A stretch of 64,000 nucleotides of DNA from an uncultured Cellvibrionales bacterium (GTDB lineage: Bacteria; Pseudomonadota; Gammaproteobacteria; Pseudomonadales; CAWVSB01), in NCBI GenBank assembly GCA_963933215.1, contig CAWVSB010000007.1, positions 50,773 through 114,772 of the forward strand, written 5' to 3'. Shown in pieces: positions 1 to 64,000 of this stretch. The position numbers were made by a program, and so were the translations under genes. The notes under the pieces are model-generated. The model was not told the origin of the DNA, did not search any database, and saw only the letters and a list, made by a program, of their open reading frames with translations. Numbering within the stretch: position 1 is the stretch's first letter; the number at the start of each line of letters is the position of its first letter.

Positions 1-412
1 TGCCACCAAGTCACTGCCATTTAAGGCCGACGATTTAGCCGGCTAATTTAACTACTCCTTCATTTATTTTGCTCACAGCGGTTGCTGACTGCTTATCCCG
101 CCATCTAGCCTTAGATGGTTAACTGACGTTAGTTGTCACATTTTATACCACCCAATTGCCCCACTGCCGCTTGGAGTAATCGGTCGGCAGGGTTGATCTT
201 TAGCATAGCAAGCCCGCAACCACGGCTGAGGTTAAAAACGACAGTCACCCATAACATACCCCAAATGAGGGTGACGTTTGCGCTCGAAATATTCCAGAAT
301 GCAATCATCAACAACCGATAAGGTTAGCGATCAAAACAACTGCTGGAAATAGTCAGCAGTGTTTACGCCCTTTCATAGCAACGTTAAACAACGACATAAT
401 AAGGTGTGCATC

Positions 413-1588
413 ATGGCCCTAGCAAATATTCAGCAACAATCTCCGGCGCAAGCCATGATGGATCAAATTATTGCCATGCAGCCGCGCTTGCGGGAGCGTT
501 CAGGGCAAAATAGAACCGATCGAAAAGTAGCACAAGCTACTGTCGACGAACTGCAGGAGCTAGGTTTCTTTTTGGCATTACAGCCTAGGCAATACGGCGG
601 CCTCGAATTAAGTCCTCAAGATTTCTTTGCCTCGCAAATGGCCATAGCTGAAGGCTGTATGTCCAGTGCTTGGGCATGTGGAATTATTGCTGTGCATTCG
701 TTTCAAATAGCATTAATGGATGATCGAGCCCAGCAGGATGTTTGGGGCGAGGATGTAAATACGCGGGTGTCTTCTTCTTATGCCCCAATGGGTAAAGTCG
801 AGCCGGTCGAAGGCGGATTTAAATTCAGCGGCCGTTGGGGCTGGTCAAGCGGCTGTGACCATTGCAGTTGGGTATTATTGGGCGGTATTATTGCCGGCGA
901 AGGTTACCGCACATTTTTGATTCCGAAAGAAGATTACACCATCGAAGATACCTGGCAGTCTATGGGTCTGCAAGGGACTGGCAGCAACGATATTATTGTC
1001 AACGATGTTTTTGTGCCCGATTACCGTACCCACAAACAAATGGACGGCTTTTTGATTAAAAATCCGGGCAAAGCAGTTAATCCACAGCCATTATTTCAAT
1101 TGCCATGGGCCCAAATTTTTGCCCGCACAGTATCTACTCCCGCAATCGGAGCGTGTAAAGAAGCGCTACGCTTATATAAGCAAGGAGCGCTTAACAAGCA
1201 AAGTAACGACCCGACTAAGCTAGCTGGTGATACCGCTACCCAAGAGCGTATTGCTCGTGCCCAACACGAAATCGATGCTATGGAAGCGCTACTATTTCGC
1301 AACTTTGATCGGATGACGGATCTGGTCAATGCCGGCGAACAAGTTCCCTTAGATGATAGAATTCACTACCGTTATCAGGCCTCTCTGGTAATAGAAAAAT
1401 CAATAGAAGTCGTCGATTTGTTATTTGAAGTCGCAGGTGGCGGCTCGGTGTTTTTGGGTAGTGAAATCCAACAGCGGTTTCTTGATATTCATACTGCCAG
1501 AGCACATGTTGCAAATAATCCAGTAGGCTTTGCCCGTAACTTAGGCTCGGTAGCACTGGGTGGCGAGAATAAGGATATGTTTGTTTAA
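413..1588 (+). CDS. Flavin-dependent monooxygenase with acyl-CoA dehydrogenase fold (HsaA / HpaH-C2-like)
   Basis: ORF 359..1588. The ATG at 413 (MALANIQQ) is preceded by AAGG. The 391-aa length and the GRWGWSSG-type segment fit ACAD-fold oxygenases. Family assigned from memory of homologues, not a search. Confidence 0.55.
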   Translation: MALANIQQQSPAQAMMDQIIAMQPRLRERSGQNRTDRKVAQATVDELQELGFFLALQPRQYGGLELSPQDFFASQMAIAEGCMSSAWACGIIAVHSFQIALMDDRAQQDVWGEDVNTRVSSSYAPMGKVEPVEGGFKFSGRWGWSSGCDHCSWVLLGGIIAGEGYRTFLIPKEDYTIEDTWQSMGLQGTGSNDIIVNDVFVPDYRTHKQMDGFLIKNPGKAVNPQPLFQLPWAQIFARTVSTPAIGACKEALRLYKQGALNKQSNDPTKLAGDTATQERIARAQHEIDAMEALLFRNFDRMTDLVNAGEQVPLDDRIHYRYQASLVIEKSIEVVDLLFEVAGGGSVFLGSEIQQRFLDIHTARAHVANNPVGFARNLGSVALGGENKDMFV

Positions 1589-1681
1589 CACGGTGGCCAA
1601 GCAAGGCACTCACAACAAGAGAGGCTAGCACTGGCGGCAATTGAGCTAACCACTAACAAAGGTAACAGTGAAGCTGCCAAC

Positions 1682-2287
1682 CTACTCCTTTTGCCAGTGT
1701 AACAATCGATTATTAGCAGGCATCTCATTGTCTGCTAATAACTTAAACCCTTGCTCGCTAGCCAGTTCATCCACTGCTTCGAAATCGCGAATCCCACTAC
1801 CTTCGTTTTGCTGCGCTAGCAACATATCAAACCGGGCATTACTGTTGCTGGTATATTTACCTGCGTAATTAAACGGCCCGTATACACACAGCGAAGAGCA
1901 GTTAGGTAAATATTCGCCCACCCCTTTAAAAAAATTTTGTACCGACGGCCATGACATTATATGCAGTGTATTAGCGGAAAAAACCCCGTCAACATCATCC
2001 GCTAACGGCCACTGCTTATCGTTTACATTAAACGATAGAGGTTTAATAAGGTTAGGTAAATTTGCCTCAGCTAACCACTGGTTAATGCCAGCATGGTACT
2101 GCGGTTGGTCGGTTGTTTGCCAAACTAGCTGCGGCAAGTGTTTGGCGAAATGTACGCTGTGCTGACCAGTACCAGTACCTATTTCAAGTATTTTTTTATT
2201 ATCGTTAAATGCCGTTATTAGCCGCTCTAAAATAACGCCTTTGTTGTTTTCGCAAGCTTGGGAAAATGGCTTTGTCATTATCTCCAT
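1682..2287 (-). CDS. DUF938 family class I SAM-dependent methyltransferase
   Basis: 201-aa ORF with the SAM-binding motif ILEIGTGTGQH. Its start overlaps the yaaA stop by 1 nt (TAATG). Confidence 0.7.
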   Translation of the reverse strand: MEIMTKPFSQACENNKGVILERLITAFNDNKKILEIGTGTGQHSVHFAKHLPQLVWQTTDQPQYHAGINQWLAEANLPNLIKPLSFNVNDKQWPLADDVDGVFSANTLHIMSWPSVQNFFKGVGEYLPNCSSLCVYGPFNYAGKYTSNSNARFDMLLAQQNEGSGIRDFEAVDELASEQGFKLLADNEMPANNRLLHWQKE

Positions 2288-3060
2288 TATTGCTCTGGGC
2301 GGGTAAATACCCAGTCGCTGCCAGCTGTCATATCACTATTAAAGCGGTAACCCTCAATATTAAAGCCTTTGATATCTTCTGCCTTGTTAATTTTGTTGTT
2401 AATAATATAGGCAGCCATCATGCCGCGGGCTTTTTTGGCATAAAAGCTAATAATTTTATATTTGCCGTTTTTATAGTCTTTAAATACTGGTGTCACCATA
2501 TCGGCGTCTAATTGTTTTAACTGCACCGATTTAAAATACTCATTAGAAGCTAGATTAACTAACACCTTATTACCAGAATCTTTAATGTCTTGGTTAAGAA
2601 GGTCGGTGATTTTATTATCCCAAAACTGATATAAGTCTTTGCCGCTTTGGTTGGCAAATTTGGTGCCCATTTCTAGGCGGTAGGCTTGCATTAAATCTAA
2701 TGGGCGCAATAAGCCATAGAGGCCAGACAAAATGCGTAAATGCTTTTGCGCAAAAGTAAACTCTGCGGCACTAAAGGTCTCAGCTTGCATACCGGTATAG
2801 ACATCGCCTTTAAAAGCCAATACTGCTGCGCGGGCGTTGCTGCTATCAAACGGTTGCTGGAACGCTTGAAAACGGTCATAGTTTAGCGTGCCTATTTTGT
2901 CGCTAACTGACATTAAGTTTGAAATGTCATGGGGTGCTAGCTTTTGCAATTGGTTAATTAATTGCTGGGACTGGTCTAAAAACCTTGGCTGGCTATTTTT
3001 AGTGGTTGTCAAAGGTGATTCATAATCTAACGTTTTGGCAGGGGATATAACCATTAACAT
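2287..3060 (-). CDS. yaaA: Peroxide stress protein YaaA (UPF0246/DUF328)
   Basis: 257 aa. The N-terminus MLMVISPAKTLDYESPLTT and the internal LAFKGDVYTG, LRILSGLYGLLRPLD and ISFYAKKARG closely match E. coli YaaA as I recall it. Confidence 0.9.
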   Translation of the reverse strand: MLMVISPAKTLDYESPLTTTKNSQPRFLDQSQQLINQLQKLAPHDISNLMSVSDKIGTLNYDRFQAFQQPFDSSNARAAVLAFKGDVYTGMQAETFSAAEFTFAQKHLRILSGLYGLLRPLDLMQAYRLEMGTKFANQSGKDLYQFWDNKITDLLNQDIKDSGNKVLVNLASNEYFKSVQLKQLDADMVTPVFKDYKNGKYKIISFYAKKARGMMAAYIINNKINKAEDIKGFNIEGYRFNSDMTAGSDWVFTRPEQ

Positions 3061-3192
3061 GGCGGGGTTTCTCCGTATGTTTACTACTGTGTCTGTAATT
3101 TAGGACTAATTCTATTACACTACCACAGCTTTGATAAAAATTGGCCCGACATTTTTTAGGGATATTTAGCGTAATAATAAAAGGTAGTAAGA

Positions 3193-4758
3193 GTGGATTT
3201 TATGATGCTTTGGCAACAGACGGTTTCTCAGGTGGTCGCCGGTTTTTGCATGGTTTTTGTTACTGCTTGCAGCGTCAACCCCGTGACGGGTGAAAACGAG
3301 CTAAGCTTGATGTCGCAAAACGACGAATTGAATGTTGGCAATGAGCAGTATTCGCCCACCCAACAAAGCCAGGGCGGGCAATACTATCTCGACAGCGAAC
3401 TCACTTTTTATGTGTCGTCGGTGGGTTCAAAACTAGCAGCAGTAAGTGACCGCCCTGACCTGCCTTATGAGTTTGTTATATTAAATAATTCTGTACCCAA
3501 TGCCTGGGCCTTGCCTGGCGGTAAAATTGCCCTAAATCGTGGTCTATTATTAGAACTACAAGACGAGGCCGAGCTGGCCGCTGTGTTAGGTCATGAGATT
3601 GTTCACGCCGCGGCTAGACACACCGCTGCGCGGATGACTAAAAATCAACTTCTTGGCGTTGGCGTTGCAGTGCTGGGAATGAGTCTTAACGGCAATGAGT
3701 ACCAAGGATTAATTTTAGGCAGCGCGGCGCTTGGTTCACAACTGGTACAAAGTAAATACGGCCGTGATGCGGAACTAGAGTCAGACTATTACGGCATGGA
3801 GTATATGGCCAAAGCAGGCTATGACATACAAGGAGCGGTAGAGTTACAAAAGACTTTTGTGCGGTTATCGAAAGGCCAGCAAAGCGACATTATTAGTGGT
3901 CTGTTTGCCAGCCACCCCCCCTCCCAAGAACGGGTTGACACCAACGTTGCCACCGCTATTGAACTAGGTGCTGGCGGGGTTAGAAACAAAGCCGTTTATC
4001 AACAGCGTATTGCCCAGCTTAACAAAGATAGGCCAGCTTACCAGGCCCATGATAAAGGCAGAAAAGCACTACAAGACAAAGACTATAGCGCGGCGTTAAC
4101 TTTCGCTAACACCGCAATTGGCATGCAGCCAAAAGAAAGTATTTTCTATGAGCTTAAAGGGATAGGTCTAGAAGGCAGCGGCAATAAACAAGAGGCTTTA
4201 GCTAGTTATAACCAAGCTATCAAACTAAATAAGCAATTGTTTAGTCATTACTTACAGCGCGGCTTACTAAAACAAACGATGGGTGACAATAAGGGCGCTG
4301 AGGCTGATTTAACCGCCAGCAAAAAACTATTGCCAACCCAAGAAGCCGCAAATGCCTTAGGTAAAGCGTCTTTCGCTCAGGGTAAAACAGACCAAGCAGT
4401 CGCTAACTTGCAAGCAAGTGCCGCCGCCGGCGGCGTACTCGGCCAGCAATCGCGACTATTGCTAGAGCAGATTGAGCTGCCAACAAATCCTGCGAAATAC
4501 CTGCCCGCCAAATTAGGTTTAAATAGTAATGGCTACTTAACAGTTCTTATCGGTAATAGAGCCAGTATCACTATAACCAACCCAGTTATTGAAATTTTAC
4601 AGTATGATGGCCAATGGCGCAGCGCCAAGCAGTTTACTGTTATGCAAAATATAGCCTCGGGCAAACAGCTAGCAGCAATTGACACTGGCATTGGCCCACT
4701 AACGGCTGAACAAGCTAGGTATTACCGTGCACGGGTGATTAAGTTCAGTAGTGATTAA
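3193..4758 (+). CDS. M48 family zinc metalloprotease with C-terminal TPR repeats, probable lipoprotein (BepA-like)
   Basis: HExxH motif (GHEIVHAAARH), a lipobox-like VTAC near the N-terminus, and a TPR-like helical repeat region in the C-terminal half. The start is either GTG 3193 or ATG 3202. Confidence 0.75.
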   Translation: MDFMMLWQQTVSQVVAGFCMVFVTACSVNPVTGENELSLMSQNDELNVGNEQYSPTQQSQGGQYYLDSELTFYVSSVGSKLAAVSDRPDLPYEFVILNNSVPNAWALPGGKIALNRGLLLELQDEAELAAVLGHEIVHAAARHTAARMTKNQLLGVGVAVLGMSLNGNEYQGLILGSAALGSQLVQSKYGRDAELESDYYGMEYMAKAGYDIQGAVELQKTFVRLSKGQQSDIISGLFASHPPSQERVDTNVATAIELGAGGVRNKAVYQQRIAQLNKDRPAYQAHDKGRKALQDKDYSAALTFANTAIGMQPKESIFYELKGIGLEGSGNKQEALASYNQAIKLNKQLFSHYLQRGLLKQTMGDNKGAEADLTASKKLLPTQEAANALGKASFAQGKTDQAVANLQASAAAGGVLGQQSRLLLEQIELPTNPAKYLPAKLGLNSNGYLTVLIGNRASITITNPVIEILQYDGQWRSAKQFTVMQNIASGKQLAAIDTGIGPLTAEQARYYRARVIKFSSD

Positions 4759-4802
4759 CTAAATGCTGGGGCTATAATAGCGCCACAATAATAATTTAAG
4801 CA

Positions 4803-5339
4803 GTGTTAATGGTGACAAAAAATTTTATATCTCGTATCACTGCCGCATTTGATGCCATTAGCGAATGGCTAGGCCGAACGGTTGCGTGGTTAATTTTAGC
4901 CATGGCGATTGCTACCGGCGCAGTAGTCGTTATACGTTACCTTCTTGGCTCCGGCTCTATTGCGCTGCAAGAGTCGATCAGCTATCTGCATGCTACCGTT
5001 TTTATGCTGGGCATTTGCTATACATTAAAGCATGACCAACATGTCCGGGTTGATGTTTTTTATCAAGGCTTTTCAGCCATCACTCGAGCTTGGGTTAATG
5101 CTATCGGTAGTATCATTTTTGTTTTCCCCCTATGTGTTTTTATTATTTTTATTAGCCTTACCTATGTCGGTAATTCCTGGGTAATTAGAGAGGGATCTGC
5201 CGACCCTGGCGGCATTCACGGCGTTTATTTACTAAAAACCTTAATACCTATTTTGGGTGTTACTTTGCTGATGCAGGCGGTCAGTGTGGTGTTAACCAAT
5301 TGTGCGACATTAATGGCGTTTTATGGCAGCAAAGAATGA
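4803..5339 (+). CDS. TRAP transporter small permease (DctQ-type, COG4665-like)
   Basis: 178-aa protein with 4 TM segments, directly upstream of the large permease and sharing an ATGA overlap with it. Confidence 0.75.
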   Translation: MLMVTKNFISRITAAFDAISEWLGRTVAWLILAMAIATGAVVVIRYLLGSGSIALQESISYLHATVFMLGICYTLKHDQHVRVDVFYQGFSAITRAWVNAIGSIIFVFPLCVFIIFISLTYVGNSWVIREGSADPGGIHGVYLLKTLIPILGVTLLMQAVSVVLTNCATLMAFYGSKE

Positions 5340-6706
5340 TCGCTGAGTTTGCGCCACTAATTTTGTTCTTTGCAGTGTGCGTCATGTTAATGGCAGGGTT
5401 TCCAGTGGCCTTTACGCTTGCAGGTACGGCACTGTTTGGGGCTGCCATTGGTATTTTAACCGGCACCTTTGATGCCCAAATAATGGGAGCCTTTCCCAAC
5501 CGTTTGTTTGGCACCATGACTAACACCACCCTTACCGCAGTGCCCTTGTTTGTTTTAATGGGCGTATTGCTGGAACGGTCTAAACTAGCTGAAGACCTGC
5601 TAGACGCCATGGCCAGTTTGTTTGGCAAGATGCCGGGCGGCTTAAGCATTTCAGTCATTTTAGTTGGCGCGTTGCTGGCCGCCAGTACCGGTATTGTAGG
5701 AGCCACTGTGGTAACGATGGGCTTAATGTCGTTGCCCACCATGTTAAAGCGCGGCTATGACCCCGCTATTGCCTGTGGCAGTATTTGCGCAACCGGCACC
5801 TTAGGACAAATTATTCCGCCATCGATAGCGCTGGTTTTATTGGGCGATATTTTGTCCAGTAGCTATCAACAAGCTCAATTAGCCCAAGGTAACTTCACCC
5901 CCGATACAATTTCGGTGGGCGACCTATTCGTTGGCGCGCTTATTCCGGGGCTAATATTAGTAGGTATGTATATTAGTTATATTGCTTTGGTCGCTTGGCT
6001 AAAACCACATTTAGTACCGCCAATAGAGCAAGTTAAAAAACCAACGACTAAAAAGCTACTGCAGGCGTTATTACCACCATTAATTTTAATCGCAATCGTG
6101 TTGGGTTCTATTCTCGCTGGCGCCGCTACGCCAACGGAAGCGGCAGGAGTGGGCGCAGTGGGGGCTGCTATTTTAGCTTTTGCCAAAGGTCAGCTAGACC
6201 TTCGGCGCGCTCATGAAGTGGCGATTAATACCTTAGAAGTTACCTCAATGGTATTTATGATTTTGATTGGCGCAGCAGTATTTTCGTTAGTGTTTAGAGG
6301 CTTTGGCGGCGAGCTTTTAATTGCTGATTTGTTTGCCCAAATGCCGGGCGGTGTTATCGGCGCCACCGCAGTAGTAATGCTGGTGATATTCTTACTCGGC
6401 TTCATTTTAGACTTTATTGAAATCACCTTTGTGGTAGTGCCAATTGTTGCCCCTATTTTATTAGCTATGGGAATAGATCCATTATGGTTAGGTATTATGA
6501 TAGCGGTAAATCTGCAAACCTCGTTTTTAACACCGCCATTCGGTTTTGCGCTGTTTTATTTGCGTGGCGTTGCGCCGGCAGAAGTACAAACGCTACAAAT
6601 TTATAAGGGCGTTTTGCCCTTTATCGTGTTACAAATAGCACTGCTAATAATATTAACAGTATGGCCAGAGTTAATAACTTGGCTGCCTAGTGTTGTTTAC
6701 AAATAA
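5336..6706 (+). CDS. TRAP transporter large permease (DctM-type, COG4664-like)
   Basis: Polytopic membrane ORF 5300..6706. The ATG at 5336 overlaps the dctQ stop (ATGA), which suggests translational coupling. Confidence 0.85.
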   Translation: MIAEFAPLILFFAVCVMLMAGFPVAFTLAGTALFGAAIGILTGTFDAQIMGAFPNRLFGTMTNTTLTAVPLFVLMGVLLERSKLAEDLLDAMASLFGKMPGGLSISVILVGALLAASTGIVGATVVTMGLMSLPTMLKRGYDPAIACGSICATGTLGQIIPPSIALVLLGDILSSSYQQAQLAQGNFTPDTISVGDLFVGALIPGLILVGMYISYIALVAWLKPHLVPPIEQVKKPTTKKLLQALLPPLILIAIVLGSILAGAATPTEAAGVGAVGAAILAFAKGQLDLRRAHEVAINTLEVTSMVFMILIGAAVFSLVFRGFGGELLIADLFAQMPGGVIGATAVVMLVIFLLGFILDFIEITFVVVPIVAPILLAMGIDPLWLGIMIAVNLQTSFLTPPFGFALFYLRGVAPAEVQTLQIYKGVLPFIVLQIALLIILTVWPELITWLPSVVYK

Positions 6707-6728
6707 TTTTATTTAACGAGCATAAAAC

Positions 6729-7118
6729 ATGTCACAAATAGATACCGCGCCAACCCCCAACGGCGAGCTTGCCCTTCAAACATTTGCTATGCCTGCCAAT
6801 ACTAATGCCCACGGGGATATCTTTGGTGGCTGGTTAGTATCACAAATGGATTTGGCCGGCAGTATTGCAGCAGGTCGCGAGGCTAAAGGTCGAGTGGCTA
6901 CCGTTGCCATTGATAAAATGAACTTCATGGTGCCAGTAAAAGTTGGCGCTATTGTGAGCTGTTATAGCGCTATCGGCTCAGTCGGGCGAAGCTCTATCGA
7001 AGTTAATATTGAGGTGTGGGTTAGCTATACTGACAATCCAGAACAAACCAAAGTAACGGAAGGGGTCTTTGTGTTTGTTGGTATTGACCAAAATGGCCGT
7101 ACCAGGCAGATTACATAA
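6729..7118 (+). CDS. Acyl-CoA thioesterase, hotdog fold (YciA-like)
   Basis: 129 aa with NTNAHGDIFGGWLVSQMDLAG, typical of YciA-type thioesterases. Lies 22 bp downstream of dctM. Confidence 0.75.
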   Translation: MSQIDTAPTPNGELALQTFAMPANTNAHGDIFGGWLVSQMDLAGSIAAGREAKGRVATVAIDKMNFMVPVKVGAIVSCYSAIGSVGRSSIEVNIEVWVSYTDNPEQTKVTEGVFVFVGIDQNGRTRQIT

Positions 7119-7127
7119 ATCTGCCTG
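7103..7127. terminator. Perfect 9-bp hairpin between the convergent yciA-like and dctP genes (possible terminator, no clear U-tract)
   Basis: CAGGCAGAT (7103-7111), a 7-nt loop, then ATCTGCCTG (7119-7127). It overlaps the thioesterase stop codon. Confidence 0.35.
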
Positions 7128-7133
7128 ATAGGT

Positions 7134-8267
7134 TTATAAATCTCTAGCGTCTAAATACGCTTGTTCTGAAATATGATGATAGTTTATCACTCCTTTTTGA
7201 TAGGCGGTAAACGAGTCATAAATTTCTTTGGCTAGTGGCGAGTCTTCCGATAACTCGACTAATACCTCAGCTGAAATCGTTTTCAATTCTTTTAAGACAT
7301 CATCTGGCAGTTTGCGTAGCTCTACGCCGTGATTATCGACCAAGTCGGTTAGTGCTCTGTTATTAAGCGCTGTATATTGATCTAACATATCTTGGTTAAC
7401 TGCTCTGGTAGCAACAGTTAGAATATGTTGCAAATCTGCTGGTAAGCTATCCCACGCATCTTGGTTAACAATTGCTTCCAAGGTTGGGCCTGGCTCATGC
7501 CAACCCGGGTAATAATAATATTTTGCCACCTTATGTAAACCAAAAGCTTGGTCGTTGTAAGGGCCAACCCATTCAGTTGCATCGATAACCCCCGTTTGTA
7601 GCGAGGTAAATAACTCACCACCAGGCAAGCTAACAGCAGTACCGCCAGCCCGGGTGAACACCTCTCCAGCAAGTCCAGGGATACGCATTTTTAAACCACG
7701 GATATCAGCTATAGAATTTATTTCTCGATTAAACCAGCCAGCCATTTGCACGCCGGTATTGCCGCCAGCTAAAGGGTACAGACCAAAAGGGGCATAAGCT
7801 CTGCGCCATAATTCTAAACCACCGCCATGATGCAGCCAGCCATTCATTTCTTGTGCAGTTAGGCCAAACGGTACCGCGGTGAAGAAAGACGATACGGCTA
7901 GCTTTCCTTTCCAATAATATGCGGCGCCATGGCCCATTTCGGCAGTGCCTTCAGATACTGCTTCAAACACTTGCATGGCCGGTACAATTTCGCCAGCACC
8001 GTAAACGTCAATCAGTAAGCGGCCGTCACTCATCTCATTAACCCACTCGGCTAATCGCTCTGGCGAGGTCCCTAAACCAGGAAAGTTTTTTGGCCATGTC
8101 GTCACCAGTTTCCAGCGGAAGATTTTATCTGATTTAGTAACTTGAGCCGTTTCAGCTATTTCTTGTTTTGCGGTAGTTAACGTTAAAGCGCCAATGCAAA
8201 CCACTAACGCGGCAATGAGCACTAATATAATGACCGGCATTTTACTATTGAGTCTTGCGTTGTTCAT
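7134..8267 (-). CDS. TRAP transporter substrate-binding protein (DctP-type, COG4663-like)
   Basis: 377 aa with an N-terminal signal/anchor. The WKLVTTWPKNFPGLG and GAAYYWKGK segments are typical of this solute-receptor family. Confidence 0.8.
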   Translation of the reverse strand: MNNARLNSKMPVIILVLIAALVVCIGALTLTTAKQEIAETAQVTKSDKIFRWKLVTTWPKNFPGLGTSPERLAEWVNEMSDGRLLIDVYGAGEIVPAMQVFEAVSEGTAEMGHGAAYYWKGKLAVSSFFTAVPFGLTAQEMNGWLHHGGGLELWRRAYAPFGLYPLAGGNTGVQMAGWFNREINSIADIRGLKMRIPGLAGEVFTRAGGTAVSLPGGELFTSLQTGVIDATEWVGPYNDQAFGLHKVAKYYYYPGWHEPGPTLEAIVNQDAWDSLPADLQHILTVATRAVNQDMLDQYTALNNRALTDLVDNHGVELRKLPDDVLKELKTISAEVLVELSEDSPLAKEIYDSFTAYQKGVINYHHISEQAYLDARDL

Positions 8268-8292
8268 TTATTTTGTACTCTTATTTTTTTAA

Positions 8293-10443
8293 TTATATTG
8301 CTTGCAAGCCAGCATATTGCAGCACCAACCACTTGCTACCTTCGTTATCAAAATTGACTTGTACACGGGCGTTATCACCATGGCCTTCAACATTTAATAC
8401 TGTGCCTTCACCAAACACTTGATGGAATACCCGACCACCTAGGCTTATCCCCTGCTGTGGCTCAGTCTCGTCTGGCGCACCAAATAATACCGGTCTGGTA
8501 ATCTGAGCGCCAAGTCGGACTTCTTGTAAACATTCGGGCGGAATCTCGCGCAAAAAACGCGATGGCGCATTGAAGTTATCACTGCCGTATAAACGACGGC
8601 ACTCGGCATAACTAATGTATAATTTAACCATCGCGCGGGTAATACCGACATAGCACAAGCGTCGCTCTTCCTCTAGTCGCTCAGGATCTTCAGCTGACAT
8701 TTTATGTGGGAAAAGATTTTCTTCAACGCCGGCAATAAACACTGTATGGAACTCTAATCCCTTGGCCGAATGCAGTGTCATTAACTGCACGGCATCTTCA
8801 AACTCATCGGCTTGGGCATCACCCGCATCAAGGGCAGCAGTATCTAAAAACTGTTGCAGTGGCGTACCATTTTCATCTTCGTCCCAGGCAAAAGCCCTAG
8901 TGGCAACAACCAGCTCTTGTAAGTTTTCTACCCGCGCTTGGCTTTTCTCGCCTTTCTCATTGCGATGGAATTCTAATAAGCCAGAGGCGTCGATAATATG
9001 GTCAACCTGCTCGTGCAGAGGCAGCTCATTCGTGCCTTCAGTAAGGTCGGCAAGGAGCTGAAGAAAGTTACTAATGTTGCTGGCAGCCCTTGCAGGCAAA
9101 ATATTTTTCTCAACCATAGTGCTAGCCGACTGCCATAAAGACGCGCCATGTTCACGGGCAAACAACCGCAGATTTTCAACTGATTTAGCGCCTATGCCTC
9201 GCGTAGGGGTATTGATAACTCGCTCAAATGCTATGTCGTCGTGAGGGTTATTTAGTAACCGCAGGTATGACAAGGCATTTTTAATTTCTAACCGTTCATA
9301 AAAACGATGCCCACCGTAAACTCTGTACGGTACACCAGCGCGCAACAATGAGTCTTCTAGTACTCTTGATTGTGCATTGGAGCGATACAATATGGCGCAA
9401 TCACTTTTAGCGACCTCTTGGGAAGCTTGTTGAATTTGCTCAACGATAAAGTTAGCTTCATCGACTTCGTTAAAGCCGGCATACAGAGAAATTTTTTCGC
9501 CTTTTTCGCCTGCCGTCCACAGCTCTTTGCCAAGACGCCCTTGATTGCGAGAGATTACTTCGTTAGCAGCCTGCAGTATGGTTTCAGTCGAGCGATAATT
9601 TTGTTCAAGCTTGGTTATTTGAGTATCAGGAAAATCTTCACTAAAGCGCTGAATGTTTTCTATTTTGGCCCCGCGCCAACCATAAATAGATTGGTCGTCG
9701 TCGCCGACGGCGGTAACTTTGCAGTTATTGCCAGCTAACACTCTAAGCCATGCGTACTGCACCGCATTAGTGTCTTGAAACTCATCAACTAATAAGTGAC
9801 TAAAACGCTGTTGATAGTGCTCAAGTATTGCTGGTTTTTTCAACCATAGCTCATGGGAGCGTAATAATAACTCTCCAAAATCAACCAAGCCACCACGCTG
9901 ACACAACTCTTCATAGTGCTGATAAATTCGCACCATCGTCTTATGGTGTAAATCGCCCCAATCATCAATATGAGCAGCGCGTTTACCCTCATCTTTTTGA
10001 CTATTAATAAACCACTGTGACTGCCTTGGCGGCCATTGGGAATCATCTAGATCTAAGGCACGGGTGACTCGCTTTACCACTCGGAGTTGATCGTCAGAAT
10101 CTAAGATTTGAAAGTTCTCTGGCAGACCTGCATCCAGCCAGTGACTTTTTAACAAGCGGTGCGCCAAGCCATGAAAGGTGCCCACCCACATGCCTCGCAA
10201 ACTTGAGCCTTGTAGGTCTTCAATGCGATTACGCATCTCTTTAGCAGATTTGTTAGTAAAGGTTACTGCCATAATACTGTAAGGCGATACCTTCTCGGTT
10301 TGCATTAACCACGCAATGCGATGAACCAAGACGCGAGTTTTGCCGCTACCCGCACCGGCCAAAATAAGTTGATTGCCTGACTCAGCGCAAACCGCATTGC
10401 GCTGGGCATCGTTTAATGAGTCAATTATTGAAGTTACATCCAT
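8293..10443 (-). CDS. uvrD: DNA helicase II UvrD
   Basis: 716 aa with Walker A AGAGSGKTRVL, SF1 helicase motifs (DEFQDTN, TLHSAKGLEF) and a UvrD-type C-terminal tail. Confidence 0.9.
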   Translation of the reverse strand: MDVTSIIDSLNDAQRNAVCAESGNQLILAGAGSGKTRVLVHRIAWLMQTEKVSPYSIMAVTFTNKSAKEMRNRIEDLQGSSLRGMWVGTFHGLAHRLLKSHWLDAGLPENFQILDSDDQLRVVKRVTRALDLDDSQWPPRQSQWFINSQKDEGKRAAHIDDWGDLHHKTMVRIYQHYEELCQRGGLVDFGELLLRSHELWLKKPAILEHYQQRFSHLLVDEFQDTNAVQYAWLRVLAGNNCKVTAVGDDDQSIYGWRGAKIENIQRFSEDFPDTQITKLEQNYRSTETILQAANEVISRNQGRLGKELWTAGEKGEKISLYAGFNEVDEANFIVEQIQQASQEVAKSDCAILYRSNAQSRVLEDSLLRAGVPYRVYGGHRFYERLEIKNALSYLRLLNNPHDDIAFERVINTPTRGIGAKSVENLRLFAREHGASLWQSASTMVEKNILPARAASNISNFLQLLADLTEGTNELPLHEQVDHIIDASGLLEFHRNEKGEKSQARVENLQELVVATRAFAWDEDENGTPLQQFLDTAALDAGDAQADEFEDAVQLMTLHSAKGLEFHTVFIAGVEENLFPHKMSAEDPERLEEERRLCYVGITRAMVKLYISYAECRRLYGSDNFNAPSRFLREIPPECLQEVRLGAQITRPVLFGAPDETEPQQGISLGGRVFHQVFGEGTVLNVEGHGDNARVQVNFDNEGSKWLVLQYAGLQAI

Positions 10444-10559
10444 TGCGCTATTCTATCAGGCAAGAACATTCTAGGCACCGTAAATAGCGGTAAAGACTAG
10501 CAATGTTTTGCAGTGCAGTTAAACTAACGATAATTATTTTCAGCGGATATGACTTGTTT

Positions 10560-11420
10560 ATGCGCCATGCAAATTTACTTCAAAAAATTGGTCAAACTAT
10601 GGCCGACATGCGCAAGTCAGAACGCAAAGTGGCTCAGTATGTTTTAGCGCAGCCCAACGACGTAATTCATATGCGTATTGTCGATTTGGCTCAGGAGTCG
10701 ATGGTCTCAGAGCCAACGGTGGTTAGGTTTTGTCGTGCTTGTGGTTGCGATGGTTTTCAGGATTTTAAATTAGGTTTGGCCCAGCAATTAGCATCAACCC
10801 CCAGCTTTAGCCAGTTTGCCGTTGATACTAACGACTCGCCCATTGAATATGCCTATAAAGTTTTTGACGCGACCATTAATACTTTACAGCGCGTGCGTGA
10901 CTCCCTGGACCCGGCGGCATTGAGCGCTGCGGTTGATGCATTAAGCCAAGCCAGGCGTATCAGTTTTTATGGCTTTGGAGCTTCTGGTGCGGTTGCTCAA
11001 GATGCCCAGCACAAGTTTTTCCGCCTAGGTTTGGAAACTGTTGCCTATAACGACCCACATATACAAAACATGGCGGCGGTATCACTGCAGCCTGGTGATG
11101 TGGTGGTAGCAGTATCTCAAAGCGGGCGTACCAAAGCGCTTATTAATTCTATAGATTTAGTTAAAGCTGAAGGCGGTATTGTTATTGGTATAGCGCCAAG
11201 CGCTAGCCCTGTGGCTAACCGCTGCAGTATTGCTTTATGTATTGATGTTGATGAAGACACCGATAATTACGCACCACAAAGCTCACGCATTGCGCAGCTA
11301 ACGGCTTTAGATGCATTAGCAGTCGGAGTCTCGCAAGCTAATAGTGAGCAAATTACCGAGCACCTACAAAAGCTAAAACGTGGTTTAAGCAGTTTACGGC
11401 TGCCCAATGACAAATATTAA
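10560..11420 (+). CDS. hexR: RpiR/HexR family transcriptional regulator (HTH + SIS domain)
   Basis: ORF 10503..11420. From the ATG at 10560 the protein reads MRHANLLQKI...SERKVAQYVL...VSEPTVVRFCR...GFQDFKL, collinear with E. coli HexR as I recall it. Confidence 0.7.
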   Translation: MRHANLLQKIGQTMADMRKSERKVAQYVLAQPNDVIHMRIVDLAQESMVSEPTVVRFCRACGCDGFQDFKLGLAQQLASTPSFSQFAVDTNDSPIEYAYKVFDATINTLQRVRDSLDPAALSAAVDALSQARRISFYGFGASGAVAQDAQHKFFRLGLETVAYNDPHIQNMAAVSLQPGDVVVAVSQSGRTKALINSIDLVKAEGGIVIGIAPSASPVANRCSIALCIDVDEDTDNYAPQSSRIAQLTALDALAVGVSQANSEQITEHLQKLKRGLSSLRLPNDKY

Positions 11421-11509
11421 TAGCTGAGTGAAAACTTGTTCATCAATCACTTCCGACAGTTTTCAGGCGCTATAATTACTCCCTAGCTATAATAACTGCT
11501 GAGCCAACC

Positions 11510-12007
11510 ATGATTGAATATGATTACGTTAAAACCAAGCGCAGCGATGTTAAAGCTTTTCCGAGTGGCAAAGAAAAACAGATAAAAAAATTCATTAAAA
11601 TAATGACCAAAGTTAATGTTTGGGTGTTCAGAAAAACCAATGGTCGGTTAATGAAGAACTTTCCAGGTGGTTATCCTATTTGTATTGTCGGCTCCAAAGG
11701 CCGCAAGACCGGAGCAAGGCGTGAGATAGCATTAATTCATTTGCCGAAAGACGATAAGTTACTACTAGTAGCCTCCCAAGGTGGTATGGATACTAATCCT
11801 GTCTGGTATTACAACATTGCGGCCAATCCCGATATCGATGTAATGATTGGTGGGGTGGAAACTAAGATGATTGCTAGGCAAGTTGGGGATGATGAAAAGC
11901 AAGCGTTATGGCCACACTTACTTTCTTTATATCCAGACTTTGATGAATATCAGGCTAGAACTGACAGAAATATCCCAGTCTTTGAATGCACTAAAGTCGA
12001 CGCTTAA
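11510..12007 (+). CDS. DUF385 / deazaflavin-dependent nitroreductase family oxidoreductase (split beta-barrel)
   Basis: GRKTGARREIALIH...LVASQGG...NPVWYYNIAANPD...YPDFDEYQARTDRNIPVF matches the family signature. Confidence 0.8.
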   Translation: MIEYDYVKTKRSDVKAFPSGKEKQIKKFIKIMTKVNVWVFRKTNGRLMKNFPGGYPICIVGSKGRKTGARREIALIHLPKDDKLLLVASQGGMDTNPVWYYNIAANPDIDVMIGGVETKMIARQVGDDEKQALWPHLLSLYPDFDEYQARTDRNIPVFECTKVDA

Positions 12008-12933
12008 TTACCTTTTTCAAATAAAATATCGATACGTAATTCTAGCTCTGGATTTGGATTCCAGGAGTCCTCCCGCAGAAATCTGACCCGCGGATCCAAG
12101 GTTAAAAATATCCAATCTTTAAACAGCGGCAAACGATAATTAGCCGCTAGAAAATAGGTATTTAATCGAGGATTAGGTTGATTTGAACCCGTTACGCCAA
12201 TTGTAAACGAATGCCAGTTGCTGCCGGGAATATGCTCATACAAGGTAAAAAACTGGCCAATCTCTAATTCTTCATGCTGTTTTTGATATTGAGCCTCGGT
12301 GCTAATTCTTAGTTGGTAGTGTTCATTTAACTCAGTTAGTAAAAAATACTCTGACGATTCTCCCCAACCCTCTTCATGGAAATACCAAGCTTTTTGCTTG
12401 AAACCGTTAATCCAATTATCACTTAAATTAACGGTGATTTCCGCTTTTACCCTTGCGAAAGGATCTATCGGGTAGCTAAACTTTGCCCCCACTTGAGTGT
12501 CAAATTGAAAGTTTTTTGTCTCCCGCGTTCGCCCGATGCCCACGGTGGTAAAAGTATCTTGTTGGGTATCAAGTTTTTTATCTACTAAACTGCTTTGATC
12601 GTTGACATCGCTGTCGATCAACAACTTTAACTGCCGCTTGGTATTTGGAATATCAAGCTTACCGCGAATATTAACGTCTGTTTCCCAATCGCCGGATTTA
12701 GCAATGAACTGCTCTATGCTGATATTTACTCGGCTTTTATTATCGCTTGTGCTTTGCCCGTCAGATAACCAAGAATCAATATAGCGAGATGTCTCTAGCC
12801 AAGTTTGAGCTAGACTGTCACGCATCTTTTGAGCGCTATCCATGACCTTCTTGTCTTCATCGTTGGCGAACAAAGACCGCGGCATTAACATTAGTAATGC
12901 CCAACTAATAAGAACTATCAGGCTTCGCTTCAA
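12004..12933 (-). CDS. Uncharacterised secreted protein, possibly an outer-membrane beta-barrel
   Basis: 309-aa ORF with a signal peptide (MKRSLIVLISWALLMLMPRSLFA). The remainder is rich in alternating amphipathic stretches and aromatic residues. I recognise no family. Confidence 0.5.
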   Translation of the reverse strand: MKRSLIVLISWALLMLMPRSLFANDEDKKVMDSAQKMRDSLAQTWLETSRYIDSWLSDGQSTSDNKSRVNISIEQFIAKSGDWETDVNIRGKLDIPNTKRQLKLLIDSDVNDQSSLVDKKLDTQQDTFTTVGIGRTRETKNFQFDTQVGAKFSYPIDPFARVKAEITVNLSDNWINGFKQKAWYFHEEGWGESSEYFLLTELNEHYQLRISTEAQYQKQHEELEIGQFFTLYEHIPGSNWHSFTIGVTGSNQPNPRLNTYFLAANYRLPLFKDWIFLTLDPRVRFLREDSWNPNPELELRIDILFEKGN

Positions 12934-13001
12934 AGCATACCTTGATTATTATTTTATTTATAATAATAACCAAGTTAACTATTAACACAAGTAAATAACT
13001 G

Positions 13002-14831
13002 CTATTCGACAGTAACTGACTTCGCCAAGTTTCTCGGTTGATCTACATCAGTACCTTTTAAAAGTGCCGCATGGTAGGACAATAATTGCAGTGGAATGGT
13101 ATAAATTATTGGTGCAATAATATCTGGCGTATGCGGAATCGCAATCACCGATATACCATCTTCATCTTCAAACCCAGCCTCTTTGTCGGCGAACACGAAA
13201 AGCTTGCCACCTCGGGCCCTAACCTCTTCTAGGTTTGATTTTAACTTTTCCAGCAGCTCATTATTAGGCGCCACTGCTACCACCGGCATATCATCATCAA
13301 CTAACGCCAATGGCCCATGTTTTAACTCGCCGGCAGGATAACTTTCAGCATGGATATAAGAAATTTCTTTCAGCTTTAATGCCCCCTCCATCGCCACCGG
13401 CCACTGCACGCCACGACCTAAAAACAAAGCATGATGTTTGTCGGCAAAAGCTTTTGCCATTTGCTCTATTTTTTTATCTAACTTTAACGCCTCGCTAACC
13501 AAGTCGGGCAACTGATGCATTGCGGCTACAATGTCTTTTTCAGCATCAAGGGATAAACCATTACGCCTACCGAGCAACACTGTTAAAAGTAGTAGGGCAA
13601 CCAACTGGGTGGTAAATGCTTTAGTCGATGCCACACCAATCTCTGGCCCAGCTTCAGTCATTAAACACAAATCTGACTCTCTAACGAGAGAACTTTGCGC
13701 TACGTTACAAATGGCCAAAGTGGAGGTATAGCCAAGGGTTTTTGCTAACCGCAAAGCGGCTAAAGTGTCAGCAGTTTCGCCTGACTGAGAAATTGTCACT
13801 AGCAATGTGTTGTCGGTGACAACAAGCTTTCGATAACGGAATTCGCTAGCAACTTCTACTCGGCACGCGACACCTGCCACCCCTTCAATCCAGTACTTAG
13901 CGACCATAGCAGAGTGATAACTGGTTCCGCAGGCAACAATTTGTACTGCTTTAGTTTTGTCTAAGACAGTTTTCGCTTCAGTACCTAAAATTTCTTCTAA
14001 CACTCGATTACGGCTGATACGCCCTCTTAGGGTGTTAGCTAAAACAGTGGGCTGTTCAAAAATTTCTTTTTGCATGTAGTGACGATACTTACCCTTATCG
14101 GCATTGTCGGCACTGCCGGTCATTACTACAACGTCTCGGATCACCTTATTGTGTTGTGAATCTATAATGTCGTAACTCTGCGGCGTAATAATGGCCATAT
14201 CGCCTTCTTCAAGATAAACAAACCGATCAGTAACCTGGCGTAACGCTAGCTGGTCTGAAGCAATGAAATTTTCACCGATACCAATACCAATAACTAGCGG
14301 GCTACCAGAGCGTGCGCAGATAATAGTGTCAGGTTGATCAATAGAGATTACCGCTAAACCATAGGCCCCCTCTAGCTTAGCTACCGCAATCTTTAGCGCA
14401 CTAAGTAGGTCGTTACCTTCCCTTATTATTGAATCTAATAAGTGAACAACTACCTCGGTATCGGTCTGTGATAAAAACGCATAGCCTTGTTCAGTTAACT
14501 GATCTCTCAGTTGATTGTGATTTTCAATAATACCGTTATGCACTAATGCAATGCGGTCATTAGAACAGTGTGGATGGGCATTTATCTTAGACGGTTTACC
14601 ATGGGTGGCCCAGCGCGTGTGGGCAATACCACAGCTACCTATAATGGGGGTTTTAGCAATAGCGTCAGCTAGCATTGCTACTTTGCCTTTCTCTTTGGCA
14701 ACAGATAGTGCGCCATTTTCAATAACCGCTAAACCGGCTGAGTCATAACCCCGATACTCTAGCCGACGCAGGCCTTCAACTAAGATTTCCGATACTTCCC
14801 GTTTGGCACTTGCACCAACAATTCCACACAT
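13002..14831 (-). CDS. glmS: Glutamine--fructose-6-phosphate aminotransferase
   Basis: 609 aa with the MCGIVG N-terminal nucleophile, two SIS domains and a C-terminal VTVE. Confidence 0.95.
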
Positions 14832-14840
14832 AGTATTTTC

Positions 14841-16208
14841 CTAGTCCTGTTTTTTAATTGGTCGCTGCCAGCCATCCAAATTACGTTGCTTTGCTCTCGC
14901 AATGGACAATTGATTCTTTTCGATATCCTTGCTGATCACAGAGCCAGCACCAACTGTTGCATTTTCACCAATTGAGACCGGTGCAACTAATGCGCTGTTT
15001 GAGCCGACAAAAACTCCGTCTCCTATATTTGTCACATACTTATTAACACCATCATAATTACAGGTAATGGTGCCAGCGCCAATATTGACGTCTTTTCCTA
15101 TGTTGGCGTCGCCCAAGTAGGTTAAGTGACTTACTTTTGAGCCCTCGCCAATATTTACTTTTTTGGTTTCGACAAAATTACCTACTTTAACCCCGACGGC
15201 GAGATTAGAGCCTGGCCTTATCCTAGCAAACGGTCCGATGACGCAATCATCGGCAATGACCGCGTTTTCAATAACAGTGTTAGCTTTAATTTCTACATTG
15301 TTGGCAATTATCGTGCCTGTAATAACACAGTTAGGACCAATGGTTACATTGTCTCCGATACTGACACTGCCTTCAAACACCACATTAATATCTATCGCGA
15401 CATCACTGCCAACTGTTAGCTCACCGCGTATATCTAAGCGATTTGGATCGCGTAAACTAACGCCAGCAAGGAGTAATTTAGTGGCCTGCTCAGTTTGAAA
15501 TTGCCGCTCTAAATTAGCCAGCTGTACTCTGTCATTGACCCCTTGAACCTCGGCCTCAGTCGCTGGATGAAACGCTTTAACAGTCACCCCCTCAGCGGCA
15601 GCCATGGCAATAATATCTGTTAAATAATACTCGCTCTGCTTATTGCCGTTTGATAAAGCAGGCAGCCAAGTATTAAGGCGTTGCGCGGGCACGGCCATGA
15701 TACCGGTATTAGTTTCAGTTAATGCCAATTGTTCAGAGCTTGCTTCTTTTTGCTCAATAATTGCGTTAACACTGTTGTTTTGATCCCGCAATATCCGGCC
15801 ATAGCCATCGGGATTACTAAGATCTACTGTTAACAAAGACATTTGATCACCGCTTACATCAGCCAGCATTGCTTTAAGTGTGCTAGCTTTGATTAACGGC
15901 ACGTCACCATATAAAACTAATACCGTAGAATTATTACTGATGTTCGGCATTGCCTGCGCAACTGCATGACCGGTACCCAGTTGCTGTGTTTGCTTAACCC
16001 AGTTTATTGATAGATCTTTAAAGGCGGCTTCTACGTCTTCTGCTTTATGCCCTACAACCACGTGAATGGCACTTGGCTCCAATTCAGATGCCGCAGAGAT
16101 AACATGGCCTAGCAATGAGTTAGCGGCCAAAGTATGCAATACCTTCGGCTTATTGGAGCGCATTCGAGTGCCTTTACCGGCGGCCAAAATAACAACTTCT
16201 AGACTCAT
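14841..16208 (-). CDS. glmU: Bifunctional UDP-N-acetylglucosamine pyrophosphorylase / GlcN-1-P acetyltransferase
   Basis: 455 aa with LAAGKGTRM and a C-terminal hexapeptide-repeat (LbH) domain. Confidence 0.95.
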   Translation of the reverse strand: MSLEVVILAAGKGTRMRSNKPKVLHTLAANSLLGHVISAASELEPSAIHVVVGHKAEDVEAAFKDLSINWVKQTQQLGTGHAVAQAMPNISNNSTVLVLYGDVPLIKASTLKAMLADVSGDQMSLLTVDLSNPDGYGRILRDQNNSVNAIIEQKEASSEQLALTETNTGIMAVPAQRLNTWLPALSNGNKQSEYYLTDIIAMAAAEGVTVKAFHPATEAEVQGVNDRVQLANLERQFQTEQATKLLLAGVSLRDPNRLDIRGELTVGSDVAIDINVVFEGSVSIGDNVTIGPNCVITGTIIANNVEIKANTVIENAVIADDCVIGPFARIRPGSNLAVGVKVGNFVETKKVNIGEGSKVSHLTYLGDANIGKDVNIGAGTITCNYDGVNKYVTNIGDGVFVGSNSALVAPVSIGENATVGAGSVISKDIEKNQLSIARAKQRNLDGWQRPIKKQD

Positions 16209-16350
16209 ACTATTCTCTTTTATATTTAGTTAAATAGCTGTTTTTGACAGATTATACTGGATATTAGGCAATAGGCGCATTTTTGTCTCAGATAACGAAT
16301 AGCCGATTGATCGCGCGGCGTAATCAGCTTGAGGTATAACATGCAGGCAC

Positions 16351-16377
16351 AAAAAAGGCGGCTAATGCCGCCTTTTT
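16351..16377 (-). terminator. Rho-independent terminator after atpC (bidirectional architecture)
   Basis: GGCGGC (16357-62), loop TAAT, GCCGCC (16367-72), flanked by an A6 run and a T5 run. Lies 13 bp downstream of the atpC stop. Confidence 0.7.
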
Positions 16378-16389
16378 ACTTGGATATAT

Positions 16390-16815
16390 CTATTTACCCA
16401 TTTTTTTCTTCAATGCCCGCACTGCTCTTATTTGAGCAGCTGCCTCGGCTAGTCTAGCGGAGGCCAACGTGTAGTCAATTTCACTACTTTGATCAGCTAA
16501 ATCAGCTAAAGCTCGCTTTTGCGCTTCAACAGCGGCAGCTTCATCCATGTCATCAGCGCGCAGTGCTGTATCAGCAAGAATGGTGATAGTGCCTGGTTGT
16601 ATTTCTAAATAACCGCCAGAGACATAAAATATCTCTTCTTCACCACCTTGAGTAACAACACGAACAGGCCCAGGCTCTAGACCCGTGAGTAACGGAGCAT
16701 GACCGTAGCTAACACCTAAGTCACCTAAAGATGCGTTGGCTACAACTAGCTCTGCTAATCCAGAAAAAATCTCTTGCTCTGCACTAACGATGTCACAATG
16801 AATTGTCATTGCCAT
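16390..16815 (-). CDS. atpC: F1 ATP synthase epsilon subunit
   Basis: 141 aa, last gene of the canonical atp operon order. Confidence 0.95.
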   Translation of the reverse strand: MAMTIHCDIVSAEQEIFSGLAELVVANASLGDLGVSYGHAPLLTGLEPGPVRVVTQGGEEEIFYVSGGYLEIQPGTITILADTALRADDMDEAAAVEAQKRALADLADQSSEIDYTLASARLAEAAAQIRAVRALKKKMGK

Positions 16816-16869
16816 AATAAATCTCTCTTATAACTCGCTTACTAAAGTCTTACTGACTTGTATTAAAAG

Positions 16870-18312
<1,443 letters not shown>

Positions 18313-18316
18313 CTAA

Positions 18317-19177
18317 TTAAACCGCAGACGCGCCACTTACAATTTCAGACAATTCCTGAGTAATTGCGGCCTGACGAGCCTTGTTATAAATCAACTGTAA
18401 TTCATCAATTAGATCGCCAGCATTATCTGTTGCGCTTTTCATTGCCACCATTCTAGAAGCTTGTTCACAAGCCCCGTTTTCCACAACCGCTTGGTAAACT
18501 TGCGACTCAACATAACGGGTCAACAAACCATCTAATAACTCTTGTGCATCAGGCTCGTAAATATAATCCCAATGATGTTTTAATTCCTTATCCTCAGATG
18601 GCAATAACGGCAGCAGCTGAGCAACCGTAGGGTCTTGAGTCATGGTATTAACAAACTCATTACTAACCAGAAAAAGCTTATCAATATTGCCTTTATCATA
18701 GCCATCTAGCATGGTCTTAACACTGCCGATTAAATCAGCTACTGTTGGCGCCTCACCTAAATCACGAACTGAAGCGACAACGTTGCCGCCAACACTGTTA
18801 AAAAACGCTGATGCCTTGCTGCCAATTAAACACAGGTCAATCTCTACATCTTGATCAGCCCATTCTTTAATTGATCTAAGCGCCGCCTTAAATAAGTTTG
18901 TATTCAAACCACCACATAAGCCACGATCAGACGACACAATAACGAAGCCAATGCGTTTTACTTCACGCTGCGCTAAGTATTGATGGTGATACTCTGGATT
19001 AGCATTTGCGATATGCCCAACAACAGAGCGGATGCGAGTAGCGTAAGGCTTGCCCACTTCCATTCTTTCTCGTGCTTTACGCATTTTACTGGCCGCTACC
19101 ATCTCCATTGCACTCGTTATTTTCTGAGTACTGGTGATAGATCCGATCTGTGTGCGTATTTCTTTTGTGCCTGCCAT
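18317..19177 (-). CDS. atpG: F1 ATP synthase gamma subunit
   Basis: 286 aa, starting [14 protein letters not shown]. Confidence 0.95.
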
Positions 19178-19242
19178 GTCTTAATGGGCCTCGCGCAACT
19201 ATTCTTAATTAGCAGGAAAGAAAAACCTTCCTGCTAAACCAA

Positions 19243-20787
19243 TTACCAAGTCTGGTTAGCTTTAAAATCTTCAACCAACGCTTTGAACTTAGCTTCTAAA
19301 TCTTTATTCCAATCACCAGCGACAACGATTTCTTTCATCAAGTCACTATGTTCGCTATTCGCGTAGGACAATAATGCCGCTTCGAAGTCTAATATTTTAT
19401 TGACGTCGATATCGTTTAAGTAATCTTCGTTTGCGCAGTAAACCATCAAGCCCATTTCAGCAACCGACTGTGGCGAGTACTGTTTCTGCTTCATTAACTC
19501 AGTTACACGCTCACCATGGTCTAGCTGTGCTTTGGTCGCATCATCTAGGTCAGACGCAAACTGTGAGAACGCCGCTAATTCACGATACTGAGCCAATGCA
19601 GTACGAATACCACCAGACAGTTTCTTCATGATCTTAGTCTGCGCTGATCCACCAACACGCGATACCGATACACCGGCGTTCATTGCAGGGCGAATACCGG
19701 CATTAAACATGTCACTTTCTAGGAATATCTGACCGTCAGTAATAGAAATTACGTTAGTTGGTACAAATGCCGATACGTCACCAGCTTGGGTTTCGATAAT
19801 AGGCAATGCTGTTAATGAACCCGTTTTACCTTTGACTTCACCGTTAGTGCATTTTTCTACCCAAGCTTCCGATACGCGAGCTGAGCGCTCTAGTAAGCGT
19901 GAATGCAAGTAGAATACGTCACCAGGGTAAGCTTCACGTCCTGGTGGGCGTTTCAATAGCAATGAAATTTGACGATATGCCCAAGCCTGCTTAGTCAAAT
20001 CATCATAAATAATCAGCGCATCTTCACCGCGATCACGGTAGTACTCACCAATAGTGCAACCGCTAAATGGTGCGATAAACTGCATCGATGCTGGATCAGA
20101 AGCTGTTGCGGCAACAACCACGGTATGTTCCATTGCCCCGTGCTCTTCAAGCTTACGCACAACCGCTGCGATAGAAGAAGCTTTTTGACCAATAGCAACG
20201 TAAACACATTTAATGCCACTACCTTTTTGATTAATAATCGCATCAACTGCTACTGCAGTTTTTCCGATCTGTCGATCTCCAATAATTAGCTCTCGCTGGC
20301 CACGACCGATTGGTACCATCGCATCAACCGCTTTAAGACCTAACTGCACTGGCTGGTCAACTGACTTACGCCAGATAACCCCTGGCGCAACTTTTTCAAT
20401 CGCGTCAGTTATTTTGGCATTGATTGGACCACGGCCGTCGATAGGGTTGCCCAAAGCGTCGATTACACGGCCTTCTAATTCGGGGCCAACCGGTACCTCA
20501 AGAATGCGGCCAGTACACTTACATTTTTGACCTTCTTGTAAACCCCGAGCATCGCCAAGGATTATCGCACCAACCGAGTCACGCTCTAAGTTAAGAGCCA
20601 TACCAAAACGGTTGCCTTCAAATTCAATCATCTCGCCGTACATAATGTCGGCCAAACCATGAATACGAACGATACCGTCAGATACGGATACAATGGTACC
20701 TTCGTTTTGCGCTTCTACGGCAACATCGAGGGAATCGATACGTTGCTTGATGATGTCGCTAATCTCAGATGGATTCAGTTGCTGCAT
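19243..20787 (-). CDS. atpA: F1 ATP synthase alpha subunit
   Basis: 514 aa with GDRQIGKT. Confidence 0.97.
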
Positions 20788-20810
20788 GCCCTGTTCCTCA
20801 AACTTAAATC

Positions 20811-21347
20811 TTAATGGCTCATCGCATCAGTTAGCTGAGCTAACTTATTGCGGACTGAACCGTCTATAACCATGTCACCGGCTCTAACAACAACACCACC
20901 TATAAGGTTGGTATCAACTGTTGAACTCAAATTGACTTCGCGTGACAAATTGGCTGAAAGCGCCTTTGTTAACTGAGCAGCTTCCGCCTCACTCAATTCA
21001 AATGCACTGGTTACTTCAACGTTTACTGTCTGCTCTTGTTGAGCCTTTAACGCCTGAAATTGCTCACTTATATATGGCAATAATAGCAAACGCTTATTCA
21101 TTGCTAAGGCGCCAATAAAGTTGGCTGCCTTAGTTGTTAAATCATCACCTAGTAAACCACCAAATGTTTCTGCCATTTGACCTGAGGTCAAAGAAGGCGA
21201 TGACAACAATTGTGCTACCTGTTGTTGCTGCGTGATTTGAGCCGCCAAACTGAGCGTTTTAGACCACTGTGCTAAGGCATCGTTATCCCGAGCAAACTCA
21301 AATGCCGCTTTTGCGTAAGGGCGTGCCAATGTCGATAATTCGGCCAT
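20811..21347 (-). CDS. atpH: F1 ATP synthase delta subunit
   Basis: 178 aa, assigned by its position in the operon. Confidence 0.9.
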
Positions 21348-21358
21348 CGTATCCTCGC

Positions 21359-21829
21359 TTAAAGCTGCTCAGCCAGCTCAGAAAGCAGCTGTTGGTGTGC
21401 ATTGGCATCGACGGTCTGTTGCAAAATTTTCTCTGCACCAGCAATCGCCAACGTTGCTACTTGAGCACGTAAAACTTCTTTTGCTCGATTCGCTTGTTGC
21501 TCGATTTCAGCATTAGCAGCGACTTTTAATCGATCGCCCTCAGCTTTAGCAAGCTCTTTCGCTTCATCGACAATTTGATTAGCACGCTTATTTGCTTGCT
21601 CAACAATCCCTGCGGCTTGCTCTTTCGCTTCGCGCAACTTATGTCCAGCAGCATCTTGTGCCAACTCTAGATCTTTTGTTGCTCTGTCAGCCGCTTGCAA
21701 ACCGTGTGCAATTTTTTCTTCACGTTCTTGCATGGCAGTAAGAATTACTGGCCAAACAAACTTCATGCAAAACCACACAAAGAATAAGAACGATATTGAT
21801 TGGCCAATTAGTGTTGCGTTAATGTTCAC
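21359..21829 (-). CDS. atpF: F0 ATP synthase subunit b
   Basis: 156 aa with an N-terminal TM segment and a long charged helix. Confidence 0.9.
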
Positions 21830-21898
21830 AACGAAACCTCGTGTTAGTGATATACAAAGCGCAACTTACATTGCCGCGCTAAACCCATGTTTCTGTTA

Positions 21899-22156
<258 letters not shown>

Positions 22157-22181
22157 TTAAAAAGTAATGTAAAAATAAAAG

Positions 22182-23096
<915 letters not shown>

Positions 23097-23129
23097 CTAT
23101 CTATTCTCTTGTTTCAACAATTCCGGCCG

Positions 23130-23489
23130 CTATACAAGCCACCAGGCGCCAATTAACTGAATAAGTGTTATCACACCGTAAGCCGCAAATAATGGTACTG
23201 CGTGAACCGGTATAATCAACACAAATGCTAAAGCAAAACCTATAGCACTTAATCCAAACTTTCCTGCCTCTGCGCGATAAAATGATTGCGCAACTCTCTC
23301 GGCAGCTTTTGCTCCTCGGTATCTAAACACCCGCAGAGCGAAATAACTGTAAGGTATAATAGCGATTAAAAAACCTGCTATTACCGATGGCGTTAACGCA
23401 GAGTTTAAAACCACTAAAACTCCTATTCCAGCAAGGGCAACAAAACACTGTATGGCAATTACTTTATACACTGCTGGCCTGCTTATCAC
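23130..23489 (-). CDS. atpI: ATP synthase protein I
   Basis: 119-aa small membrane protein, first gene of the atp operon. Confidence 0.8.
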   Translation of the reverse strand: MISRPAVYKVIAIQCFVALAGIGVLVVLNSALTPSVIAGFLIAIIPYSYFALRVFRYRGAKAAERVAQSFYRAEAGKFGLSAIGFALAFVLIIPVHAVPLFAAYGVITLIQLIGAWWLV

Positions 23490-23658
23490 GCCGTTCTATC
23501 TCTTTAAAAACCCTATATTTATCATGGTCTTAACTTAATCTTAGTAAGCACCCCAAAACTGCTTCATGGGGAGGCCGTATCGGGCGCGCAAGTATAGGGA
23601 GTTAGATCTAGCCGCGCAAGCCATTCACATGATATATACGGTGATTATGATAATTTAG

Positions 23659-24525
23659 CTACTGAATATGAGCCAAAATCCCTTCAAGCTCATCAAGGCT
23701 GTTGTACTTAAGTACCAATTTGCCTTTCCCACTCTTGGTATGCTGAATAGAAACTGGCGCGCCGACTTTCTCACCTAAGCTTTGTTCTAAGCTAGCAATA
23801 TCTGCACTGGGCTTATAAATTTCTTGTTTTGTCGGCGGCTTTTGACTCTTACGAACTAAATCTTCTGTTTGCCTAACTGTCAACCCACGACCAACAACGG
23901 TGCGAGCGACTTCCGATTGCTTATCGCCGCTTAGTGCTAGCAAAACTTTAGCATGACCCGTTTCTAAATCGCCACGCTCTAGCATAGTTTTTACATCACT
24001 ATTCAACGTCAATAAGCGCAGTAAATTAGCTACTGTCGCCCGTGACTTGCCTACCGCTTCACCAACTTCTTGTTGGGTTAATGCAAACTCCACGCGCAGG
24101 CGCTCTAACGCAACAGCTTCTTCCAAGGAGCTGAGGTTTTCACGCTGAATATTTTCAATCAACGCCATCGCGATTGCAGCTTCGTCTGTCACGTTACGAA
24201 TAATCGCTGGGATAGTATCTTTTTCAGCTAATTGCGAAGCCCGCCAGCGACGTTCACCGGCAATGATTTCATAGCGACCTTCGCCAACTGAGCGCACTAC
24301 AATTGGCTGCATTACTCCTTGAGCTTTTATCGAATTAGCAAGATCTTGCAATGATTCTTGATCCATTTCCCGACGTGGTTGATATTTACCACGCTGCACT
24401 AAATCAATTGGCAAATGTTTTAGCTCGTTATCAGGCAGTTTTTCTGGGGCCTCTACCGCTTGGCGTAAGTCTGAGTTTCCAAGCAAGGCATCTAAACCTC
24501 TACCCAATCTTTTTTTCGGGGACAT
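23659..24525 (-). CDS. parB: Chromosome partitioning protein ParB (Spo0J)
   Basis: 288 aa with the GERRWRA box and an HTH. Confidence 0.92.
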   Translation of the reverse strand: MSPKKRLGRGLDALLGNSDLRQAVEAPEKLPDNELKHLPIDLVQRGKYQPRREMDQESLQDLANSIKAQGVMQPIVVRSVGEGRYEIIAGERRWRASQLAEKDTIPAIIRNVTDEAAIAMALIENIQRENLSSLEEAVALERLRVEFALTQQEVGEAVGKSRATVANLLRLLTLNSDVKTMLERGDLETGHAKVLLALSGDKQSEVARTVVGRGLTVRQTEDLVRKSQKPPTKQEIYKPSADIASLEQSLGEKVGAPVSIQHTKSGKGKLVLKYNSLDELEGILAHIQ

Positions 24526-24536
24526 AGTGATTTCCG

Positions 24537-25313
24537 TTAATTTGCTGTCTTATCTAATTTATTCATAATTTCTTGCGCTAAGGCTTGATACGCCGCACTA
24601 CCGCGTGAAGATCGGTCATAACGGACAATAGGTAACCCATGGGATGGCGCCTCAGCTAGACGAACATTACGCGGTATCACGGTGCGATAAACTTTATCAC
24701 CAAAGTGTGTAAGCAATTGTGACGATACGTCTCTAGTTAAGCTATTACGTGGGTCATACATAGTGCGCAAAATCCCTTCAACGCGTAGATTCGGATTAAT
24801 ACTAGAAGCAACTTTACCCACAGTGTTTAACAGCGCCGACAAACCTTCGAGCGCATAATATTCACACTGCATAGTAATAATTATTCCATTTGCAGCTACC
24901 AATGCGTTAAGCGTTAACATGTTTAATGACGGCGGACAGTCAATTAAAATAAAATCGTAATTCCCAGTAACTTCAGCCAACGCCTCATGCAAGCGTTGCT
25001 CGCGTCTGTCGCTATTTAATAACTCTACTTCTGCAGCGGTTAAATCACCGTTAGCTGGCAGTAAGTCAAAGCCAGCCACGCCACTGCGCTGGATGCATTT
25101 TTTAGCGCTAGCGCCTTGGGCTAAAACTTCATAAACACTATTTGGTAAATCGTTTTTTTCTAAGCCACTACCCATAGTCGCATTACCTTGCGGATCTAGA
25201 TCTACCAACAACACCCGCTGCTCAAGATCACTAAGACAAGCTGCCAAGTTAACAGTGGTGGTGGTTTTACCCACCCCACCTTTTTGATTTGCTATGGCTA
25301 AAATTTTAGTCAA
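24537..25313 (-). CDS. parA: Chromosome partitioning ATPase ParA (Soj)
   Basis: 258 aa with the deviant Walker A KGGVGKTTT. Confidence 0.92.
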   Translation of the reverse strand: MTKILAIANQKGGVGKTTTTVNLAACLSDLEQRVLLVDLDPQGNATMGSGLEKNDLPNSVYEVLAQGASAKKCIQRSGVAGFDLLPANGDLTAAEVELLNSDRREQRLHEALAEVTGNYDFILIDCPPSLNMLTLNALVAANGIIITMQCEYYALEGLSALLNTVGKVASSINPNLRVEGILRTMYDPRNSLTRDVSSQLLTHFGDKVYRTVIPRNVRLAEAPSHGLPIVRYDRSSRGSAAYQALAQEIMNKLDKTAN

Positions 25314-25330
25314 TTTTATTATCCTGATTA

Positions 25331-25966
25331 TTAATCTAAAGCGATGGCGACCAGATGTCGCTCAGCGGCTAAGCCAGGTACTTTCAGTTCATGCACTGCT
25401 GTGACTTTATATCCTGTTGGTAATTCACTCAACTCTTCTGTTGGATAAACTCCTTTCATTGCCAAAAACAGCCCCTTGTTTTGCAGTAAATGATTTGTCT
25501 TTGCTAACATATCAGTTAGCGATGTAAACGCTCGTGAAGTTACTGCGTCATATTTTTTTTCAGCCGCTAGCTGTTCTGCCCTTTTGTTTAACACCGTAAT
25601 ATTGGATAACCCTAAATGAGTAACAACATGCTGCATAAACCGTGTTTTTTTGCCATTGCTGTCGACGGTGGTAATGGCGGCCATAGGGTAACAAATTGCC
25701 AATGGAACACCCGGTAGCCCAGCGCCGCTGCCAATATCTATTATAGACTCCCTACCTGCAAAAAATGGCACTACCGACAAACTATCTAAAATATGCTTAA
25801 CCATCATTTCGCCTTCATCACGGACAGCAGTCAGGTTATAAGCCTTGTTCCAATGGGAAAGTAATTTAACATAATCCACGAGCTTTTTTTTCTGTTCACT
25901 GTCTAAAACTAACTGCAGTTGCGCAACGCCATGTTCTAACAGCGCTGACAAATTATTATCAAGCAA
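25331..25966 (-). CDS. rsmG: 16S rRNA (guanine527-N7)-methyltransferase RsmG (GidB)
   Basis: 211 aa with the SAM motif IGSGAGLPG. Overlaps the mnmG stop by 8 bp. Confidence 0.9.
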
Positions 25967-27845
25967 TCTTACGCTCCAGTAGTCCGCGTTTTTTCAATGA
26001 TATTAACAACAGTGATATTGCTGCCGGCGTAATACCTTGAATCCGCGACGCCACCGCCAATGTTGCTGGTTTAGTAGCCATTAATTTTTGTTTTACTTCG
26101 TTCGACAAACCTTCTATTGATTGGTAGTCAAAGTCCATAGGTAATATCGCTGTCTCATATTTTTTCAAGCGCCCTATTTCTTCTTGTTGTCGATCAATAT
26201 AACCGGCATATTTTGCAGCAATTTCTAGCTGTTCAACTACTTGCTCATCAACCAAGGCTTGGCCTTTCAAACTTGCTACGTCTGCATAACTCACGCCAGG
26301 CCGGCGCAGTAAATCCATTAAGTTGTACTCACGACTAATTGGTTTTTCAATCAACTGGTTAATAACGTCAGCTTCTGGAGTTTTAGGTTGAATCCAAGTG
26401 CTTTTTAAGCGCGTGGTTTCTTGCTCTACTGACTCTCGCTTGTTACTAAAATATTGCCAACGCTGGTCATCGACTAAACCCAGCTCTCTTCCTATCTCGG
26501 TTAGGCGCGTATCGGCATTATCTTCGCGTAGTGACAATCGATATTCTGCCCGCGAGGTAAACATACGATAAGGCTCTGTGGTACCCATAGTAATCAAATC
26601 ATCAACCAACACGCCCAAATATGCTTGGTCGCGGCCTGGATACCAAGCATCTAACTCTTGACTGCGCCTAGCAGCATTTAGACCGGCTAGCAAACCTTGC
26701 GCAGCGGCTTCTTCATAACCAGTGGTACCATTGATTTGCCCGGCAAAAAATAAACCTTCGATAAAACGTGTTTCTAAACTGTGTTTTAAATCTCGCGGAT
26801 CAAAAAAGTCATACTCAATGGCGTAACCAGGTCTGGTGATATGAGCGTTTTCAAAACCTTTAATCGATCGCACTAGATTTATTTGTACATCAAACGGTAA
26901 ACTTGTTGATATCCCATTGGGATATAACTCATGTGTATCTAAGCCTTCTGGCTCGATAAATATTTGATGTGAATTTTTGTCAGCAAAGCGATGTATTTTG
27001 TCTTCTACTGATGGGCAGTAACGCGGACCAACGCCATCAATCACCCCAGTATACATTGGTGATCGATCTAACCCGCCGCGAATTATATCGTGGGTTTTTT
27101 CATTGGTATGAGTTATCCAACAACAGACTTGTTCAGGATGATCGTCTACCGAACCTAAGTAAGACATTACCGGCAATGGCGTGTCACCCCACTGCTCTTC
27201 TAATTCTGAAAAATCGACTGACTTGGCATCTATCCGTGGTGGCGTACCTGTTTTTAAACGGTTAACTCGAAACGGTAATTCACGCAGTCGATCAGCTAGA
27301 GCGATTGACGGTGGATCGCCCGCTCGTCCTCCAGAGTGATTCTCTAAACCTATGTGGATTTTTCCACCCAAGAAAGTACCTGCGGTCAATACCACTGAGT
27401 CGGCATAAAATTTCAAACCCATTTGAGTCACAACACCAACAACTTTGTCTTGTTCGATAATTAAATCGTCAACAGAGTGCTGGAATATTTGTAACTGCTT
27501 TTGGTTTTCTAATATTCCACGAATAGCGGCTTTGTACAACACGCGGTCAGCTTGAGCGCGGGTTGCTCTTACTGCAGGGCCTTTACGCGAATTCAACACT
27601 CTAAATTGGATACCGCCTTTGTCGGTAGCTGTTGCCATAGCGCCGCCGAGTGCATCAATTTCTTTTACCAAATGGCTTTTTCCAATTCCACCAATAGCAG
27701 GGTTACAAGACATCTGCCCTAAGGTTTCGATGTTATGAGTTAGCAAGAGCGTAGTCACACCCATTCTGGCACTAGCTAGCGCTGCTTCAGTGCCGGCATG
27801 GCCGCCGCCAATAATTATAACGCCGTAACGAGTTGGGTAATTCAT
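25959..27845 (-). CDS. mnmG: tRNA uridine 5-carboxymethylaminomethyl modification enzyme MnmG (GidA)
   Basis: ORF 25959..27854. The ATG at 27845 gives [22 protein letters not shown], a typical MnmG N-terminus. Confidence 0.95.
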
Positions 27846-28252
27846 AGTGCACACATGGCTATTTTTAAAAGGGCAGGCAGTATAGGGGCTGCTGAAAAAA
27901 TGAGCAAAGTAACTTTATATTTAATTTTTTTTGTCGTTTATTTATTAGTTACTTATATATATATAGTTATTAGGATATAGAGTAATAAAGAATTAGTTAT
28001 TATTAGTCAGCACAAATTCAGTTGATAAGTAATTAATAATTATTAAAATCAATACCTTAGGTCAATGATAACTACATACATAAGCCCAGTGTTTGAATGT
28101 GATTTAGCTGTTACACGGCTGTGTACTGTTTTAGTTTTTTTTAGGCCATTATAATAGGCTTTAAGTTATCAACTGATTTACACACATTTTATGCACTAGG
28201 TTATTACTTGCTTATTAGTACTGAATTGTAACCCCTGTTAAATAAATAGCTG

Positions 28253-28261
28253 TGTGGATAA
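28253..28261 (-). promoter_or_regulatory. Perfect DnaA box (TGTGGATAA, the complement of TTATCCACA) in the AT-rich spacer upstream of mnmG
   Basis: Read directly at 28253-28261. Imperfect boxes lie at 28176-28184 (ATTTACACA) and 28166-28174 (TTATCAACT). Confidence 0.6.
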
Positions 28262-28360
28262 CTATAGGGGAAAGCTGTGTTATTGCTGTAGAGATGCTCT
28301 TACTTAACGGTGCAAAAACTTGAAAGCACTTTTCACGCAAATACTAGAAATGAAAATTAC

Positions 28361-28398
28361 AAAAAAGCCCTATACAATAAATTCATTACTTAGGGCTT
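28361..28398 (-). terminator. Rho-independent terminator after the FG-GAP lipoprotein gene
   Basis: On the minus strand: stem AAGCCCTA, an 18-nt loop, stem TAGGGCTT, then T6. Begins 22 bp downstream of the stop codon at 28421-28423. Confidence 0.6.
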
Positions 28399-28420
28399 TA
28401 TTATTTCCATATTCTAAATA

Positions 28421-30256
28421 TTAGTACAAATAAACAGCGCCGGCAGAATCTGCAGAGTTATCCGCTTGGTCACCATTAATACCATTAGCGTTACTATCTT
28501 CACCTGCAGCAACAACAGCTAATGTATTTCCATCCCCATTTAAGCTAACCCCAGAGCCAAAAAAATCATTGTCTTCAGTATTACTGGCTTTGATATAAGC
28601 TTGCTGAACCCAAATATCACCTGTGCGGCTAAAGGCATATACTGCACCTGGATCATTTCCTGAGCTGTTTGCTTGGTCACCATTTATACCAGTGGCATTA
28701 CTATCTTCACGAAACGCTCCAACGGCTAATGTATTGCCATCACCGCTTAGGCCAACTTCATTTCCAAAATGCTGTCCAGAAGCCATATTATTACTAGCTT
28801 TAATATAGGCTTGCTGCGACCAAGTAGTATCTGAGCGGCTAAAAATATACACAGCTCCTGCGGTAAATATATCATTATTACTCTGGTCACCATTAATCCC
28901 TGTAGCGCTACTGTCTTCACCTGCCGCGCCGACTGCTAATGTATTTCCATCAGTGCTTAAGCTAATATCCGAAAACCCGTCCCTGGCTCCACTATTGCTA
29001 GCTTTAATGTAGGCTTGCTGGACCCATGCAGTAACTGCTCGGCTAAAGATATACACAGCGCCTGAGTTAATTGCCGAGTTATCGGTTTGGTCACCATTAA
29101 TACCAGTGGCGATACTGTCTTCAGAAGTAGCGCTAACCGCTAAGATATTTCCATCACCACTCAAGCTAACTTCTCCACCAAATAAATCTTCAGTTTCAGT
29201 ATTACTCGCTTTTAAATAAGCTTGCTGGGTCCAGGCAGTACCCGTGCGGCTAAAGATATACACAGCCCCTGCATCAGTTGCCGAGTTATCAGTTTGGTCA
29301 CCATTGATACCGGTAGCGTTGCTATCTTCAACTGGAGCGCCAACCGCTAAAGTACCCCCATTGCTGCTCAGACTAATGCTAATGCCAAAGTTGTCAAAAC
29401 TCTCAGTATTACTGGCTTTTACATAAGCTTGCTGGGTCCAGGTAATTCCCGTGCGACTAAAGATATACACAGCGCCAGCGGCATCTGCCGAGTTATCGGT
29501 TTGGTCTCCACCAATATCGGTAGCATTACTGGCTTCACCATTGGCACCAACTGCTAAGGTATTGCCATCATCACTTAAGCTAACACTTCTACCAAAATTG
29601 TCAGTTGAGCCAAATACACCCGTCGCTTCAGTATTACTAGCTTTAATATAGGCTTGCTGAGCCCAAGTAGTATCGGCATCGGCGCGGCTAAAGATATAAA
29701 CAGCGCCAGCATTAATAGTGGAGTTATCGGCTTGGTTACCATTAATACCAGTAGCGTTACTGTCTTCAGAAGCAGCAATCGCTAGCGTATTACCGTCCTT
29801 GCTTAGGCTAACACTAGCCCCAAAAGAGTCATGGGTTTCACTATTACTGGATTTAAAATATCCAATGCTAGCGACTAATGAATCACTGACTGAGATAGTG
29901 GTAGAGTTGGTACAAGCATTACCAGTGCATGTTTGTAGAATATACTGAGCATTAAACCGTTTGTATAAAGGGGCAGTAATGCTAGTAGTTTGAGTCCCTT
30001 GAGGAATAGCACTCCCCACTTGGTTAAAACCAGAGTTACTATCTGGATTTTCTAACAAACGATATTCTGTTGCATCGGGAATATCAGTCCAACTGAAGGT
30101 GAATAATTTTGTTTGTTCAAAACTAAGGCTTAAGGCAGCAGCCCTACTAATTGCTGTTGTATCTGTTGCTGGCGCGTTACTGCCGCCCCCACCCCCACCG
30201 CCACATGCACTTATAAAAATAAAGCTAGTTATAATAATTACAAACTTATTTATCAT
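28421..30256 (-). CDS. Lipoprotein with an N-terminal Ig/Fn3-like region and seven FG-GAP-type repeats (predicted 7-bladed beta-propeller)
   Basis: 611 aa. The lipobox ISAC (Cys18) is followed by Gly7. Seven ~69-aa units follow, with the pattern AYIKASNTE..D.FG.SVSLS.DGNTLAVGA..EDSNATGINGDQ.DNS...AGAVYIFSR. Confidence 0.8.
   Translation of the reverse strand: MINKFVIIITSFIFISACGGGGGGGSNAPATDTTAISRAAALSLSFEQTKLFTFSWTDIPDATEYRLLENPDSNSGFNQVGSAIPQGTQTTSITAPLYKRFNAQYILQTCTGNACTNSTTISVSDSLVASIGYFKSSNSETHDSFGASVSLSKDGNTLAIAASEDSNATGINGNQADNSTINAGAVYIFSRADADTTWAQQAYIKASNTEATGVFGSTDNFGRSVSLSDDGNTLAVGANGEASNATDIGGDQTDNSADAAGAVYIFSRTGITWTQQAYVKASNTESFDNFGISISLSSNGGTLAVGAPVEDSNATGINGDQTDNSATDAGAVYIFSRTGTAWTQQAYLKASNTETEDLFGGEVSLSGDGNILAVSATSEDSIATGINGDQTDNSAINSGAVYIFSRAVTAWVQQAYIKASNSGARDGFSDISLSTDGNTLAVGAAGEDSSATGINGDQSNNDIFTAGAVYIFSRSDTTWSQQAYIKASNNMASGQHFGNEVGLSGDGNTLAVGAFREDSNATGINGDQANSSGNDPGAVYAFSRTGDIWVQQAYIKASNTEDNDFFGSGVSLNGDGNTLAVVAAGEDSNANGINGDQADNSADSAGAVYLY
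28424..29863 (-). repeat. Tandem coding repeat, about 207-bp period, seven copies, within the FG-GAP gene
   Basis: The recurrent string GCGGCTAAAGATATACACAGC (with variants) appears near 28626, 28835, 29039, 29246, 29453 and 29683. Plus-strand shadow ORFs starting MRLK(I/A)YTAP recur at 28623, 29244 and 29451, offsets that are multiples of 207. Confidence 0.85.
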
Positions 30257-30323
30257 GAGTTTTCCAATATAGTTTAAAAAATATGGGTTGTATTGTTTCT
30301 AATTATACTAGTTAAAAGCGATA

Positions 30324-31703
30324 CTATTTTCCTATGCAAAAGCTTGAAAAGATCTTTCCGAGCAAATCATCAGCACTTAGTTGACCAGTAATTTCACCCA
30401 GCGTTTTTTGTGCTTGGTACAAGTCATCGGCTAATAACTCTCCTGCACCATGATTATTTAGTTGGGATTTTCCTTGCTGTAAATAATCCAAGCTTCTTTC
30501 CAAAGCATCTAAATGCCGGCGCCTAGCAGTAAACGTTCCTTCGGCGGCAGTATTATAACCCATGATTTTTTTAAGATGATCAGTTAGTTGCTGTAGGCCT
30601 AGTTTGGCTTTAGCTGATAGTTTTATCTGCACAACTCCGCTAATTGTCACCATGCCAGGCTCCGTGCCAGCTAAGTCACATTTATTACTAATAACAGTGA
30701 CGTTATTTGGCAGTGGTAAACCGATAGATAAACCGGCCCAAAGTTTGTCTATTTCAGTTTCTTGCTCACAACTTGAATCAACAACAAGTAATACTTGATC
30801 AGCTTGTTCTATTTGATCAATTGCTCTGGCAATGCCGATTTCTTCAACAACGTCTGGGTTATCTCTAAGGCCAGCAGTATCGATAATATGCAGCGGCATA
30901 CCATCAAGCAGTATTTCTTCTTTTAATACATCACGAGTGGTGCCAGCAATATCTGTCACTATGGCGCTGTCTTTACCAGCTAATGCATTAAGTAAACTAG
31001 ACTTACCGGCATTTGGTTTGCCTGCAATAACAACAGTCATCCCTTCGCGAAGTAAAGCGCCTTGTTTAGCTTGTTGTAATAATTGTATTAATAATTCTTC
31101 AATAATATTTAATTGGCTACTGACATGGCCATCGGCTAAAAAGTCGATTTCTTCTTCGGGGAAATCAATTGCCGCTTCGACGTAAATACGTAGCTTGGTT
31201 AGTTGCTCAACCAAATTATTTATTTGTTGTGAAAACACACCTTGCAGCGAGCGAATAGAATTACGCGCAGCTTGAATAGAAGACGAATCAATTAAATCAG
31301 CAATCGCTTCGGCTTGAGTTAAGTCTATTTTGTCATTTAAAAAAGCCCGTTCGCTAAACTCTCCAGGGTTAGCCAATCGTGCACCTAAGCGCAGGGTTTC
31401 TTTTAATAGCATATCAAGAATAACTGGACCGCCATGGCCTTGCAGTTCTAGGACATCTTCGCCGGTAAAAGAATTCGGTCCAGGGAAAAATAAAGCGATG
31501 CCTTGATCGACAACGACAGCGTTGTCATCGCCATCAATACAGGCATAAAAGTCGCCATAATGGGCGCTGCGGGGAGTTAGTTTTTTATTGGTTATAACTA
31601 AAGCGATATCTTTAGCTAAGGGGCCAGAGATTCGAATAATCCCAATACCACCTCGACCGGGTGGTGTGGCTAGAGCAGAAATTGTATCAAAGTGATCAAT
31701 CAT
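30324..31703 (-). CDS. mnmE: tRNA modification GTPase MnmE (TrmE)
   Basis: 459 aa with the G-domain [12 protein letters not shown] and the C-terminal CIGK motif. Confidence 0.95.
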
Positions 31704-31732
31704 AACTCTAGCCTACCAGAACTTGTTAACAA

Positions 31733-33418
31733 CTATTGTGCAGCAGCCGCTGCGGCTTCAATTTGGCGAGTGATCATCCACTGCTGCAAAATTGACAAGA
31801 TGTTGTTCACACACCAATACAATACCAGGCCAGCTGGGAACCATAAAAAGAAGAAAGTAAAGAAGATTGGCATAATCTGCATAACCTTTGCTTGCATTGG
31901 ATCTGGTGGCGGTGGATTAAGTTTTTGCTGAATAAACATACTCACACCCATAATCAGCGGCAATATGTAGTATGGATCCATAGTTGACAGATCTTGTATC
32001 CAACCTAGCCATGGCGCATGACGTAACTCTACGCTTTCCATTAATACCCAATATAGCGATATAAACACAGGCATCTGGATAAGTATCGGTAGGCAGCCAC
32101 CAAGTGGATTTACTTTTTCTTTTTTGTATAACTCCATCATGGCTGCAGATTGCGCTTGCTTATCATCCGCATGGCGCTCTCGTATTTCAGTCATTTTGGG
32201 AGTGACCAAGCGCATTTTTGCCATTGAGCGATAACTGGCGGCGGACAAAGGATAGAACAGTAACTTAACAAACATGGTGAGGAAAATAATTGACCAACCC
32301 CAATTGCCAACATAACCATGGATAAAGGTCATAATCCAAAATAACGGCTGTGCAATCCACCACAACCATCCGTAATCGACAGTCAGTTCTAAGCCTAATG
32401 CGATTGCCTCTAGGCTTTCTTGATCTTTAGGGCCAGCATAAAACCGACTTTCAATAGTTTCTACGCTGTGTGGTGCAACCGTTACTGCGGGGCTGATATA
32501 ACGAATAAAATTGAAACCGTCACTGTTTACTTTGGTTGAATAAGCGTTGGTGACATCAACTGGTGGAATCCACGCTGAGATAAAATAATGCTGAACTATT
32601 GATAGCCAACCATTAGTGACACTTGCTTTAAACGGCTCATCTGCTAGATCAGAAAAAGTTGTTTTAATATAAGGTTTTTCTTCTGTGCGGGTAGCAACAC
32701 CTAAAAATGGTTGCATCCCCATGCCGGTGGTATCGGCTGCGGGGTCTTCGCTGCTGTCACGTTTTAGTTGAGCGTAGAAGTTGGCAGTCCATTGCTCATC
32801 GCTGTTGTTTTCAATAATATATTGTTGTGTGACTAAGTAACTGTTGGCAGTAAAAATAAAGCGCTTAGTAATATAAGCACCGTTGCTATCGGTAAACTTT
32901 AAATCAACATTTAAAGTTTCTCTGCCATTTAAATTATAGTCGCGAACAGCGCTGCTAAATAAAGGTTTACCATTTGCTGTGTCGGTGCCGTTAGGACCAA
33001 TTAACCCACTTTGGGCGATGTAGGTTCGACGTGAATTTTGCTCAAGAAGGACAAAGGGATTTTCTTTTTCGTCAAGTTTAGCTAAATGCTTTGGTAACAA
33101 GACACTTACAATATCGCCCCCGTTTGGGTCGATGCGCATTATTAAGGTGCCCGTTGTTACAGTAATTAAATTAGTACTAACCGGCGCTACCGTTGATTGG
33201 CTTGGCGCCACTATCGGTGCATTTAATACAGGCGTATCGCTATTACTGTTAGTTGCAATATCGCGGGGTACTTCGCCAGTATTTTGATAGCTCTCGATCG
33301 GCACTTGGTTAGCATCTAACAAAGCTTTATCGGCAGCTTTAAAATCAGTCCACTCGTTAACCAATATTAGTGAGACCGCAATAATGGCCCCGATAATGCT
33401 ATAACGGATCAGATCCAT
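31733..33418 (-). CDS. yidC: Membrane protein insertase YidC
   Basis: 561 aa with a large periplasmic domain and a conserved C-terminal 5-TM core ([16 protein letters not shown]). Confidence 0.95.
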
Positions 33419-33695
33419 GGGTATCTATACACCTATGCTTATGTTGATGTGAATATTCAGGTACTGGGTCGAGACCACCGTCATTAAATGGATGGCAACG
33501 CAGTAATCTTCGAAGGGTTAAATAACAGCCTTTTAAAAACCCAAAACGGCCGACTGCAGTTTGGGCATAAGAAGAACAGTTAGGGTAGAAGCGGCAATGG
33601 TTGCCTAGTAGCGGACTAATAAAGTAGCGATAAAATGCGAGCAGACACAATGCTACCTTAGCGGCTAGCCCAGGCTTGTCGGTTTTACTTAACAC
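33399..33695 (-). CDS. yidD: Membrane protein insertion efficiency factor YidD
   Basis: ORF 33399..33734 contains [18 protein letters not shown] and CHPF..GG.DPVP. The start is uncertain: GTG 33695 is chosen over ATG 33734, which would overlap rnpA by 46 bp. Confidence 0.8.
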
Positions 33696-34063
33696 ACCGA
33701 TTTCTCGGTGGCTCGTCGAATTAATCTTTGCCACTGTTTTTCCAGTATTCGATTAAAGCTAGGGTTATCTAAGCCTCCACATCCCGATCTAGCAAGCACT
33801 ACAATATCTAAGCTAGGTAAATTATCAGTTTGGAGTCTAAAGCTTTCTCGTATCTGTCGTTTCAGTCGATTTCTTGTTACAGCTAATTTGACATGTTTTT
33901 TAGCAATAACCAGCCCCAATCTAGATTGAGACTGTTGGTTAAAACGGGCAAGCAATAATAGCTCGGGACATGATGTCTTTACTTCGGCCGAAGAGAAGAC
34001 GAATTGAAAGTCTTTGGCTGTCAGTAGGCGTTTCGATCTAGCAAAATTAAGTCCCGTGACCAT
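33689..34063 (-). CDS. rnpA: RNase P protein component
   Basis: 124-aa basic protein containing [12 protein letters not shown], positioned between rpmH and yidD. Confidence 0.9.
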
Positions 34064-34091
34064 GCTCTAACCAGCCAGTTTTATGGCTTAA

Positions 34092-34226
34092 TTAGGCAGA
34101 AAGACGCTTGCGTCCTTTAGCTCGACGACGGTTAATTACCGCTTGTCCGCCTTTAGTGGCCATACGTGCACGGAAGCCGTGAGTACGTGCGCGCTTTAAT
34201 ACACTAGGTTGGAATGTTCTTTTCAT
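34092..34226 (-). CDS. rpmH: 50S ribosomal protein L34
   Basis: Not in the ORF track because it is under 60 aa. My manual translation gives [44 protein letters not shown] (44 aa plus TAA). Confidence 0.95.
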
Positions 34227-34393
34227 AGCTATTACTCGGTATTTGTCAGCATTACTTAGTGTAATACTAGCCTTAAAAAAATGAGCGCGAATTTTAGAGA
34301 ATTAACTACCAAATATCAATGCCCTTTTTTAATCTCTTGTCATGTCACTTCAGATACAAAGGATAATTAATACAAATTGCCCCTAGAAACAAC

Positions 34394-34402
34394 TTATACA
34401 CA
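34394..34402 (+). promoter_or_regulatory. DnaA box TTATACACA (perfect to TTATNCACA)
   Basis: Read directly. Embedded in the 16-bp direct repeat AACTTATACACAGGTT (34391-34406). Confidence 0.75.
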
Positions 34403-34415
34403 GGTTAAATTAAAC

Positions 34416-34424
34416 TTATACACA
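34416..34424 (+). promoter_or_regulatory. DnaA box TTATACACA (perfect to TTATNCACA)
   Basis: Read directly. This is the second copy of AACTTATACACAGGTT (34413-34428), 22 bp after the first. Confidence 0.75.
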
Positions 34425-34527
34425 GGTTTTTATAAGATAGGTTTTAGTAAATTTAAATAGCACTACCCCATTTTTATATTTTTTTAAGATACTGATTTAT
34501 ATGGAAATAAAATAAAAACAAAATATT

Positions 34528-34536
34528 TGTGGAAAA
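34528..34536 (-). promoter_or_regulatory. DnaA box, relaxed consensus (TGTGGAAAA, the complement of TTTTCCACA)
   Basis: Read directly. Fits TTWTNCACA. Confidence 0.55.
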
Positions 34537-34546
34537 CTTTTTAGGA

Positions 34547-34555
34547 TGTGGATAA
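34547..34555 (-). promoter_or_regulatory. Perfect DnaA box (TGTGGATAA, the complement of TTATCCACA)
   Basis: Read directly. Confidence 0.75.
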
Positions 34556-34698
34556 CCTACGTCATTCGGTCTTTTTGACCTTGTTTTTAACATTTTTTTA
34601 AAAGTCAGCGCAAATATCTTTATATTAAGTGCTACGGCTTTAATAAATATAAAAATATAAGTAAGGAGTGACATTAAGTCACATTAAAAGGGGTAGAC

Positions 34699-36162
34699 GT
34701 GTTACCACAAGCAGTTTGGACAAAATGTGTTGGTTATTTGCAAACTGAATTACCTGCGCAGCAATTTAATACCTGGATAAGGCCGCTAAGGGCTGATGCG
34801 AATGATTCGCAGTTGTTATTATTAGCACCGAATCGTTTTGTGAAAGACTGGGTGAGTGATAAGTTTTTGCCAAGAATCATTGAGCTGGTGATTGAGATAA
34901 GCGAGCGACGGGTGCAAAAGGTTGTCATTGATATTGGTTTACAACAAATTGCCGCGCCAGCCAGTAGTTTTGCTGATCCGGCCTCTCCCCATATTTTGGC
35001 GCATGAAAATATCATTAAAGATGTTCCAATTGACACTGGGTCTGTTAATCGGCCCGTAGTCGAATCACCATTGCTTAATATAGGCTCTGGCGGTATCCAA
35101 CCGTCTAGATCTGCTGCTAATACAGTCGGCGGTTTTAGGCACCAAAGTTCGCTAATGCCCGGTTATACTTTTAATAGTTTTGTAGAAGGAAAATCTAACC
35201 AGTTGGCGCGGGCGGCCGCTACCCAAGTATCACAGAATCCAGTTGGCGCCTACAATCCATTATTTATTTACGGTGGCGTTGGTTTGGGTAAAACTCATTT
35301 AATGCACGCGGTGGGTAATGCGTTACTTGAAAAAAAACCAGATGCTAAAATTGTTTATTTACACTCAGAGCGTTTTGTTGCTGACATGGTTAAAGCGTTA
35401 CAGTTAAATGCCATTAACGAGTTCAAACGCTACTATCGTAGTGTTGATGCGCTGTTGATTGATGATATTCAGTTTTTTGCTGGTAAAGAAAGATCGCAAG
35501 AAGAGTTTTTTCATACCTTTAATGCCTTGCTTGAAGGCGGCCAACAGATGATACTTACTTGTGATCGCTATCCGAAAGAAATTAACGGTTTAGAAGAGCG
35601 ATTAAAGTCGCGCTTTGGTTGGGGCTTAACCGTTGCTGTGGAGCCACCTGAGCTAGAAACACGGGTAGCTATATTAATGAAAAAAGCAGAGAAAGCGCGC
35701 ATTGATCTGCCGCCGGAAGCGGCTTTTTTCATTGCTCAGAAAGTTCGCTCGAATGTTCGTGAGTTAGAGGGTGCGCTAAAGAGAGTGATAGCGAGCGCTC
35801 ACTTTACTGGTAAAGTTATTGACGTAGATTTAATAAAAGAATCGCTTAAAGATTTATTAGCGCTGCAAGATAAGCAAGTCAGTATGGATAACATCAAGCG
35901 TATTGTTGCAGAATATTATAAAATTAAAGTGGCAGACTTATTATCGAAGAGACGCAATCGATCTGTGGCACGACCAAGACAAGTGGCGATGGCATTGGCG
36001 AAAGAGCTGACTAACCATAGTCTGCCAGAAATTGGTGATGGGTTTGGTGGTAGAGACCATACGACAGTATTACATGCCTGCCGTAAGATTAAAGAGTTGC
36101 GTGATACTAGTGCAGACATTAGAGAAGACTATAAAAATTTAATTAGAACATTAACAACCTGA
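34699..36162 (+). CDS. dnaA: Chromosomal replication initiator protein DnaA
   Basis: 487 aa with a GTG start after AAAAGGGG, Walker [11 protein letters not shown] and a C-terminal DNA-binding DHTTVLHA. Confidence 0.97.
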
Positions 36163-36210
36163 TAGACCTGCAAACCAAACACAACAATTGTTTTTAGGAA
36201 TGATAGAACT

Positions 36211-37311
36211 ATGAAATTCACTGTTACTAGGGATGCATTACTTAAGCCATTAAATCTTGTTGCTGGAGTGGTAGAGCGCAGACAAACCTTGCCAATTTTG
36301 GCCAATGTGTTGATTGGCGTGGAAGGTAATCAACTGACGTTAACGGGTACTGACCTTGAAGTCGAGTTACTCGGGAAGGTGAGTTTAGATGGCGTTACAG
36401 TCGATGGTGATATTACCGTTCCAGCGCGTAAGCTTTTAGATATTGTTAAGTCACTGCCTGACGACAGTGTAATTAGCGTTGAAGTAGAAGACCAGCGTGC
36501 GATTATTAAAAGTGGGCGCAGTCGGTTTACCCTTTCCACATTGCCCGCCAGTGAATTCCCAAATGTAGAACAAGGGTCAGCGACTCTAGAGTTTGATGTG
36601 TTACAAGGAAAGTTGAAAGGTCTTATCGACAAAACAGCATTTGCTATGGCTCAACAAGACGTGCGTTATTATTTAAATGGTATGCTGTGGGAAATCAAAG
36701 ACAGTGTGTTCAGAGTGGTGGCAACCGATGGTCATCGACTTGCGTTATCGACACTAGCTGGGATTACTACCAGCGAAGAGAAACAGGTTATTCTGCCACG
36801 TAAAGGCGTGCTAGAACTAAGTCGACTATTGATTGATGAGGCCGAGAGCATTCATTTGGCCTTTGGCGACAACCATTTACGGGCAACCACTCAGGCCTTT
36901 ACCTTTACCTCCAAATTGGTCGATGGTAAGTTTCCTGATTACGACCGCGTTCTGCCTAAAGGCAGTGATAAAGAAGTTGTAGCGCAGCGCGATATATTAA
37001 AGCAAGCTTTGGCTAGAGCGGCGATTTTGTCTAATGAAAAGTATCGCGGTATTCGTATGCAATTTAATGCCGGTGATTTGCGTATTGTTGCCAATAACCC
37101 AGAACAAGAAGAAGCTGAAGATGTTGTTGCTATCGAATACGATGGGGATACCTTAGAGATCGGTTTTAATGTTAGCTACCTGCTTGATATTATGAATGTG
37201 GTGTCTGGCCCTAAAGTTAAGTTCTCGTTGCTTGACGCTAATAGTAGTGCGCTGCTGGAAGACAATGACGACGGTAATTCGTTGTATGTAGTAATGCCGA
37301 TGAGGCTATAG
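36211..37311 (+). CDS. dnaN: DNA polymerase III beta sliding clamp
   Basis: 366 aa, starting MKFTVTRDALLKPL and ending MPMRL. Confidence 0.97.
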   Translation: MKFTVTRDALLKPLNLVAGVVERRQTLPILANVLIGVEGNQLTLTGTDLEVELLGKVSLDGVTVDGDITVPARKLLDIVKSLPDDSVISVEVEDQRAIIKSGRSRFTLSTLPASEFPNVEQGSATLEFDVLQGKLKGLIDKTAFAMAQQDVRYYLNGMLWEIKDSVFRVVATDGHRLALSTLAGITTSEEKQVILPRKGVLELSRLLIDEAESIHLAFGDNHLRATTQAFTFTSKLVDGKFPDYDRVLPKGSDKEVVAQRDILKQALARAAILSNEKYRGIRMQFNAGDLRIVANNPEQEEAEDVVAIEYDGDTLEIGFNVSYLLDIMNVVSGPKVKFSLLDANSSALLEDNDDGNSLYVVMPMRL

Positions 37312-37330
37312 GGGCTGTTTGCGATAGTAG

Positions 37331-38425
37331 ATGACTTATCTAAATCGTCTAAAGGTGACTGATGTCCGTAATATTCGTTCGGCCTCACTTTTGAAGTTTG
37401 CCCAAACTAACCTCATCCATGGTGCTAACGGCAGCGGTAAGACCACATTACTAGAGTGTATTAATATGCTGGGGTTGGGTCGTTCGTTTCGTGGTTTGCA
37501 GATGAAACCAGTGATTAATACTGAGGCTGAGCATTGTACTGTATTTGGTGAGTTGGCCGCGATTGGTGGCGGTGTAAGTCCGGTGGGTGTGGCTAAGTCT
37601 CGCAAAGGCGAAACTAGGTTAAAATTGAATGGTGAGTTGATAACCTCGGTTGCGCCGCTAGCTGAGTTATTGCCATTACAATTAATTAGTACCGATACCC
37701 ACCTACTACTATCAGGTTCTCCAAAGATACGTAGACAATATATTGACTGGGGTTTGTTCCATGTGGAACATAGTTTTTTATTTCATTGGAGGCGGCTACA
37801 GCAAGCATTAAAACAACGAAATTCTTTGCTTCGTCGTGGTAGAATAAACAGTGTAGACATTGACCCATGGGAGCTGCAGCTATCTGCCGCTTGTGACATT
37901 ATTCATGAGTTTAGATCTGCTTATATAGCGGCGCTTAATTCCGTCTTTAAAGACACGCTAGCGGCGCTGTATGATGAGCATGAAGACATTGAATTACAGT
38001 ACAGTTGTGGTTGGGACACTGATAAAGAGTATTCCCAGTATCTGATCGACAACCGTGAAAAAGATGCTCAGCGCGGTTTTACGCAGGCCGGAGCTCACCG
38101 GGCTGATTTAAAGGTTAAGGTGGGTAAACTAGCTGCAGCAGACGTGCTGTCGCGTGGTCAGCAAAAGTTATTAGTTGCAGCGTTGCGCTTATCTCAGGGT
38201 AAGTTACTGCAGCAGCAGACCGGTAGAATGGCTATTTATTTGGTAGATGACTTGCCTGCTGAACTTGATAAAACCCATCGGCAACGCTTTGTTAACGCTT
38301 TGTTTGAGACAGGTAGTCAAGTATTTATAACCTGTGTTGAGGCCGAAGAATTGATAACTGCATATATCGACAAAGAACAACCCGCTATGTTCCACGTGGA
38401 ACATGGTGAGGTAGAACAGCAATAA
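37331..38425 (+). CDS. recF: DNA replication and repair protein RecF
   Basis: 364 aa with Walker A GANGSGKTTLLE. Confidence 0.95.
   Translation: MTYLNRLKVTDVRNIRSASLLKFAQTNLIHGANGSGKTTLLECINMLGLGRSFRGLQMKPVINTEAEHCTVFGELAAIGGGVSPVGVAKSRKGETRLKLNGELITSVAPLAELLPLQLISTDTHLLLSGSPKIRRQYIDWGLFHVEHSFLFHWRRLQQALKQRNSLLRRGRINSVDIDPWELQLSAACDIIHEFRSAYIAALNSVFKDTLAALYDEHEDIELQYSCGWDTDKEYSQYLIDNREKDAQRGFTQAGAHRADLKVKVGKLAAADVLSRGQQKLLVAALRLSQGKLLQQQTGRMAIYLVDDLPAELDKTHRQRFVNALFETGSQVFITCVEAEELITAYIDKEQPAMFHVEHGEVEQQ
37755..37770. promoter_or_regulatory. parS: parS-like ParB binding site with one mismatch (TGTTCCATGTGGAACA)
   Basis: Read directly inside recF. Differs at one central position from the palindrome TGTTCCACGTGGAACA. 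Confidence 0.6.
38388..38403. promoter_or_regulatory. parS: Perfect palindromic parS ParB binding site (TGTTCCACGTGGAACA)
   Basis: Read directly near the recF 3-prime end. A 16-bp perfect palindrome matching the chromosomal parS consensus TGTTNCACGTGNAACA. Confidence 0.8.
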
Positions 38426-38457
38426 CACATAAAAATATGAGACCTAACGGGCAGTAG

Positions 38458-40911
<2,454 letters not shown>

Positions 40912-40930
40912 GCTTTAGTGGCATAGTTAG

Positions 40931-40961
40931 AGGCGCCCTATCACTAGCGGCGCCTTTTTTG
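40931..40961 (+). terminator. Rho-independent terminator after gyrB
   Basis: AGGCGCC (40931-37), an 11-nt loop, GGCGCCT (40949-55), then T6. Confidence 0.75.
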
Positions 40962-40989
40962 TATCAATTGCTTAGCAGTAAGGAACAAG

Positions 40990-41580
40990 ATGGCAGTTTT
41001 TATTGCGATGTGTGCTTACTCGCTCAGTATGTCTATTTCCCCTGGGCCGGTTAACTTGGTTGCGTTAACCTCCGGTTTAAATAAGGGCTTTCGCCGTGCG
41101 ATACCGTTTGTATCTGGCGCCGCAATTGGCTTTGCATTGCTGCTACTAACGGTTGGACTAGGGGTAGGAATGGTAACTACAAGCTTGCCATTATTTTTAG
41201 CAATATTGAGTTATAGCGGCTCGGCCTTTATTTTTTATATGGGTCTCAACATTGCAACAGCCGATCCAGTAATTAAGCAAACAAATGGAACATCGTCGTC
41301 GTTTATACATGGCTTTGTTTTGCAATGGCTAAACCCTAAAGCCTGGATCGCCAGTATTTCAGGTATTGGAGCATTTGAGATTGAAGCGACTCATCACCTA
41401 TTTGAATTTGTAGCGATTTATTTCTTGATCTGTTATGCCAGCATTGCTTGTTGGGCCCTCGTTGGCCATAAAATGAATTTGATATTGAGTGAGCCGAAAG
41501 CACTTAAAATATTTAACCTAGTAATGGGGGGTCTACTGATGATGGTGGCAGTTTATTTATTATTAATGCAGCTCATGTAG
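40990..41580 (+). CDS. LysE/RhtB family amino-acid efflux protein
   Basis: 196-aa six-TM protein with an N-terminal SPGPVN motif typical of the LysE superfamily. Confidence 0.75.
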   Translation: MAVFIAMCAYSLSMSISPGPVNLVALTSGLNKGFRRAIPFVSGAAIGFALLLLTVGLGVGMVTTSLPLFLAILSYSGSAFIFYMGLNIATADPVIKQTNGTSSSFIHGFVLQWLNPKAWIASISGIGAFEIEATHHLFEFVAIYFLICYASIACWALVGHKMNLILSEPKALKIFNLVMGGLLMMVAVYLLLMQLM

Positions 41581-41795
41581 CCAGTTGTAAACTTAATAGG
41601 ATCTTTCCTCATATTTTCAATTCAGCTTATTACATCTATTAACGGCCTAATTGATAGCGTAAAGTGAAGACGTTATTGTCAGACAATTAAGTAAAACAAT
41701 AAAATAGATTATGCCATCGCTATATAAAAAAGCAGGCTGTTACTAATTCGATCGCGTTATCATTATTCAAGTAACAATACGGATATCATCAGTTT

Positions 41796-42305
41796 ATGAG
41801 ATCTACCATTTACCTAATAATTAGCTGTTGCCTTACTCTGTCTTTTACGACTTTCGCAAACGACAGAGTAATTGAATCGCTTGAAAACGCAGTGGATATA
41901 TCAGGGCAATGGAAATACCGAGTAGGCGATAACGCCGCTTGGGCAAGTCCTAGCTATGATGACTCTGCTTGGCACCATATCTTGGTGCCGCAAAACTGGG
42001 GGAAATCTAAGTTATCATCAGACGTAGATTATTTATGGTATCGCTTAAACGTAAAAATTGATCGTACAGCAGTAGACCAAAAATATTTACATAGATTGTC
42101 GGTATACATTGGCCACGTAATGTCAGCTTATGAGATATACGTTAATGGTCATCGATTAGGCGGTTTAGGCTCGCCAGATGATCACTTACCTGAATGCCAG
42201 CATCAAACTAATTACCAAATTCCTTACTATGTCATTGATGGCACAGATGAACTCGTTATCGCACTAAAGTATGGCGTAAACCGTTTTTATTTAGTGGTGG
42301 TTTAG
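41796..42305 (+). CDS. N-terminal fragment: signal peptide plus 7TMR-DISMED2-like extracellular domain
   Basis: 169 aa with WKYRVGDNAAWASPSYDDSAWHHILVPQNW, YLWYR and EIYVNGHRLG, typical of DISMED2 jelly-roll domains. Confidence 0.6.
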   Translation: MRSTIYLIISCCLTLSFTTFANDRVIESLENAVDISGQWKYRVGDNAAWASPSYDDSAWHHILVPQNWGKSKLSSDVDYLWYRLNVKIDRTAVDQKYLHRLSVYIGHVMSAYEIYVNGHRLGGLGSPDDHLPECQHQTNYQIPYYVIDGTDELVIALKYGVNRFYLVVV

Positions 42306-42376
42306 GCGGCGCAAATCATGGGCGTTATCTGTTAGCAACATCTGAACAGCTCTATCTAGAAACATTTTGGGATAAT

Positions 42377-43552
42377 ATGGTTCCAGTGGTACTGGCATCA
42401 ATTTACCTTTTATTTGGCATCTATCATCTTTATCTTTACCGCCGGAATAAAGAATTTCCAGAATATCTCTGGGTTGGTTTATTCACTATAAGCCTATCAA
42501 TCTATACAGTTTTGATTAGCCATGTAGGAGACTTATTACCAATCAACAGTGCTCTCAAGGTCAAGATAGAATATTCACTTATTTTTGCCCTACCTATAAT
42601 GGGCATATCGTTTGTCACTAATTTAATGCGGTGCACAGTTAATAGATTTGTTAAGTTTTATCAATATTCTTTTCTGGTTTTCATTTTTTTGTTACTAGTC
42701 GATATAGAACTATATGATAAATCATCATTAGTCTTTCCTTGGCAAGTTTGGTTAGCGCCGGGTATTGTGGTTAGCTTGTTATATGTTATTAAGCTTGCAA
42801 TCAATAATAATCAAGAAGCTAAAACCCTTGTCATTGGCTTACTTATTTTTTCGGCTACTGTCATTAGCGATGGACTAGTTGTTAACGGAGTTATAGAGCT
42901 GCCGAGGCTGACATCCTTAGGGTTTTTGTTTGTTGTTATTGGGATGGCGTCTTCCCTGTCGAATAGATTTATTTTGTCACACGCCAACCTAGAGGATGCT
43001 GTTAAAGAACGAACACAAGCACTGCAAAAAATGAACGCCGAACTAGATTCAATGGCACATATCGATCCGCTTACCAATATCTACAACCGTCGATCTTTTG
43101 AAGATACATTTAACCGTTTGGTAAATACTAAGAGTAAAGGTGAACACTGTTATTGGCTTGCATTGCTGGATATTGACAACTTTAAGGAAATTAACGACTC
43201 CTATGGCCACAATATTGGAGATCTTGTTTTAGTCACACTAGCCAATATTATTAAACAAAAGCTAGATAAAAACGAGTTACTAGGCAGGTGGGGTGGCGAG
43301 GAATATATTTTATTATTAGAGCAAGACAATAAAAAACTAGCCCAAATAATTTTAGAAAGTATTAGACACGATGTTGAAACTCTAGTTATAGAATCTGATA
43401 TAGGACCAATTAAAGTCACAGTGAGTATAGGTGTAATAAAATATCAACATCAATCACTGAGCACTAGTATTAAAAATGCAGATAAAGCTTTGTACCAAGC
43501 AAAGCTCGACGGTAAAAATAAAATTGAATTTATTACCGCCGAACAAGACTAA
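42377..43552 (+). CDS. C-terminal fragment: 7TM (7TMR-DISM_7TM) plus GGDEF domain (GGEEY variant)
   Basis: 391 aa with about seven TM helices followed by DPLTNIYNRRSF...RWGGEEYILLL...ADKALYQAKLDGKN. Confidence 0.75.
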   Translation: MVPVVLASIYLLFGIYHLYLYRRNKEFPEYLWVGLFTISLSIYTVLISHVGDLLPINSALKVKIEYSLIFALPIMGISFVTNLMRCTVNRFVKFYQYSFLVFIFLLLVDIELYDKSSLVFPWQVWLAPGIVVSLLYVIKLAINNNQEAKTLVIGLLIFSATVISDGLVVNGVIELPRLTSLGFLFVVIGMASSLSNRFILSHANLEDAVKERTQALQKMNAELDSMAHIDPLTNIYNRRSFEDTFNRLVNTKSKGEHCYWLALLDIDNFKEINDSYGHNIGDLVLVTLANIIKQKLDKNELLGRWGGEEYILLLEQDNKKLAQIILESIRHDVETLVIESDIGPIKVTVSIGVIKYQHQSLSTSIKNADKALYQAKLDGKNKIEFITAEQD

Positions 43553-44193
43553 TCTTTATTATCGCCAACTAATAATGTTGGAATACCTAAGTTGTGGCTT
43601 TTAATAGTAGCGACTAAAGTATTGCGCTTCATCCCTGATTTTATATCACTGATATCGACCTTGCCTGCCCGTAAATATCGATGGTACTCATTGATATCCT
43701 CGACTGCCAAACCTAAGCCCCAAAACCCATCTTCGTGCTGGTCTTTATTCTCATATTCGCCTACTTCAAGCAGCAAGCCATCTAAAGGATAGAAAGATAG
43801 TTCAGCATTAGTCTCACCCAAAGTAATCGTATTTTTAAGCTGCAAGTTTAAAGGCGGAGCAGCTAACTTTCCACGCATTTGCTGCGGGGAGTTAGTCATA
43901 TAAACCACCATATTGATACCTACGTCAGTAGTATGTTTTTGCTCTGAAGGCGGACAAATTTGAAACTCAGCAATCGGTGAGTTTTGGCCTTCATCCCCAG
44001 CTAAATTAATTTTAGCAATACGAGCGGCAATAACCGTCGTTTGTTTCAACCAAAGATCTACATTTTTAAGTGCCAATAAATAAACGTCATCGCTGAATTT
44101 AGCGGCGCCACAGTTAAACAAATACTGATATTCCTCAACGGCAGTTAAGGCATTAGGGACTTCAATTACAATACTGACACAACGACGATTCAT
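43549..44193 (-). CDS. Hypothetical protein (possible glyoxalase/VOC-like fold)
   Basis: 214-aa ORF starting 8 bp downstream of the BASS gene. The C-terminal GLGLAVEDINEYHRYLRAGKV resembles VOC modules. The assignment is weak. Confidence 0.35.
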   Translation of the reverse strand: MNRRCVSIVIEVPNALTAVEEYQYLFNCGAAKFSDDVYLLALKNVDLWLKQTTVIAARIAKINLAGDEGQNSPIAEFQICPPSEQKHTTDVGINMVVYMTNSPQQMRGKLAAPPLNLQLKNTITLGETNAELSFYPLDGLLLEVGEYENKDQHEDGFWGLGLAVEDINEYHRYLRAGKVDISDIKSGMKRNTLVATIKSHNLGIPTLLVGDNKD

Positions 44194-44201
44194 AATTTTC
44201 T

Positions 44202-45149
44202 CTAATTATTGATGCTTTGTTTGACCACAAGCTGGCGACGAACGACGATAAACCCGCCACCAATAATTAACTGTACACCGCCGTAGAGCAGCAAAGTAAA
44301 TAAAACCATATTACCAATAGGATCTATCTGGCCAATAACCGCCGGAAAAATAGACGCCTTAATAAGCAGGCCTAAATTAATATTACGCACCACAACTTCC
44401 ATCTCGATCGCGGTACTATCAGCTGCGGATAATTTTGCCAGCTTGCTAACTAACCATGCCGAAAAATGCAGCGCAATAATAAAGAAGCAAACAATCAGTA
44501 CATTGTTAAACCCAAATGCTTCCGCGTCCAGTCTGCCAGCGATTATTGACCCAACGACAATCATAAAAATACCGAAAATAGATGCTCTAATACACCAAAC
44601 AGAAATTATTGGCGCAAGCTTGGGAAAAAATTTCAACAGCAACATTCCCAATCCTAGTGGGGCTAATAAGGTAAACATTATTTCTTTTACAATCTGCCCT
44701 GTCGGCATAACGAATGCCGCCGGCATATATTCTGAAATCAATAAATCCATAACGAACGGAGTACTTGCGAGACAAACGAGGGTTGTAATCGCGGTGACAG
44801 CAATAGACAAAGCAATGTTGCCGTGGGCAAAAAAGGTAAACATATTAGATGAAGTGCCGCCGGGTATAGCGGCAATAATAACGAGTCCCACCGCCACCCC
44901 GCCAACAATACCGAATGTATATATAAATAGATAAGCTGTTAGTGGTACTAAAAATAGCTGAATAGCAGTGCCTATGCTCACCGGTTTTGGTTCGGTTACC
45001 ACCTCGGAAAAATCATTTGCCGTTAAGGTAGCACCCATACCAAACATGGCAGTGACTAATTGAAATACTGCAAACCAGTATTCGTTTTGAACATAAAAAT
45101 CTGCCATTACTTGTAACCTGTTTATGCTTCTATTAAAGCGAGCTAACAA
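44202..45149 (-). CDS. Bile acid:sodium symporter (BASS/SBF) family transporter
   Basis: Polytopic protein with the PGGTSSNMFT and GNIALS signature. An alternative ATG start lies at the internal MADFY. Confidence 0.75.
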   Translation of the reverse strand: MLARFNRSINRLQVMADFYVQNEYWFAVFQLVTAMFGMGATLTANDFSEVVTEPKPVSIGTAIQLFLVPLTAYLFIYTFGIVGGVAVGLVIIAAIPGGTSSNMFTFFAHGNIALSIAVTAITTLVCLASTPFVMDLLISEYMPAAFVMPTGQIVKEIMFTLLAPLGLGMLLLKFFPKLAPIISVWCIRASIFGIFMIVVGSIIAGRLDAEAFGFNNVLIVCFFIIALHFSAWLVSKLAKLSAADSTAIEMEVVVRNINLGLLIKASIFPAVIGQIDPIGNMVLFTLLLYGGVQLIIGGGFIVVRRQLVVKQSINN

Positions 45150-45647
45150 TTTTGCTGCATAGAGATATTAATTGATACGTATTATGCGCTAATTTTTATC
45201 GCTAGCTGATGATTAATGTCAGCGGCTAAACCGTTACTATTTTATTAACGATTAATACTGATGGCCTATTATGTTCAGCTACTGCAGTTGCGTTTTTAAT
45301 ACATAGTCTTTGCGGGCCAGTCATAACCCGTACTGGCTGTGTGACCACGTATCCTTTAGCATAATGAAAACTATCAAGATTGAGAAAGGTAGCGCCCATG
45401 AAAGCCGCATTAGCTAAAAAATAGCCCAAATTATGGTCGCTAAATAACACTTGGTGGTGAAGTTCCGGTTAATGTAAGTTGAATAAACTTAATTCGTTAG
45501 CGCCAGCATATGCCTTGTTTCACGGGTAATAGTGGTGCATAAATTAACTAAAAGAGTGTTAGTAGAGGTGGTTTGTTAGGCATGGCTATTGTTCTGTTGT
45601 AAGGCTTCGCCACAGCAGACTACGGTCGAGTATCACCAACAGGGCCT

Positions 45648-45680
45648 AAAAACAGCGGCAGTTTAAAAAAACTGCCGCTG
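45648..45680 (-). terminator. Rho-independent terminator after the TonB-dependent receptor gene
   Basis: On the minus strand: CAGCGGCAGT, an 8-nt loop, ACTGCCGCTG, then T5. The stem spans 45653-45662 and 45671-45680. Confidence 0.8.
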
Positions 45681-45689
45681 ATTGTTTAC

Positions 45690-47804
45690 TTAAAAGCTAA
45701 TTCTAACCCCAGCGACAATAGATCGCCCGGCTTCTGGCGCTTGGTCTCGTAAAACCGACACACTATTGCGAATTTCTTCGTCAGTCATATTTTTCACTTT
45801 TAAGAATACCAAAGCGTTTTGTCCGTCTTGCTTGCCAAAGCGGTAATCCATACCAGCATCCCAGCGGGTATAGCCATCAGTTTTGTTTTCAAACTCTCCT
45901 GGGTTGTCTTGGTCGGCGGCATTGAGTACTGAAAGGTAAGAGCCAAAAGCACCATTCTGATAACTTAGCTCTGAGCCAAACCGTAATGGCGGCAATAAAG
46001 GCACGTCCCCGCTGCTATCTAGCTCACCGGTTATAGCGTCACCAAATACGCGTAGTTCAACATCGCCACCCAATGCTTGGCCTAGTGCTGTGGTTACATC
46101 AAACTCTACACCATAAAATTTCGCATCTTCTTGGCGGAAGAAAAACACATCTGTTTCATCTTGTTCCATATTGCCATTAGCTAAATAGATGTAATCACTG
46201 AAGTCGTTGTAGTAAAACGTCAAGTAAGCATCAACCGTGTCACCATGGTAATCCAATGACAAATCTAGGTTATTCGATTGTTCATTAGATAAGTTACTGT
46301 CGCCTACTTCAATCCTGTTAGTTGCCGCATGCACAACATAGTCGCCTAAAGCATTGGTATTATTGGAATATAACTCTTCCACTACCGGCGCTCGTTCTGA
46401 CGAAGACAGTGCGGCACCAAAATGCCAGTTTTGTGAAAGTGTCCAACTACCGGCAACCGATGCACTAAAACTGTTAAACGACTCATCGCTACCAACATCG
46501 GCATCGTAATCATCAACGTCATAGCGTAAACCGAATTCATAAATGGCATCGTTATGGTGAAAATCTTCCACAATAAACACGCCATAGCTCTGGGTGTTAG
46601 TAGCCGGAATGAATGCTTCTTCGCCTACTGCGGCAAAGTCAGAATCTTCAAACTGTAAGCCGAATGCACCTACAAAGCCGTTGATATCACCATGAACAAG
46701 TTCTAAGCGGCCTTCCATGCTTTCGTTGGTAAATTTGGTACCTACTTCGCCATTACCTTCTATTTCTCGGTGTTGATAATCGTTGTAGGTTAGTGCAACC
46801 CGCATTTCATCAATGAAACCATCGATGTTGGTTAAGCCGCCACGAAGATCATAACGGGTTTGCTCGACATCAATGCGGATGTTTTCCTCGCCCCCTTCTT
46901 CATGCCCCTCGCCCTCATGCCCCTCGCCCTCATGTTCGTCCTCATCGTGATGTTCCTCATCTTCGTGCTCATCTTCATCATGATCTTCGTCTTCATCATC
47001 GTGATGGCCATGAGTGCCGGCAGGAATACCATAATTATTGGATAGCTCGCTAACAGCTAAACCAAAAAAGCCATTATCACCGACAAAACTGGCACCAAAA
47101 GTGAATGTGTCCATATCGGAGTCGGTGTTTTCAATCACATCTTTTTTACCTTCGGGGGTATCGAAGGCAGGGTTAGTAGCATAGCCAGGAATATTTATGT
47201 CATTGCTGTCGCGTTTTACGCCGTCAAGGTGGAAGGCAAAAGGACCACTACCACCTTCTATTTTTAATACCGCCGTAGTCTCATCATTCACATCCCCATA
47301 GCGAACTTCGCCAGCCCCGGTAAGGCCTTCAATTTGCTTAGTAGGAATTCGATTATCTATTACATTCACCACACCGCCGATGGCGCCGCCGCCGTATAAT
47401 AGCGTTGATGGCCCGCGAAGTACTTCTACCGATTCTGCCAACACAGGTTCAACACTCACCGCATGGTCAGCACTGTTATTGGAAGCATCACCGCTACCGG
47501 TACCATTTTGCAGTACAGAGACACGCGGTCCTTGTTGGCCACGGATAACAGGTTGTCCGACAGAGGGACCAAATGATGCATTAGCAATACCAGGCATACT
47601 GCCCAAGGTGTCACCAATAGAGTTGGTAGATAGGTTACGTAGTTCTTCACCGCTAACAACAGTAACGGGTAAAGCTGTTTCAGCTTGGGTTTTGTGTAGA
47701 ACGCCACTAACGATAATGTGTTCTAGTTGATTTTTTGCATAAACATTATTTGTAGATACAGCAGCGCATGCCACTGCTAGGCATATAGATTTACGAGCAA
47801 ACAT
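45690..47804 (-). CDS. TonB-dependent receptor with a His/Asp/Glu-rich insert (ZnuD-like metal receptor candidate)
   Basis: 704 aa with a signal peptide, a plug domain (SADHAVSVEP...VEVLRGPSTLLYGGGAIGGVVNVIDNRIP), a C-terminal F, and an AAGAGG RBS. Insert: GTHGHHDDEDEDHDEDEHEDEEHHDEDEHEGEGHEGEGHEEGGEE. Confidence 0.85.
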   Translation of the reverse strand: MFARKSICLAVACAAVSTNNVYAKNQLEHIIVSGVLHKTQAETALPVTVVSGEELRNLSTNSIGDTLGSMPGIANASFGPSVGQPVIRGQQGPRVSVLQNGTGSGDASNNSADHAVSVEPVLAESVEVLRGPSTLLYGGGAIGGVVNVIDNRIPTKQIEGLTGAGEVRYGDVNDETTAVLKIEGGSGPFAFHLDGVKRDSNDINIPGYATNPAFDTPEGKKDVIENTDSDMDTFTFGASFVGDNGFFGLAVSELSNNYGIPAGTHGHHDDEDEDHDEDEHEDEEHHDEDEHEGEGHEGEGHEEGGEENIRIDVEQTRYDLRGGLTNIDGFIDEMRVALTYNDYQHREIEGNGEVGTKFTNESMEGRLELVHGDINGFVGAFGLQFEDSDFAAVGEEAFIPATNTQSYGVFIVEDFHHNDAIYEFGLRYDVDDYDADVGSDESFNSFSASVAGSWTLSQNWHFGAALSSSERAPVVEELYSNNTNALGDYVVHAATNRIEVGDSNLSNEQSNNLDLSLDYHGDTVDAYLTFYYNDFSDYIYLANGNMEQDETDVFFFRQEDAKFYGVEFDVTTALGQALGGDVELRVFGDAITGELDSSGDVPLLPPLRFGSELSYQNGAFGSYLSVLNAADQDNPGEFENKTDGYTRWDAGMDYRFGKQDGQNALVFLKVKNMTDEEIRNSVSVLRDQAPEAGRSIVAGVRISF
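46884..47012 (-). repeat. Low-complexity His/Asp/Glu-coding tract, including a perfect 15-bp tandem duplication (46901-46930)
   Basis: CATGCCCCTCGCCCT occurs twice back to back. The surrounding sequence is CAT/CTC/TTC/GTC-rich on the plus strand. Confidence 0.9.
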
Positions 47805-47850
47805 AAGAAACCTCTTAAATTAAACAATAAAAAGAATGAATATTGAAAAA

Positions 47851-48141
47851 CTAAGAGATGCTAGGCGGGGCCCGAGATAAATAGATATTAGTAGATAGGT
47901 AGGTAACATGCTCACCGCTAACACGAGAAAAAGAGGTGCTAGTGGTAATAGATAGATCAAAATGAAACTCAGCGTTTATAGCTTGTGCTGTATGGCCGTA
48001 CACACAAACAACACAATGCCGCTGGTCACTGCTGTTGTCGTGCTCATGGCTAACTTCCCCAACGCTGGTAAGTAGCGTAGTGAGGGCAAGCAAGCCAATT
48101 AATAATATCGACCGTAAGTTCATGGTCGCGATCGTAGTCAT
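47851..48141 (-). CDS. Small secreted His/Cys-containing protein (HCxxC; DUF2946-like, tentative)
   Basis: ORF 47851..48159 with possible starts at TTG 48159, ATG 48141 or ATG 48123. Signal peptide MNLRSILLIGLLALTTLLTSVG is followed by SHEHD...RHCVVCVYGH. Lies 46 bp upstream of the receptor gene. Confidence 0.55.
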   Translation of the reverse strand: MTTIATMNLRSILLIGLLALTTLLTSVGEVSHEHDNSSDQRHCVVCVYGHTAQAINAEFHFDLSITTSTSFSRVSGEHVTYLSTNIYLSRAPPSIS

Positions 48142-48155
48142 AAAGAATGACAAAA

Positions 48156-48605
48156 TCAATAATTATATGTTGTTAGTTGTTGGCGCAAGGCCTCAACCCG
48201 CTTAGCATTTACCCCCATATCACCAATGCCAAGGCGCGATGAAGAGCGCACATGAATAAGCTGTTGTTGATTGATAAACAGTAATTGCAGGTCATCTTTA
48301 AATCCCAAGGTTGGTGTTGAGACCACAACGTGTAAAAAATTAGCGTCGTCAATCATCAGCACCCACCGCGCTTGGTTGCCAATCCATTGCTTTAATTCTA
48401 GCCACTGCTTTTGTGTGCTGGGCAATGGCTTGACATAGGATGAAGCGCTGTCATTTACACTGCTTGCACAATTAGGAAAGCTACCACAGGGAGCTACGTT
48501 TTCTGCCGCTGTCGGTTGTGTCGGCGGGCTTGTACAGGCACAAAGTAATAATGCTGCAGCTATTATTGCCGCACAAGTAATCGGTTGACGAACTAGATGC
48601 TGCAT
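48156..48605 (-). CDS. DUF1499 family lipoprotein
   Basis: 149 aa with the lipobox LLCAC, plus PNCASS, GFKDDL, VRSSSRLGIGDMGVNAKR, which match my recollection of the DUF1499 pattern. Confidence 0.7.
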   Translation of the reverse strand: MQHLVRQPITCAAIIAAALLLCACTSPPTQPTAAENVAPCGSFPNCASSVNDSASSYVKPLPSTQKQWLELKQWIGNQARWVLMIDDANFLHVVVSTPTLGFKDDLQLLFINQQQLIHVRSSSRLGIGDMGVNAKRVEALRQQLTTYNY

Positions 48606-48723
48606 CGTGACTTTCCTTGTGATAGCTTTTAACTATGACTAAATAGAAATAATATATTTTATTTATGTGTCTGCGTGCTTGATACTCACTTCATTCAAGC
48701 AATAATCACATTTGGAGGCTCTT

Positions 48724-49137
48724 ATGACAACTAGTATCAATGTACGTAATTACATGAATTTAAGACCAACAAAAGTAGTAAGCACTACCACCTTGGGAGA
48801 GCTTACCAAAATATTGGCTGATAACCATGTTAATGGTGCGCCGGTGGTTAACAGCAACAACGAAATAATTGGCTTTGTCTCAGAGCAAGACTGTATCAAG
48901 CAGTTGCTATTAGGCAGTTATCACTGTGATCAACCAGCTATAGTTGAAGATGTTATGAAGCGTGACGTAGTGAGCGTAAAGCCTGATGACAGCATTATCG
49001 ACTTGGCTGAAAAAATGGGAGATCACCAGCCGAAAACCTACCCAGTGACTGAAAACGGTAAGTTGGTAGGCGTATTGACTCGCCAACACGTGTTAGCAGG
49101 TTTAGAACAAAATCAACAACATTGCGGTGCTTGGTAG
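48724..49137 (+). CDS. CBS-pair domain protein
   Basis: ORF 48712..49137. The ATG at 48724 lies 5 nt after GGAGG. Two CBS motifs are present ([19 protein letters not shown] and [17 protein letters not shown]). Confidence 0.75.
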
Positions 49138-49168
49138 CACCCTTACTAAAACTAAAGAGGAAAACACT

Positions 49169-49684
49169 ATGTCTAATACAGTCCCTAACGTTACGTTTAA
49201 AACCCGTGTTCGTGATGAATCCATTGGCGGCGACAATCCTTTTCGCTGGCAAGATAAAACGACTGCTGATATTTTTGCCGGTAAAAGCGTTGTTATCGTG
49301 GCATTACCGGGTGCGTTTACTCCAACTTGTTCAAGTACGCATTTACCCGGCTATGAAGCCAAATATGAAGAGCTGAAAGCCAAAGGCATTGATGAAGTAT
49401 ATTGTGTCAGCGTTAACGATGCGTTCTCAATGTATCAATGGTCTAAACAGCTAGGCGTCGACAAAGTAAAAATGCTACCTGATGGTAATGGCGACTTTAC
49501 CCGCGGCATGGGTATGCTGGTGAAGAAAGAAAACTTGGGCTTTGGTGATCGCTCATGGCGCTATTCAATGCATGTAGTTGATGGAGTGGTTCAATCTCAG
49601 TTTGCAGAAGCTGGGGTTATGGATAACTGCCCAGAAGATCCGTTTGAGGTTAGTGATGTTGATACTATGCTAGCTAGTCTGTAA
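49169..49684 (+). CDS. Peroxiredoxin, Prx5 subfamily
   Basis: ORF 49127..49684. The ATG at 49169 follows AAGAGG. The active-site motif is PGAFTPTCS. Confidence 0.85.
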
Positions 49685-49694
49685 TTTTTGTAAG

Positions 49695-49723
49695 CCCCCC
49701 GGTAGTTACTGGGGGGTAATTTG
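49695..49723 (+). terminator. Hairpin terminator after the peroxiredoxin gene
   Basis: CCCCCCGGTA / TACTGGGGGG (one G-U pair) with a 2-nt loop, followed by TAATTTG. Confidence 0.55.
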
Positions 49724-49821
49724 CCAGTGCTTACTGCTGACATAATGGACTTTTAATCACTTTACTCGTAATCTTCCTTGTCGCTTAAAGACCAATTAAT
49801 AAGCCGAACCTAGGAATTTAA

Positions 49822-51090
49822 ATGGCCTGTCAATCCGTACTCAATAAAATAAATACCTCTTTTGCTGATTTGTCTTTTATTAAAGATATCGCTATTCCTG
49901 CTGATCTTGAGCTAGCCACTAACTATGGCCAAGAAGCGTCAGCTGCCAGTGTCGGTGTTGCCAGCGAGCAAATGCAAAATGTATGGCAAGCGGTTGAAAA
50001 TTTGTATAAAACACGGATGTACAACATGGTCGGCTTTAGTTTGCGCAGGCAGGGCCAATTAATATTTAACCGCAGCTTAGGGATGGCCAGTGGGCAGTAT
50101 GGCGAGTTAGCAGCCAAAGCGGCGACAGTGGATACACCGGTATGTTTATTTTCTGCATCAAAGGTTATCTCTGCATTGCTATTGCTAAAACTCGAAGAAC
50201 TTGGCCAGTTAAGCATGCATCATACAATTAGCCATTACATTCCAAACTTTGGCGCCCATGGTAAAAAAGACTTAACCTTAGAAAATCTGGTTTCACATCG
50301 CGCTAAAGTCCCCACCTTAGAATTTGAAAACGCCGAGCAACTTACCGATCATGATTTGATCTTAAGTATGCTATGCGACCAAAAACCGCATAAGAAAAAG
50401 CAGGCTTATCATGCAGTAACCGGTGGTTTTATTGTTGGCGAAATTATTCAAATCGTCACTGGCCAATCAATTGAGAAGGCCTTAGATAAGTATTTTCGTA
50501 AGCCGCTTAAAATGAAGTATTTCACTTATGGTGTTGCCAAAAAATATCGTAATAAAGCAGCACAAAATCATTTTTCTGGCCTGCCATTACCGCATCCTAT
50601 TAGTAAGCTACCAAAATCAATTTTAGGTTTTGAGTTTGAAGAAGTAATAATCCGATCAAACGAAGAGCTGTTTCAATCATCTGCCTTGCCGTCTGCCAAT
50701 ATGTATGCAACCAGTGAAGAGTGCACGCGCTTTTATCAGATGATATTAAACGATGGCAGTTATGATGGCGTCGAAGTCTTAAAATCCGAGACAGTTAGAA
50801 AAGCACTTAAAGGTTATATTTTACCCGGTTTTGATAGCACTCTAAAAATACCCATGTCGTTTTCACGTGGTGGTTTTATGCTCAATCATAAATCTGTTCC
50901 GTTGTTTGGCCTTAAAGCAAAGCAGGCCTTCGGCCATTTAGGTTTTATGAATGTAATGAATTGGGCTGATCCAGAGCGAGAAATTTCGGTGGCTGTTATG
51001 ACGTCAGGTAAGCCTACAGTGGGCCCTCATCTTGCAAGTTTACTTAATGTCGGTAACACAATTACTAGAAATTTTTCTAAACTATCGTAG
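49822..51090 (+). CDS. Serine hydrolase, beta-lactamase/transpeptidase-like family (esterase or class C-like)
   Basis: 422 aa with the S-x-x-K motif (FSASKV) and no signal peptide. Confidence 0.7.
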   Translation: MACQSVLNKINTSFADLSFIKDIAIPADLELATNYGQEASAASVGVASEQMQNVWQAVENLYKTRMYNMVGFSLRRQGQLIFNRSLGMASGQYGELAAKAATVDTPVCLFSASKVISALLLLKLEELGQLSMHHTISHYIPNFGAHGKKDLTLENLVSHRAKVPTLEFENAEQLTDHDLILSMLCDQKPHKKKQAYHAVTGGFIVGEIIQIVTGQSIEKALDKYFRKPLKMKYFTYGVAKKYRNKAAQNHFSGLPLPHPISKLPKSILGFEFEEVIIRSNEELFQSSALPSANMYATSEECTRFYQMILNDGSYDGVEVLKSETVRKALKGYILPGFDSTLKIPMSFSRGGFMLNHKSVPLFGLKAKQAFGHLGFMNVMNWADPEREISVAVMTSGKPTVGPHLASLLNVGNTITRNFSKLS

Positions 51091-51107
51091 CGCTATTTGG
51101 CGATAGT

Positions 51108-51452
51108 CTATGGTAGTTCTTGGCAATTTATGACAGGTAAAGCCACTTTATTGTCCTTTTCAGCATGAATCAACACACATTGACTTTGTTCCAACCAAAG
51201 AGAAAAATTAGCAGGGGCAGTTAATTCTCGCCCGATCTGTGTGGTACGAAAAATACTAATCTCGTTGTGGAGGCTAAAGGCATTGTCAGCCAGCACCACC
51301 CTTTCTAGATACAGCATTTGAGCAATGGTGTTACTGATTACTTGCCTGTCTTGTTGACTATTAATAACTGCTGGCTTGCGAACGTTGTTTTGACAGCTAA
51401 GTACTACTCCAAGACAGCTAATAAAAATAAAAATTCTTATAATTACGCTCAT
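51108..51452 (-). CDS. Small hypothetical lipoprotein, translationally coupled to the S41 peptidase gene
   Basis: ORF 51108..51485. The internal ATG at 51452 overlaps the peptidase stop (TGATG). The signal and lipobox-like sequence is MSVIIRIFIFISCLGVVLSC. Confidence 0.5.
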   Translation of the reverse strand: MSVIIRIFIFISCLGVVLSCQNNVRKPAVINSQQDRQVISNTIAQMLYLERVVLADNAFSLHNEISIFRTTQIGRELTAPANFSLWLEQSQCVLIHAEKDNKVALPVINCQELP

Positions 51453-53068
51453 CAGAAAATATCCATAATACGATTTTGTAACCATAGTGGCTTAACAACC
51501 CCCCCACTATAGTTGGCGGGCTCGCTAGCACGGGCTTTTTCTGAGCCACCAGATTTACTACTACCGCTAGCCGATGGAGCAGGGCAAACACCTGTAGCGC
51601 GATATGACAAAGCAGCGGCTAGCCGTGCTTCGCTAGGATCACCGAGCTCGTGAGTATAGTCATCTGCTACGGCACAACCGGTGACGGGTACTCCGCTACT
51701 AGACAAAGAGTTACTAGGTCTAAATCCATCGGAATAAGCGCTGAAGCCTATATCATTTTCGCCGGCAAACTGAATACTGAAATAAGTCGTGCCGCAGTTA
51801 TCTTGTGGGTAAAAACCATAAGGTTTACCGCAGGTTGTGCCGCCGATAAGAATAGTTTCAAACCCGATTCCCTGCAGGCTATTGATGATGGCTTCGCTGG
51901 CAGAACAAGTATCTTCACCGGCGATAATATATACGCGAGATAGATTTAGTGTCGGTACTGCAGTGCCCGCGGGCAGCATCGATGATAAGCCTATAGTCTC
52001 TGATAAAAACAGCAATGGTTGCAGTAGCTCGTTGGTTATAGGGTTAAAGGTAGTATGTTTATCATTAAATATCAGGCTCTCAAATGCCTTACCGCTAGTG
52101 GGCGCGGTGCCTGCAATCATGTATGCAAGCTGGCTTGCTAGAGCCAGAAAACCACCGCCGTTATAGCGTAAATCAATAACTAGATCCGATATTCCGGCGC
52201 TACTTAAAGACTGTACTGCAACGCTAAGATCAAACTCTGCGGTGGCTATGTGGTCGTTAAACACTATATAACCCACATCGCCGGTTGCTGTTGTAATAGT
52301 TGTTGTAACTAATACTGGACTAGTGCTAATACTGGCTGTAGTTAGCGTTACTTTTCTAGAGGCCGTTGCCCCTGCATCAATAATAGTAAAGCTGTTAGAT
52401 TGCCCGTTAACACTAGGAAATAAACCGAGATTTAATGTGTTAATGCCTGCAGTAGTATTATCGTTAATAGCATCTACGCCGTTGACTGCGATGATTCTGT
52501 CGCCACGGGATAGACCATTTATGTCTGCAGTTGAACCGGGTTCAATGTAAGCCACCAGGATCTGACGCGGAGGTAAACTAGAGATGAGAGAGAAGGTGGC
52601 GCCATAACTAACCGATACGCCTGACTGGGAGAGGTCTAGCCATTCGTTTGTAGGATAAGTGAAATGAAATTTATCTTTAAGGTTACCAGAACTAGTGACA
52701 CCATTAGTTTTCAATACATCAAAGTAATCTAGAGTCGATAAGTAATCATTTGGATTTTGATCCACGATCTCACCGTACCACAAATATAAATCATTGCTCC
52801 AAGAGCGCAGCCAAAAGTTCTCAGCAAGTATTGAACCGCTGGCATCCGTATAAGCAGCACCGGTTTCAGGGTTAGTATTTGAGCGTGGATTTTCACATGA
52901 AGCTTCAAAGATACTTGCCGCTTTAAATAGACCATCGGTAAATGTAAGATCGCTAGTTACCGGCTCAGTGATAGCTGATGCTGGAGCGTCACTGCCACCA
53001 CTGCCACCACTGCCACCACTGCAGCCAGTAACAGCGAACAATAAAATCAGTATTAATGGGTGCTTCAT
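51452..53068 (-). CDS. S41 family (C-terminal processing type) peptidase lipoprotein with PDZ domain
   Basis: 538 aa with the lipobox VTGC followed by the (SGG)3 tether. PDZ-like RGDRIIAVNGVD, the S41 signature VIDLRYNGGG, and the putative nucleophile region DTCSASE. Confidence 0.75.
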   Translation of the reverse strand: MKHPLILILLFAVTGCSGGSGGSGGSDAPASAITEPVTSDLTFTDGLFKAASIFEASCENPRSNTNPETGAAYTDASGSILAENFWLRSWSNDLYLWYGEIVDQNPNDYLSTLDYFDVLKTNGVTSSGNLKDKFHFTYPTNEWLDLSQSGVSVSYGATFSLISSLPPRQILVAYIEPGSTADINGLSRGDRIIAVNGVDAINDNTTAGINTLNLGLFPSVNGQSNSFTIIDAGATASRKVTLTTASISTSPVLVTTTITTATGDVGYIVFNDHIATAEFDLSVAVQSLSSAGISDLVIDLRYNGGGFLALASQLAYMIAGTAPTSGKAFESLIFNDKHTTFNPITNELLQPLLFLSETIGLSSMLPAGTAVPTLNLSRVYIIAGEDTCSASEAIINSLQGIGFETILIGGTTCGKPYGFYPQDNCGTTYFSIQFAGENDIGFSAYSDGFRPSNSLSSSGVPVTGCAVADDYTHELGDPSEARLAAALSYRATGVCPAPSASGSSKSGGSEKARASEPANYSGGVVKPLWLQNRIMDIF

Positions 53069-53096
53069 AACAGAGTAAACCCTTTGATTTTAATTG

Positions 53097-53831
53097 TTAA
53101 TAAGTTTGAATCATCGCAAGCTCTGTTTCAATCCATTGCTGAGACATAGCCGTAATCTCGCGCGCAGACCTTCCATCAGTTTTAATTGGTTGGCCAATAC
53201 TAACAACAATCGTACCAGGCTGTTTGGTGAAAGATCTAGCAGGCCAATGGCTGCCAGCGTTGTGAGCGACGGGTATAACATCGACTCCGGCTGCTTTGGC
53301 AATACCCGCGCCTCCTCTAGCATACTTTGTTTTAGCGCCAGGTAATTTACGTGAGCCTTCAGGAAATATTAGCACCGACATTCCATCGCTTAAGCGGGCT
53401 TGGCCTTGGCGCATCATTTGCCGCAATGCTTCCCGTGGTGAGCTACGGTCTATGGCGATGGGTCTCATCAGGCGCAATGCCCAGCCAAACGCAGGAATTC
53501 TAAACAGCTCGCGCTTTAACACTGTTGTCACTGGGCGAAAATAGAGTTGAAAAAAATAAGTTTCCCATGCCGATTGATGGTTAGCTAAGATAAGTACCGG
53601 TTTCCCGCTTACATTTTCGGCGCCGCGGACTTCAATTGTTACCCCGCAACTGAGACAAAACCACCAAACAGTGAAACGATTCCACAGTAGTATATATTTA
53701 GAGACTACCTTATAGGGCAGCCAGAATAAAAATAGCCCTGCGCTAATGCCAATAAAAGCGGTCGCCAAAACATAACCGACAACAAAAATGGTACTTCTTA
53801 TCAGCCGCTCTAATTGTCGTAGTAAGTTCAT
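53097..53831 (-). CDS. plsC: 1-acyl-sn-glycerol-3-phosphate acyltransferase
   Basis: 244 aa with the NHQSAWE and FPEGSR acyltransferase motifs. ATGA overlap with gmhB. Confidence 0.85.
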   Translation of the reverse strand: MNLLRQLERLIRSTIFVVGYVLATAFIGISAGLFLFWLPYKVVSKYILLWNRFTVWWFCLSCGVTIEVRGAENVSGKPVLILANHQSAWETYFFQLYFRPVTTVLKRELFRIPAFGWALRLMRPIAIDRSSPREALRQMMRQGQARLSDGMSVLIFPEGSRKLPGAKTKYARGGAGIAKAAGVDVIPVAHNAGSHWPARSFTKQPGTIVVSIGQPIKTDGRSAREITAMSQQWIETELAMIQTY

Positions 53832-54385
53832 GAACTATCCGTGGTGAGGTAATTGGCTACCGCCATAAGATCATCAAATATTTTGGTGGTGCGCAGCTTG
53901 GGATCCGTTTGGTCGGCAAGTGTAGCAGCGGTCTTTTGTCCCTTGCCAGTTCTTACCAGCAAGGGTGTGCAGTCTTTCGCAATTCCGGCTTGTAAGTCAC
54001 GTAAGCTGTCGCCAACCATGGGGCAGCCTGCGACGCTGCGGTTGGTATAGTTTTCAATTTGGTCTAATAAACCTGCTAACGGTTTGCGGCAAGCACAGGC
54101 ATCGATTGGCGAGTGGGGGCAATAAAAAATACCGCTTATATGGCCACCGGCTTGTTCAACTAAGTCGGTCATTTTCTTATGCATGGCATCCAAATCAGTT
54201 TGGTTGAAATAGCCCCGACCCAAACCCGATTGATTAGTGGCGATAAAAACCTTAAAACCATGCTGGCATAATTTACCAATGGCATCCAAGCTGTTAGCTA
54301 TGGGCAGCCATTCTTGTGCATTCTTTACATAGGCGTCGGAGTCTTGATTAATGACTCCGTCGCGATCAAGAATGATAATTTTCAT
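53828..54385 (-). CDS. gmhB: D-glycero-beta-D-manno-heptose-1,7-bisphosphate 7-phosphatase
   Basis: 185 aa with the HAD motif LDRDGVIN and the Cys cluster C..H....C.CRKP. Confidence 0.85.
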   Translation of the reverse strand: MKIIILDRDGVINQDSDAYVKNAQEWLPIANSLDAIGKLCQHGFKVFIATNQSGLGRGYFNQTDLDAMHKKMTDLVEQAGGHISGIFYCPHSPIDACACRKPLAGLLDQIENYTNRSVAGCPMVGDSLRDLQAGIAKDCTPLLVRTGKGQKTAATLADQTDPKLRTTKIFDDLMAVANYLTTDSS

Positions 54386-54400
54386 GCTTAGCTTACTAAC

Positions 54401-56491
54401 CTAGCTTTGTAGTACTGATATGTCGGCAATTTGAATAAATTGCTGATTCAGCACGCGCAATAAATTAACCCGGTTAGTCCGCACTGCCATATCGTCATCC
54501 ATTACCATTACATCGTCAAAAAATGTATCGACGCTATCTTTTAACGCGGCCAATTTAGTTAGCGCGCTGGTGTACTCACGGTTTTGGGTAAGCTGTGAAA
54601 CATCGCTAGTCAGTGTCGAAATCAACTCAAACAAGTCTGTTTCAGCAGCTGAGTTAAATAACCCTACAGCTACATTAGCAACGGCAATATCACCGCCTTG
54701 CTTGGCCAAAATATTCTGCACCCGTTTATTAGCGGCGGCTAATGCAACGGCTTCTGGTAGGGCTCTAAAGCTTTGTACCGCCTGGATGCGCAAATAAAAA
54801 TCATAGGGATTATGCTCGCCGCTTGCTTTAATCGCCGCTTGCACCGCCATAACGGTATCAGCAGGAATATTCTGATCTTGGTAAATAGCGCGATATCTAT
54901 CCATGATGAAAGTATTGACCTCAGCCACTACATTGTCGTTGCTGATTTTCCCCGCTAAGCCATTTTTAGCCTCAACCAGTAAGCTATCAATATCTAACCC
55001 TAAAAACTGTTTTTCGCTGATGATACGGATAAAACCTAATACCGCGCGGCGTAGCGCAAACGGATCTTTAGAGCCTGATGGAATTTGATTAATGCCAAAA
55101 ATACCGACCAAAGTATCAAGGCGATCGGCCAAGGCCACCGCACACCCCGTCAGTGTTTCAGGCAGTTTGTCGCCAGCAAACTTAGGCAGGTATTGCTCGC
55201 GGATAGCGTTGGCTACCTCCACTGGCTCGCCATCATTTAGGGCATAATACATGCCAGCGATACCCTGCATTTTGTCGAACTCTAAAACCATGTCAGAAAC
55301 TAAATCGGCTTTGCATAAATAACCAGCGCGATGGGCGTAGTCGCTGTTGCCATTAATGTGTGCAGCTATATAGGCGGCTAGTTTCGATATGCGCTGAGTT
55401 TTTTCGTAAGTTGTGCCTAGTTGTTTTTGGAATACAACCGTTTTTAAACGCTCTACGCGGGTGTCTAAATTGGTTTTTTTATCAGTGGCGAAAAAGAAAG
55501 CGGCGTCATCTAAGCGCGGGCGAATGACTCGCTCGTTACCGTTGATCACTTGCGCCGGGTCTTTGCTTTCAATGTTAGCAACAGTAATAAAATTCGGCAT
55601 TAATTCGCCATTGGCGTCTTCAACATGAAAATACTTTTGATGTTCTTTCATCGATGAAATCAACGCTTCTGCTGGAACGTCTAAAAAGCGCTTTTCAAAG
55701 CTGCCGGTTAAGGCAACAGGCCATTCAACTAAGCCGGTAACCTCGTCTAATAAATCTTCGCCAATAACGGCGTGTCCGCCAATATTTTCGCCTTCAGCCT
55801 TAACTTGTGCAGCTACCATTGCTTGACGTACTTGATAGTCAACAATCACATAAGCGCTTTTAAGCACCGCTTCATAATCGGTCGCATTGTTAATAGTGAT
55901 ATCTTCATTGCAATGAAAGCGATGGCCGCGGCTTTTATTTCCAGACTCAATACCTAATATAGTTGCGGGGATAACATCGCTACCAAATAACATAACGACC
56001 CAGTGGGCAGGGCGAACAAACTCAGTACGGCTAGCACCCCAACGCATACGTTTTGCGATTGGCAGTTGGTCTAAAGCGTTTTGCACAATGCTAGGTAATA
56101 CATCAACCGCTTTGCTGCCGGATTGTGTGCTGCGGGCACAGAGCTTGTCCTGCTTGCCGTCGTTTTCAACTTTCAAGTCTTCTACAGCAACACCGTTTTT
56201 GTTAGCAAAGGCGATAGCTGCTTTGCCGGGTTTGCCGTCGTCATCAAAAGCGATTTTTGCTGGCGGACCCCAAGCAACGATTTCTTTTTCAGGGCTTTGC
56301 GCAGCCAAACCTTCAACCACAAATGCTAATCGGCGCGGCGCGGCTAATAACTCTTTACTGCTAGTAAAGCTTAATTCTGCCGCCGCAAGGCCAGCAGTAA
56401 TGGTTGCCGTAAAGCTTAGTGATAGTTTTTTTAGGGCTGTTGGTGGCAGCTCTTCTAGGCCAATCTCAACAATAAAATCTTGCGCGCTCAT
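54401..56491 (-). CDS. glyS: Glycine--tRNA ligase beta subunit
   Basis: 696 aa, starting [17 protein letters not shown]. Its start overlaps the glyQ stop by 1 nt (TAATG). Confidence 0.95.
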   Translation of the reverse strand: MSAQDFIVEIGLEELPPTALKKLSLSFTATITAGLAAAELSFTSSKELLAAPRRLAFVVEGLAAQSPEKEIVAWGPPAKIAFDDDGKPGKAAIAFANKNGVAVEDLKVENDGKQDKLCARSTQSGSKAVDVLPSIVQNALDQLPIAKRMRWGASRTEFVRPAHWVVMLFGSDVIPATILGIESGNKSRGHRFHCNEDITINNATDYEAVLKSAYVIVDYQVRQAMVAAQVKAEGENIGGHAVIGEDLLDEVTGLVEWPVALTGSFEKRFLDVPAEALISSMKEHQKYFHVEDANGELMPNFITVANIESKDPAQVINGNERVIRPRLDDAAFFFATDKKTNLDTRVERLKTVVFQKQLGTTYEKTQRISKLAAYIAAHINGNSDYAHRAGYLCKADLVSDMVLEFDKMQGIAGMYYALNDGEPVEVANAIREQYLPKFAGDKLPETLTGCAVALADRLDTLVGIFGINQIPSGSKDPFALRRAVLGFIRIISEKQFLGLDIDSLLVEAKNGLAGKISNDNVVAEVNTFIMDRYRAIYQDQNIPADTVMAVQAAIKASGEHNPYDFYLRIQAVQSFRALPEAVALAAANKRVQNILAKQGGDIAVANVAVGLFNSAAETDLFELISTLTSDVSQLTQNREYTSALTKLAALKDSVDTFFDDVMVMDDDMAVRTNRVNLLRVLNQQFIQIADISVLQS

Positions 56492-57456
56492 TATTTGGCC
56501 TCCTTACTAGCTTGCTTGGCAATGGTGGCTAGTGCTTCTTCGCGCAAATGTTCTGGCGCCAGTGGAAAGCCCAATTTGGCGCGGGTATCTAAATAGCTTT
56601 GCGCTACCGCGCGAGCAAGCGTTCTAACGCGTAAAATAAAACGCTGACGCTCGGTTACTGAAATCGCATGACGAGCATCAAGTAAATTAAATTGGTGCGA
56701 CGCTTTTAATACTTGCTCGTAAGCTGGCAACGGCAGCCCCGCTGCAATCAAATTTTGGCTGGCAGCCTCGCATTCGTCAAAGGCGGCAAACAATGCGGGC
56801 ACATTGGCATGCTCAAAATTGTAAGTAGATTGCTCTACTTCGTTTTGGTGGAATACATCGCCATAGGTGACGGGGCCATCGGGGCCATTAGTCCAAACCA
56901 AGTCGTAAACGCTGTCGACGCCTTGTAAGTACATGGCAATGCGCTCTAGACCGTAGGTGATTTCGCCGGTCACCGGATAGCATTCAAGCCCGCCAACTTG
57001 CTGAAAATAGGTGAACTGAGTGACTTCCATGCCGTTAAGCCAAATCTCCCAGCCTAAACCCCAAGCTCCTAGCGTGGGTGATTCCCAGTTGTCTTCTACA
57101 AAGCGAATATCGTGAATACCGGTATCGACGCCGAGGCGAGCTAGGGATCCAAGATACAATTCTTGAATATTAGCGGGCGATGGTTTCATCACTACTTGAA
57201 ATTGGTAGTAGTGTTGTAAACGGTTAGGGTTTTCGCCGTAGCGGCCATCGGTAGGACGGCGGCTAGGTTGTACATAGGCTGCATTCCAAGTCTCCGGGCC
57301 AATGGCGCGTAAAAAGGTACCCCAGTGGAAGGTGCCAGCACCGACTTCCATATCTAAAGGCTGCAAAATAACGCAGCCTTGCTCGGCCCAATATTCTTGC
57401 AAGGCTAAAATTAGCCCTTGGAATGTGCTTGTATCGGCCGTTTTAGAATCTGCCAC
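56491..57456 (-). CDS. glyQ: Glycine--tRNA ligase alpha subunit
   Basis: 321 aa containing [17 protein letters not shown]. Confidence 0.95.
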
Positions 57457-57592
57457 CTGTAAACCCCTAAGATAGTCACGTAAAGCGCGGCATTATACAG
57501 GTACTTGGCCTTGCGCGGTAAGGGTTAGCGGGCAGTTTATTCGCCGCCAAAGTGTAGTCTTTGCGCCGATTGAGATACCATAGACAGCCTAT

Positions 57593-58507
57593 TTGTTGCT
57601 GTTATGGACCAATTCTGTGCTCGCTGCCCTAGTTAATTTTATTATTCGCCTTATCGCCCTTTTGCCTTTGGGGGTAGTACGTTTTATTGGCAGCATGATC
57701 GGTGCTCTCGCTTGGCTGTTTAATTCGTCAGTGACGAAAATCACCAGAAAAAATATTGAGCTATGTTTCCCTGGGCTATCAGCTAAAGAGCGGGCCAATT
57801 TAGTGCGTCGGTCGGTGATAGAAAGCGGTATTACCAGCATAGAGCTATTGAAAGTCTGGGGCACGCCGTGGGAAACCCTAGAAAGCAGTGTTGTTAACGT
57901 TTACGGGCACGAATTGGTCGAAGGTGCGGTGGCCGCAAACAAAGGGGTATTACTTATTGCGCCCCACTTAGGTAACTGGGAGGCTTTGGGTTATTACATT
58001 GCTAAAACGATTCAAGCGCCAACGATATTGTATAAACCACCAAAACGGCCAGAGCTAGAGTCAATTATTGTTGCTGCTCGAAGCAAACTGGGAACTAAAA
58101 TTGTCCCTACCAATGCGCGGGGCGTAATGGCAATTTATAAATCCTTGCGCAAAGGCGGGCTAACCGCCATTTTGCCAGACCAAGAACCGGATGATGATAA
58201 CTCTGGTCTGTTTGCTGATTTTTTTGGCCAGCCAGCATTCACCATGAAGTTGATACACAGCTTAGGGAATAAAAGCGGCAGTAAATTATTAATGACGGTG
58301 GCATTGCGAGTTGAAGGCGGTTTTGACATACATTTTATTGAGCCCGACGCAGACATGTACTCAAGTGATGAAGTCATCGCCGTTGCAGCACTTAACCGCA
58401 GTGTTGAGGCTGCGGTAATGATGGCTCCAGCTCAGTATCAATGGGACTATAAGCGCTTTAAAACTCAACCAGACGCTACGCTCAAACTATACAAAGGCGC
58501 TAAATAA
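57593..58507 (+). CDS. Lipid A biosynthesis (lauroyl/myristoyl) acyltransferase, LpxL/HtrB family
   Basis: 304 aa with an apparent TTG start, the HLGNWE motif and an N-terminal membrane anchor. Confidence 0.8.
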   Translation: MLLLWTNSVLAALVNFIIRLIALLPLGVVRFIGSMIGALAWLFNSSVTKITRKNIELCFPGLSAKERANLVRRSVIESGITSIELLKVWGTPWETLESSVVNVYGHELVEGAVAANKGVLLIAPHLGNWEALGYYIAKTIQAPTILYKPPKRPELESIIVAARSKLGTKIVPTNARGVMAIYKSLRKGGLTAILPDQEPDDDNSGLFADFFGQPAFTMKLIHSLGNKSGSKLLMTVALRVEGGFDIHFIEPDADMYSSDEVIAVAALNRSVEAAVMMAPAQYQWDYKRFKTQPDATLKLYKGAK

Positions 58508-58509
58508 AT

Positions 58510-59982
58510 ATGAGTTATCAGTTTAACGAAACCCTAGATAACCCTATTCCAACTTATGATGGCGATAAGTTTTTGGCGGGGCTAGCGCAGATTGTTGACA
58601 GTGATGTGCTGTTAACAACAGCAGAACAATTAGCCCCATTTGAAAGCGATGGCTTGTCTATGTATCGCCAACAACCATTCGCTGCTGTGCTACCCAATAC
58701 AATTGAGCAAGTGCAAAAAATACTGCAATTGTGCGATGCGATGAACGTGCCGGTGGTAACTCGCGGCGCAGGTACGGGTTTATCGGGCGGTGCCCTGCCG
58801 TTTGCCCATTGTTTGCTGCTGGTGATGAGTAAGTTTGACCAAATAATAAATATCGATGCCAAGAACAACTGCGCGGTGGTGCAACCGGGGGTGAGAAACC
58901 TAGCTATATCAGAAGCGGTTAGTTCGCTGGGCTTATATTATGCCCCCGACCCTTCTTCTCAAATTGCCTGTTCCATAGGCGGCAATGTGGCAGAAAACGC
59001 CGGTGGCGTGCACTGCCTAAAATACGGCTTAACCGTGCATAATTTAATGGCGATTAAAGCCTTTACCATTAGTGGTGAAGCCGTTGAACTTGGCGGCAGT
59101 GGTTTAGATTCAGCAGGCTTAGATTTAATGGCCTTACTAACAGGCTCTGAAGGTTTACTGGCGGTGATTACCGAAATTACTGTTAAGCTGCTAGCCAAGC
59201 CCTTAACCACCAAAACCTTACTTGTAGCGTTTGACTCTATTGATAAAGCCAGCGACGGCGTAGGCCAAATCATCGCCGCAGGCGTTATTCCGGCGGGCTT
59301 AGAAATGATGGACAGCTTGGCGATTCAGGCCGCAGAAGACTTTGCTCAAGTTGGTTACCCAAGAGATGCCAAGGCAATTTTATTAGTCGAGCTAGACGGT
59401 TTTACAGAATCGGTAGATGAAGAATTAGAACTGGTTAATCAGGTGTTAATGACTGCGGGCGCCACCTCTATTCGTTTAGCAAAAGATGACGCCGAGCGTG
59501 CGCAATTTTGGCTGGGTAGAAAGTCAGCTTTCCCCGCCGTAGGGCGTTTAGCCCCCGACTATTATTGTATGGACGGTACTATTCCTCGGCGTGAGCTGGC
59601 CAATGTGCTGAATTATATCCATGAGCTGTCTGAATTTTATGATCTAAAGGTGGCCAATGTTTTTCATGCCGGCGATGGCAACTTACACCCGCTAATTTTA
59701 TTTGATAGCAGTAAACCAGAGAGTGTTGCTAATGCCGAAGAGTTTGGCGCAAAAATATTGGAAAAATGTACAGCCGTTGGCGGCACCATAACCGGTGAGC
59801 ATGGCGTTGGCCGCGAAAAGCTAAACCAAATGGCAGTACAGTTTACTGATGCAGAAATCGCCCAGCTGCAAGCGGTAAAAAGTGCGATTGATGACAAGGG
59901 CTTATTAAACCCTGGCAAATTAATCCCCACCTTGCGGCGCTGCCAAGAGTATCGCGCTATAAATGCGGGTGCTGGCAAATGA
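58510..59982 (+). CDS. glcD: Glycolate oxidase FAD-linked subunit GlcD
   Basis: 490 aa with a PCMH-type FAD-binding domain (RGAGTGLSGGA). ATGA overlap with glcE. Confidence 0.9.
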   Translation: MSYQFNETLDNPIPTYDGDKFLAGLAQIVDSDVLLTTAEQLAPFESDGLSMYRQQPFAAVLPNTIEQVQKILQLCDAMNVPVVTRGAGTGLSGGALPFAHCLLLVMSKFDQIINIDAKNNCAVVQPGVRNLAISEAVSSLGLYYAPDPSSQIACSIGGNVAENAGGVHCLKYGLTVHNLMAIKAFTISGEAVELGGSGLDSAGLDLMALLTGSEGLLAVITEITVKLLAKPLTTKTLLVAFDSIDKASDGVGQIIAAGVIPAGLEMMDSLAIQAAEDFAQVGYPRDAKAILLVELDGFTESVDEELELVNQVLMTAGATSIRLAKDDAERAQFWLGRKSAFPAVGRLAPDYYCMDGTIPRRELANVLNYIHELSEFYDLKVANVFHAGDGNLHPLILFDSSKPESVANAEEFGAKILEKCTAVGGTITGEHGVGREKLNQMAVQFTDAEIAQLQAVKSAIDDKGLLNPGKLIPTLRRCQEYRAINAGAGK

Positions 59983-61049
59983 GTGATGGTCTAGCCCAAG
60001 AGTTTGCAGAAAAAGTAAAAACCGCCGCCGCTAATAACCAAACATTAGCGATTGTCGGTGGTGGCACTAAAGCATTTTACGTCCAACCCAAAGCCGATGG
60101 CGAAGTAAATCTGGGCGCTTATAGCGGCATTGTAGATTACGACCCACGTGAGTTAGTGGTTACGGTAAAAGCAGGCACAAAACTAAGTGAGCTACAAAAA
60201 GTACTAGCAGAAAACGGCCAAATGTTGGCTTGTGAAAGCCCAGCTTTTGGAGGGGACGCAACCATAGGCGGCACAGTTGCGTGCGCTTTTTCTGGCCCAC
60301 GCAGAGCTTATACTGCAGCCCTGCGAGACTATGTGCTAGGCGTAAAAATGATAAACGGTCAAGGCGAAATATTACGTCTTGGCGGCCAGGTAATGAAAAA
60401 CGTGGCAGGTTTTGATGTACCAAGATTGCTATGCGGGTCATTAGGTAGCCTAGGTATTATTCTAGAAGTGTCACTAAAAGTATTACCCCTCCCCCATGGC
60501 GAGAAAACACTAGTACATGAAATGCCAATGGGCTTTGCGGTGGGAAAAACACACCAAGCGTTGCAGGCAGGCTTGCCCGTTACCGGTTCAGCTTATGACA
60601 ACGGCAAGCTTTATTTGCGTATTAGCGGCGGCGAGAAAACACTAGCCAGTGTTAGCAGCATCATCGGTGGCGACCAAGTAAGTGATGATGCCAGCAATAC
60701 ATTTTGGCAGCAGCTTAAAGAGCAGCAACTAGATTTTTTCGATACTGATTTACCGCTATGGCGGGTATCGCTAGCTGCCAATGCCTCAGTGGATGAGCTA
60801 GGCGACCAACTATTTGATTGGGGCGGAATGCTGCGTTGGATCAAAACTGATTGCGATGCCCAGCAAGTTTTTGACATGGCAAAATTAAACGGCGGCCATG
60901 CGAGTTTATTTCGTCATCCAGCCAATCAAAGCACTATGAATAGACATCAACCCTTATCTGGCGTGCAAAGCCAATGGCATCAGCGGTTAAAAGCAGCGTT
61001 TGATTCTGCCAATATTTTTAACCCTAACTTATCTTTTGTGGGGGCGTAA
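59979..61049 (+). CDS. glcE: Glycolate oxidase subunit GlcE
   Basis: 356-aa FAD-binding domain protein positioned between glcD and glcF. Confidence 0.85.
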   Translation: MSDGLAQEFAEKVKTAAANNQTLAIVGGGTKAFYVQPKADGEVNLGAYSGIVDYDPRELVVTVKAGTKLSELQKVLAENGQMLACESPAFGGDATIGGTVACAFSGPRRAYTAALRDYVLGVKMINGQGEILRLGGQVMKNVAGFDVPRLLCGSLGSLGIILEVSLKVLPLPHGEKTLVHEMPMGFAVGKTHQALQAGLPVTGSAYDNGKLYLRISGGEKTLASVSSIIGGDQVSDDASNTFWQQLKEQQLDFFDTDLPLWRVSLAANASVDELGDQLFDWGGMLRWIKTDCDAQQVFDMAKLNGGHASLFRHPANQSTMNRHQPLSGVQSQWHQRLKAAFDSANIFNPNLSFVGA

Positions 61050-62267
61050 ATGCAGCCAGATTTTAGCCAAGCATTTTTAGCCACCGATGATGGCAAAGAA
61101 GCCGAGCGTATTTTAAATGCCTGTGTGCATTGTGGTTTTTGTACCGCTACCTGCCCTACTTATCAGTTAGATGCCAACGAGTTAGACAGCCCCCGCGGTC
61201 GTATTTATTTGATTAAAGAAATGCTGGAAGACAAGCCAGTAACAGATGTTACCCAAACACATTTAGACCGTTGTTTAAGTTGCCAGTCTTGCGAGACAAC
61301 CTGCCCGTCGGGAGTGGAATACCACAAGCTATTAAACATAGGCCGCAAACGGCTAGATGATTTAGGGCTGCGCCCAACCCACCAAAAAGTTATACGCTGG
61401 CTAATTGGTACCTTTATGCCCAAGCGTAGTTTGTTTGGGTTTATGCTGGGCGTCGGTCAATTCTTTCGCCCTGTATTGCCCACTATATTAAAAAACGTAG
61501 TACCAGTAAAAATTGATGCCGGCCAATTGCCAGCCAATAAGCATGGCAACAAAGTTGTCTTAATGCAGGGTTGCGTGCAGCCCGCAATGAACCCAAATAT
61601 AAACGCCGCTACAGTCAGAGTGCTAGACAAGCTTAATGTCGAAACCATTTTTGCCGCAGGCGAATCTTGCTGCGGCGCGCTTAACTATCATTTAGACCAA
61701 CAACAACAAGGGCTAAATTTAGCAAGAAAAAACATCGATTTATGGTGTGAGCATTTAGATAACGGCGCACAAGCCTTAGTTATTAATGCCAGCGGCTGCG
61801 GTAACTTTGTTAATGAATATGCCGACTTACTAAAACATGATGATAGCTATGCAGCTAAAGCATCACGCGTGGTTGCCCATACCAAAGACATTGGCGAGTA
61901 CCTAGCCAGTCTTAATGTTAAACCTTTAGCAGATGCTGAAGGAGTAAAGGTAGCTTTTCATAGCCCCTGTACTTTGCGTCACGGTTTAAAACAGCATGAA
62001 GTGGTGGAGCGCTTATTAACAAACTGGGGATTTGATTTAACTGCAGTACAAGACCCGCACCTGTGTTGTGGCTCTGCCGGTACCTATTCTTTACTGCAAC
62101 CCGAGCGGGCAACAAAACTGCGCACTAAAAAACTAGCCGCATTAAATATAGGTGCGCCAGAACTTATTGCTACGGCTAATATTGGCTGCCAAAGCCACTT
62201 GCAAAGCGGCAGCGAATTACCAGTACGACATTGGGTAGAAATACTAGATACTTTGTTAACTAAATAA
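61050..62267 (+). CDS. glcF: Glycolate oxidase iron-sulfur subunit GlcF
   Basis: 405 aa with two 4Fe-4S motifs, CVHCGFCTATCP and CLSCQSCETTCP. Confidence 0.9.
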   Translation: MQPDFSQAFLATDDGKEAERILNACVHCGFCTATCPTYQLDANELDSPRGRIYLIKEMLEDKPVTDVTQTHLDRCLSCQSCETTCPSGVEYHKLLNIGRKRLDDLGLRPTHQKVIRWLIGTFMPKRSLFGFMLGVGQFFRPVLPTILKNVVPVKIDAGQLPANKHGNKVVLMQGCVQPAMNPNINAATVRVLDKLNVETIFAAGESCCGALNYHLDQQQQGLNLARKNIDLWCEHLDNGAQALVINASGCGNFVNEYADLLKHDDSYAAKASRVVAHTKDIGEYLASLNVKPLADAEGVKVAFHSPCTLRHGLKQHEVVERLLTNWGFDLTAVQDPHLCCGSAGTYSLLQPERATKLRTKKLAALNIGAPELIATANIGCQSHLQSGSELPVRHWVEILDTLLTK

Positions 62268-62301
62268 TAATTGATAAAAGCAAGTTTGAGGGAGAATAAA
62301 A

Positions 62302-62949
62302 ATGAGACTGATAAAAAATGGTTTAGTGATTGCTGCTGTAGTGTTGCTAGCAGGCTGTGAGTCAACTTATTACAGCGCGATGGAAAGCATAGGCTCTCAC
62401 AAACGCGATATATTAGTAGACCGCATTGAAGACACCCAAGAAGCACAAGAAGACACTCAGCAGCAGTTTAAAGATGCATTGGAGCAGTATCGCTCAATAG
62501 TGCAATTTGACGGTGGCGACCTACAAAGTATGTACAACAAGCTCAACAGCGAGTTTGAAGACAGTGAATCTGCAGCGCAAGGTATAACTGACCATATTGA
62601 TAGTGTCGAAAATGTCGCACAAGCGTTGTTCACCGAGTGGAATGAAGAGCTAAAACTTTACACCAACGCAAGCCTGCGCCGCGAAATGCAGTCTAAATTA
62701 ACGACGACTAAGCGCGAGTATTCACAAATGCTAGCCGCTATGCGCAAAGCAGAAAAAAGCACTGTGCCAGTATTAAATTCAATGCGTGATCAAGTGCTGT
62801 ATTTAAAACATAGCTTAAATGCCAGAGCCATCGCCTCAATTAAAGGCGAGCTTGCCGCAATAGATTCAGACGTAAGTCGTCTAATCGCCAATATGCAAAA
62901 ATCAATTGATGAGTCGAATCGTTTTATAGCGAAGATAAAGGATCAGTAG
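62302..62949 (+). CDS. DUF2959 family lipoprotein
   Basis: 215 aa with the lipobox LLAGC. The rest is a coiled-coil-like sequence with YYSAMESIGSHKRDILVDR, typical of DUF2959. Confidence 0.7.
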   Translation: MRLIKNGLVIAAVVLLAGCESTYYSAMESIGSHKRDILVDRIEDTQEAQEDTQQQFKDALEQYRSIVQFDGGDLQSMYNKLNSEFEDSESAAQGITDHIDSVENVAQALFTEWNEELKLYTNASLRREMQSKLTTTKREYSQMLAAMRKAEKSTVPVLNSMRDQVLYLKHSLNARAIASIKGELAAIDSDVSRLIANMQKSIDESNRFIAKIKDQ

Positions 62950-63031
62950 GACTGGGGAGTTTAAATAACTGACCTTATTTCTAAGGCTCGCCAGTTAGGC
63001 CATCTTGAATAAACTAAATAGTAGTTTTGAC

Positions 63032-63244
63032 ATGGAGCACATGCTTTACGTGCTCATTATGTTTTGTATGTTTGGGCTTTGGGTGAGCTGGAGGGGATTT
63101 TATTCTGCATATATAGAATTAGAGCCTAAAAAAGTAAAGTTTGTAGCTGATGCTACTTTTACATCTGGATCTAACAGAAATACAGCATTATTATTTAAGC
63201 GAAATAATAAAACTCGAGTAATGATATTAAATGAAATGAAATGA
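63032..63244 (+). CDS. Hypothetical small membrane protein (low-GC islet)
   Basis: ORF 63005..63244 with an ATG at 63032 and one N-terminal TM segment (MLYVLIMFCMFGLWVSW). I recognise no family. Confidence 0.35.
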   Translation: MEHMLYVLIMFCMFGLWVSWRGFYSAYIELEPKKVKFVADATFTSGSNRNTALLFKRNNKTRVMILNEMK

Positions 63245-63245
63245 A

Positions 63246-63530
63246 ATGGAATTAGAAAATGAGGAAGTTCGACTCTTAGTAAATTTGAACCAAGATTGTG
63301 TTGTTACTGAAGGCTATGATACTTATATTTATAATTACGTAGCGTTAGAAATTACTTCGTGTTCTGGTAAAAAGATTTTTGAGCGGAGTAATGCGTGGTA
63401 CGTGGCAAACTATAGAACTTTTTCCATATACGACAAAGCAGGGTTGGCTTTTTCGTTAATAGGTTTGTTCATCTGCCTTTACAATTTTAAAAAAATAAGG
63501 CAAGAACGGATAAGTGCACCGCTACCCTAG
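63246..63530 (+). CDS. Hypothetical small membrane protein (low-GC islet)
   Basis: 94 aa with one C-terminal TM segment (LAFSLIGLFICLY). The start lies 1 nt after the preceding stop. I recognise no family. Confidence 0.35.
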   Translation: MELENEEVRLLVNLNQDCVVTEGYDTYIYNYVALEITSCSGKKIFERSNAWYVANYRTFSIYDKAGLAFSLIGLFICLYNFKKIRQERISAPLP

Positions 63531-64000
63531 AGCGTAGTAATTTCATTCTGCTTACTAACCAATAAATCCCAAACCTGATCCGCAGCAATAGCTTTTAAGC
63601 ATTGCGCTTGCGGACCAACGTATCCTTCTACCGCACATTGTTTTTTATAACAGGGCATACAAGGGAATACTTTGTCGTAGATATGGGCAGAGTGGTCGCC
63701 GTAGGCGCCAATCAGCGCTGGGTCAGTTGGGCCGTATAAAGTCACCATGGGTACATTAAGGGCGGCGCCAATATGGGCAAGGCCAGTATCCATACAAACA
63801 GCGCCGGCGCTACGTTTAAATACTGCGCCAATATCTGTTAACGATAAGCGCGGTAATACACTGGCGTGGTCATGTTTTTCAGCTAGGTTTTCGGCCTGGT
63901 GTTTTTCTTCTGCACTACCCCATGGCAGCACCACTTGAAAGCCTTCTAGCTTGGCGCGAATAAGTAAATCATGCCAATTACTATCATCCCATTGTTTTGT
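63527..64000 (-). CDS. waaC: Lipopolysaccharide heptosyltransferase I (GT9), 3-prime portion; the N-terminus lies beyond the window
   Basis: The frame stays open to the window edge. LPWGSAEEK...VCMDTGLAHIGAALNVPMVTLYGPTDP resembles the WaaC/RfaC C-terminus. Confidence 0.7.
   Translation of the reverse strand, partial: TKQWDDSNWHDLLIRAKLEGFQVVLPWGSAEEKHQAENLAEKHDHASVLPRLSLTDIGAVFKRSAGAVCMDTGLAHIGAALNVPMVTLYGPTDPALIGAYGDHSAHIYDKVFPCMPCYKKQCAVEGYVGPQAQCLKAIAADQVWDLLVSKQNEITTL

Follow-up and report, generated by a model that had tools for sequence, protein, structure and literature searches.

The window analyzed here, a stretch of 64,000 nucleotides from an uncultured marine gammaproteobacterium, carries a gene for a predicted exported lipoprotein between mnmE and mnmG. 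The gene order is dnaA, then rpmH-rnpA-yidD-yidC-mnmE-ORF-mnmG-rsmG-parA-parB-atp.

The gene for a predicted lipoprotein and its flanks

The genes and the parts of the encoded protein are as follows.

25959-27854, minus strand: mnmG (gidA), from its ORF and domain annotation
28358-28399, minus strand: intrinsic-terminator-like hairpin with a 9-bp outer stem, AAAGCCCUA/UAGGGCUUU, then a T-run, downstream of the FG-GAP gene
28421-30256, minus strand: FG-GAP_2 lipoprotein gene, 611 aa with an ATG start (ORF list, Pfam and AlphaFold2 model)
28424-29863, minus strand: seven-bladed FG-GAP_2 β-propeller, residues 132-611, with velcro closure of blade 7 by strand 132-134 at its N-terminus
29864-30151, minus strand: Fn3-like β-sandwich domain, residues ~36-131, with invariant W56, C110 and C115 (AlphaFold2 model and profile matches)
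30182-30202, minus strand: seven Gly codons, GGC GGT GGG GGT GGG GGC GGC, the start of a disordered tether of residues 19 to ~35
30203-30256, minus strand: signal peptide with the lipobox ISAC, residues 1-18, with Cys18 as the predicted lipidation site
30257-30323, minus strand: AT-rich spacer to mnmE, 67 bp, 23.9% GC, part of the insert from ~30316 downward
30324-31703, minus strand: mnmE (trmE/thdF), a tRNA-modification GTPase (TrmE_N, MnmE_helical, MMR_HSR1) ending in FCIGK and the stop codon; its 3′ end is the insertion target

The original prediction had described a 611-aa ORF with the lipobox ISAC and a run of seven glycines encoded at 30182-30202, exactly as we find them. The leader, MINKFVIIITSFIFISAC, carries the lipobox with Cys18, which fits the pattern [LVI][ASTVI][GAS]C and ends the N-terminal hydrophobic segment. 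Residues 1-32 have pLDDT values below 50 in the AlphaFold2 model, and a lipobox-like xxxC (mostly LxAC) followed by a Gly/Ser-rich tether is kept in most of 37 homologues. The Ig/Fn3-like segment that had been proposed next appears in the model as an all-β module, a β-sandwich at residues ~36-131, with a profile matching the "Fn3-like protein" 3mpc_A at E=5.6e-4 and a module of 5g56 at E=0.016. Its Cys pair is invariant among homologues, and Pfam ChitinaseA_N matches this domain weakly in 13 of 21 members (best E 0.0018, below the cut-off). The window holds no paralogue of the gene. A search of the protein against NCBIfam returned noise only, far under the cut-offs, and no family among the PADLOC anti-phage defence models matched it at E<=0.01. 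The GC content (43.6%) and GC3 (0.315) of the gene match the host, so composition shows no sign of foreign origin and an argument for it on these grounds was rejected.

The flanks are AT-rich, as had been noted: 23.9% GC on the mnmE side and 29% in the downstream spacer (27855-28420), against 43.6% for the window. The 67-bp spacer to mnmE contains a single TATAAT hexamer, at ~30296, and GGA as a weak ribosome-binding site; a sigma-70 scan of this spacer gave no other promoter, and no terminator-like site was found in it on the minus strand, in agreement with the original prediction. The terminator predicted to follow the gene is also present, as a hairpin folding at -17.3 kcal/mol (z=-3.0, with 0 of 200 shuffles folding as well). 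Overall, the promoter and terminator counts of the scan equal the shuffle expectation, and a search of the whole window against Rfam at the gathering threshold found nothing.

The predicted propeller and its family

Seven FG-GAP_2 repeats of 68-77 aa make up the remainder of the protein, with GAVY anchors spaced 77, 69, 69, 68, 70 and 69 aa apart, and the seven repeats of ~69 aa read from the sequence are thus recovered. Of the two Pfam families to which they could belong by the original prediction, FG-GAP_2 (PF14312) scores 150.2 bits over seven stretches (cut-off 23, E=1.7e-44), while PF01839 (FG-GAP) gives no match to the 611-aa protein at E<=1. The blades are 56-77% identical to one another as protein and 66-74% as DNA (repeat family D3, seven copies). 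The protein figure equals ortholog-level identity and indicates equal constraint on every blade. The AlphaFold2 model (pLDDT 87.7, pTM 0.85) has 28 strands, seven times four, plus the velcro strand, and predicts with confidence that the repeats assemble into a closed seven-bladed, integrin-α-like propeller, the fold that had been anticipated.

All Foldseek matches to the model are seven-bladed propellers, the top ones being integrins αV, αL and α6 (E down to 2.8e-11, for 7y1t_A with TM 0.47/0.53; 5e6r_A and 7ceb_A match too). WD40 and Gβ propellers are also strong matches, and the putative 6-phosphogluconolactonase propeller 4qrj is among the matches. A PDB sequence search with the 611-aa protein returned no match and the full-length profile found integrin α6 as its sole match (E=0.085), so there is no solved homologue. 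The integrin α N-terminal propeller (PF01839; 7y1t_A, 5e6r_A, 7ceb_A) shares seven four-stranded blades of ~60-70 aa, FG and GA signatures and an N-terminal velcro closure with the window protein, but identity is only 12-14% and TM ~0.45-0.53. The β-subunit partner, the thigh and calf domains and the transmembrane helix of integrin α are missing, an N-terminal lipid anchor being present instead. Also missing are the Ca2+ hairpins: a regular-expression search for the canonical motif Dx[DN]xDG gave no match in the 611-aa protein, the motif is absent from 36 of 37 homologues, and the loop between strands 1 and 2 of the blades is a short SxDGNT. The Ca-binding loops that had been implied for this propeller are thus not supported.

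PF14312 is a very large family, with 50,194 cluster representatives. Homologues of the window protein, annotated "integrin" or "FG-GAP repeat protein", occur in Microbulbifer, Paucimonas, Acidovorax, Burkholderiales and Sandaracinaceae; they share the lipobox, a Gly/Ser tether, the ~95-aa Fn3-like domain with its W and CxxxxC, and seven blades ending in GAVYLY, at 48-63% full-length identity. None of those examined adjoins mnmE, and the copy in the window is species-specific. Homologues occupy unrelated, flexible contexts, which suggests that the family may be mobile. No neighbor genes are shared among six homologue contexts (P0006, P0022, P0088, P0054, P0108 and the gene's own cluster), and an attempt to assign function by gene neighborhood failed for lack of conserved partners. 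The statement that bacterial members have no assigned function stands for PF14312, for which we found no functionally characterized member in the literature, but not for the wider FG-GAP/VCBS group, in which the Vibrio cholerae proteins Bap1 and RbmC bind exopolysaccharide directly through their propeller (PMC10102183).

Insertion at the 3′ end of mnmE

Comparison with the two nearest lineages, whose MnmE is 93-94% identical in amino acids, delimits a segment that they do not have, together with two copies of its target.

27855-28292, minus strand: ancestral mnmE-mnmG spacer, with 77-79% identity to that of the sister lineages
28293-28340, minus strand: right-hand target copy, the decayed remains of the 3′ end of the ancestral mnmE (…TTTCAAGTTTTTGCACCGTTAAGTAA…), contiguous and in register with the ancestral spacer
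28326-30316, minus strand: inserted segment, 1,991 bp by BLAST boundaries, with one gene and its own terminator, and with no integrase and no other coding ORF
30317-30363, minus strand: left-hand target copy, made up of the functional 3′ end of mnmE and ~7 nt past the stop (blastn, L091 9208-9390 = window 30496-30317)

The empty site is seen in the L091, L092 and L095 lineages, which are otherwise collinear with the window at 82-86% nucleotide identity (across 17 kb for L091 and 2.6 kb for L095). On the left, the match to the empty site of the sisters ends at ~30317; it resumes on the right, where L091 9355-9981 aligns to window 28325-27700 and L095 2381-2632 to window 28334-28083. Nucleotides 9355-9390 of L091 therefore align on both sides of the insert, where the end of mnmE recurs as an imperfect direct repeat of ~36-48 bp. 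With 36 of 43 nucleotides identical, the relic continues in register into the ancestral spacer. On its own, the left-right repeat is only slightly better than shuffled sequence (score of 25, with the shuffles reaching at most 29); its weight comes from the collinearity with the sister sequences. The segment is 99.9-100% identical in six metagenome contigs, and its other ORFs are antisense only, 60-76 aa long, and artefacts. Altogether these alignments confirm the ~2.0-kb single-gene segment as a real insertion after mnmE in this bacterium. That the gene is inserted rather than ancestral to the order had been predicted, and the interval comparison agrees: the site is empty in the two nearest lineages, none of 80 related genomes or loci has an FG-GAP gene near mnmE, and the gene is accordingly not universal here.

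We envision a scenario in which the ~2.0-kb segment inserted at the mnmE 3′ end and in doing so duplicated ~36-48 bp of it; the left copy would have stayed functional, and the right one, beside the old mnmE-mnmG spacer, would be decaying as a relic. The most likely route would be site-specific or illegitimate recombination at an attachment hot spot overlapping the conserved FCIGK-stop end. No integrase, excisionase or terminal inverted repeats were found in or beside the insert, so an att-type mechanism is inferred from the repeat alone; with no recombinase left, the segment would now be fixed.

The direction of the event can also be read the other way, with the gene already carried by the ancestor that the three close lineages share and lost by the sister clade through recombination between the flanking repeats, so that the empty site is secondary. 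Direct repeats around the insert would allow precise excision, both empty-site lineages form one clade for which a single loss suffices, and the host-like GC and GC3 and the decayed relic argue that the insertion is not very recent. Yet an insertion is needed in any case, and this history takes one gain and one loss where one gain is enough; moreover, the slot of the outgroup (67% identical in MnmE) is occupied by an rlmA-like methyltransferase, and in 80 further relatives an FG-GAP gene is absent from that slot. We regard a secondary loss as rather unlikely. Parsimony on these sequences favors a gain in the lineage of the window, though only mildly, since the closest relative of each empty-site lineage is the other one (89.5% nucleotide identity between the two and 84.7-86.1% to the window).

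The gene had been thought to have landed in one of the most conserved loci, a description that the comparison does not support. Among the 80 relatives, mnmE and mnmG lie anywhere between 0.4 kb and more than 10 kb apart, with unrelated, highly variable cargo, and other genomes have duplicated mnmE ends with CobW or AbiEii cargo. Nor does the interval in Pseudomonas hold at most a small gene, since some genomes carry ~4.5 kb there. SGI1-type islands have been described as attaching at the 3′ end of mnmE; SGI1 itself integrates into the last 18 bp of thdF/trmE and lies between imperfect direct repeats (PMC3285670). A published attachment site and unrelated cargo in relatives place the gene in a known hot spot, not in a frozen core. 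The insert shares with SGI1-family islands its position right at the mnmE end, the imperfect direct repeats and a far repeat adjoining the original downstream DNA (PMC3285670). However, SGI1 spans ~42 kb with int/xis and 18-bp repeats, whereas the insert is 2.0 kb with one cargo gene, no recombinase and a decayed repeat of ~36-48 bp. Having no integrase, excisionase or mobilization genes (Pfam finds FG-GAP_2 only), it is not a member of the SGI1 type; it is at most a remnant, or the product of a different mechanism using the same hot spot.

In this uncultured marine bacterium, the insertion provides a clean natural example, filled site against empty site, of the gain of a single gene at the mnmE 3′ end. 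The finding is real yet, with protein family and insertion site both common, a fairly ordinary one, and the gene is unremarkable accessory cargo; the locus is a known and frequently used integration hot spot, and current understanding is not challenged.

Proposed role at the cell envelope

The explanation that we favor as a whole, with a probability of about 0.6, is the insertion of a single gene whose product is an envelope-anchored multivalent binding module, lectin- or adhesin-like. Such a module is the most likely role that we infer for the protein. By sequence rules, a Sec signal would direct export, Cys18 would then be lipidated, and the Gly at +2 predicts sorting to the outer membrane. 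Beyond Cys18 would extend the flexible Gly/Ser/Thr tether, the Fn3-like spacer with a probable C110-C115 disulfide, and the highly symmetric seven-bladed propeller. In integrin topology, ligands bind at a top face made up of the loops between strands 2 and 3 and those leading from strand 4 into strand 1 of the following blade. Every blade of the window protein has the same conserved polar loops at these positions, EDSxATGINGDQxDNS between strands 2 and 3 and KASNTxxxD from strand 4 to the following strand 1, and they would form such a face here, making the propeller a multivalent platform that works without the classical integrin Ca2+ hairpins and binds a repetitive ligand, for example a polysaccharide found at the cell envelope. 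VCBS/FG-GAP propellers typically bind carbohydrate or protein (PMC9218822). Bap1 and RbmC, which are secreted and whose exopolysaccharide binding is probably multivalent (PMC10102183), offer a functional model for a binding platform of this kind: they share a bacterial FG-GAP/VCBS-type propeller and velcro closure with the window protein, although they have eight blades and β-prism and mucin-binding domains, are not lipoproteins and give no sequence-level match to it in the PDB.

The majority of Gram-negative lipoproteins face the periplasm, and the protein could likewise be a periplasm-facing outer-membrane lipoprotein that serves like BamB as a scaffold for protein-protein interactions, instead of a lectin or adhesin at the surface. 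BamB differs in its eight blades of the PQQ-like kind, in the absence of an Fn3 spacer, and in being encoded by a conserved core gene with defined partners. The two proteins have in common an N-terminally lipidated β-propeller of the Gram-negative envelope (BamB as cited in PMC9218822), and the strong WD40 and Gβ matches point the same way. Against a scaffold, the gene is lineage-specific, lies in flexible regions and has no conserved partners, unlike core envelope machinery; the long tether and Fn3 spacer are typical of extended, outward-reaching or carbohydrate-active proteins; and seven near-identical blades suggest a repetitive ligand. We consider this role improbable, though it deserves to be kept in mind. 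A Ca2+-dependent integrin-type adhesin with Ca2+-binding hairpins in its blades is suggested by the integrin α propellers being the best structural matches, by integrin α6 as the sole PDB profile match, and by bacterial integrin-type propellers described with a Ca2+ site in each blade (PMC3192720). The missing motif, the short SxDGNT loop and the lack of a PF01839 match make it very unlikely. We give still less credence to an enzymatic propeller such as a polysaccharide lyase of the PL11 type or a seven-bladed hydrolase of the lactonase type. RGL11 lyases do belong to the same VCBS/FG-GAP supercluster (PMC9218822) and 4qrj is among the structural matches, but all seven blades share their conserved residues, there is no unique active-site blade, and neither Pfam nor NCBIfam matched a CAZy-type or enzyme family.

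The window protein is in any case a well-defined representative, with lipobox, tether, Fn3 domain and seven near-identical blades, of the FG-GAP_2 family, and if its top-face loops prove to be glycan-binding, tens of thousands of proteins would gain an annotation. A bolder and quite doubtful version of the favored reading takes the insert as a minimal recombinase-less cassette at the mnmE attachment site, the sevenfold EDSxATGINGDQxDNS loop as a new glycan- or cation-binding site replacing the DxDxDG hairpin, and the position as a source of gene dosage and read-through. Were this so, high dosage and read-through expression would follow from a position ~4-6 kb away from the likely origin and immediately behind mnmE, and the loop would supply a biochemical function for more than 50,000 uncharacterized clusters.

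The ancestral mnmE-mnmG spacer also contains a conserved perfect DnaA box at 28253-28261. An oriC in the mnmG spacer was judged less likely, with this one box there and four in the rpmH-dnaA spacer.

The predicted lipoprotein and its propeller model

Our results show that a gene for a predicted lipoprotein with a predicted seven-bladed propeller fold is inserted between two copies of the mnmE terminus, in the order dnaA / rpmH-rnpA-yidD-yidC-mnmE-ORF-mnmG-rsmG-parA-parB-atp. Its features in the window are:

28421-30256, minus strand: ORF encoding 611 aa
30182-30202, minus strand: exactly seven glycine codons, after the lipobox
~28358-28399: hairpin (9-bp stem) then T-run, 3' of the ORF
~28293-28340: decayed mnmE-terminus relic

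The protein begins MINKFVIIITSFIFISAC, in which a basic residue precedes a hydrophobic stretch and then the lipobox I-S-A-C (Cys18). It matches PF14312 (FG-GAP_2) in seven stretches (E=1.7e-44; 150 bits, where the Pfam cut-off is 23 bits), with GAVY anchors spaced 77, 69, 69, 68, 70 and 69 residues apart, and identity among the seven repeat units is 56-77% for protein and 66-74% for DNA. The ORF, lipobox, Gly7 tract and seven repeats are all as the original prediction described. So are the flanks, for which it had claimed a terminator-free spacer, a downstream terminator and AT-richness: the 67-bp mnmE-ORF spacer (24% GC) has no terminator-like site on its coding strand, the downstream hairpin (-17.3 kcal/mol, z=-3.0) folds better than all 200 shuffles, and the 566 bp 3' of the ORF have 29% GC vs 43.6% for the window.

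An alignment of 37 full-length homologues was the input to AlphaFold2. These proteins share a lipobox, mostly of the form L-x-A-C, followed by a tether rich in Gly and Ser, a domain of ~95 aa in which W56, C110 and C115 are invariant, and seven blades that stop abruptly at GAVYLY. The model of the ORF protein (mean pLDDT 87.7, pTM 0.85) has residues 1-32 disordered, a beta-sandwich at residues ~43-122 and a propeller whose 28 strands form seven sets of four, in which strand 132-134 acts as a velcro closure, filling the absent fourth strand of blade 7. In the PDB, Foldseek ranked integrin alphaV (7y1t_A, E=2.8e-11), alphaL and alpha6 headpieces first and generic seven-bladed WD40 and Gbeta propellers below them, in keeping with the propeller originally proposed. 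At the sequence level there is no solved relative: phmmer found no PDB match, the family profile retrieved integrin alpha6 alone (E=0.085), and PF14312 was still among the repeat families without known structure in a 2021 survey (PMC8078820). The N-terminal-domain profile matches PDB 3mpc, an 'Fn3-like protein' (E=5.6e-4), and Pfam ChitinaseA_N weakly matches 13 of 21 members, which makes 'Fn3-like' a reasonable if tentative label.

The calcium-binding integrin loops expected of this propeller are missing, as neither the ORF protein nor 36 of the 37 homologues have Dx[DN]xDG, the classical cation motif of integrin/VCBS propellers. The strand 1-2 loop of the blades is a short SxDGNT. Conserved across the blades are the 16-residue strand 2-3 loop EDSxATGINGDQxDNS, present in every one (seven matches), and the strand 4-1 loop KASNTxxxD. 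In integrins the ligand-binding top face is built from the 2-3 and 4-1 loops, and both conserved loops would lie on the corresponding putative face here.

Empty sites and a relic of mnmE

An identical protein is encoded on at least ten metagenome contigs, in the same context each time, and the six examined agree at 99.9-100% identity over the 1,991-bp segment. On one same-species contig (L003 8554-9933) mnmE is split into two called ORFs (48 aa and 362 aa), probably by a frameshift or assembly error. Searching genome contigs with MnmE gave no relative above 65% identity; the protein database held P0127 (93%) and P0126 (94% identity). Three contigs of these nearest lineages (L091, L092, L095) have, over their available length, the gene order of the window and an empty site: in L091 and L092 455 bp separate mnmE from mnmG, and L095 ends 217 bp beyond mnmE, inside the spacer. 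At none of 80 related loci did tblastn detect an FG-GAP homologue 10 kb or less from mnmE. These comparisons uphold the proposed insertion.

The alignment of L091 to the window spans 17 kb at ~82% identity and is interrupted once:

L091 1-9390: window 39710-30317
L091 9355-17380: window 28325-20302

L091 nt 9355-9390, made up of the final 26 nt of mnmE with its stop and 10 nt downstream, align twice, and the window therefore holds two mnmE termini. The functional copy ends ...TTTTGCATAGGAAAATAG. The relic, ...TTTTGCACCGTTAAGTAA, directly follows the ORF terminator and passes without interruption into the ancestral spacer; it is identical to the sister sequence at 36 of 43 nt, and the comparison with L095 gives the same picture. 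Alone, the left-right repeat is just marginally above shuffles, and its significance comes from collinearity with the sister lineages.

GC and GC3 of the ORF equal host values, and by composition the event is therefore not recent. The empty-site lineages are 89.5% identical in nucleotides to each other vs 84.7-86.1% to the window, and an outgroup (MnmE 67% identical) has an rlmA-like gene in the slot. We mildly favor gain in the window lineage as the most parsimonious reading; an earlier gain of the FG-GAP gene followed by one loss is the less likely course.

A recurrent integration slot and a very large family

The interval, originally presented as one of the most conserved loci, is a recognised and often used integration site in which spacing and cargo vary. 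Among the 80 loci the mnmE-mnmG distance is 1-8 kb in Neptuniibacter, Amphritea, Marinobacterium, Oceanospirillum, Microbulbifer, Marinomonas and Kangiella, and >10 kb in Halomonas. Pseudomonas, said to hold a small gene at most, has mostly 0.4-0.6 kb and otherwise ~4.5 kb. Among the cargo of relatives are a Fic-like protein, an MFS transporter, a ChrR cupin, a metallo-beta-lactamase, a TonB receptor with a hybrid kinase, and thioredoxin 2. The last 18 bp of thdF/trmE are where SGI1 and its variants integrate; these elements lie between imperfect direct repeats of 18 bp, the distal one being the original gene end (PMC3285670). Duplicated mnmE ends occur downstream of the gene in Halomonas ventosae (29/30 nt; L045 11403), H. 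denitrificans (28/30 nt; L054 11496), a Pseudomonadales MAG in which a CobW GTPase gene separates the copies (26/30 nt; L083 12714) and Endozoicomonas acroporae with AbiEii-type cargo (~16/18 nt; L032 14493); they resemble scars, or small cargo lacking an integrase, at the attachment site in trmE. The insert likewise lies at the mnmE end with imperfect direct repeats; unlike SGI1 it has no integrase, and no inverted repeats were found in it. Judged by its sequence it is not a functional island; it could be a remnant at most, or else have arisen by a different recombination at this site.

The family is very large: a word-indexed search gave at least 8,000 matches, and an exhaustive search of 1.84 billion cluster representatives gave 50,194 proteins at E<=1e-3, 10,548 of them at E<=1e-30. 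Source records name family members 'integrin' or 'FG-GAP repeat protein', or are evidently mis-annotated. Blades of this type also make up giant proteins of 4,000-7,842 aa (P0246-P0248, P0301, P0341; outside the window), in which as many as 20 propeller stretches were matched separately. The homologues examined occupy unrelated, often flexible contexts: one lies with BrxR/WYL, SNF2 and Abi_2 genes, one with DUF2397 and SNF2, one is flanked by a P450 gene, an IS6-like remnant and a tRNA, and others sit among housekeeping genes.

Homologues near defence-island-type genes or the IS6-like remnant/tRNA (contig coordinates)
L088 1-7244
L097 1-5116
L096 622-1458, 3298-3508

Proximity to defence-type genes and an IS6-like transposase remnant suggests that the family travels in the flexible genome. 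These neighbourhoods share no conserved partner gene and therefore give no functional clue, and a PADLOC search was negative. A full-text literature search for PF14312 found no functional work, consistent with the earlier statement that the bacterial family has no assigned function.

Possible role and origin-proximal setting

By sequence rules the protein would be exported by Sec, lipidated at Cys18 and, with Gly at +2, sorted to the outer membrane, with a probable disulfide in the Fn3-like domain; the lipoprotein assignment stands as a prediction, with a lipobox common to the homologues. VCBS/FG-GAP propellers typically bind carbohydrate or protein (PMC9218822), and the Bap1/RbmC propeller directly binds Vibrio exopolysaccharide (PMC10102183). 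By analogy, the propeller is probably a multivalent binding module. The blades resemble one another as much as they resemble orthologues, which argues that each does the same task, as would suit a repetitive ligand. Set beside multivalent binding, a periplasmic scaffold is less likely and an enzyme highly improbable; a further rival, a modified Ca2+-dependent adhesin, has the integrin-like fold in its favor and the missing cation motif against it, and is improbable. The features that made the gene seem remarkable do not hold, since the slot is a hot spot, the family is large and the Ca2+ loops are missing. The integration slot and the very large family were already known, and what is new is one further member of a functionally uncharacterised family.

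The ancestral mnmE-mnmG spacer carries a perfect DnaA box, TTATCCACA, at window 28253-28261, conserved in both sister lineages (L091 ~9420-9430, L095 ~2455-2465), which could serve mnmG promoter control or be an origin-related element. Four DnaA-box-like sites (34394, 34416, 34528, 34547) lie in the rpmH-dnaA spacer (34225-34698, ~30% GC), where the coding strand switches and GC skew changes sign; this spacer is likely oriC, ~4-6 kb from the inserted gene. GATC is absent from both AT-rich spacers. The yidD ORF as listed overlaps rnpA and yidC (window 33399-33734, 33689-34063), and rpmH (44 aa, ~34090-34224) is present, though small enough to fall under the ORF-list threshold.

What the first reader, a model, noticed from the sequence alone, without database searches (positions are those of the whole stretch)
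45690..48605. Candidate metal-piracy operon: DUF1499 lipoprotein, small HCxxC secreted protein, and a TonB receptor with a 43-residue His/Asp/Glu loop
Seen: three co-oriented genes lie almost end to end. The DUF1499 stop is at 48156 and the small ORF begins at 48159, 48141 or 48123. The receptor starts 46 bp after the small ORF behind an AAGAGG RBS, and a strong terminator follows it. The receptor carries GTHGHHDDEDEDHDEDEHEDEEHHDEDEHEGEGHEGEGHEEGGEE after the plug and first barrel strands. The small protein has a signal peptide, SHEHD and RHCVVCVYGH. Established: His/Asp-rich surface loops are the hallmark of ZnuD-type zinc receptors, and small CxxC proteins (DUF2946-type) accompany Cu/Zn TonB receptors. 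DUF1499 has no known function. Inference: this is a Zn or Cu (or other divalent metal) scavenging module in which DUF1499 and the HCxxC protein could be periplasmic or outer-membrane accessory factors. I could not recognise a Zur or Fur box by eye in 48606-48711 or 47805-47850, so its regulation is unknown. This is the best candidate in the window for an undescribed functional unit.
Basis: partly seen in the sequence, partly recalled or inferred. Interest (0 to 1): 0.6.

Follow-up and report, generated by a model that had tools for sequence, protein, structure and literature searches.

The report
Stalling leader peptide gating a zinc-type receptor
The small "secreted CxxC protein" is most likely a ribosome-stalling leader peptide that switches on translation of the ZnuD-type (zinc-type) outer-membrane metal receptor gene behind it, a variant of a copper switch described in 2022, while the DUF1499 gene is just a neighbour.

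Summary
The three minus-strand genes exist as described: DUF1499 (48605-48156), a small ORF (48123/48141/48159-47851) and a TonB-dependent receptor (47804-45690) followed by a terminator.

The receptor is a ZnuD-family transporter. It keeps all four ZnuD zinc ligands. Its 45-residue His/Asp/Glu insert sits in extracellular loop 3.

The small ORF is not an accessory protein. It has every hallmark of a CruR/DUF2946-type arrest-peptide leader: an export helix, CxxC, 43 unconserved residues, then RAPP three codons before the stop.

A leader of this kind precedes the receptor in 74 of 78 assessable genomes. DUF1499 and every other neighbour are not conserved with the pair.

Differences from published CruR:
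- It is a sub-Pfam subfamily with a near-invariant HxH before the CxxC.
- Its partner is a ZnuD-type receptor, not CrtA or OprC.
- The spacer is short, about 40 nt.
- The leader's last codons and stop codon pair with the receptor's Shine-Dalgarno (SD) sequence. That arm lies inside the footprint of a ribosome stalled at RAPP.

Distant ZnuD homologues carry Zur boxes and no leader. This clade has the leader and no Zur box.

Verdict: a new variant of a known mechanism. Zinc sensing is plausible but unproven.

The parts
45690..47804 (-). ZnuD-family TonB-dependent receptor gene (704 aa): signal peptide, plug, 22-strand barrel.
   Evidence: Pfam Plug and TonB_dep_Rec_b-barrel. NCBIfam Zn_piracy_ZnuD 425.8 bits over the full length. 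PDB ZnuD 4RDR E 4.6e-63. AF2 model with Foldseek top hits ZnuD at E 1e-37, against OprC at 1e-24.
46884..47018 (-). 45-residue His/Asp/Glu insert (residues 263-307) in extracellular loop 3.
   Evidence: Composition E17 H10 D9 G8 T1. It aligns with ZnuD loop-3 clusters HSHEYDDCHAD and HDDDNAHAHTH. In the model it is disordered and lies between strands 5 and 6 of 22. Its length varies from 20 to 55 residues across the family.
47463..47468 (-). Codons for D113-H114, equivalent to ZnuD plug-apex zinc ligands D99-H100.
   Evidence: HMMER alignment to 4RDR, with ZnuD numbering from PMC4557270. Invariant in alignments A2 and A5.
46764..46766 (-). Codon for E347, equivalent to ZnuD zinc ligand E340.
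46329..46331 (-). Codon for H492, equivalent to ZnuD zinc ligand H499.
47851..48123 (-). Leader ORF (CruR-like arrest peptide), 90 aa from ATG 48123. Alternative starts at 48141 (96 aa) and 48159 (TTG, 102 aa).
   Evidence: Conservation starts at MNLRS. The relative L086 is called from the equivalent start. A homologous leader precedes the receptor in 74 of 78 assessable genome loci.
48052..48117 (-). N-terminal hydrophobic export helix of the leader (residues 3-24).
   Evidence: It is the only confident element of the AF2 model. A hydrophobic N-terminus is conserved in alignment A3. No dedicated signal-peptide predictor was available.
48040..48048 (-). HEH (HxH) motif, specific to this subfamily.
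   Evidence: In the 45-sequence alignment A7, the first His is invariant and the second is present in at least 90% of sequences. The motif is not described in the DUF2946 logo (PMC9426467).
48004..48015 (-). CVVC (CxxC) candidate metal-sensing motif.
   Evidence: The first Cys is invariant and the second is present in at least 90% of sequences. It is the Cu-sensing motif in B. pertussis CruR.
47863..47874 (-). RAPP ribosome-arrest motif, 43 residues after CxxC and 3 codons before the stop.
   Evidence: Across 68 leaders the spacing is 41-44 residues and the tail is 3-4 residues. RAPP and RGPP are experimentally shown arrest motifs, and CruR stalls with Pro3 in the P site (PMC12992588).
47851..47859 (-). 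Anti-Shine-Dalgarno arm AUCUCUUAG (Ile-Ser-stop of the leader).
   Evidence: MFE and centroid folds. Across the family, the nucleotides that pair with the SD lie at +11 to +15 from the P-site codon.
47810..47818 (-). Shine-Dalgarno arm UUAAGAGGU of the receptor gene, paired with the leader's last codons.
   Evidence: Compensatory variants occur in L086, L087 and L088. The covariance model hits only leader-receptor junctions.
45653..45680 (-). Intrinsic terminator ending the unit.
   Evidence: 12-bp stem with 7 GC pairs, followed by TTTTT.
48156..48605 (-). DUF1499 gene (probable lipoprotein). An upstream neighbour that is possibly co-transcribed, but not a conserved part of the unit.
   Evidence: PF07386. 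Adjacent only in L001, L002 and L086, which share the whole neighbourhood. Absent from all other loci.
48702..48730 (-). Only sigma-70-like promoter match upstream of the three genes (TTGTCA-17-GATTAT). Weak evidence.
   Evidence: Consensus scan. The number of matches in the region is not above that of shuffled sequence.

Best explanation
The functional unit is a two-gene cassette: a leader ORF plus a ZnuD-family TonB-dependent receptor.

Receptor. It imports a divalent metal, most likely Zn2+. A flexible His/Asp/Glu 'fishing' loop (extracellular loop 3) would feed a buried Asp-His-Glu-His site.

Leader. It is a CruR-like nascent-chain sensor. Its export helix, HxH and CxxC have emerged from the ribosome when the ribosome reaches RAPP and stalls there, with Pro3 in the P site.

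Switch, ON state. The stalled ribosome physically covers the next ~15 nt, which are the leader's last three codons and its stop. In free mRNA these nucleotides pair with the receptor's Shine-Dalgarno sequence. Stalling therefore unmasks the SD, and the receptor is translated. The stalled ribosome would also keep Rho off the C-rich leader RNA.

Switch, OFF state. When the metal is plentiful it binds the nascent HxH/CxxC and the arrest is relieved. The ribosome terminates, the hairpin re-forms, the SD is hidden, and the untranslated receptor message is silenced. Rho termination probably contributes.

DUF1499 is a lineage-specific upstream neighbour, not a component.

Status of each step:
- Shown in silico: receptor family and ligand conservation; loop position; leader motifs and spacing; pair conservation; the SD-sequestering hairpin and its position relative to the stall site; absence of a Zur box.
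- Taken from published experiments on relatives: RAPP/RGPP arrest; CxxC-dependent relief of arrest.
- Inferred: the sign of regulation, the identity of the metal, and Rho involvement.
For: Receptor:
- ZnuD HMM 425.8 bits, E 3.5e-127. PDB ZnuD E 4.6e-63. Foldseek ZnuD 1e-37 against OprC 1e-24.
- D113, H114, E347 and H492 correspond to ZnuD D99, H100, E340 and H499. They are invariant in 20 family members and in Zur-box-bearing homologues.
- No Cys occurs in any mature receptor.
- The insert lies in loop 3.

Leader:
- Present in 74 of 78 assessable genome loci, plus L003, L004 and L086-L088.
- Only H, C, C, R and PP are conserved, and mean column identity is 23%.
- CxxC to R[AG]PP spacing is 41-44 residues and the tail is 3-4 residues.
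- 30 of 62 leaders hit DUF2946 weakly, while no other Pfam family hits more than one.
- The leader is unstructured beyond its signal helix.
- Published CruR and RAPP/RGPP arrest data.

Hairpin:
- SD unpaired probability is 0.06 in natural sequences, 0.28 after shuffling (p 2.5e-11), and 0.28 after synonymous recoding (p 4e-12).
- It rises to 0.38 when the stalled-ribosome footprint is imposed.
- 90% of the nucleotides that pair with the SD lie at +0 to +16 from the P-site codon.
- The stop codon covaries with its partner: UGA/UCA 26, UAA/UUA 8.
- Different but complementary arms occur in the window, L086, L087 and L088.
- The covariance model finds 15 of 15 hits at junctions in 585 kb of sequence (all but the window's own copy left out of the model). 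On those hits, 86.7% of cells are paired and covariation is 0.31 against 0.16 for shuffles.

Context:
- No other conserved neighbour.
- No Zur box here. Zur boxes without a leader occur in the Acinetobacter, Xanthomonas and Novosphingobium homologues (the Burkholderia locus L091 has only a distant Zur-like match and is not counted).
- The leader RNA is C-rich and G-poor relative to the receptor gene in all 69 loci.
Against: - Nothing here is experimental for this clade.
- The window's leader gets no Pfam hit on its own. The family link is transitive.
- For the window alone, the hairpin is only modestly better than chance: z -1.97, and 22% of synonymous recodings sequester the SD as well.
- RNAalifold found no consensus structure on the MAFFT alignment. 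The structural alignment A6 is fitted to the model.
- With the footprint imposed, SD accessibility rises only to 0.38.
- In B. pertussis the characterised mechanism is Rho termination across a 162-nt spacer, and the sensed metal is copper. Zn had only a moderate effect there.
- In the window the leader is not the first gene. DUF1499 ends 32 nt (or fewer) upstream, and no separate promoter was found.
- The leader has no recognisable Shine-Dalgarno sequence.
Confidence: 0.68

Rival explanations
1. Canonical copper system. The leader is an ordinary CruR that senses Cu(I) through CxxC, and the receptor imports copper (ionic or chelated). The ZnuD resemblance reflects fold and a generic His/acid metal site, not zinc specificity.
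For: - CruR is copper-specific in B. pertussis, and DUF2946 leaders overwhelmingly head copper-related operons.
- CxxC is a classic Cu(I) motif.
- His/Asp/Glu sites also bind Cu(II).
- There is no Zur box.
Against: - The receptor is not OprC-type: TIGR01778 scores 58.8 bits against a cut-off of 472, on the plug only. It has no Cys anywhere in the mature protein.
- It is not CrtA-like in context. There is no PepSY_TM, PCuAC, ScoI, YcnI or CopC neighbour in 84 loci.
- All four ZnuD zinc ligands are kept.
- Homologues sharing these ligands carry Zur boxes.
- The leader has an extra near-invariant HxH, giving a His2Cys2 set.
Confidence: 0.25
2. DUF1499 and the small CxxC protein are exported accessory or metallochaperone proteins that work with the receptor as a three-component scavenging module.
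For: - The three genes are tightly packed and co-oriented.
- Both small proteins have export signals.
- The HxH and CxxC motifs could bind metal.
Against: - DUF1499 is absent from every locus outside the window's own syntenic clade.
- Between its motifs the leader is unconserved (23% identity), and it is predicted disordered.
- Its C-terminus is an established ribosome-arrest motif at a fixed distance from CxxC.
- Its last codons are selected for RNA pairing with the SD.
- B. pertussis CruR was undetectable as a protein.
Confidence: 0.06
3. Rho-only attenuation, as in B. pertussis. The hairpin is incidental. Control is purely transcriptional polarity through a rut site in the C-rich leader.
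For: - The leader RNA is C-rich and G-poor in all 69 loci.
- The published CruR mechanism is Rho-dependent.
Against: - Synonymous-codon choice in the leader tail is specifically biased towards SD pairing.
- The partner nucleotides sit exactly in the stalled-ribosome footprint.
- The spacer is about 40 nt rather than 162 nt.
- The two mechanisms are compatible and probably act together.
Confidence: 0.1

Closest known systems
CruR (DUF2946, PF11162) leader of cruR-crtA(bfrG)-bp2921 in Bordetella pertussis (Roy et al., mBio 2022, PMC9426467)
   Same: - A small exported ORF lies directly upstream of a TonB-dependent transporter.
- CxxC, then a fixed-length unconserved linker, then RAPP three residues before the stop.
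- The leader RNA is C-rich.
- No metal-regulator operator.
- Presumed logic: stall means ON, metal relieves the stall and means OFF.
   Different: - The window's leader gets no hit to the Pfam model, and its relatives stay below the threshold.
- The linker is 42-43 residues rather than 45.
- There is an added near-invariant HxH.
- The spacer is about 40 nt rather than 162 nt.
- An SD-sequestering hairpin is built from the leader's last codons.
- The partner receptor is ZnuD-type, not CrtA.
- No PepSY_TM gene follows.
- The sensed metal is possibly zinc.
CutF-cutO of Rhodobacter capsulatus (Ozturk et al., mBio 2023, PMC9973294; bioRxiv 10.1101/2025.02.05.636593)
   Same: - A DUF2946-like exported leader whose C-terminal proline motif stalls the ribosome.
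[quoted passage not shown]
   Different: - CutF has CxxxC and PPP.
- In CutF, copper enhances stalling.
- Its target is a detoxifying multicopper oxidase that is induced by metal, not an uptake receptor that is expected to be repressed by metal.
ZnuD of Neisseria meningitidis (Calmettes et al., Nat Commun 2015, PMC4557270) and Zur-regulated ZnuD homologues
   Same: - Full-length homology.
- The same four zinc ligands.
- His/Asp/Glu clusters on extracellular loop 3.
   Different: - About 25% identity, far below the NCBIfam ZnuD cut-off.
- The loop is much more acidic and has no Cys.
- There is no Zur box. Control is by a leader peptide instead.
- The organism is a free-living marine gammaproteobacterium, so 'piracy' from host proteins is not implied.
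SecM-secA and RAPP arrest peptides ApdA/ApdP (PMC12992588; PMC10987492)
   Same: - An RAPP/RAGP-type arrest at the C-terminus of an exported leader.
- The stalled ribosome opens a hairpin that hides the downstream SD.
   Different: - Those leaders monitor protein export and are released by pulling force.
- This leader carries metal-ligand motifs and precedes a metal receptor.

Membership tests
CruR / DUF2946 (PF11162) | Match to the Pfam model at or above the gathering score (23.7 bits). | tested here: not met
   The window leader has no hit even at E up to 10. 30 of 62 homologous leaders hit at E < 1, best 2.4e-4. A profile search found none of 55 relatives carrying a precomputed PF11162 annotation.
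CruR / DUF2946 (PF11162) | N-terminal export signal or N-in transmembrane helix. | tested here: met
   The hydrophobic N-terminus is conserved. The AF2 model has a confident helix at residues 3-24. No SignalP-type tool was available.
CruR / DUF2946 (PF11162) | Conserved CXXC motif. | tested here: met
   CVVC at residues 37-40. The first Cys is invariant and the second is present in at least 90% of sequences.
CruR / DUF2946 (PF11162) | [quoted passage not shown] | tested here: met
   RAPPSIS-stop in the window. Across the family the motif is RAPP (34) or RGPP (31), with a tail of 3-4 residues in 67 of 72 leaders.
CruR / DUF2946 (PF11162) | CXXC-RAPP spacing of 45 residues, conserved to within 1-2. 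| tested here: inconclusive
   The window has 43. The family ranges from 41 to 44, with modes at 42 and 43. The spacing is as tightly fixed as in CruR but shifted by 2-3 residues.
CruR / DUF2946 (PF11162) | First gene of an operon that contains a TonB-dependent transporter. | tested here: inconclusive
   The leader directly precedes the receptor in 74 of 78 loci. In the window, however, DUF1499 ends 15-32 nt upstream on the same strand, and no separate promoter was found.
CruR / DUF2946 (PF11162) | Long intergenic region and Rho-dependent termination before the transporter gene. | tested here: not met
   The spacer is 46 nt in the window and the family median is 39-45 nt. Rho action is not testable here. 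A C>G rut-like composition is present.
CruR / DUF2946 (PF11162) | Copper-specific response. | not testable with these tools
   This needs expression assays under Cu or Zn limitation and excess.
ZnuD-type zinc TonB-dependent receptor | Plug plus 22-strand barrel, with full-length similarity to ZnuD. | tested here: met
ZnuD-type zinc TonB-dependent receptor | NCBIfam NF038289 curated cut-off (950 bits). | tested here: not met
   425.8 bits. The model is an 'exception'-type model tuned to close orthologues.
ZnuD-type zinc TonB-dependent receptor | High-affinity site residues Asp99, His100, Glu340 and His499. | tested here: met
   D113, H114, E347 and H492 align to them and are invariant in A2 and A5.
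ZnuD-type zinc TonB-dependent receptor | His/Asp/Glu-rich clusters on extracellular loop 3. | tested here: met
   The insert at residues 263-307 aligns to ZnuD clusters 1 and 2, and lies between strands 5 and 6 in the model.
ZnuD-type zinc TonB-dependent receptor | Zur-box-controlled promoter. | tested here: not met
   No enrichment of GTTATNNNATAAC upstream of the leaders: 8 of 71 against a background of 0.10. None near the window locus. Positive controls were found in L089, L090 and L092.
ZnuD-type zinc TonB-dependent receptor | Zinc transport. | not testable with these tools
   This needs uptake, growth or ICP-MS assays.
OprC / NosA copper receptor (TIGR01778) | Model cut-off, and a Cys/Met/His copper site. 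The site is recalled from Bhamidimarri et al. 2021, not read here. | tested here: not met
   58.8 bits against a cut-off of 472, on the plug only. The PDB OprC match covers only the plug. There is no Cys in the mature receptor in 20 of 20 family members.
CrtA copper TBDT family (PMC12914433) | Followed by a PepSY_TM gene in more than 75% of loci; belongs to a separate sequence cluster. | tested here: not met
   No conserved downstream gene in 84 loci. The Pfam-annotated loci L001, L003, L004 and L086-L088 show no PepSY. No direct sequence comparison with CrtA was made.
SD-unmasking arrest leaders (SecM / CutF type) | A stem-loop that hides the downstream SD and is opened by the ribosome stalled on the leader. 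| tested here: met
   Met in silico only.
DUF1499 (PF07386) | Pfam gathering score. | tested here: met
   87.6 bits against a cut-off of 22.6.

The most novel reading that the evidence does not exclude
This would be the first zinc-sensing nascent-chain arrest peptide. In it, a CruR-like leader has acquired an HxH next to its CxxC, giving a His2Cys2 site. Across marine Cellvibrionales it would have replaced the Zur repressor as the controller of a ZnuD-type zinc receptor. It would act mainly by masking and unmasking the Shine-Dalgarno sequence from inside the stalled ribosome's footprint.
Probability: 0.4. Interest if true: 0.75.

Novelty: new variant of a known kind. Interest (0 to 1): 0.6.

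Why it matters
Metal-sensing arrest peptides are known so far only for copper (CruR, CutF). The authors of the CruR paper noted that no post-transcriptional sensor is known for zinc.

This cassette pairs a CruR-like leader with a receptor that keeps the ZnuD zinc site. Distant relatives of that receptor are Zur-controlled. It is therefore a concrete, testable candidate for a zinc-responsive leader peptide.

It also looks like a natural experiment in regulatory replacement: a repressor operator in some lineages, a nascent-chain sensor in others.

The subfamily falls below the Pfam threshold and is often not even called as a gene. It is therefore likely missing from existing Pfam-based censuses of such leaders.

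The clade carrying it includes Halieaceae, Spongiibacteraceae, Pseudohongiellaceae and SAR86, marine gammaproteobacterial lineages, so the mechanism may bear on how they acquire trace metals in the sea.

Tried and rejected
1. Pfam, NCBIfam and PDB scans of the small ORF alone gave nothing.
2. The word-indexed homologue search found only 4 close relatives. The exhaustive profile search found mostly low-complexity false positives plus two genuine distant leaders, P0130 and P0132.
3. Searching for a Zur box, a Fur box and any shared k-mer upstream of the leaders showed no enrichment. A transcription-factor operator was rejected as the conserved control element, within the limits of these simple scans.
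4. A search for conserved neighbours in 84 loci found none beyond the pair. This rejects PepSY_TM, TonB/ExbBD, ZnuABC or DUF1499 as parts of the unit.
5. RNAalifold on the MAFFT alignment of junctions returned no consensus structure, because the register shifts and the loop is not homologous. Per-sequence thermodynamics, a stop-anchored tabulation and a covariance model were used instead.
6. Rfam gave only a spurious sub-threshold hit on the terminator.
7. An intrinsic attenuator in the spacer was considered and dropped. The hairpin is followed by a U-rich stretch only in the AT-rich window clade.
8. The 540-nt gap downstream of the terminator (45150-45690) is conserved only between very close relatives, and nothing was found in it.
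9. A second RSPP-terminal ORF (11871-12086 +) overlaps a longer minus-strand ORF and was taken as chance.
The receptor model is only moderate, with mean pLDDT 66 and a poor plug, so only strand order and the fold match were used.

Full report
OBSERVATION

- A DUF1499 protein at 48605-48156 (PF07386, E 1e-24).
- A small ORF ending at 47851, with possible starts at 48159, 48141 or 48123.
- A 704-aa TonB-dependent receptor at 47804-45690 (Plug plus barrel).

AAGAGG lies 7 nt before the receptor's ATG. A strong terminator sits at 45680-45653.

The acidic/His stretch is 45 residues, not 43: residues 263-307, composition E17 H10 D9 G8 T1.

THE RECEPTOR

The best family model is NCBIfam Zn_piracy_ZnuD: 425.8 bits, E 3.5e-127, end to end. 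This is well below the model's 950-bit cut-off for close orthologues. The copper-receptor model TIGR01778 matches only the plug, at 58.8 bits.

Among solved structures only ZnuD matches over the full length (4RDR, E 4.6e-63). OprC matches only the plug.

An AlphaFold model was built with 20 sequences. Its mean pLDDT is 66; the barrel is good and the plug is poor. Foldseek ranks the ZnuD entries first at E 1e-37 and TM 0.76-0.87. OprC and haem receptors follow at about 1e-24.

The ZnuD paper names Asp99, His100, Glu340 and His499 as the buried high-affinity zinc site. It also names two His/Asp/Glu clusters on extracellular loop 3 (PMC4557270). After correcting the 14-residue offset between chain and paper numbering, these four residues align with D113, H114, E347 and H492 of the window protein. 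All four are invariant in 20 family members. They are also invariant in three distant homologues.

The insert aligns with both loop-3 clusters. In the model it is a disordered stretch between strands 245-260 and 309-325, which are strands 5 and 6 of 22, so it is an extracellular loop.

No mature receptor of the family contains a cysteine. An OprC-like thiolate/thioether copper site is therefore excluded.

THE SMALL ORF

On its own the ORF matches nothing, and only four near-identical proteins were found. The receptor, by contrast, has thousands of relatives in marine gammaproteobacteria.

In Oceanicoccus and Dasania the receptors are 55% identical to the window's. [quoted passage not shown]

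A scan of one genome per species returned 80 receptor loci, from Halieaceae, Spongiibacteraceae, Pseudohongiellaceae, SAR86, Zhongshania, Teredinibacter and others. A leader of this kind is present in 74 of the 78 loci that have enough upstream sequence.

The 62-sequence alignment has a mean column identity of only 23%. Invariant or near-invariant positions are one His, the two Cys, and Arg-x-Pro-Pro. In an independent 45-sequence set, both His of an HxH are as conserved as the Cys.

The distance from CxxC to R[AG]PP is 41-44 residues, with modes at 42 and 43; the window has 43. The tail after PP is 3-4 residues. The motif is RAPP in 34 leaders and RGPP in 31.

Thirty of the 62 leaders hit Pfam DUF2946 weakly (best E 2.4e-4), and no other family hits more than one. 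None of 55 database relatives carries a precomputed DUF2946 annotation.

AlphaFold gives only the N-terminal helix with confidence. Residues 31-80 are below pLDDT 50.

WHAT DUF2946 IS

Roy et al. showed that the B. pertussis DUF2946 protein CruR is an upstream ORF.
- Its RAPP motif, three residues before the stop, stalls the ribosome.
- Stalling is needed for expression of the downstream TonB-dependent transporter.
- The CxxC, 45 residues upstream, confers copper-dependent relief of the arrest.
- Relief leads to Rho-dependent termination in a 162-nt spacer (PMC9426467).

Later work showed several further points.
- RAPP and RGPP are versatile arrest motifs that resist EF-P.
- These motifs are enriched near the C-terminus of small exported proteins upstream of TonB receptors.
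- CruR stalls in vitro with Pro3 in the P site and Pro4 in the A site (PMC12992588).

The related CutF leader works by melting a stem-loop that hides the Shine-Dalgarno sequence of the next gene (PMC9973294).

The BfrG/CrtA transporter is a separate family that is usually followed by a PepSY_TM gene (PMC12914433).

WHAT IS DIFFERENT HERE

1. Partner. The receptor is ZnuD-type, and nothing else is conserved around the pair. The next most common neighbour occurs in 15 of 84 loci. None of the copper-associated neighbours listed by Roy et al. is conserved with the pair: no other gene cluster occurs in more than 15 of 84 loci, and none appears in the six loci that have Pfam-annotated gene calls.

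2. Spacer. It is short: 46 nt in the window, and mostly 31-57 nt in the family.

3. Hairpin in the window. The minimum-energy and centroid folds pair AUCUCUUAG (Ile-Ser-stop of the leader) with UUAAGAGGU (the receptor's Shine-Dalgarno).

4. Hairpin across 69 loci.
   - The SD core is almost fully paired in free RNA: mean unpaired probability 0.06.
   - After shuffling the leader's 3' end it is 0.28 (p 2.5e-11).
   - After recoding the leader's last 10 codons synonymously with local codon usage it is 0.28 (p 4e-12). In 64% of loci, no more than 5% of recodings do as well as the natural sequence.
   - 90% of the nucleotides that pair with the SD lie at +0 to +16 from the first base of the P-site proline codon, with a median range of +11 to +15. 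That is inside the mRNA channel of a ribosome stalled at R[AG]PP.
   - Imposing that footprint raises SD accessibility to 0.38.

5. Covariation.
   - The stop codon covaries with its partner: UGA/UCA 26, UAA/UUA 8, UAG/UUA 3.
   - The window's nearest independent relatives use different but complementary arms. L086 has GUUAUUUCCU/GGGAAUAAC, L087 has UUUUCUUAAAA/UUUUAAGGAA, and L088 has CUCCUCC/GAGGA.
   - On the MAFFT alignment, 76.7% of cells pair, against 38-55% when the partner is slid.
   - A covariance model was run over 585 kb of sequence, of which all but the window's own copy had not been used to build it. It gave 15 hits, all at leader-receptor junctions. On those hits 86.7% of cells pair, and the covariation score is 0.31 against 0.16 for shuffles, with 0 of 500 shuffles as high. 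That alignment is fitted to the model.
   - RNAalifold on the MAFFT alignment found nothing.

6. Composition. The leader's 3' 190 nt is C-rich and G-poor relative to the receptor gene in all 69 loci. This is the rut-like signature described for cruR, so Rho polarity probably reinforces the translational switch.

DUF1499

DUF1499 is adjacent only in L001/L002 (receptor 93-98% identical) and L086 (76%). In those loci the whole neighbourhood is syntenic: beta-lactamase, AhpC, CBS, then the SBF transporter and a 214-aa ORF. It is absent at 59% and 55% receptor identity and from all 80 genome loci. Shared ancestry explains the adjacency.

In the window DUF1499 may be co-transcribed with the cassette. 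Its stop lies 15-32 nt before the leader's start, and the only promoter-like match lies upstream of it.

WHICH METAL

The Zur pattern GTTATNNNATAAC is not enriched upstream of the leaders: 8 of 71 loci, against a background rate of 0.10 per region. No other shared k-mer was found. The window locus has no Zur or Fur box.

The same pattern worked as a positive control on distant homologues of the receptor (31-36% identical, same four ligands).
- It found a perfect box, AAATGTTATAATATAACAAAA, 46 nt before the Acinetobacter baumannii gene.
- It found Zur-like palindromes before the Xanthomonas and Novosphingobium genes.
- In Burkholderia the only Zur-like match lies about 350 nt upstream of the matched region, that sequence was not included in the ligand alignment, and the locus is not counted as a control.
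- None of these four loci has a leader ORF.

The receptor family is therefore zinc-regulated elsewhere. In this clade the operator appears to have been replaced by a leader that carries a His2Cys2 ligand set.

That favours zinc, but it does not prove it. CruR is copper-specific in Bordetella, with only a moderate zinc effect. CxxC is a classic Cu(I) motif. A His/acid site can also bind Cu(II). My split is roughly 55% zinc, 25-30% copper, and the rest another divalent metal.

VERDICT

The cassette is a leader-controlled ZnuD-type receptor. The mechanism belongs to a kind described in 2022-2025, so it is not categorically new. All mechanistic steps for this clade are inferred from sequence and from experiments on relatives.

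Noticed in passing
window 28000-41000: The window spans what looks like the chromosomal origin region. ORFs of dnaA, dnaN, recF and gyrB size and order lie on the + strand (34699-40911). They match the Pfam-annotated synteny of relative L001. The cumulative GC-skew minimum is at about 32-34 kb. The receptor cassette lies about 5-10 kb from it.
   Followed up: partly
L089:2440-2500; L090:2190-2230; L092:2430-2460; L091:~2150: Distant ZnuD-type homologues carry Zur-box palindromes upstream and have no leader ORF. A. baumannii has a perfect AAATGTTATAATATAACAAAA at -46, and X. sacchari and Novosphingobium have Zur-like palindromes. Burkholderia has only a Zur-like match about 350 nt upstream. This suggests the leader and the Zur box are alternative controls of one receptor family.
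   Followed up: partly
L006, L014, L022, L047, L048, L065, L084 (leader ORFs just upstream of the receptor): Seven of about 74 leaders keep only the first cysteine (CxxS/Y/G/A/W instead of CxxC). They retain the HxH, the spacing and R[AG]PP. The second Cys is therefore dispensable in some lineages.
   Followed up: no
alignment A2 columns 237-280 (window residues ~209-220; nt ~47145-47180): Several family members (for example P0106, P0112 and P0047) have a second long His/Asp/Glu insert in the preceding extracellular loop. The window protein has only a short loop there.
   Followed up: no
L088:2672-2941; L005:7606-7878: The leader ORF is often not called as a gene in public assemblies. Where it is called, it is annotated as 'hypothetical protein'. 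Annotation-based censuses would miss it.
   Followed up: partly
window 47851-48040 and the equivalent part of 68 other loci: The leader's 3' 190 nt is C-rich and G-poor relative to the receptor gene in every locus (mean C 0.34, G 0.24, against C 0.26, G 0.30). This is a Rho-utilisation-like composition.
   Followed up: partly
window 43549-44193 (-): A 214-aa ORF downstream of the SBF-family transporter has no Pfam or NCBIfam match. It is conserved at the same place in relatives L001 and L086.
   Followed up: no
window 45150-45690: A gap of about 540 nt without a convincing gene lies between the receptor terminator and the SBF transporter gene. It is nearly identical in the close relative L001, largely different in L086, and has no Rfam match.
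   Followed up: partly
window 46900-47006: The DNA encoding the His/Asp/Glu loop is a degenerate tandem array with periods of 12, 15 and 18 nt. This fits the loop's length variation (20-55 residues) among relatives.
   Followed up: partly
PLSDB records NZ_CP104448.1, NZ_CP091013.1 and others: The 'plasmids' collection contains chromosome-sized records (A. baumannii about 4 Mb, Burkholderia about 3 Mb) labelled as plasmids, with almost no gene table.
   Followed up: no
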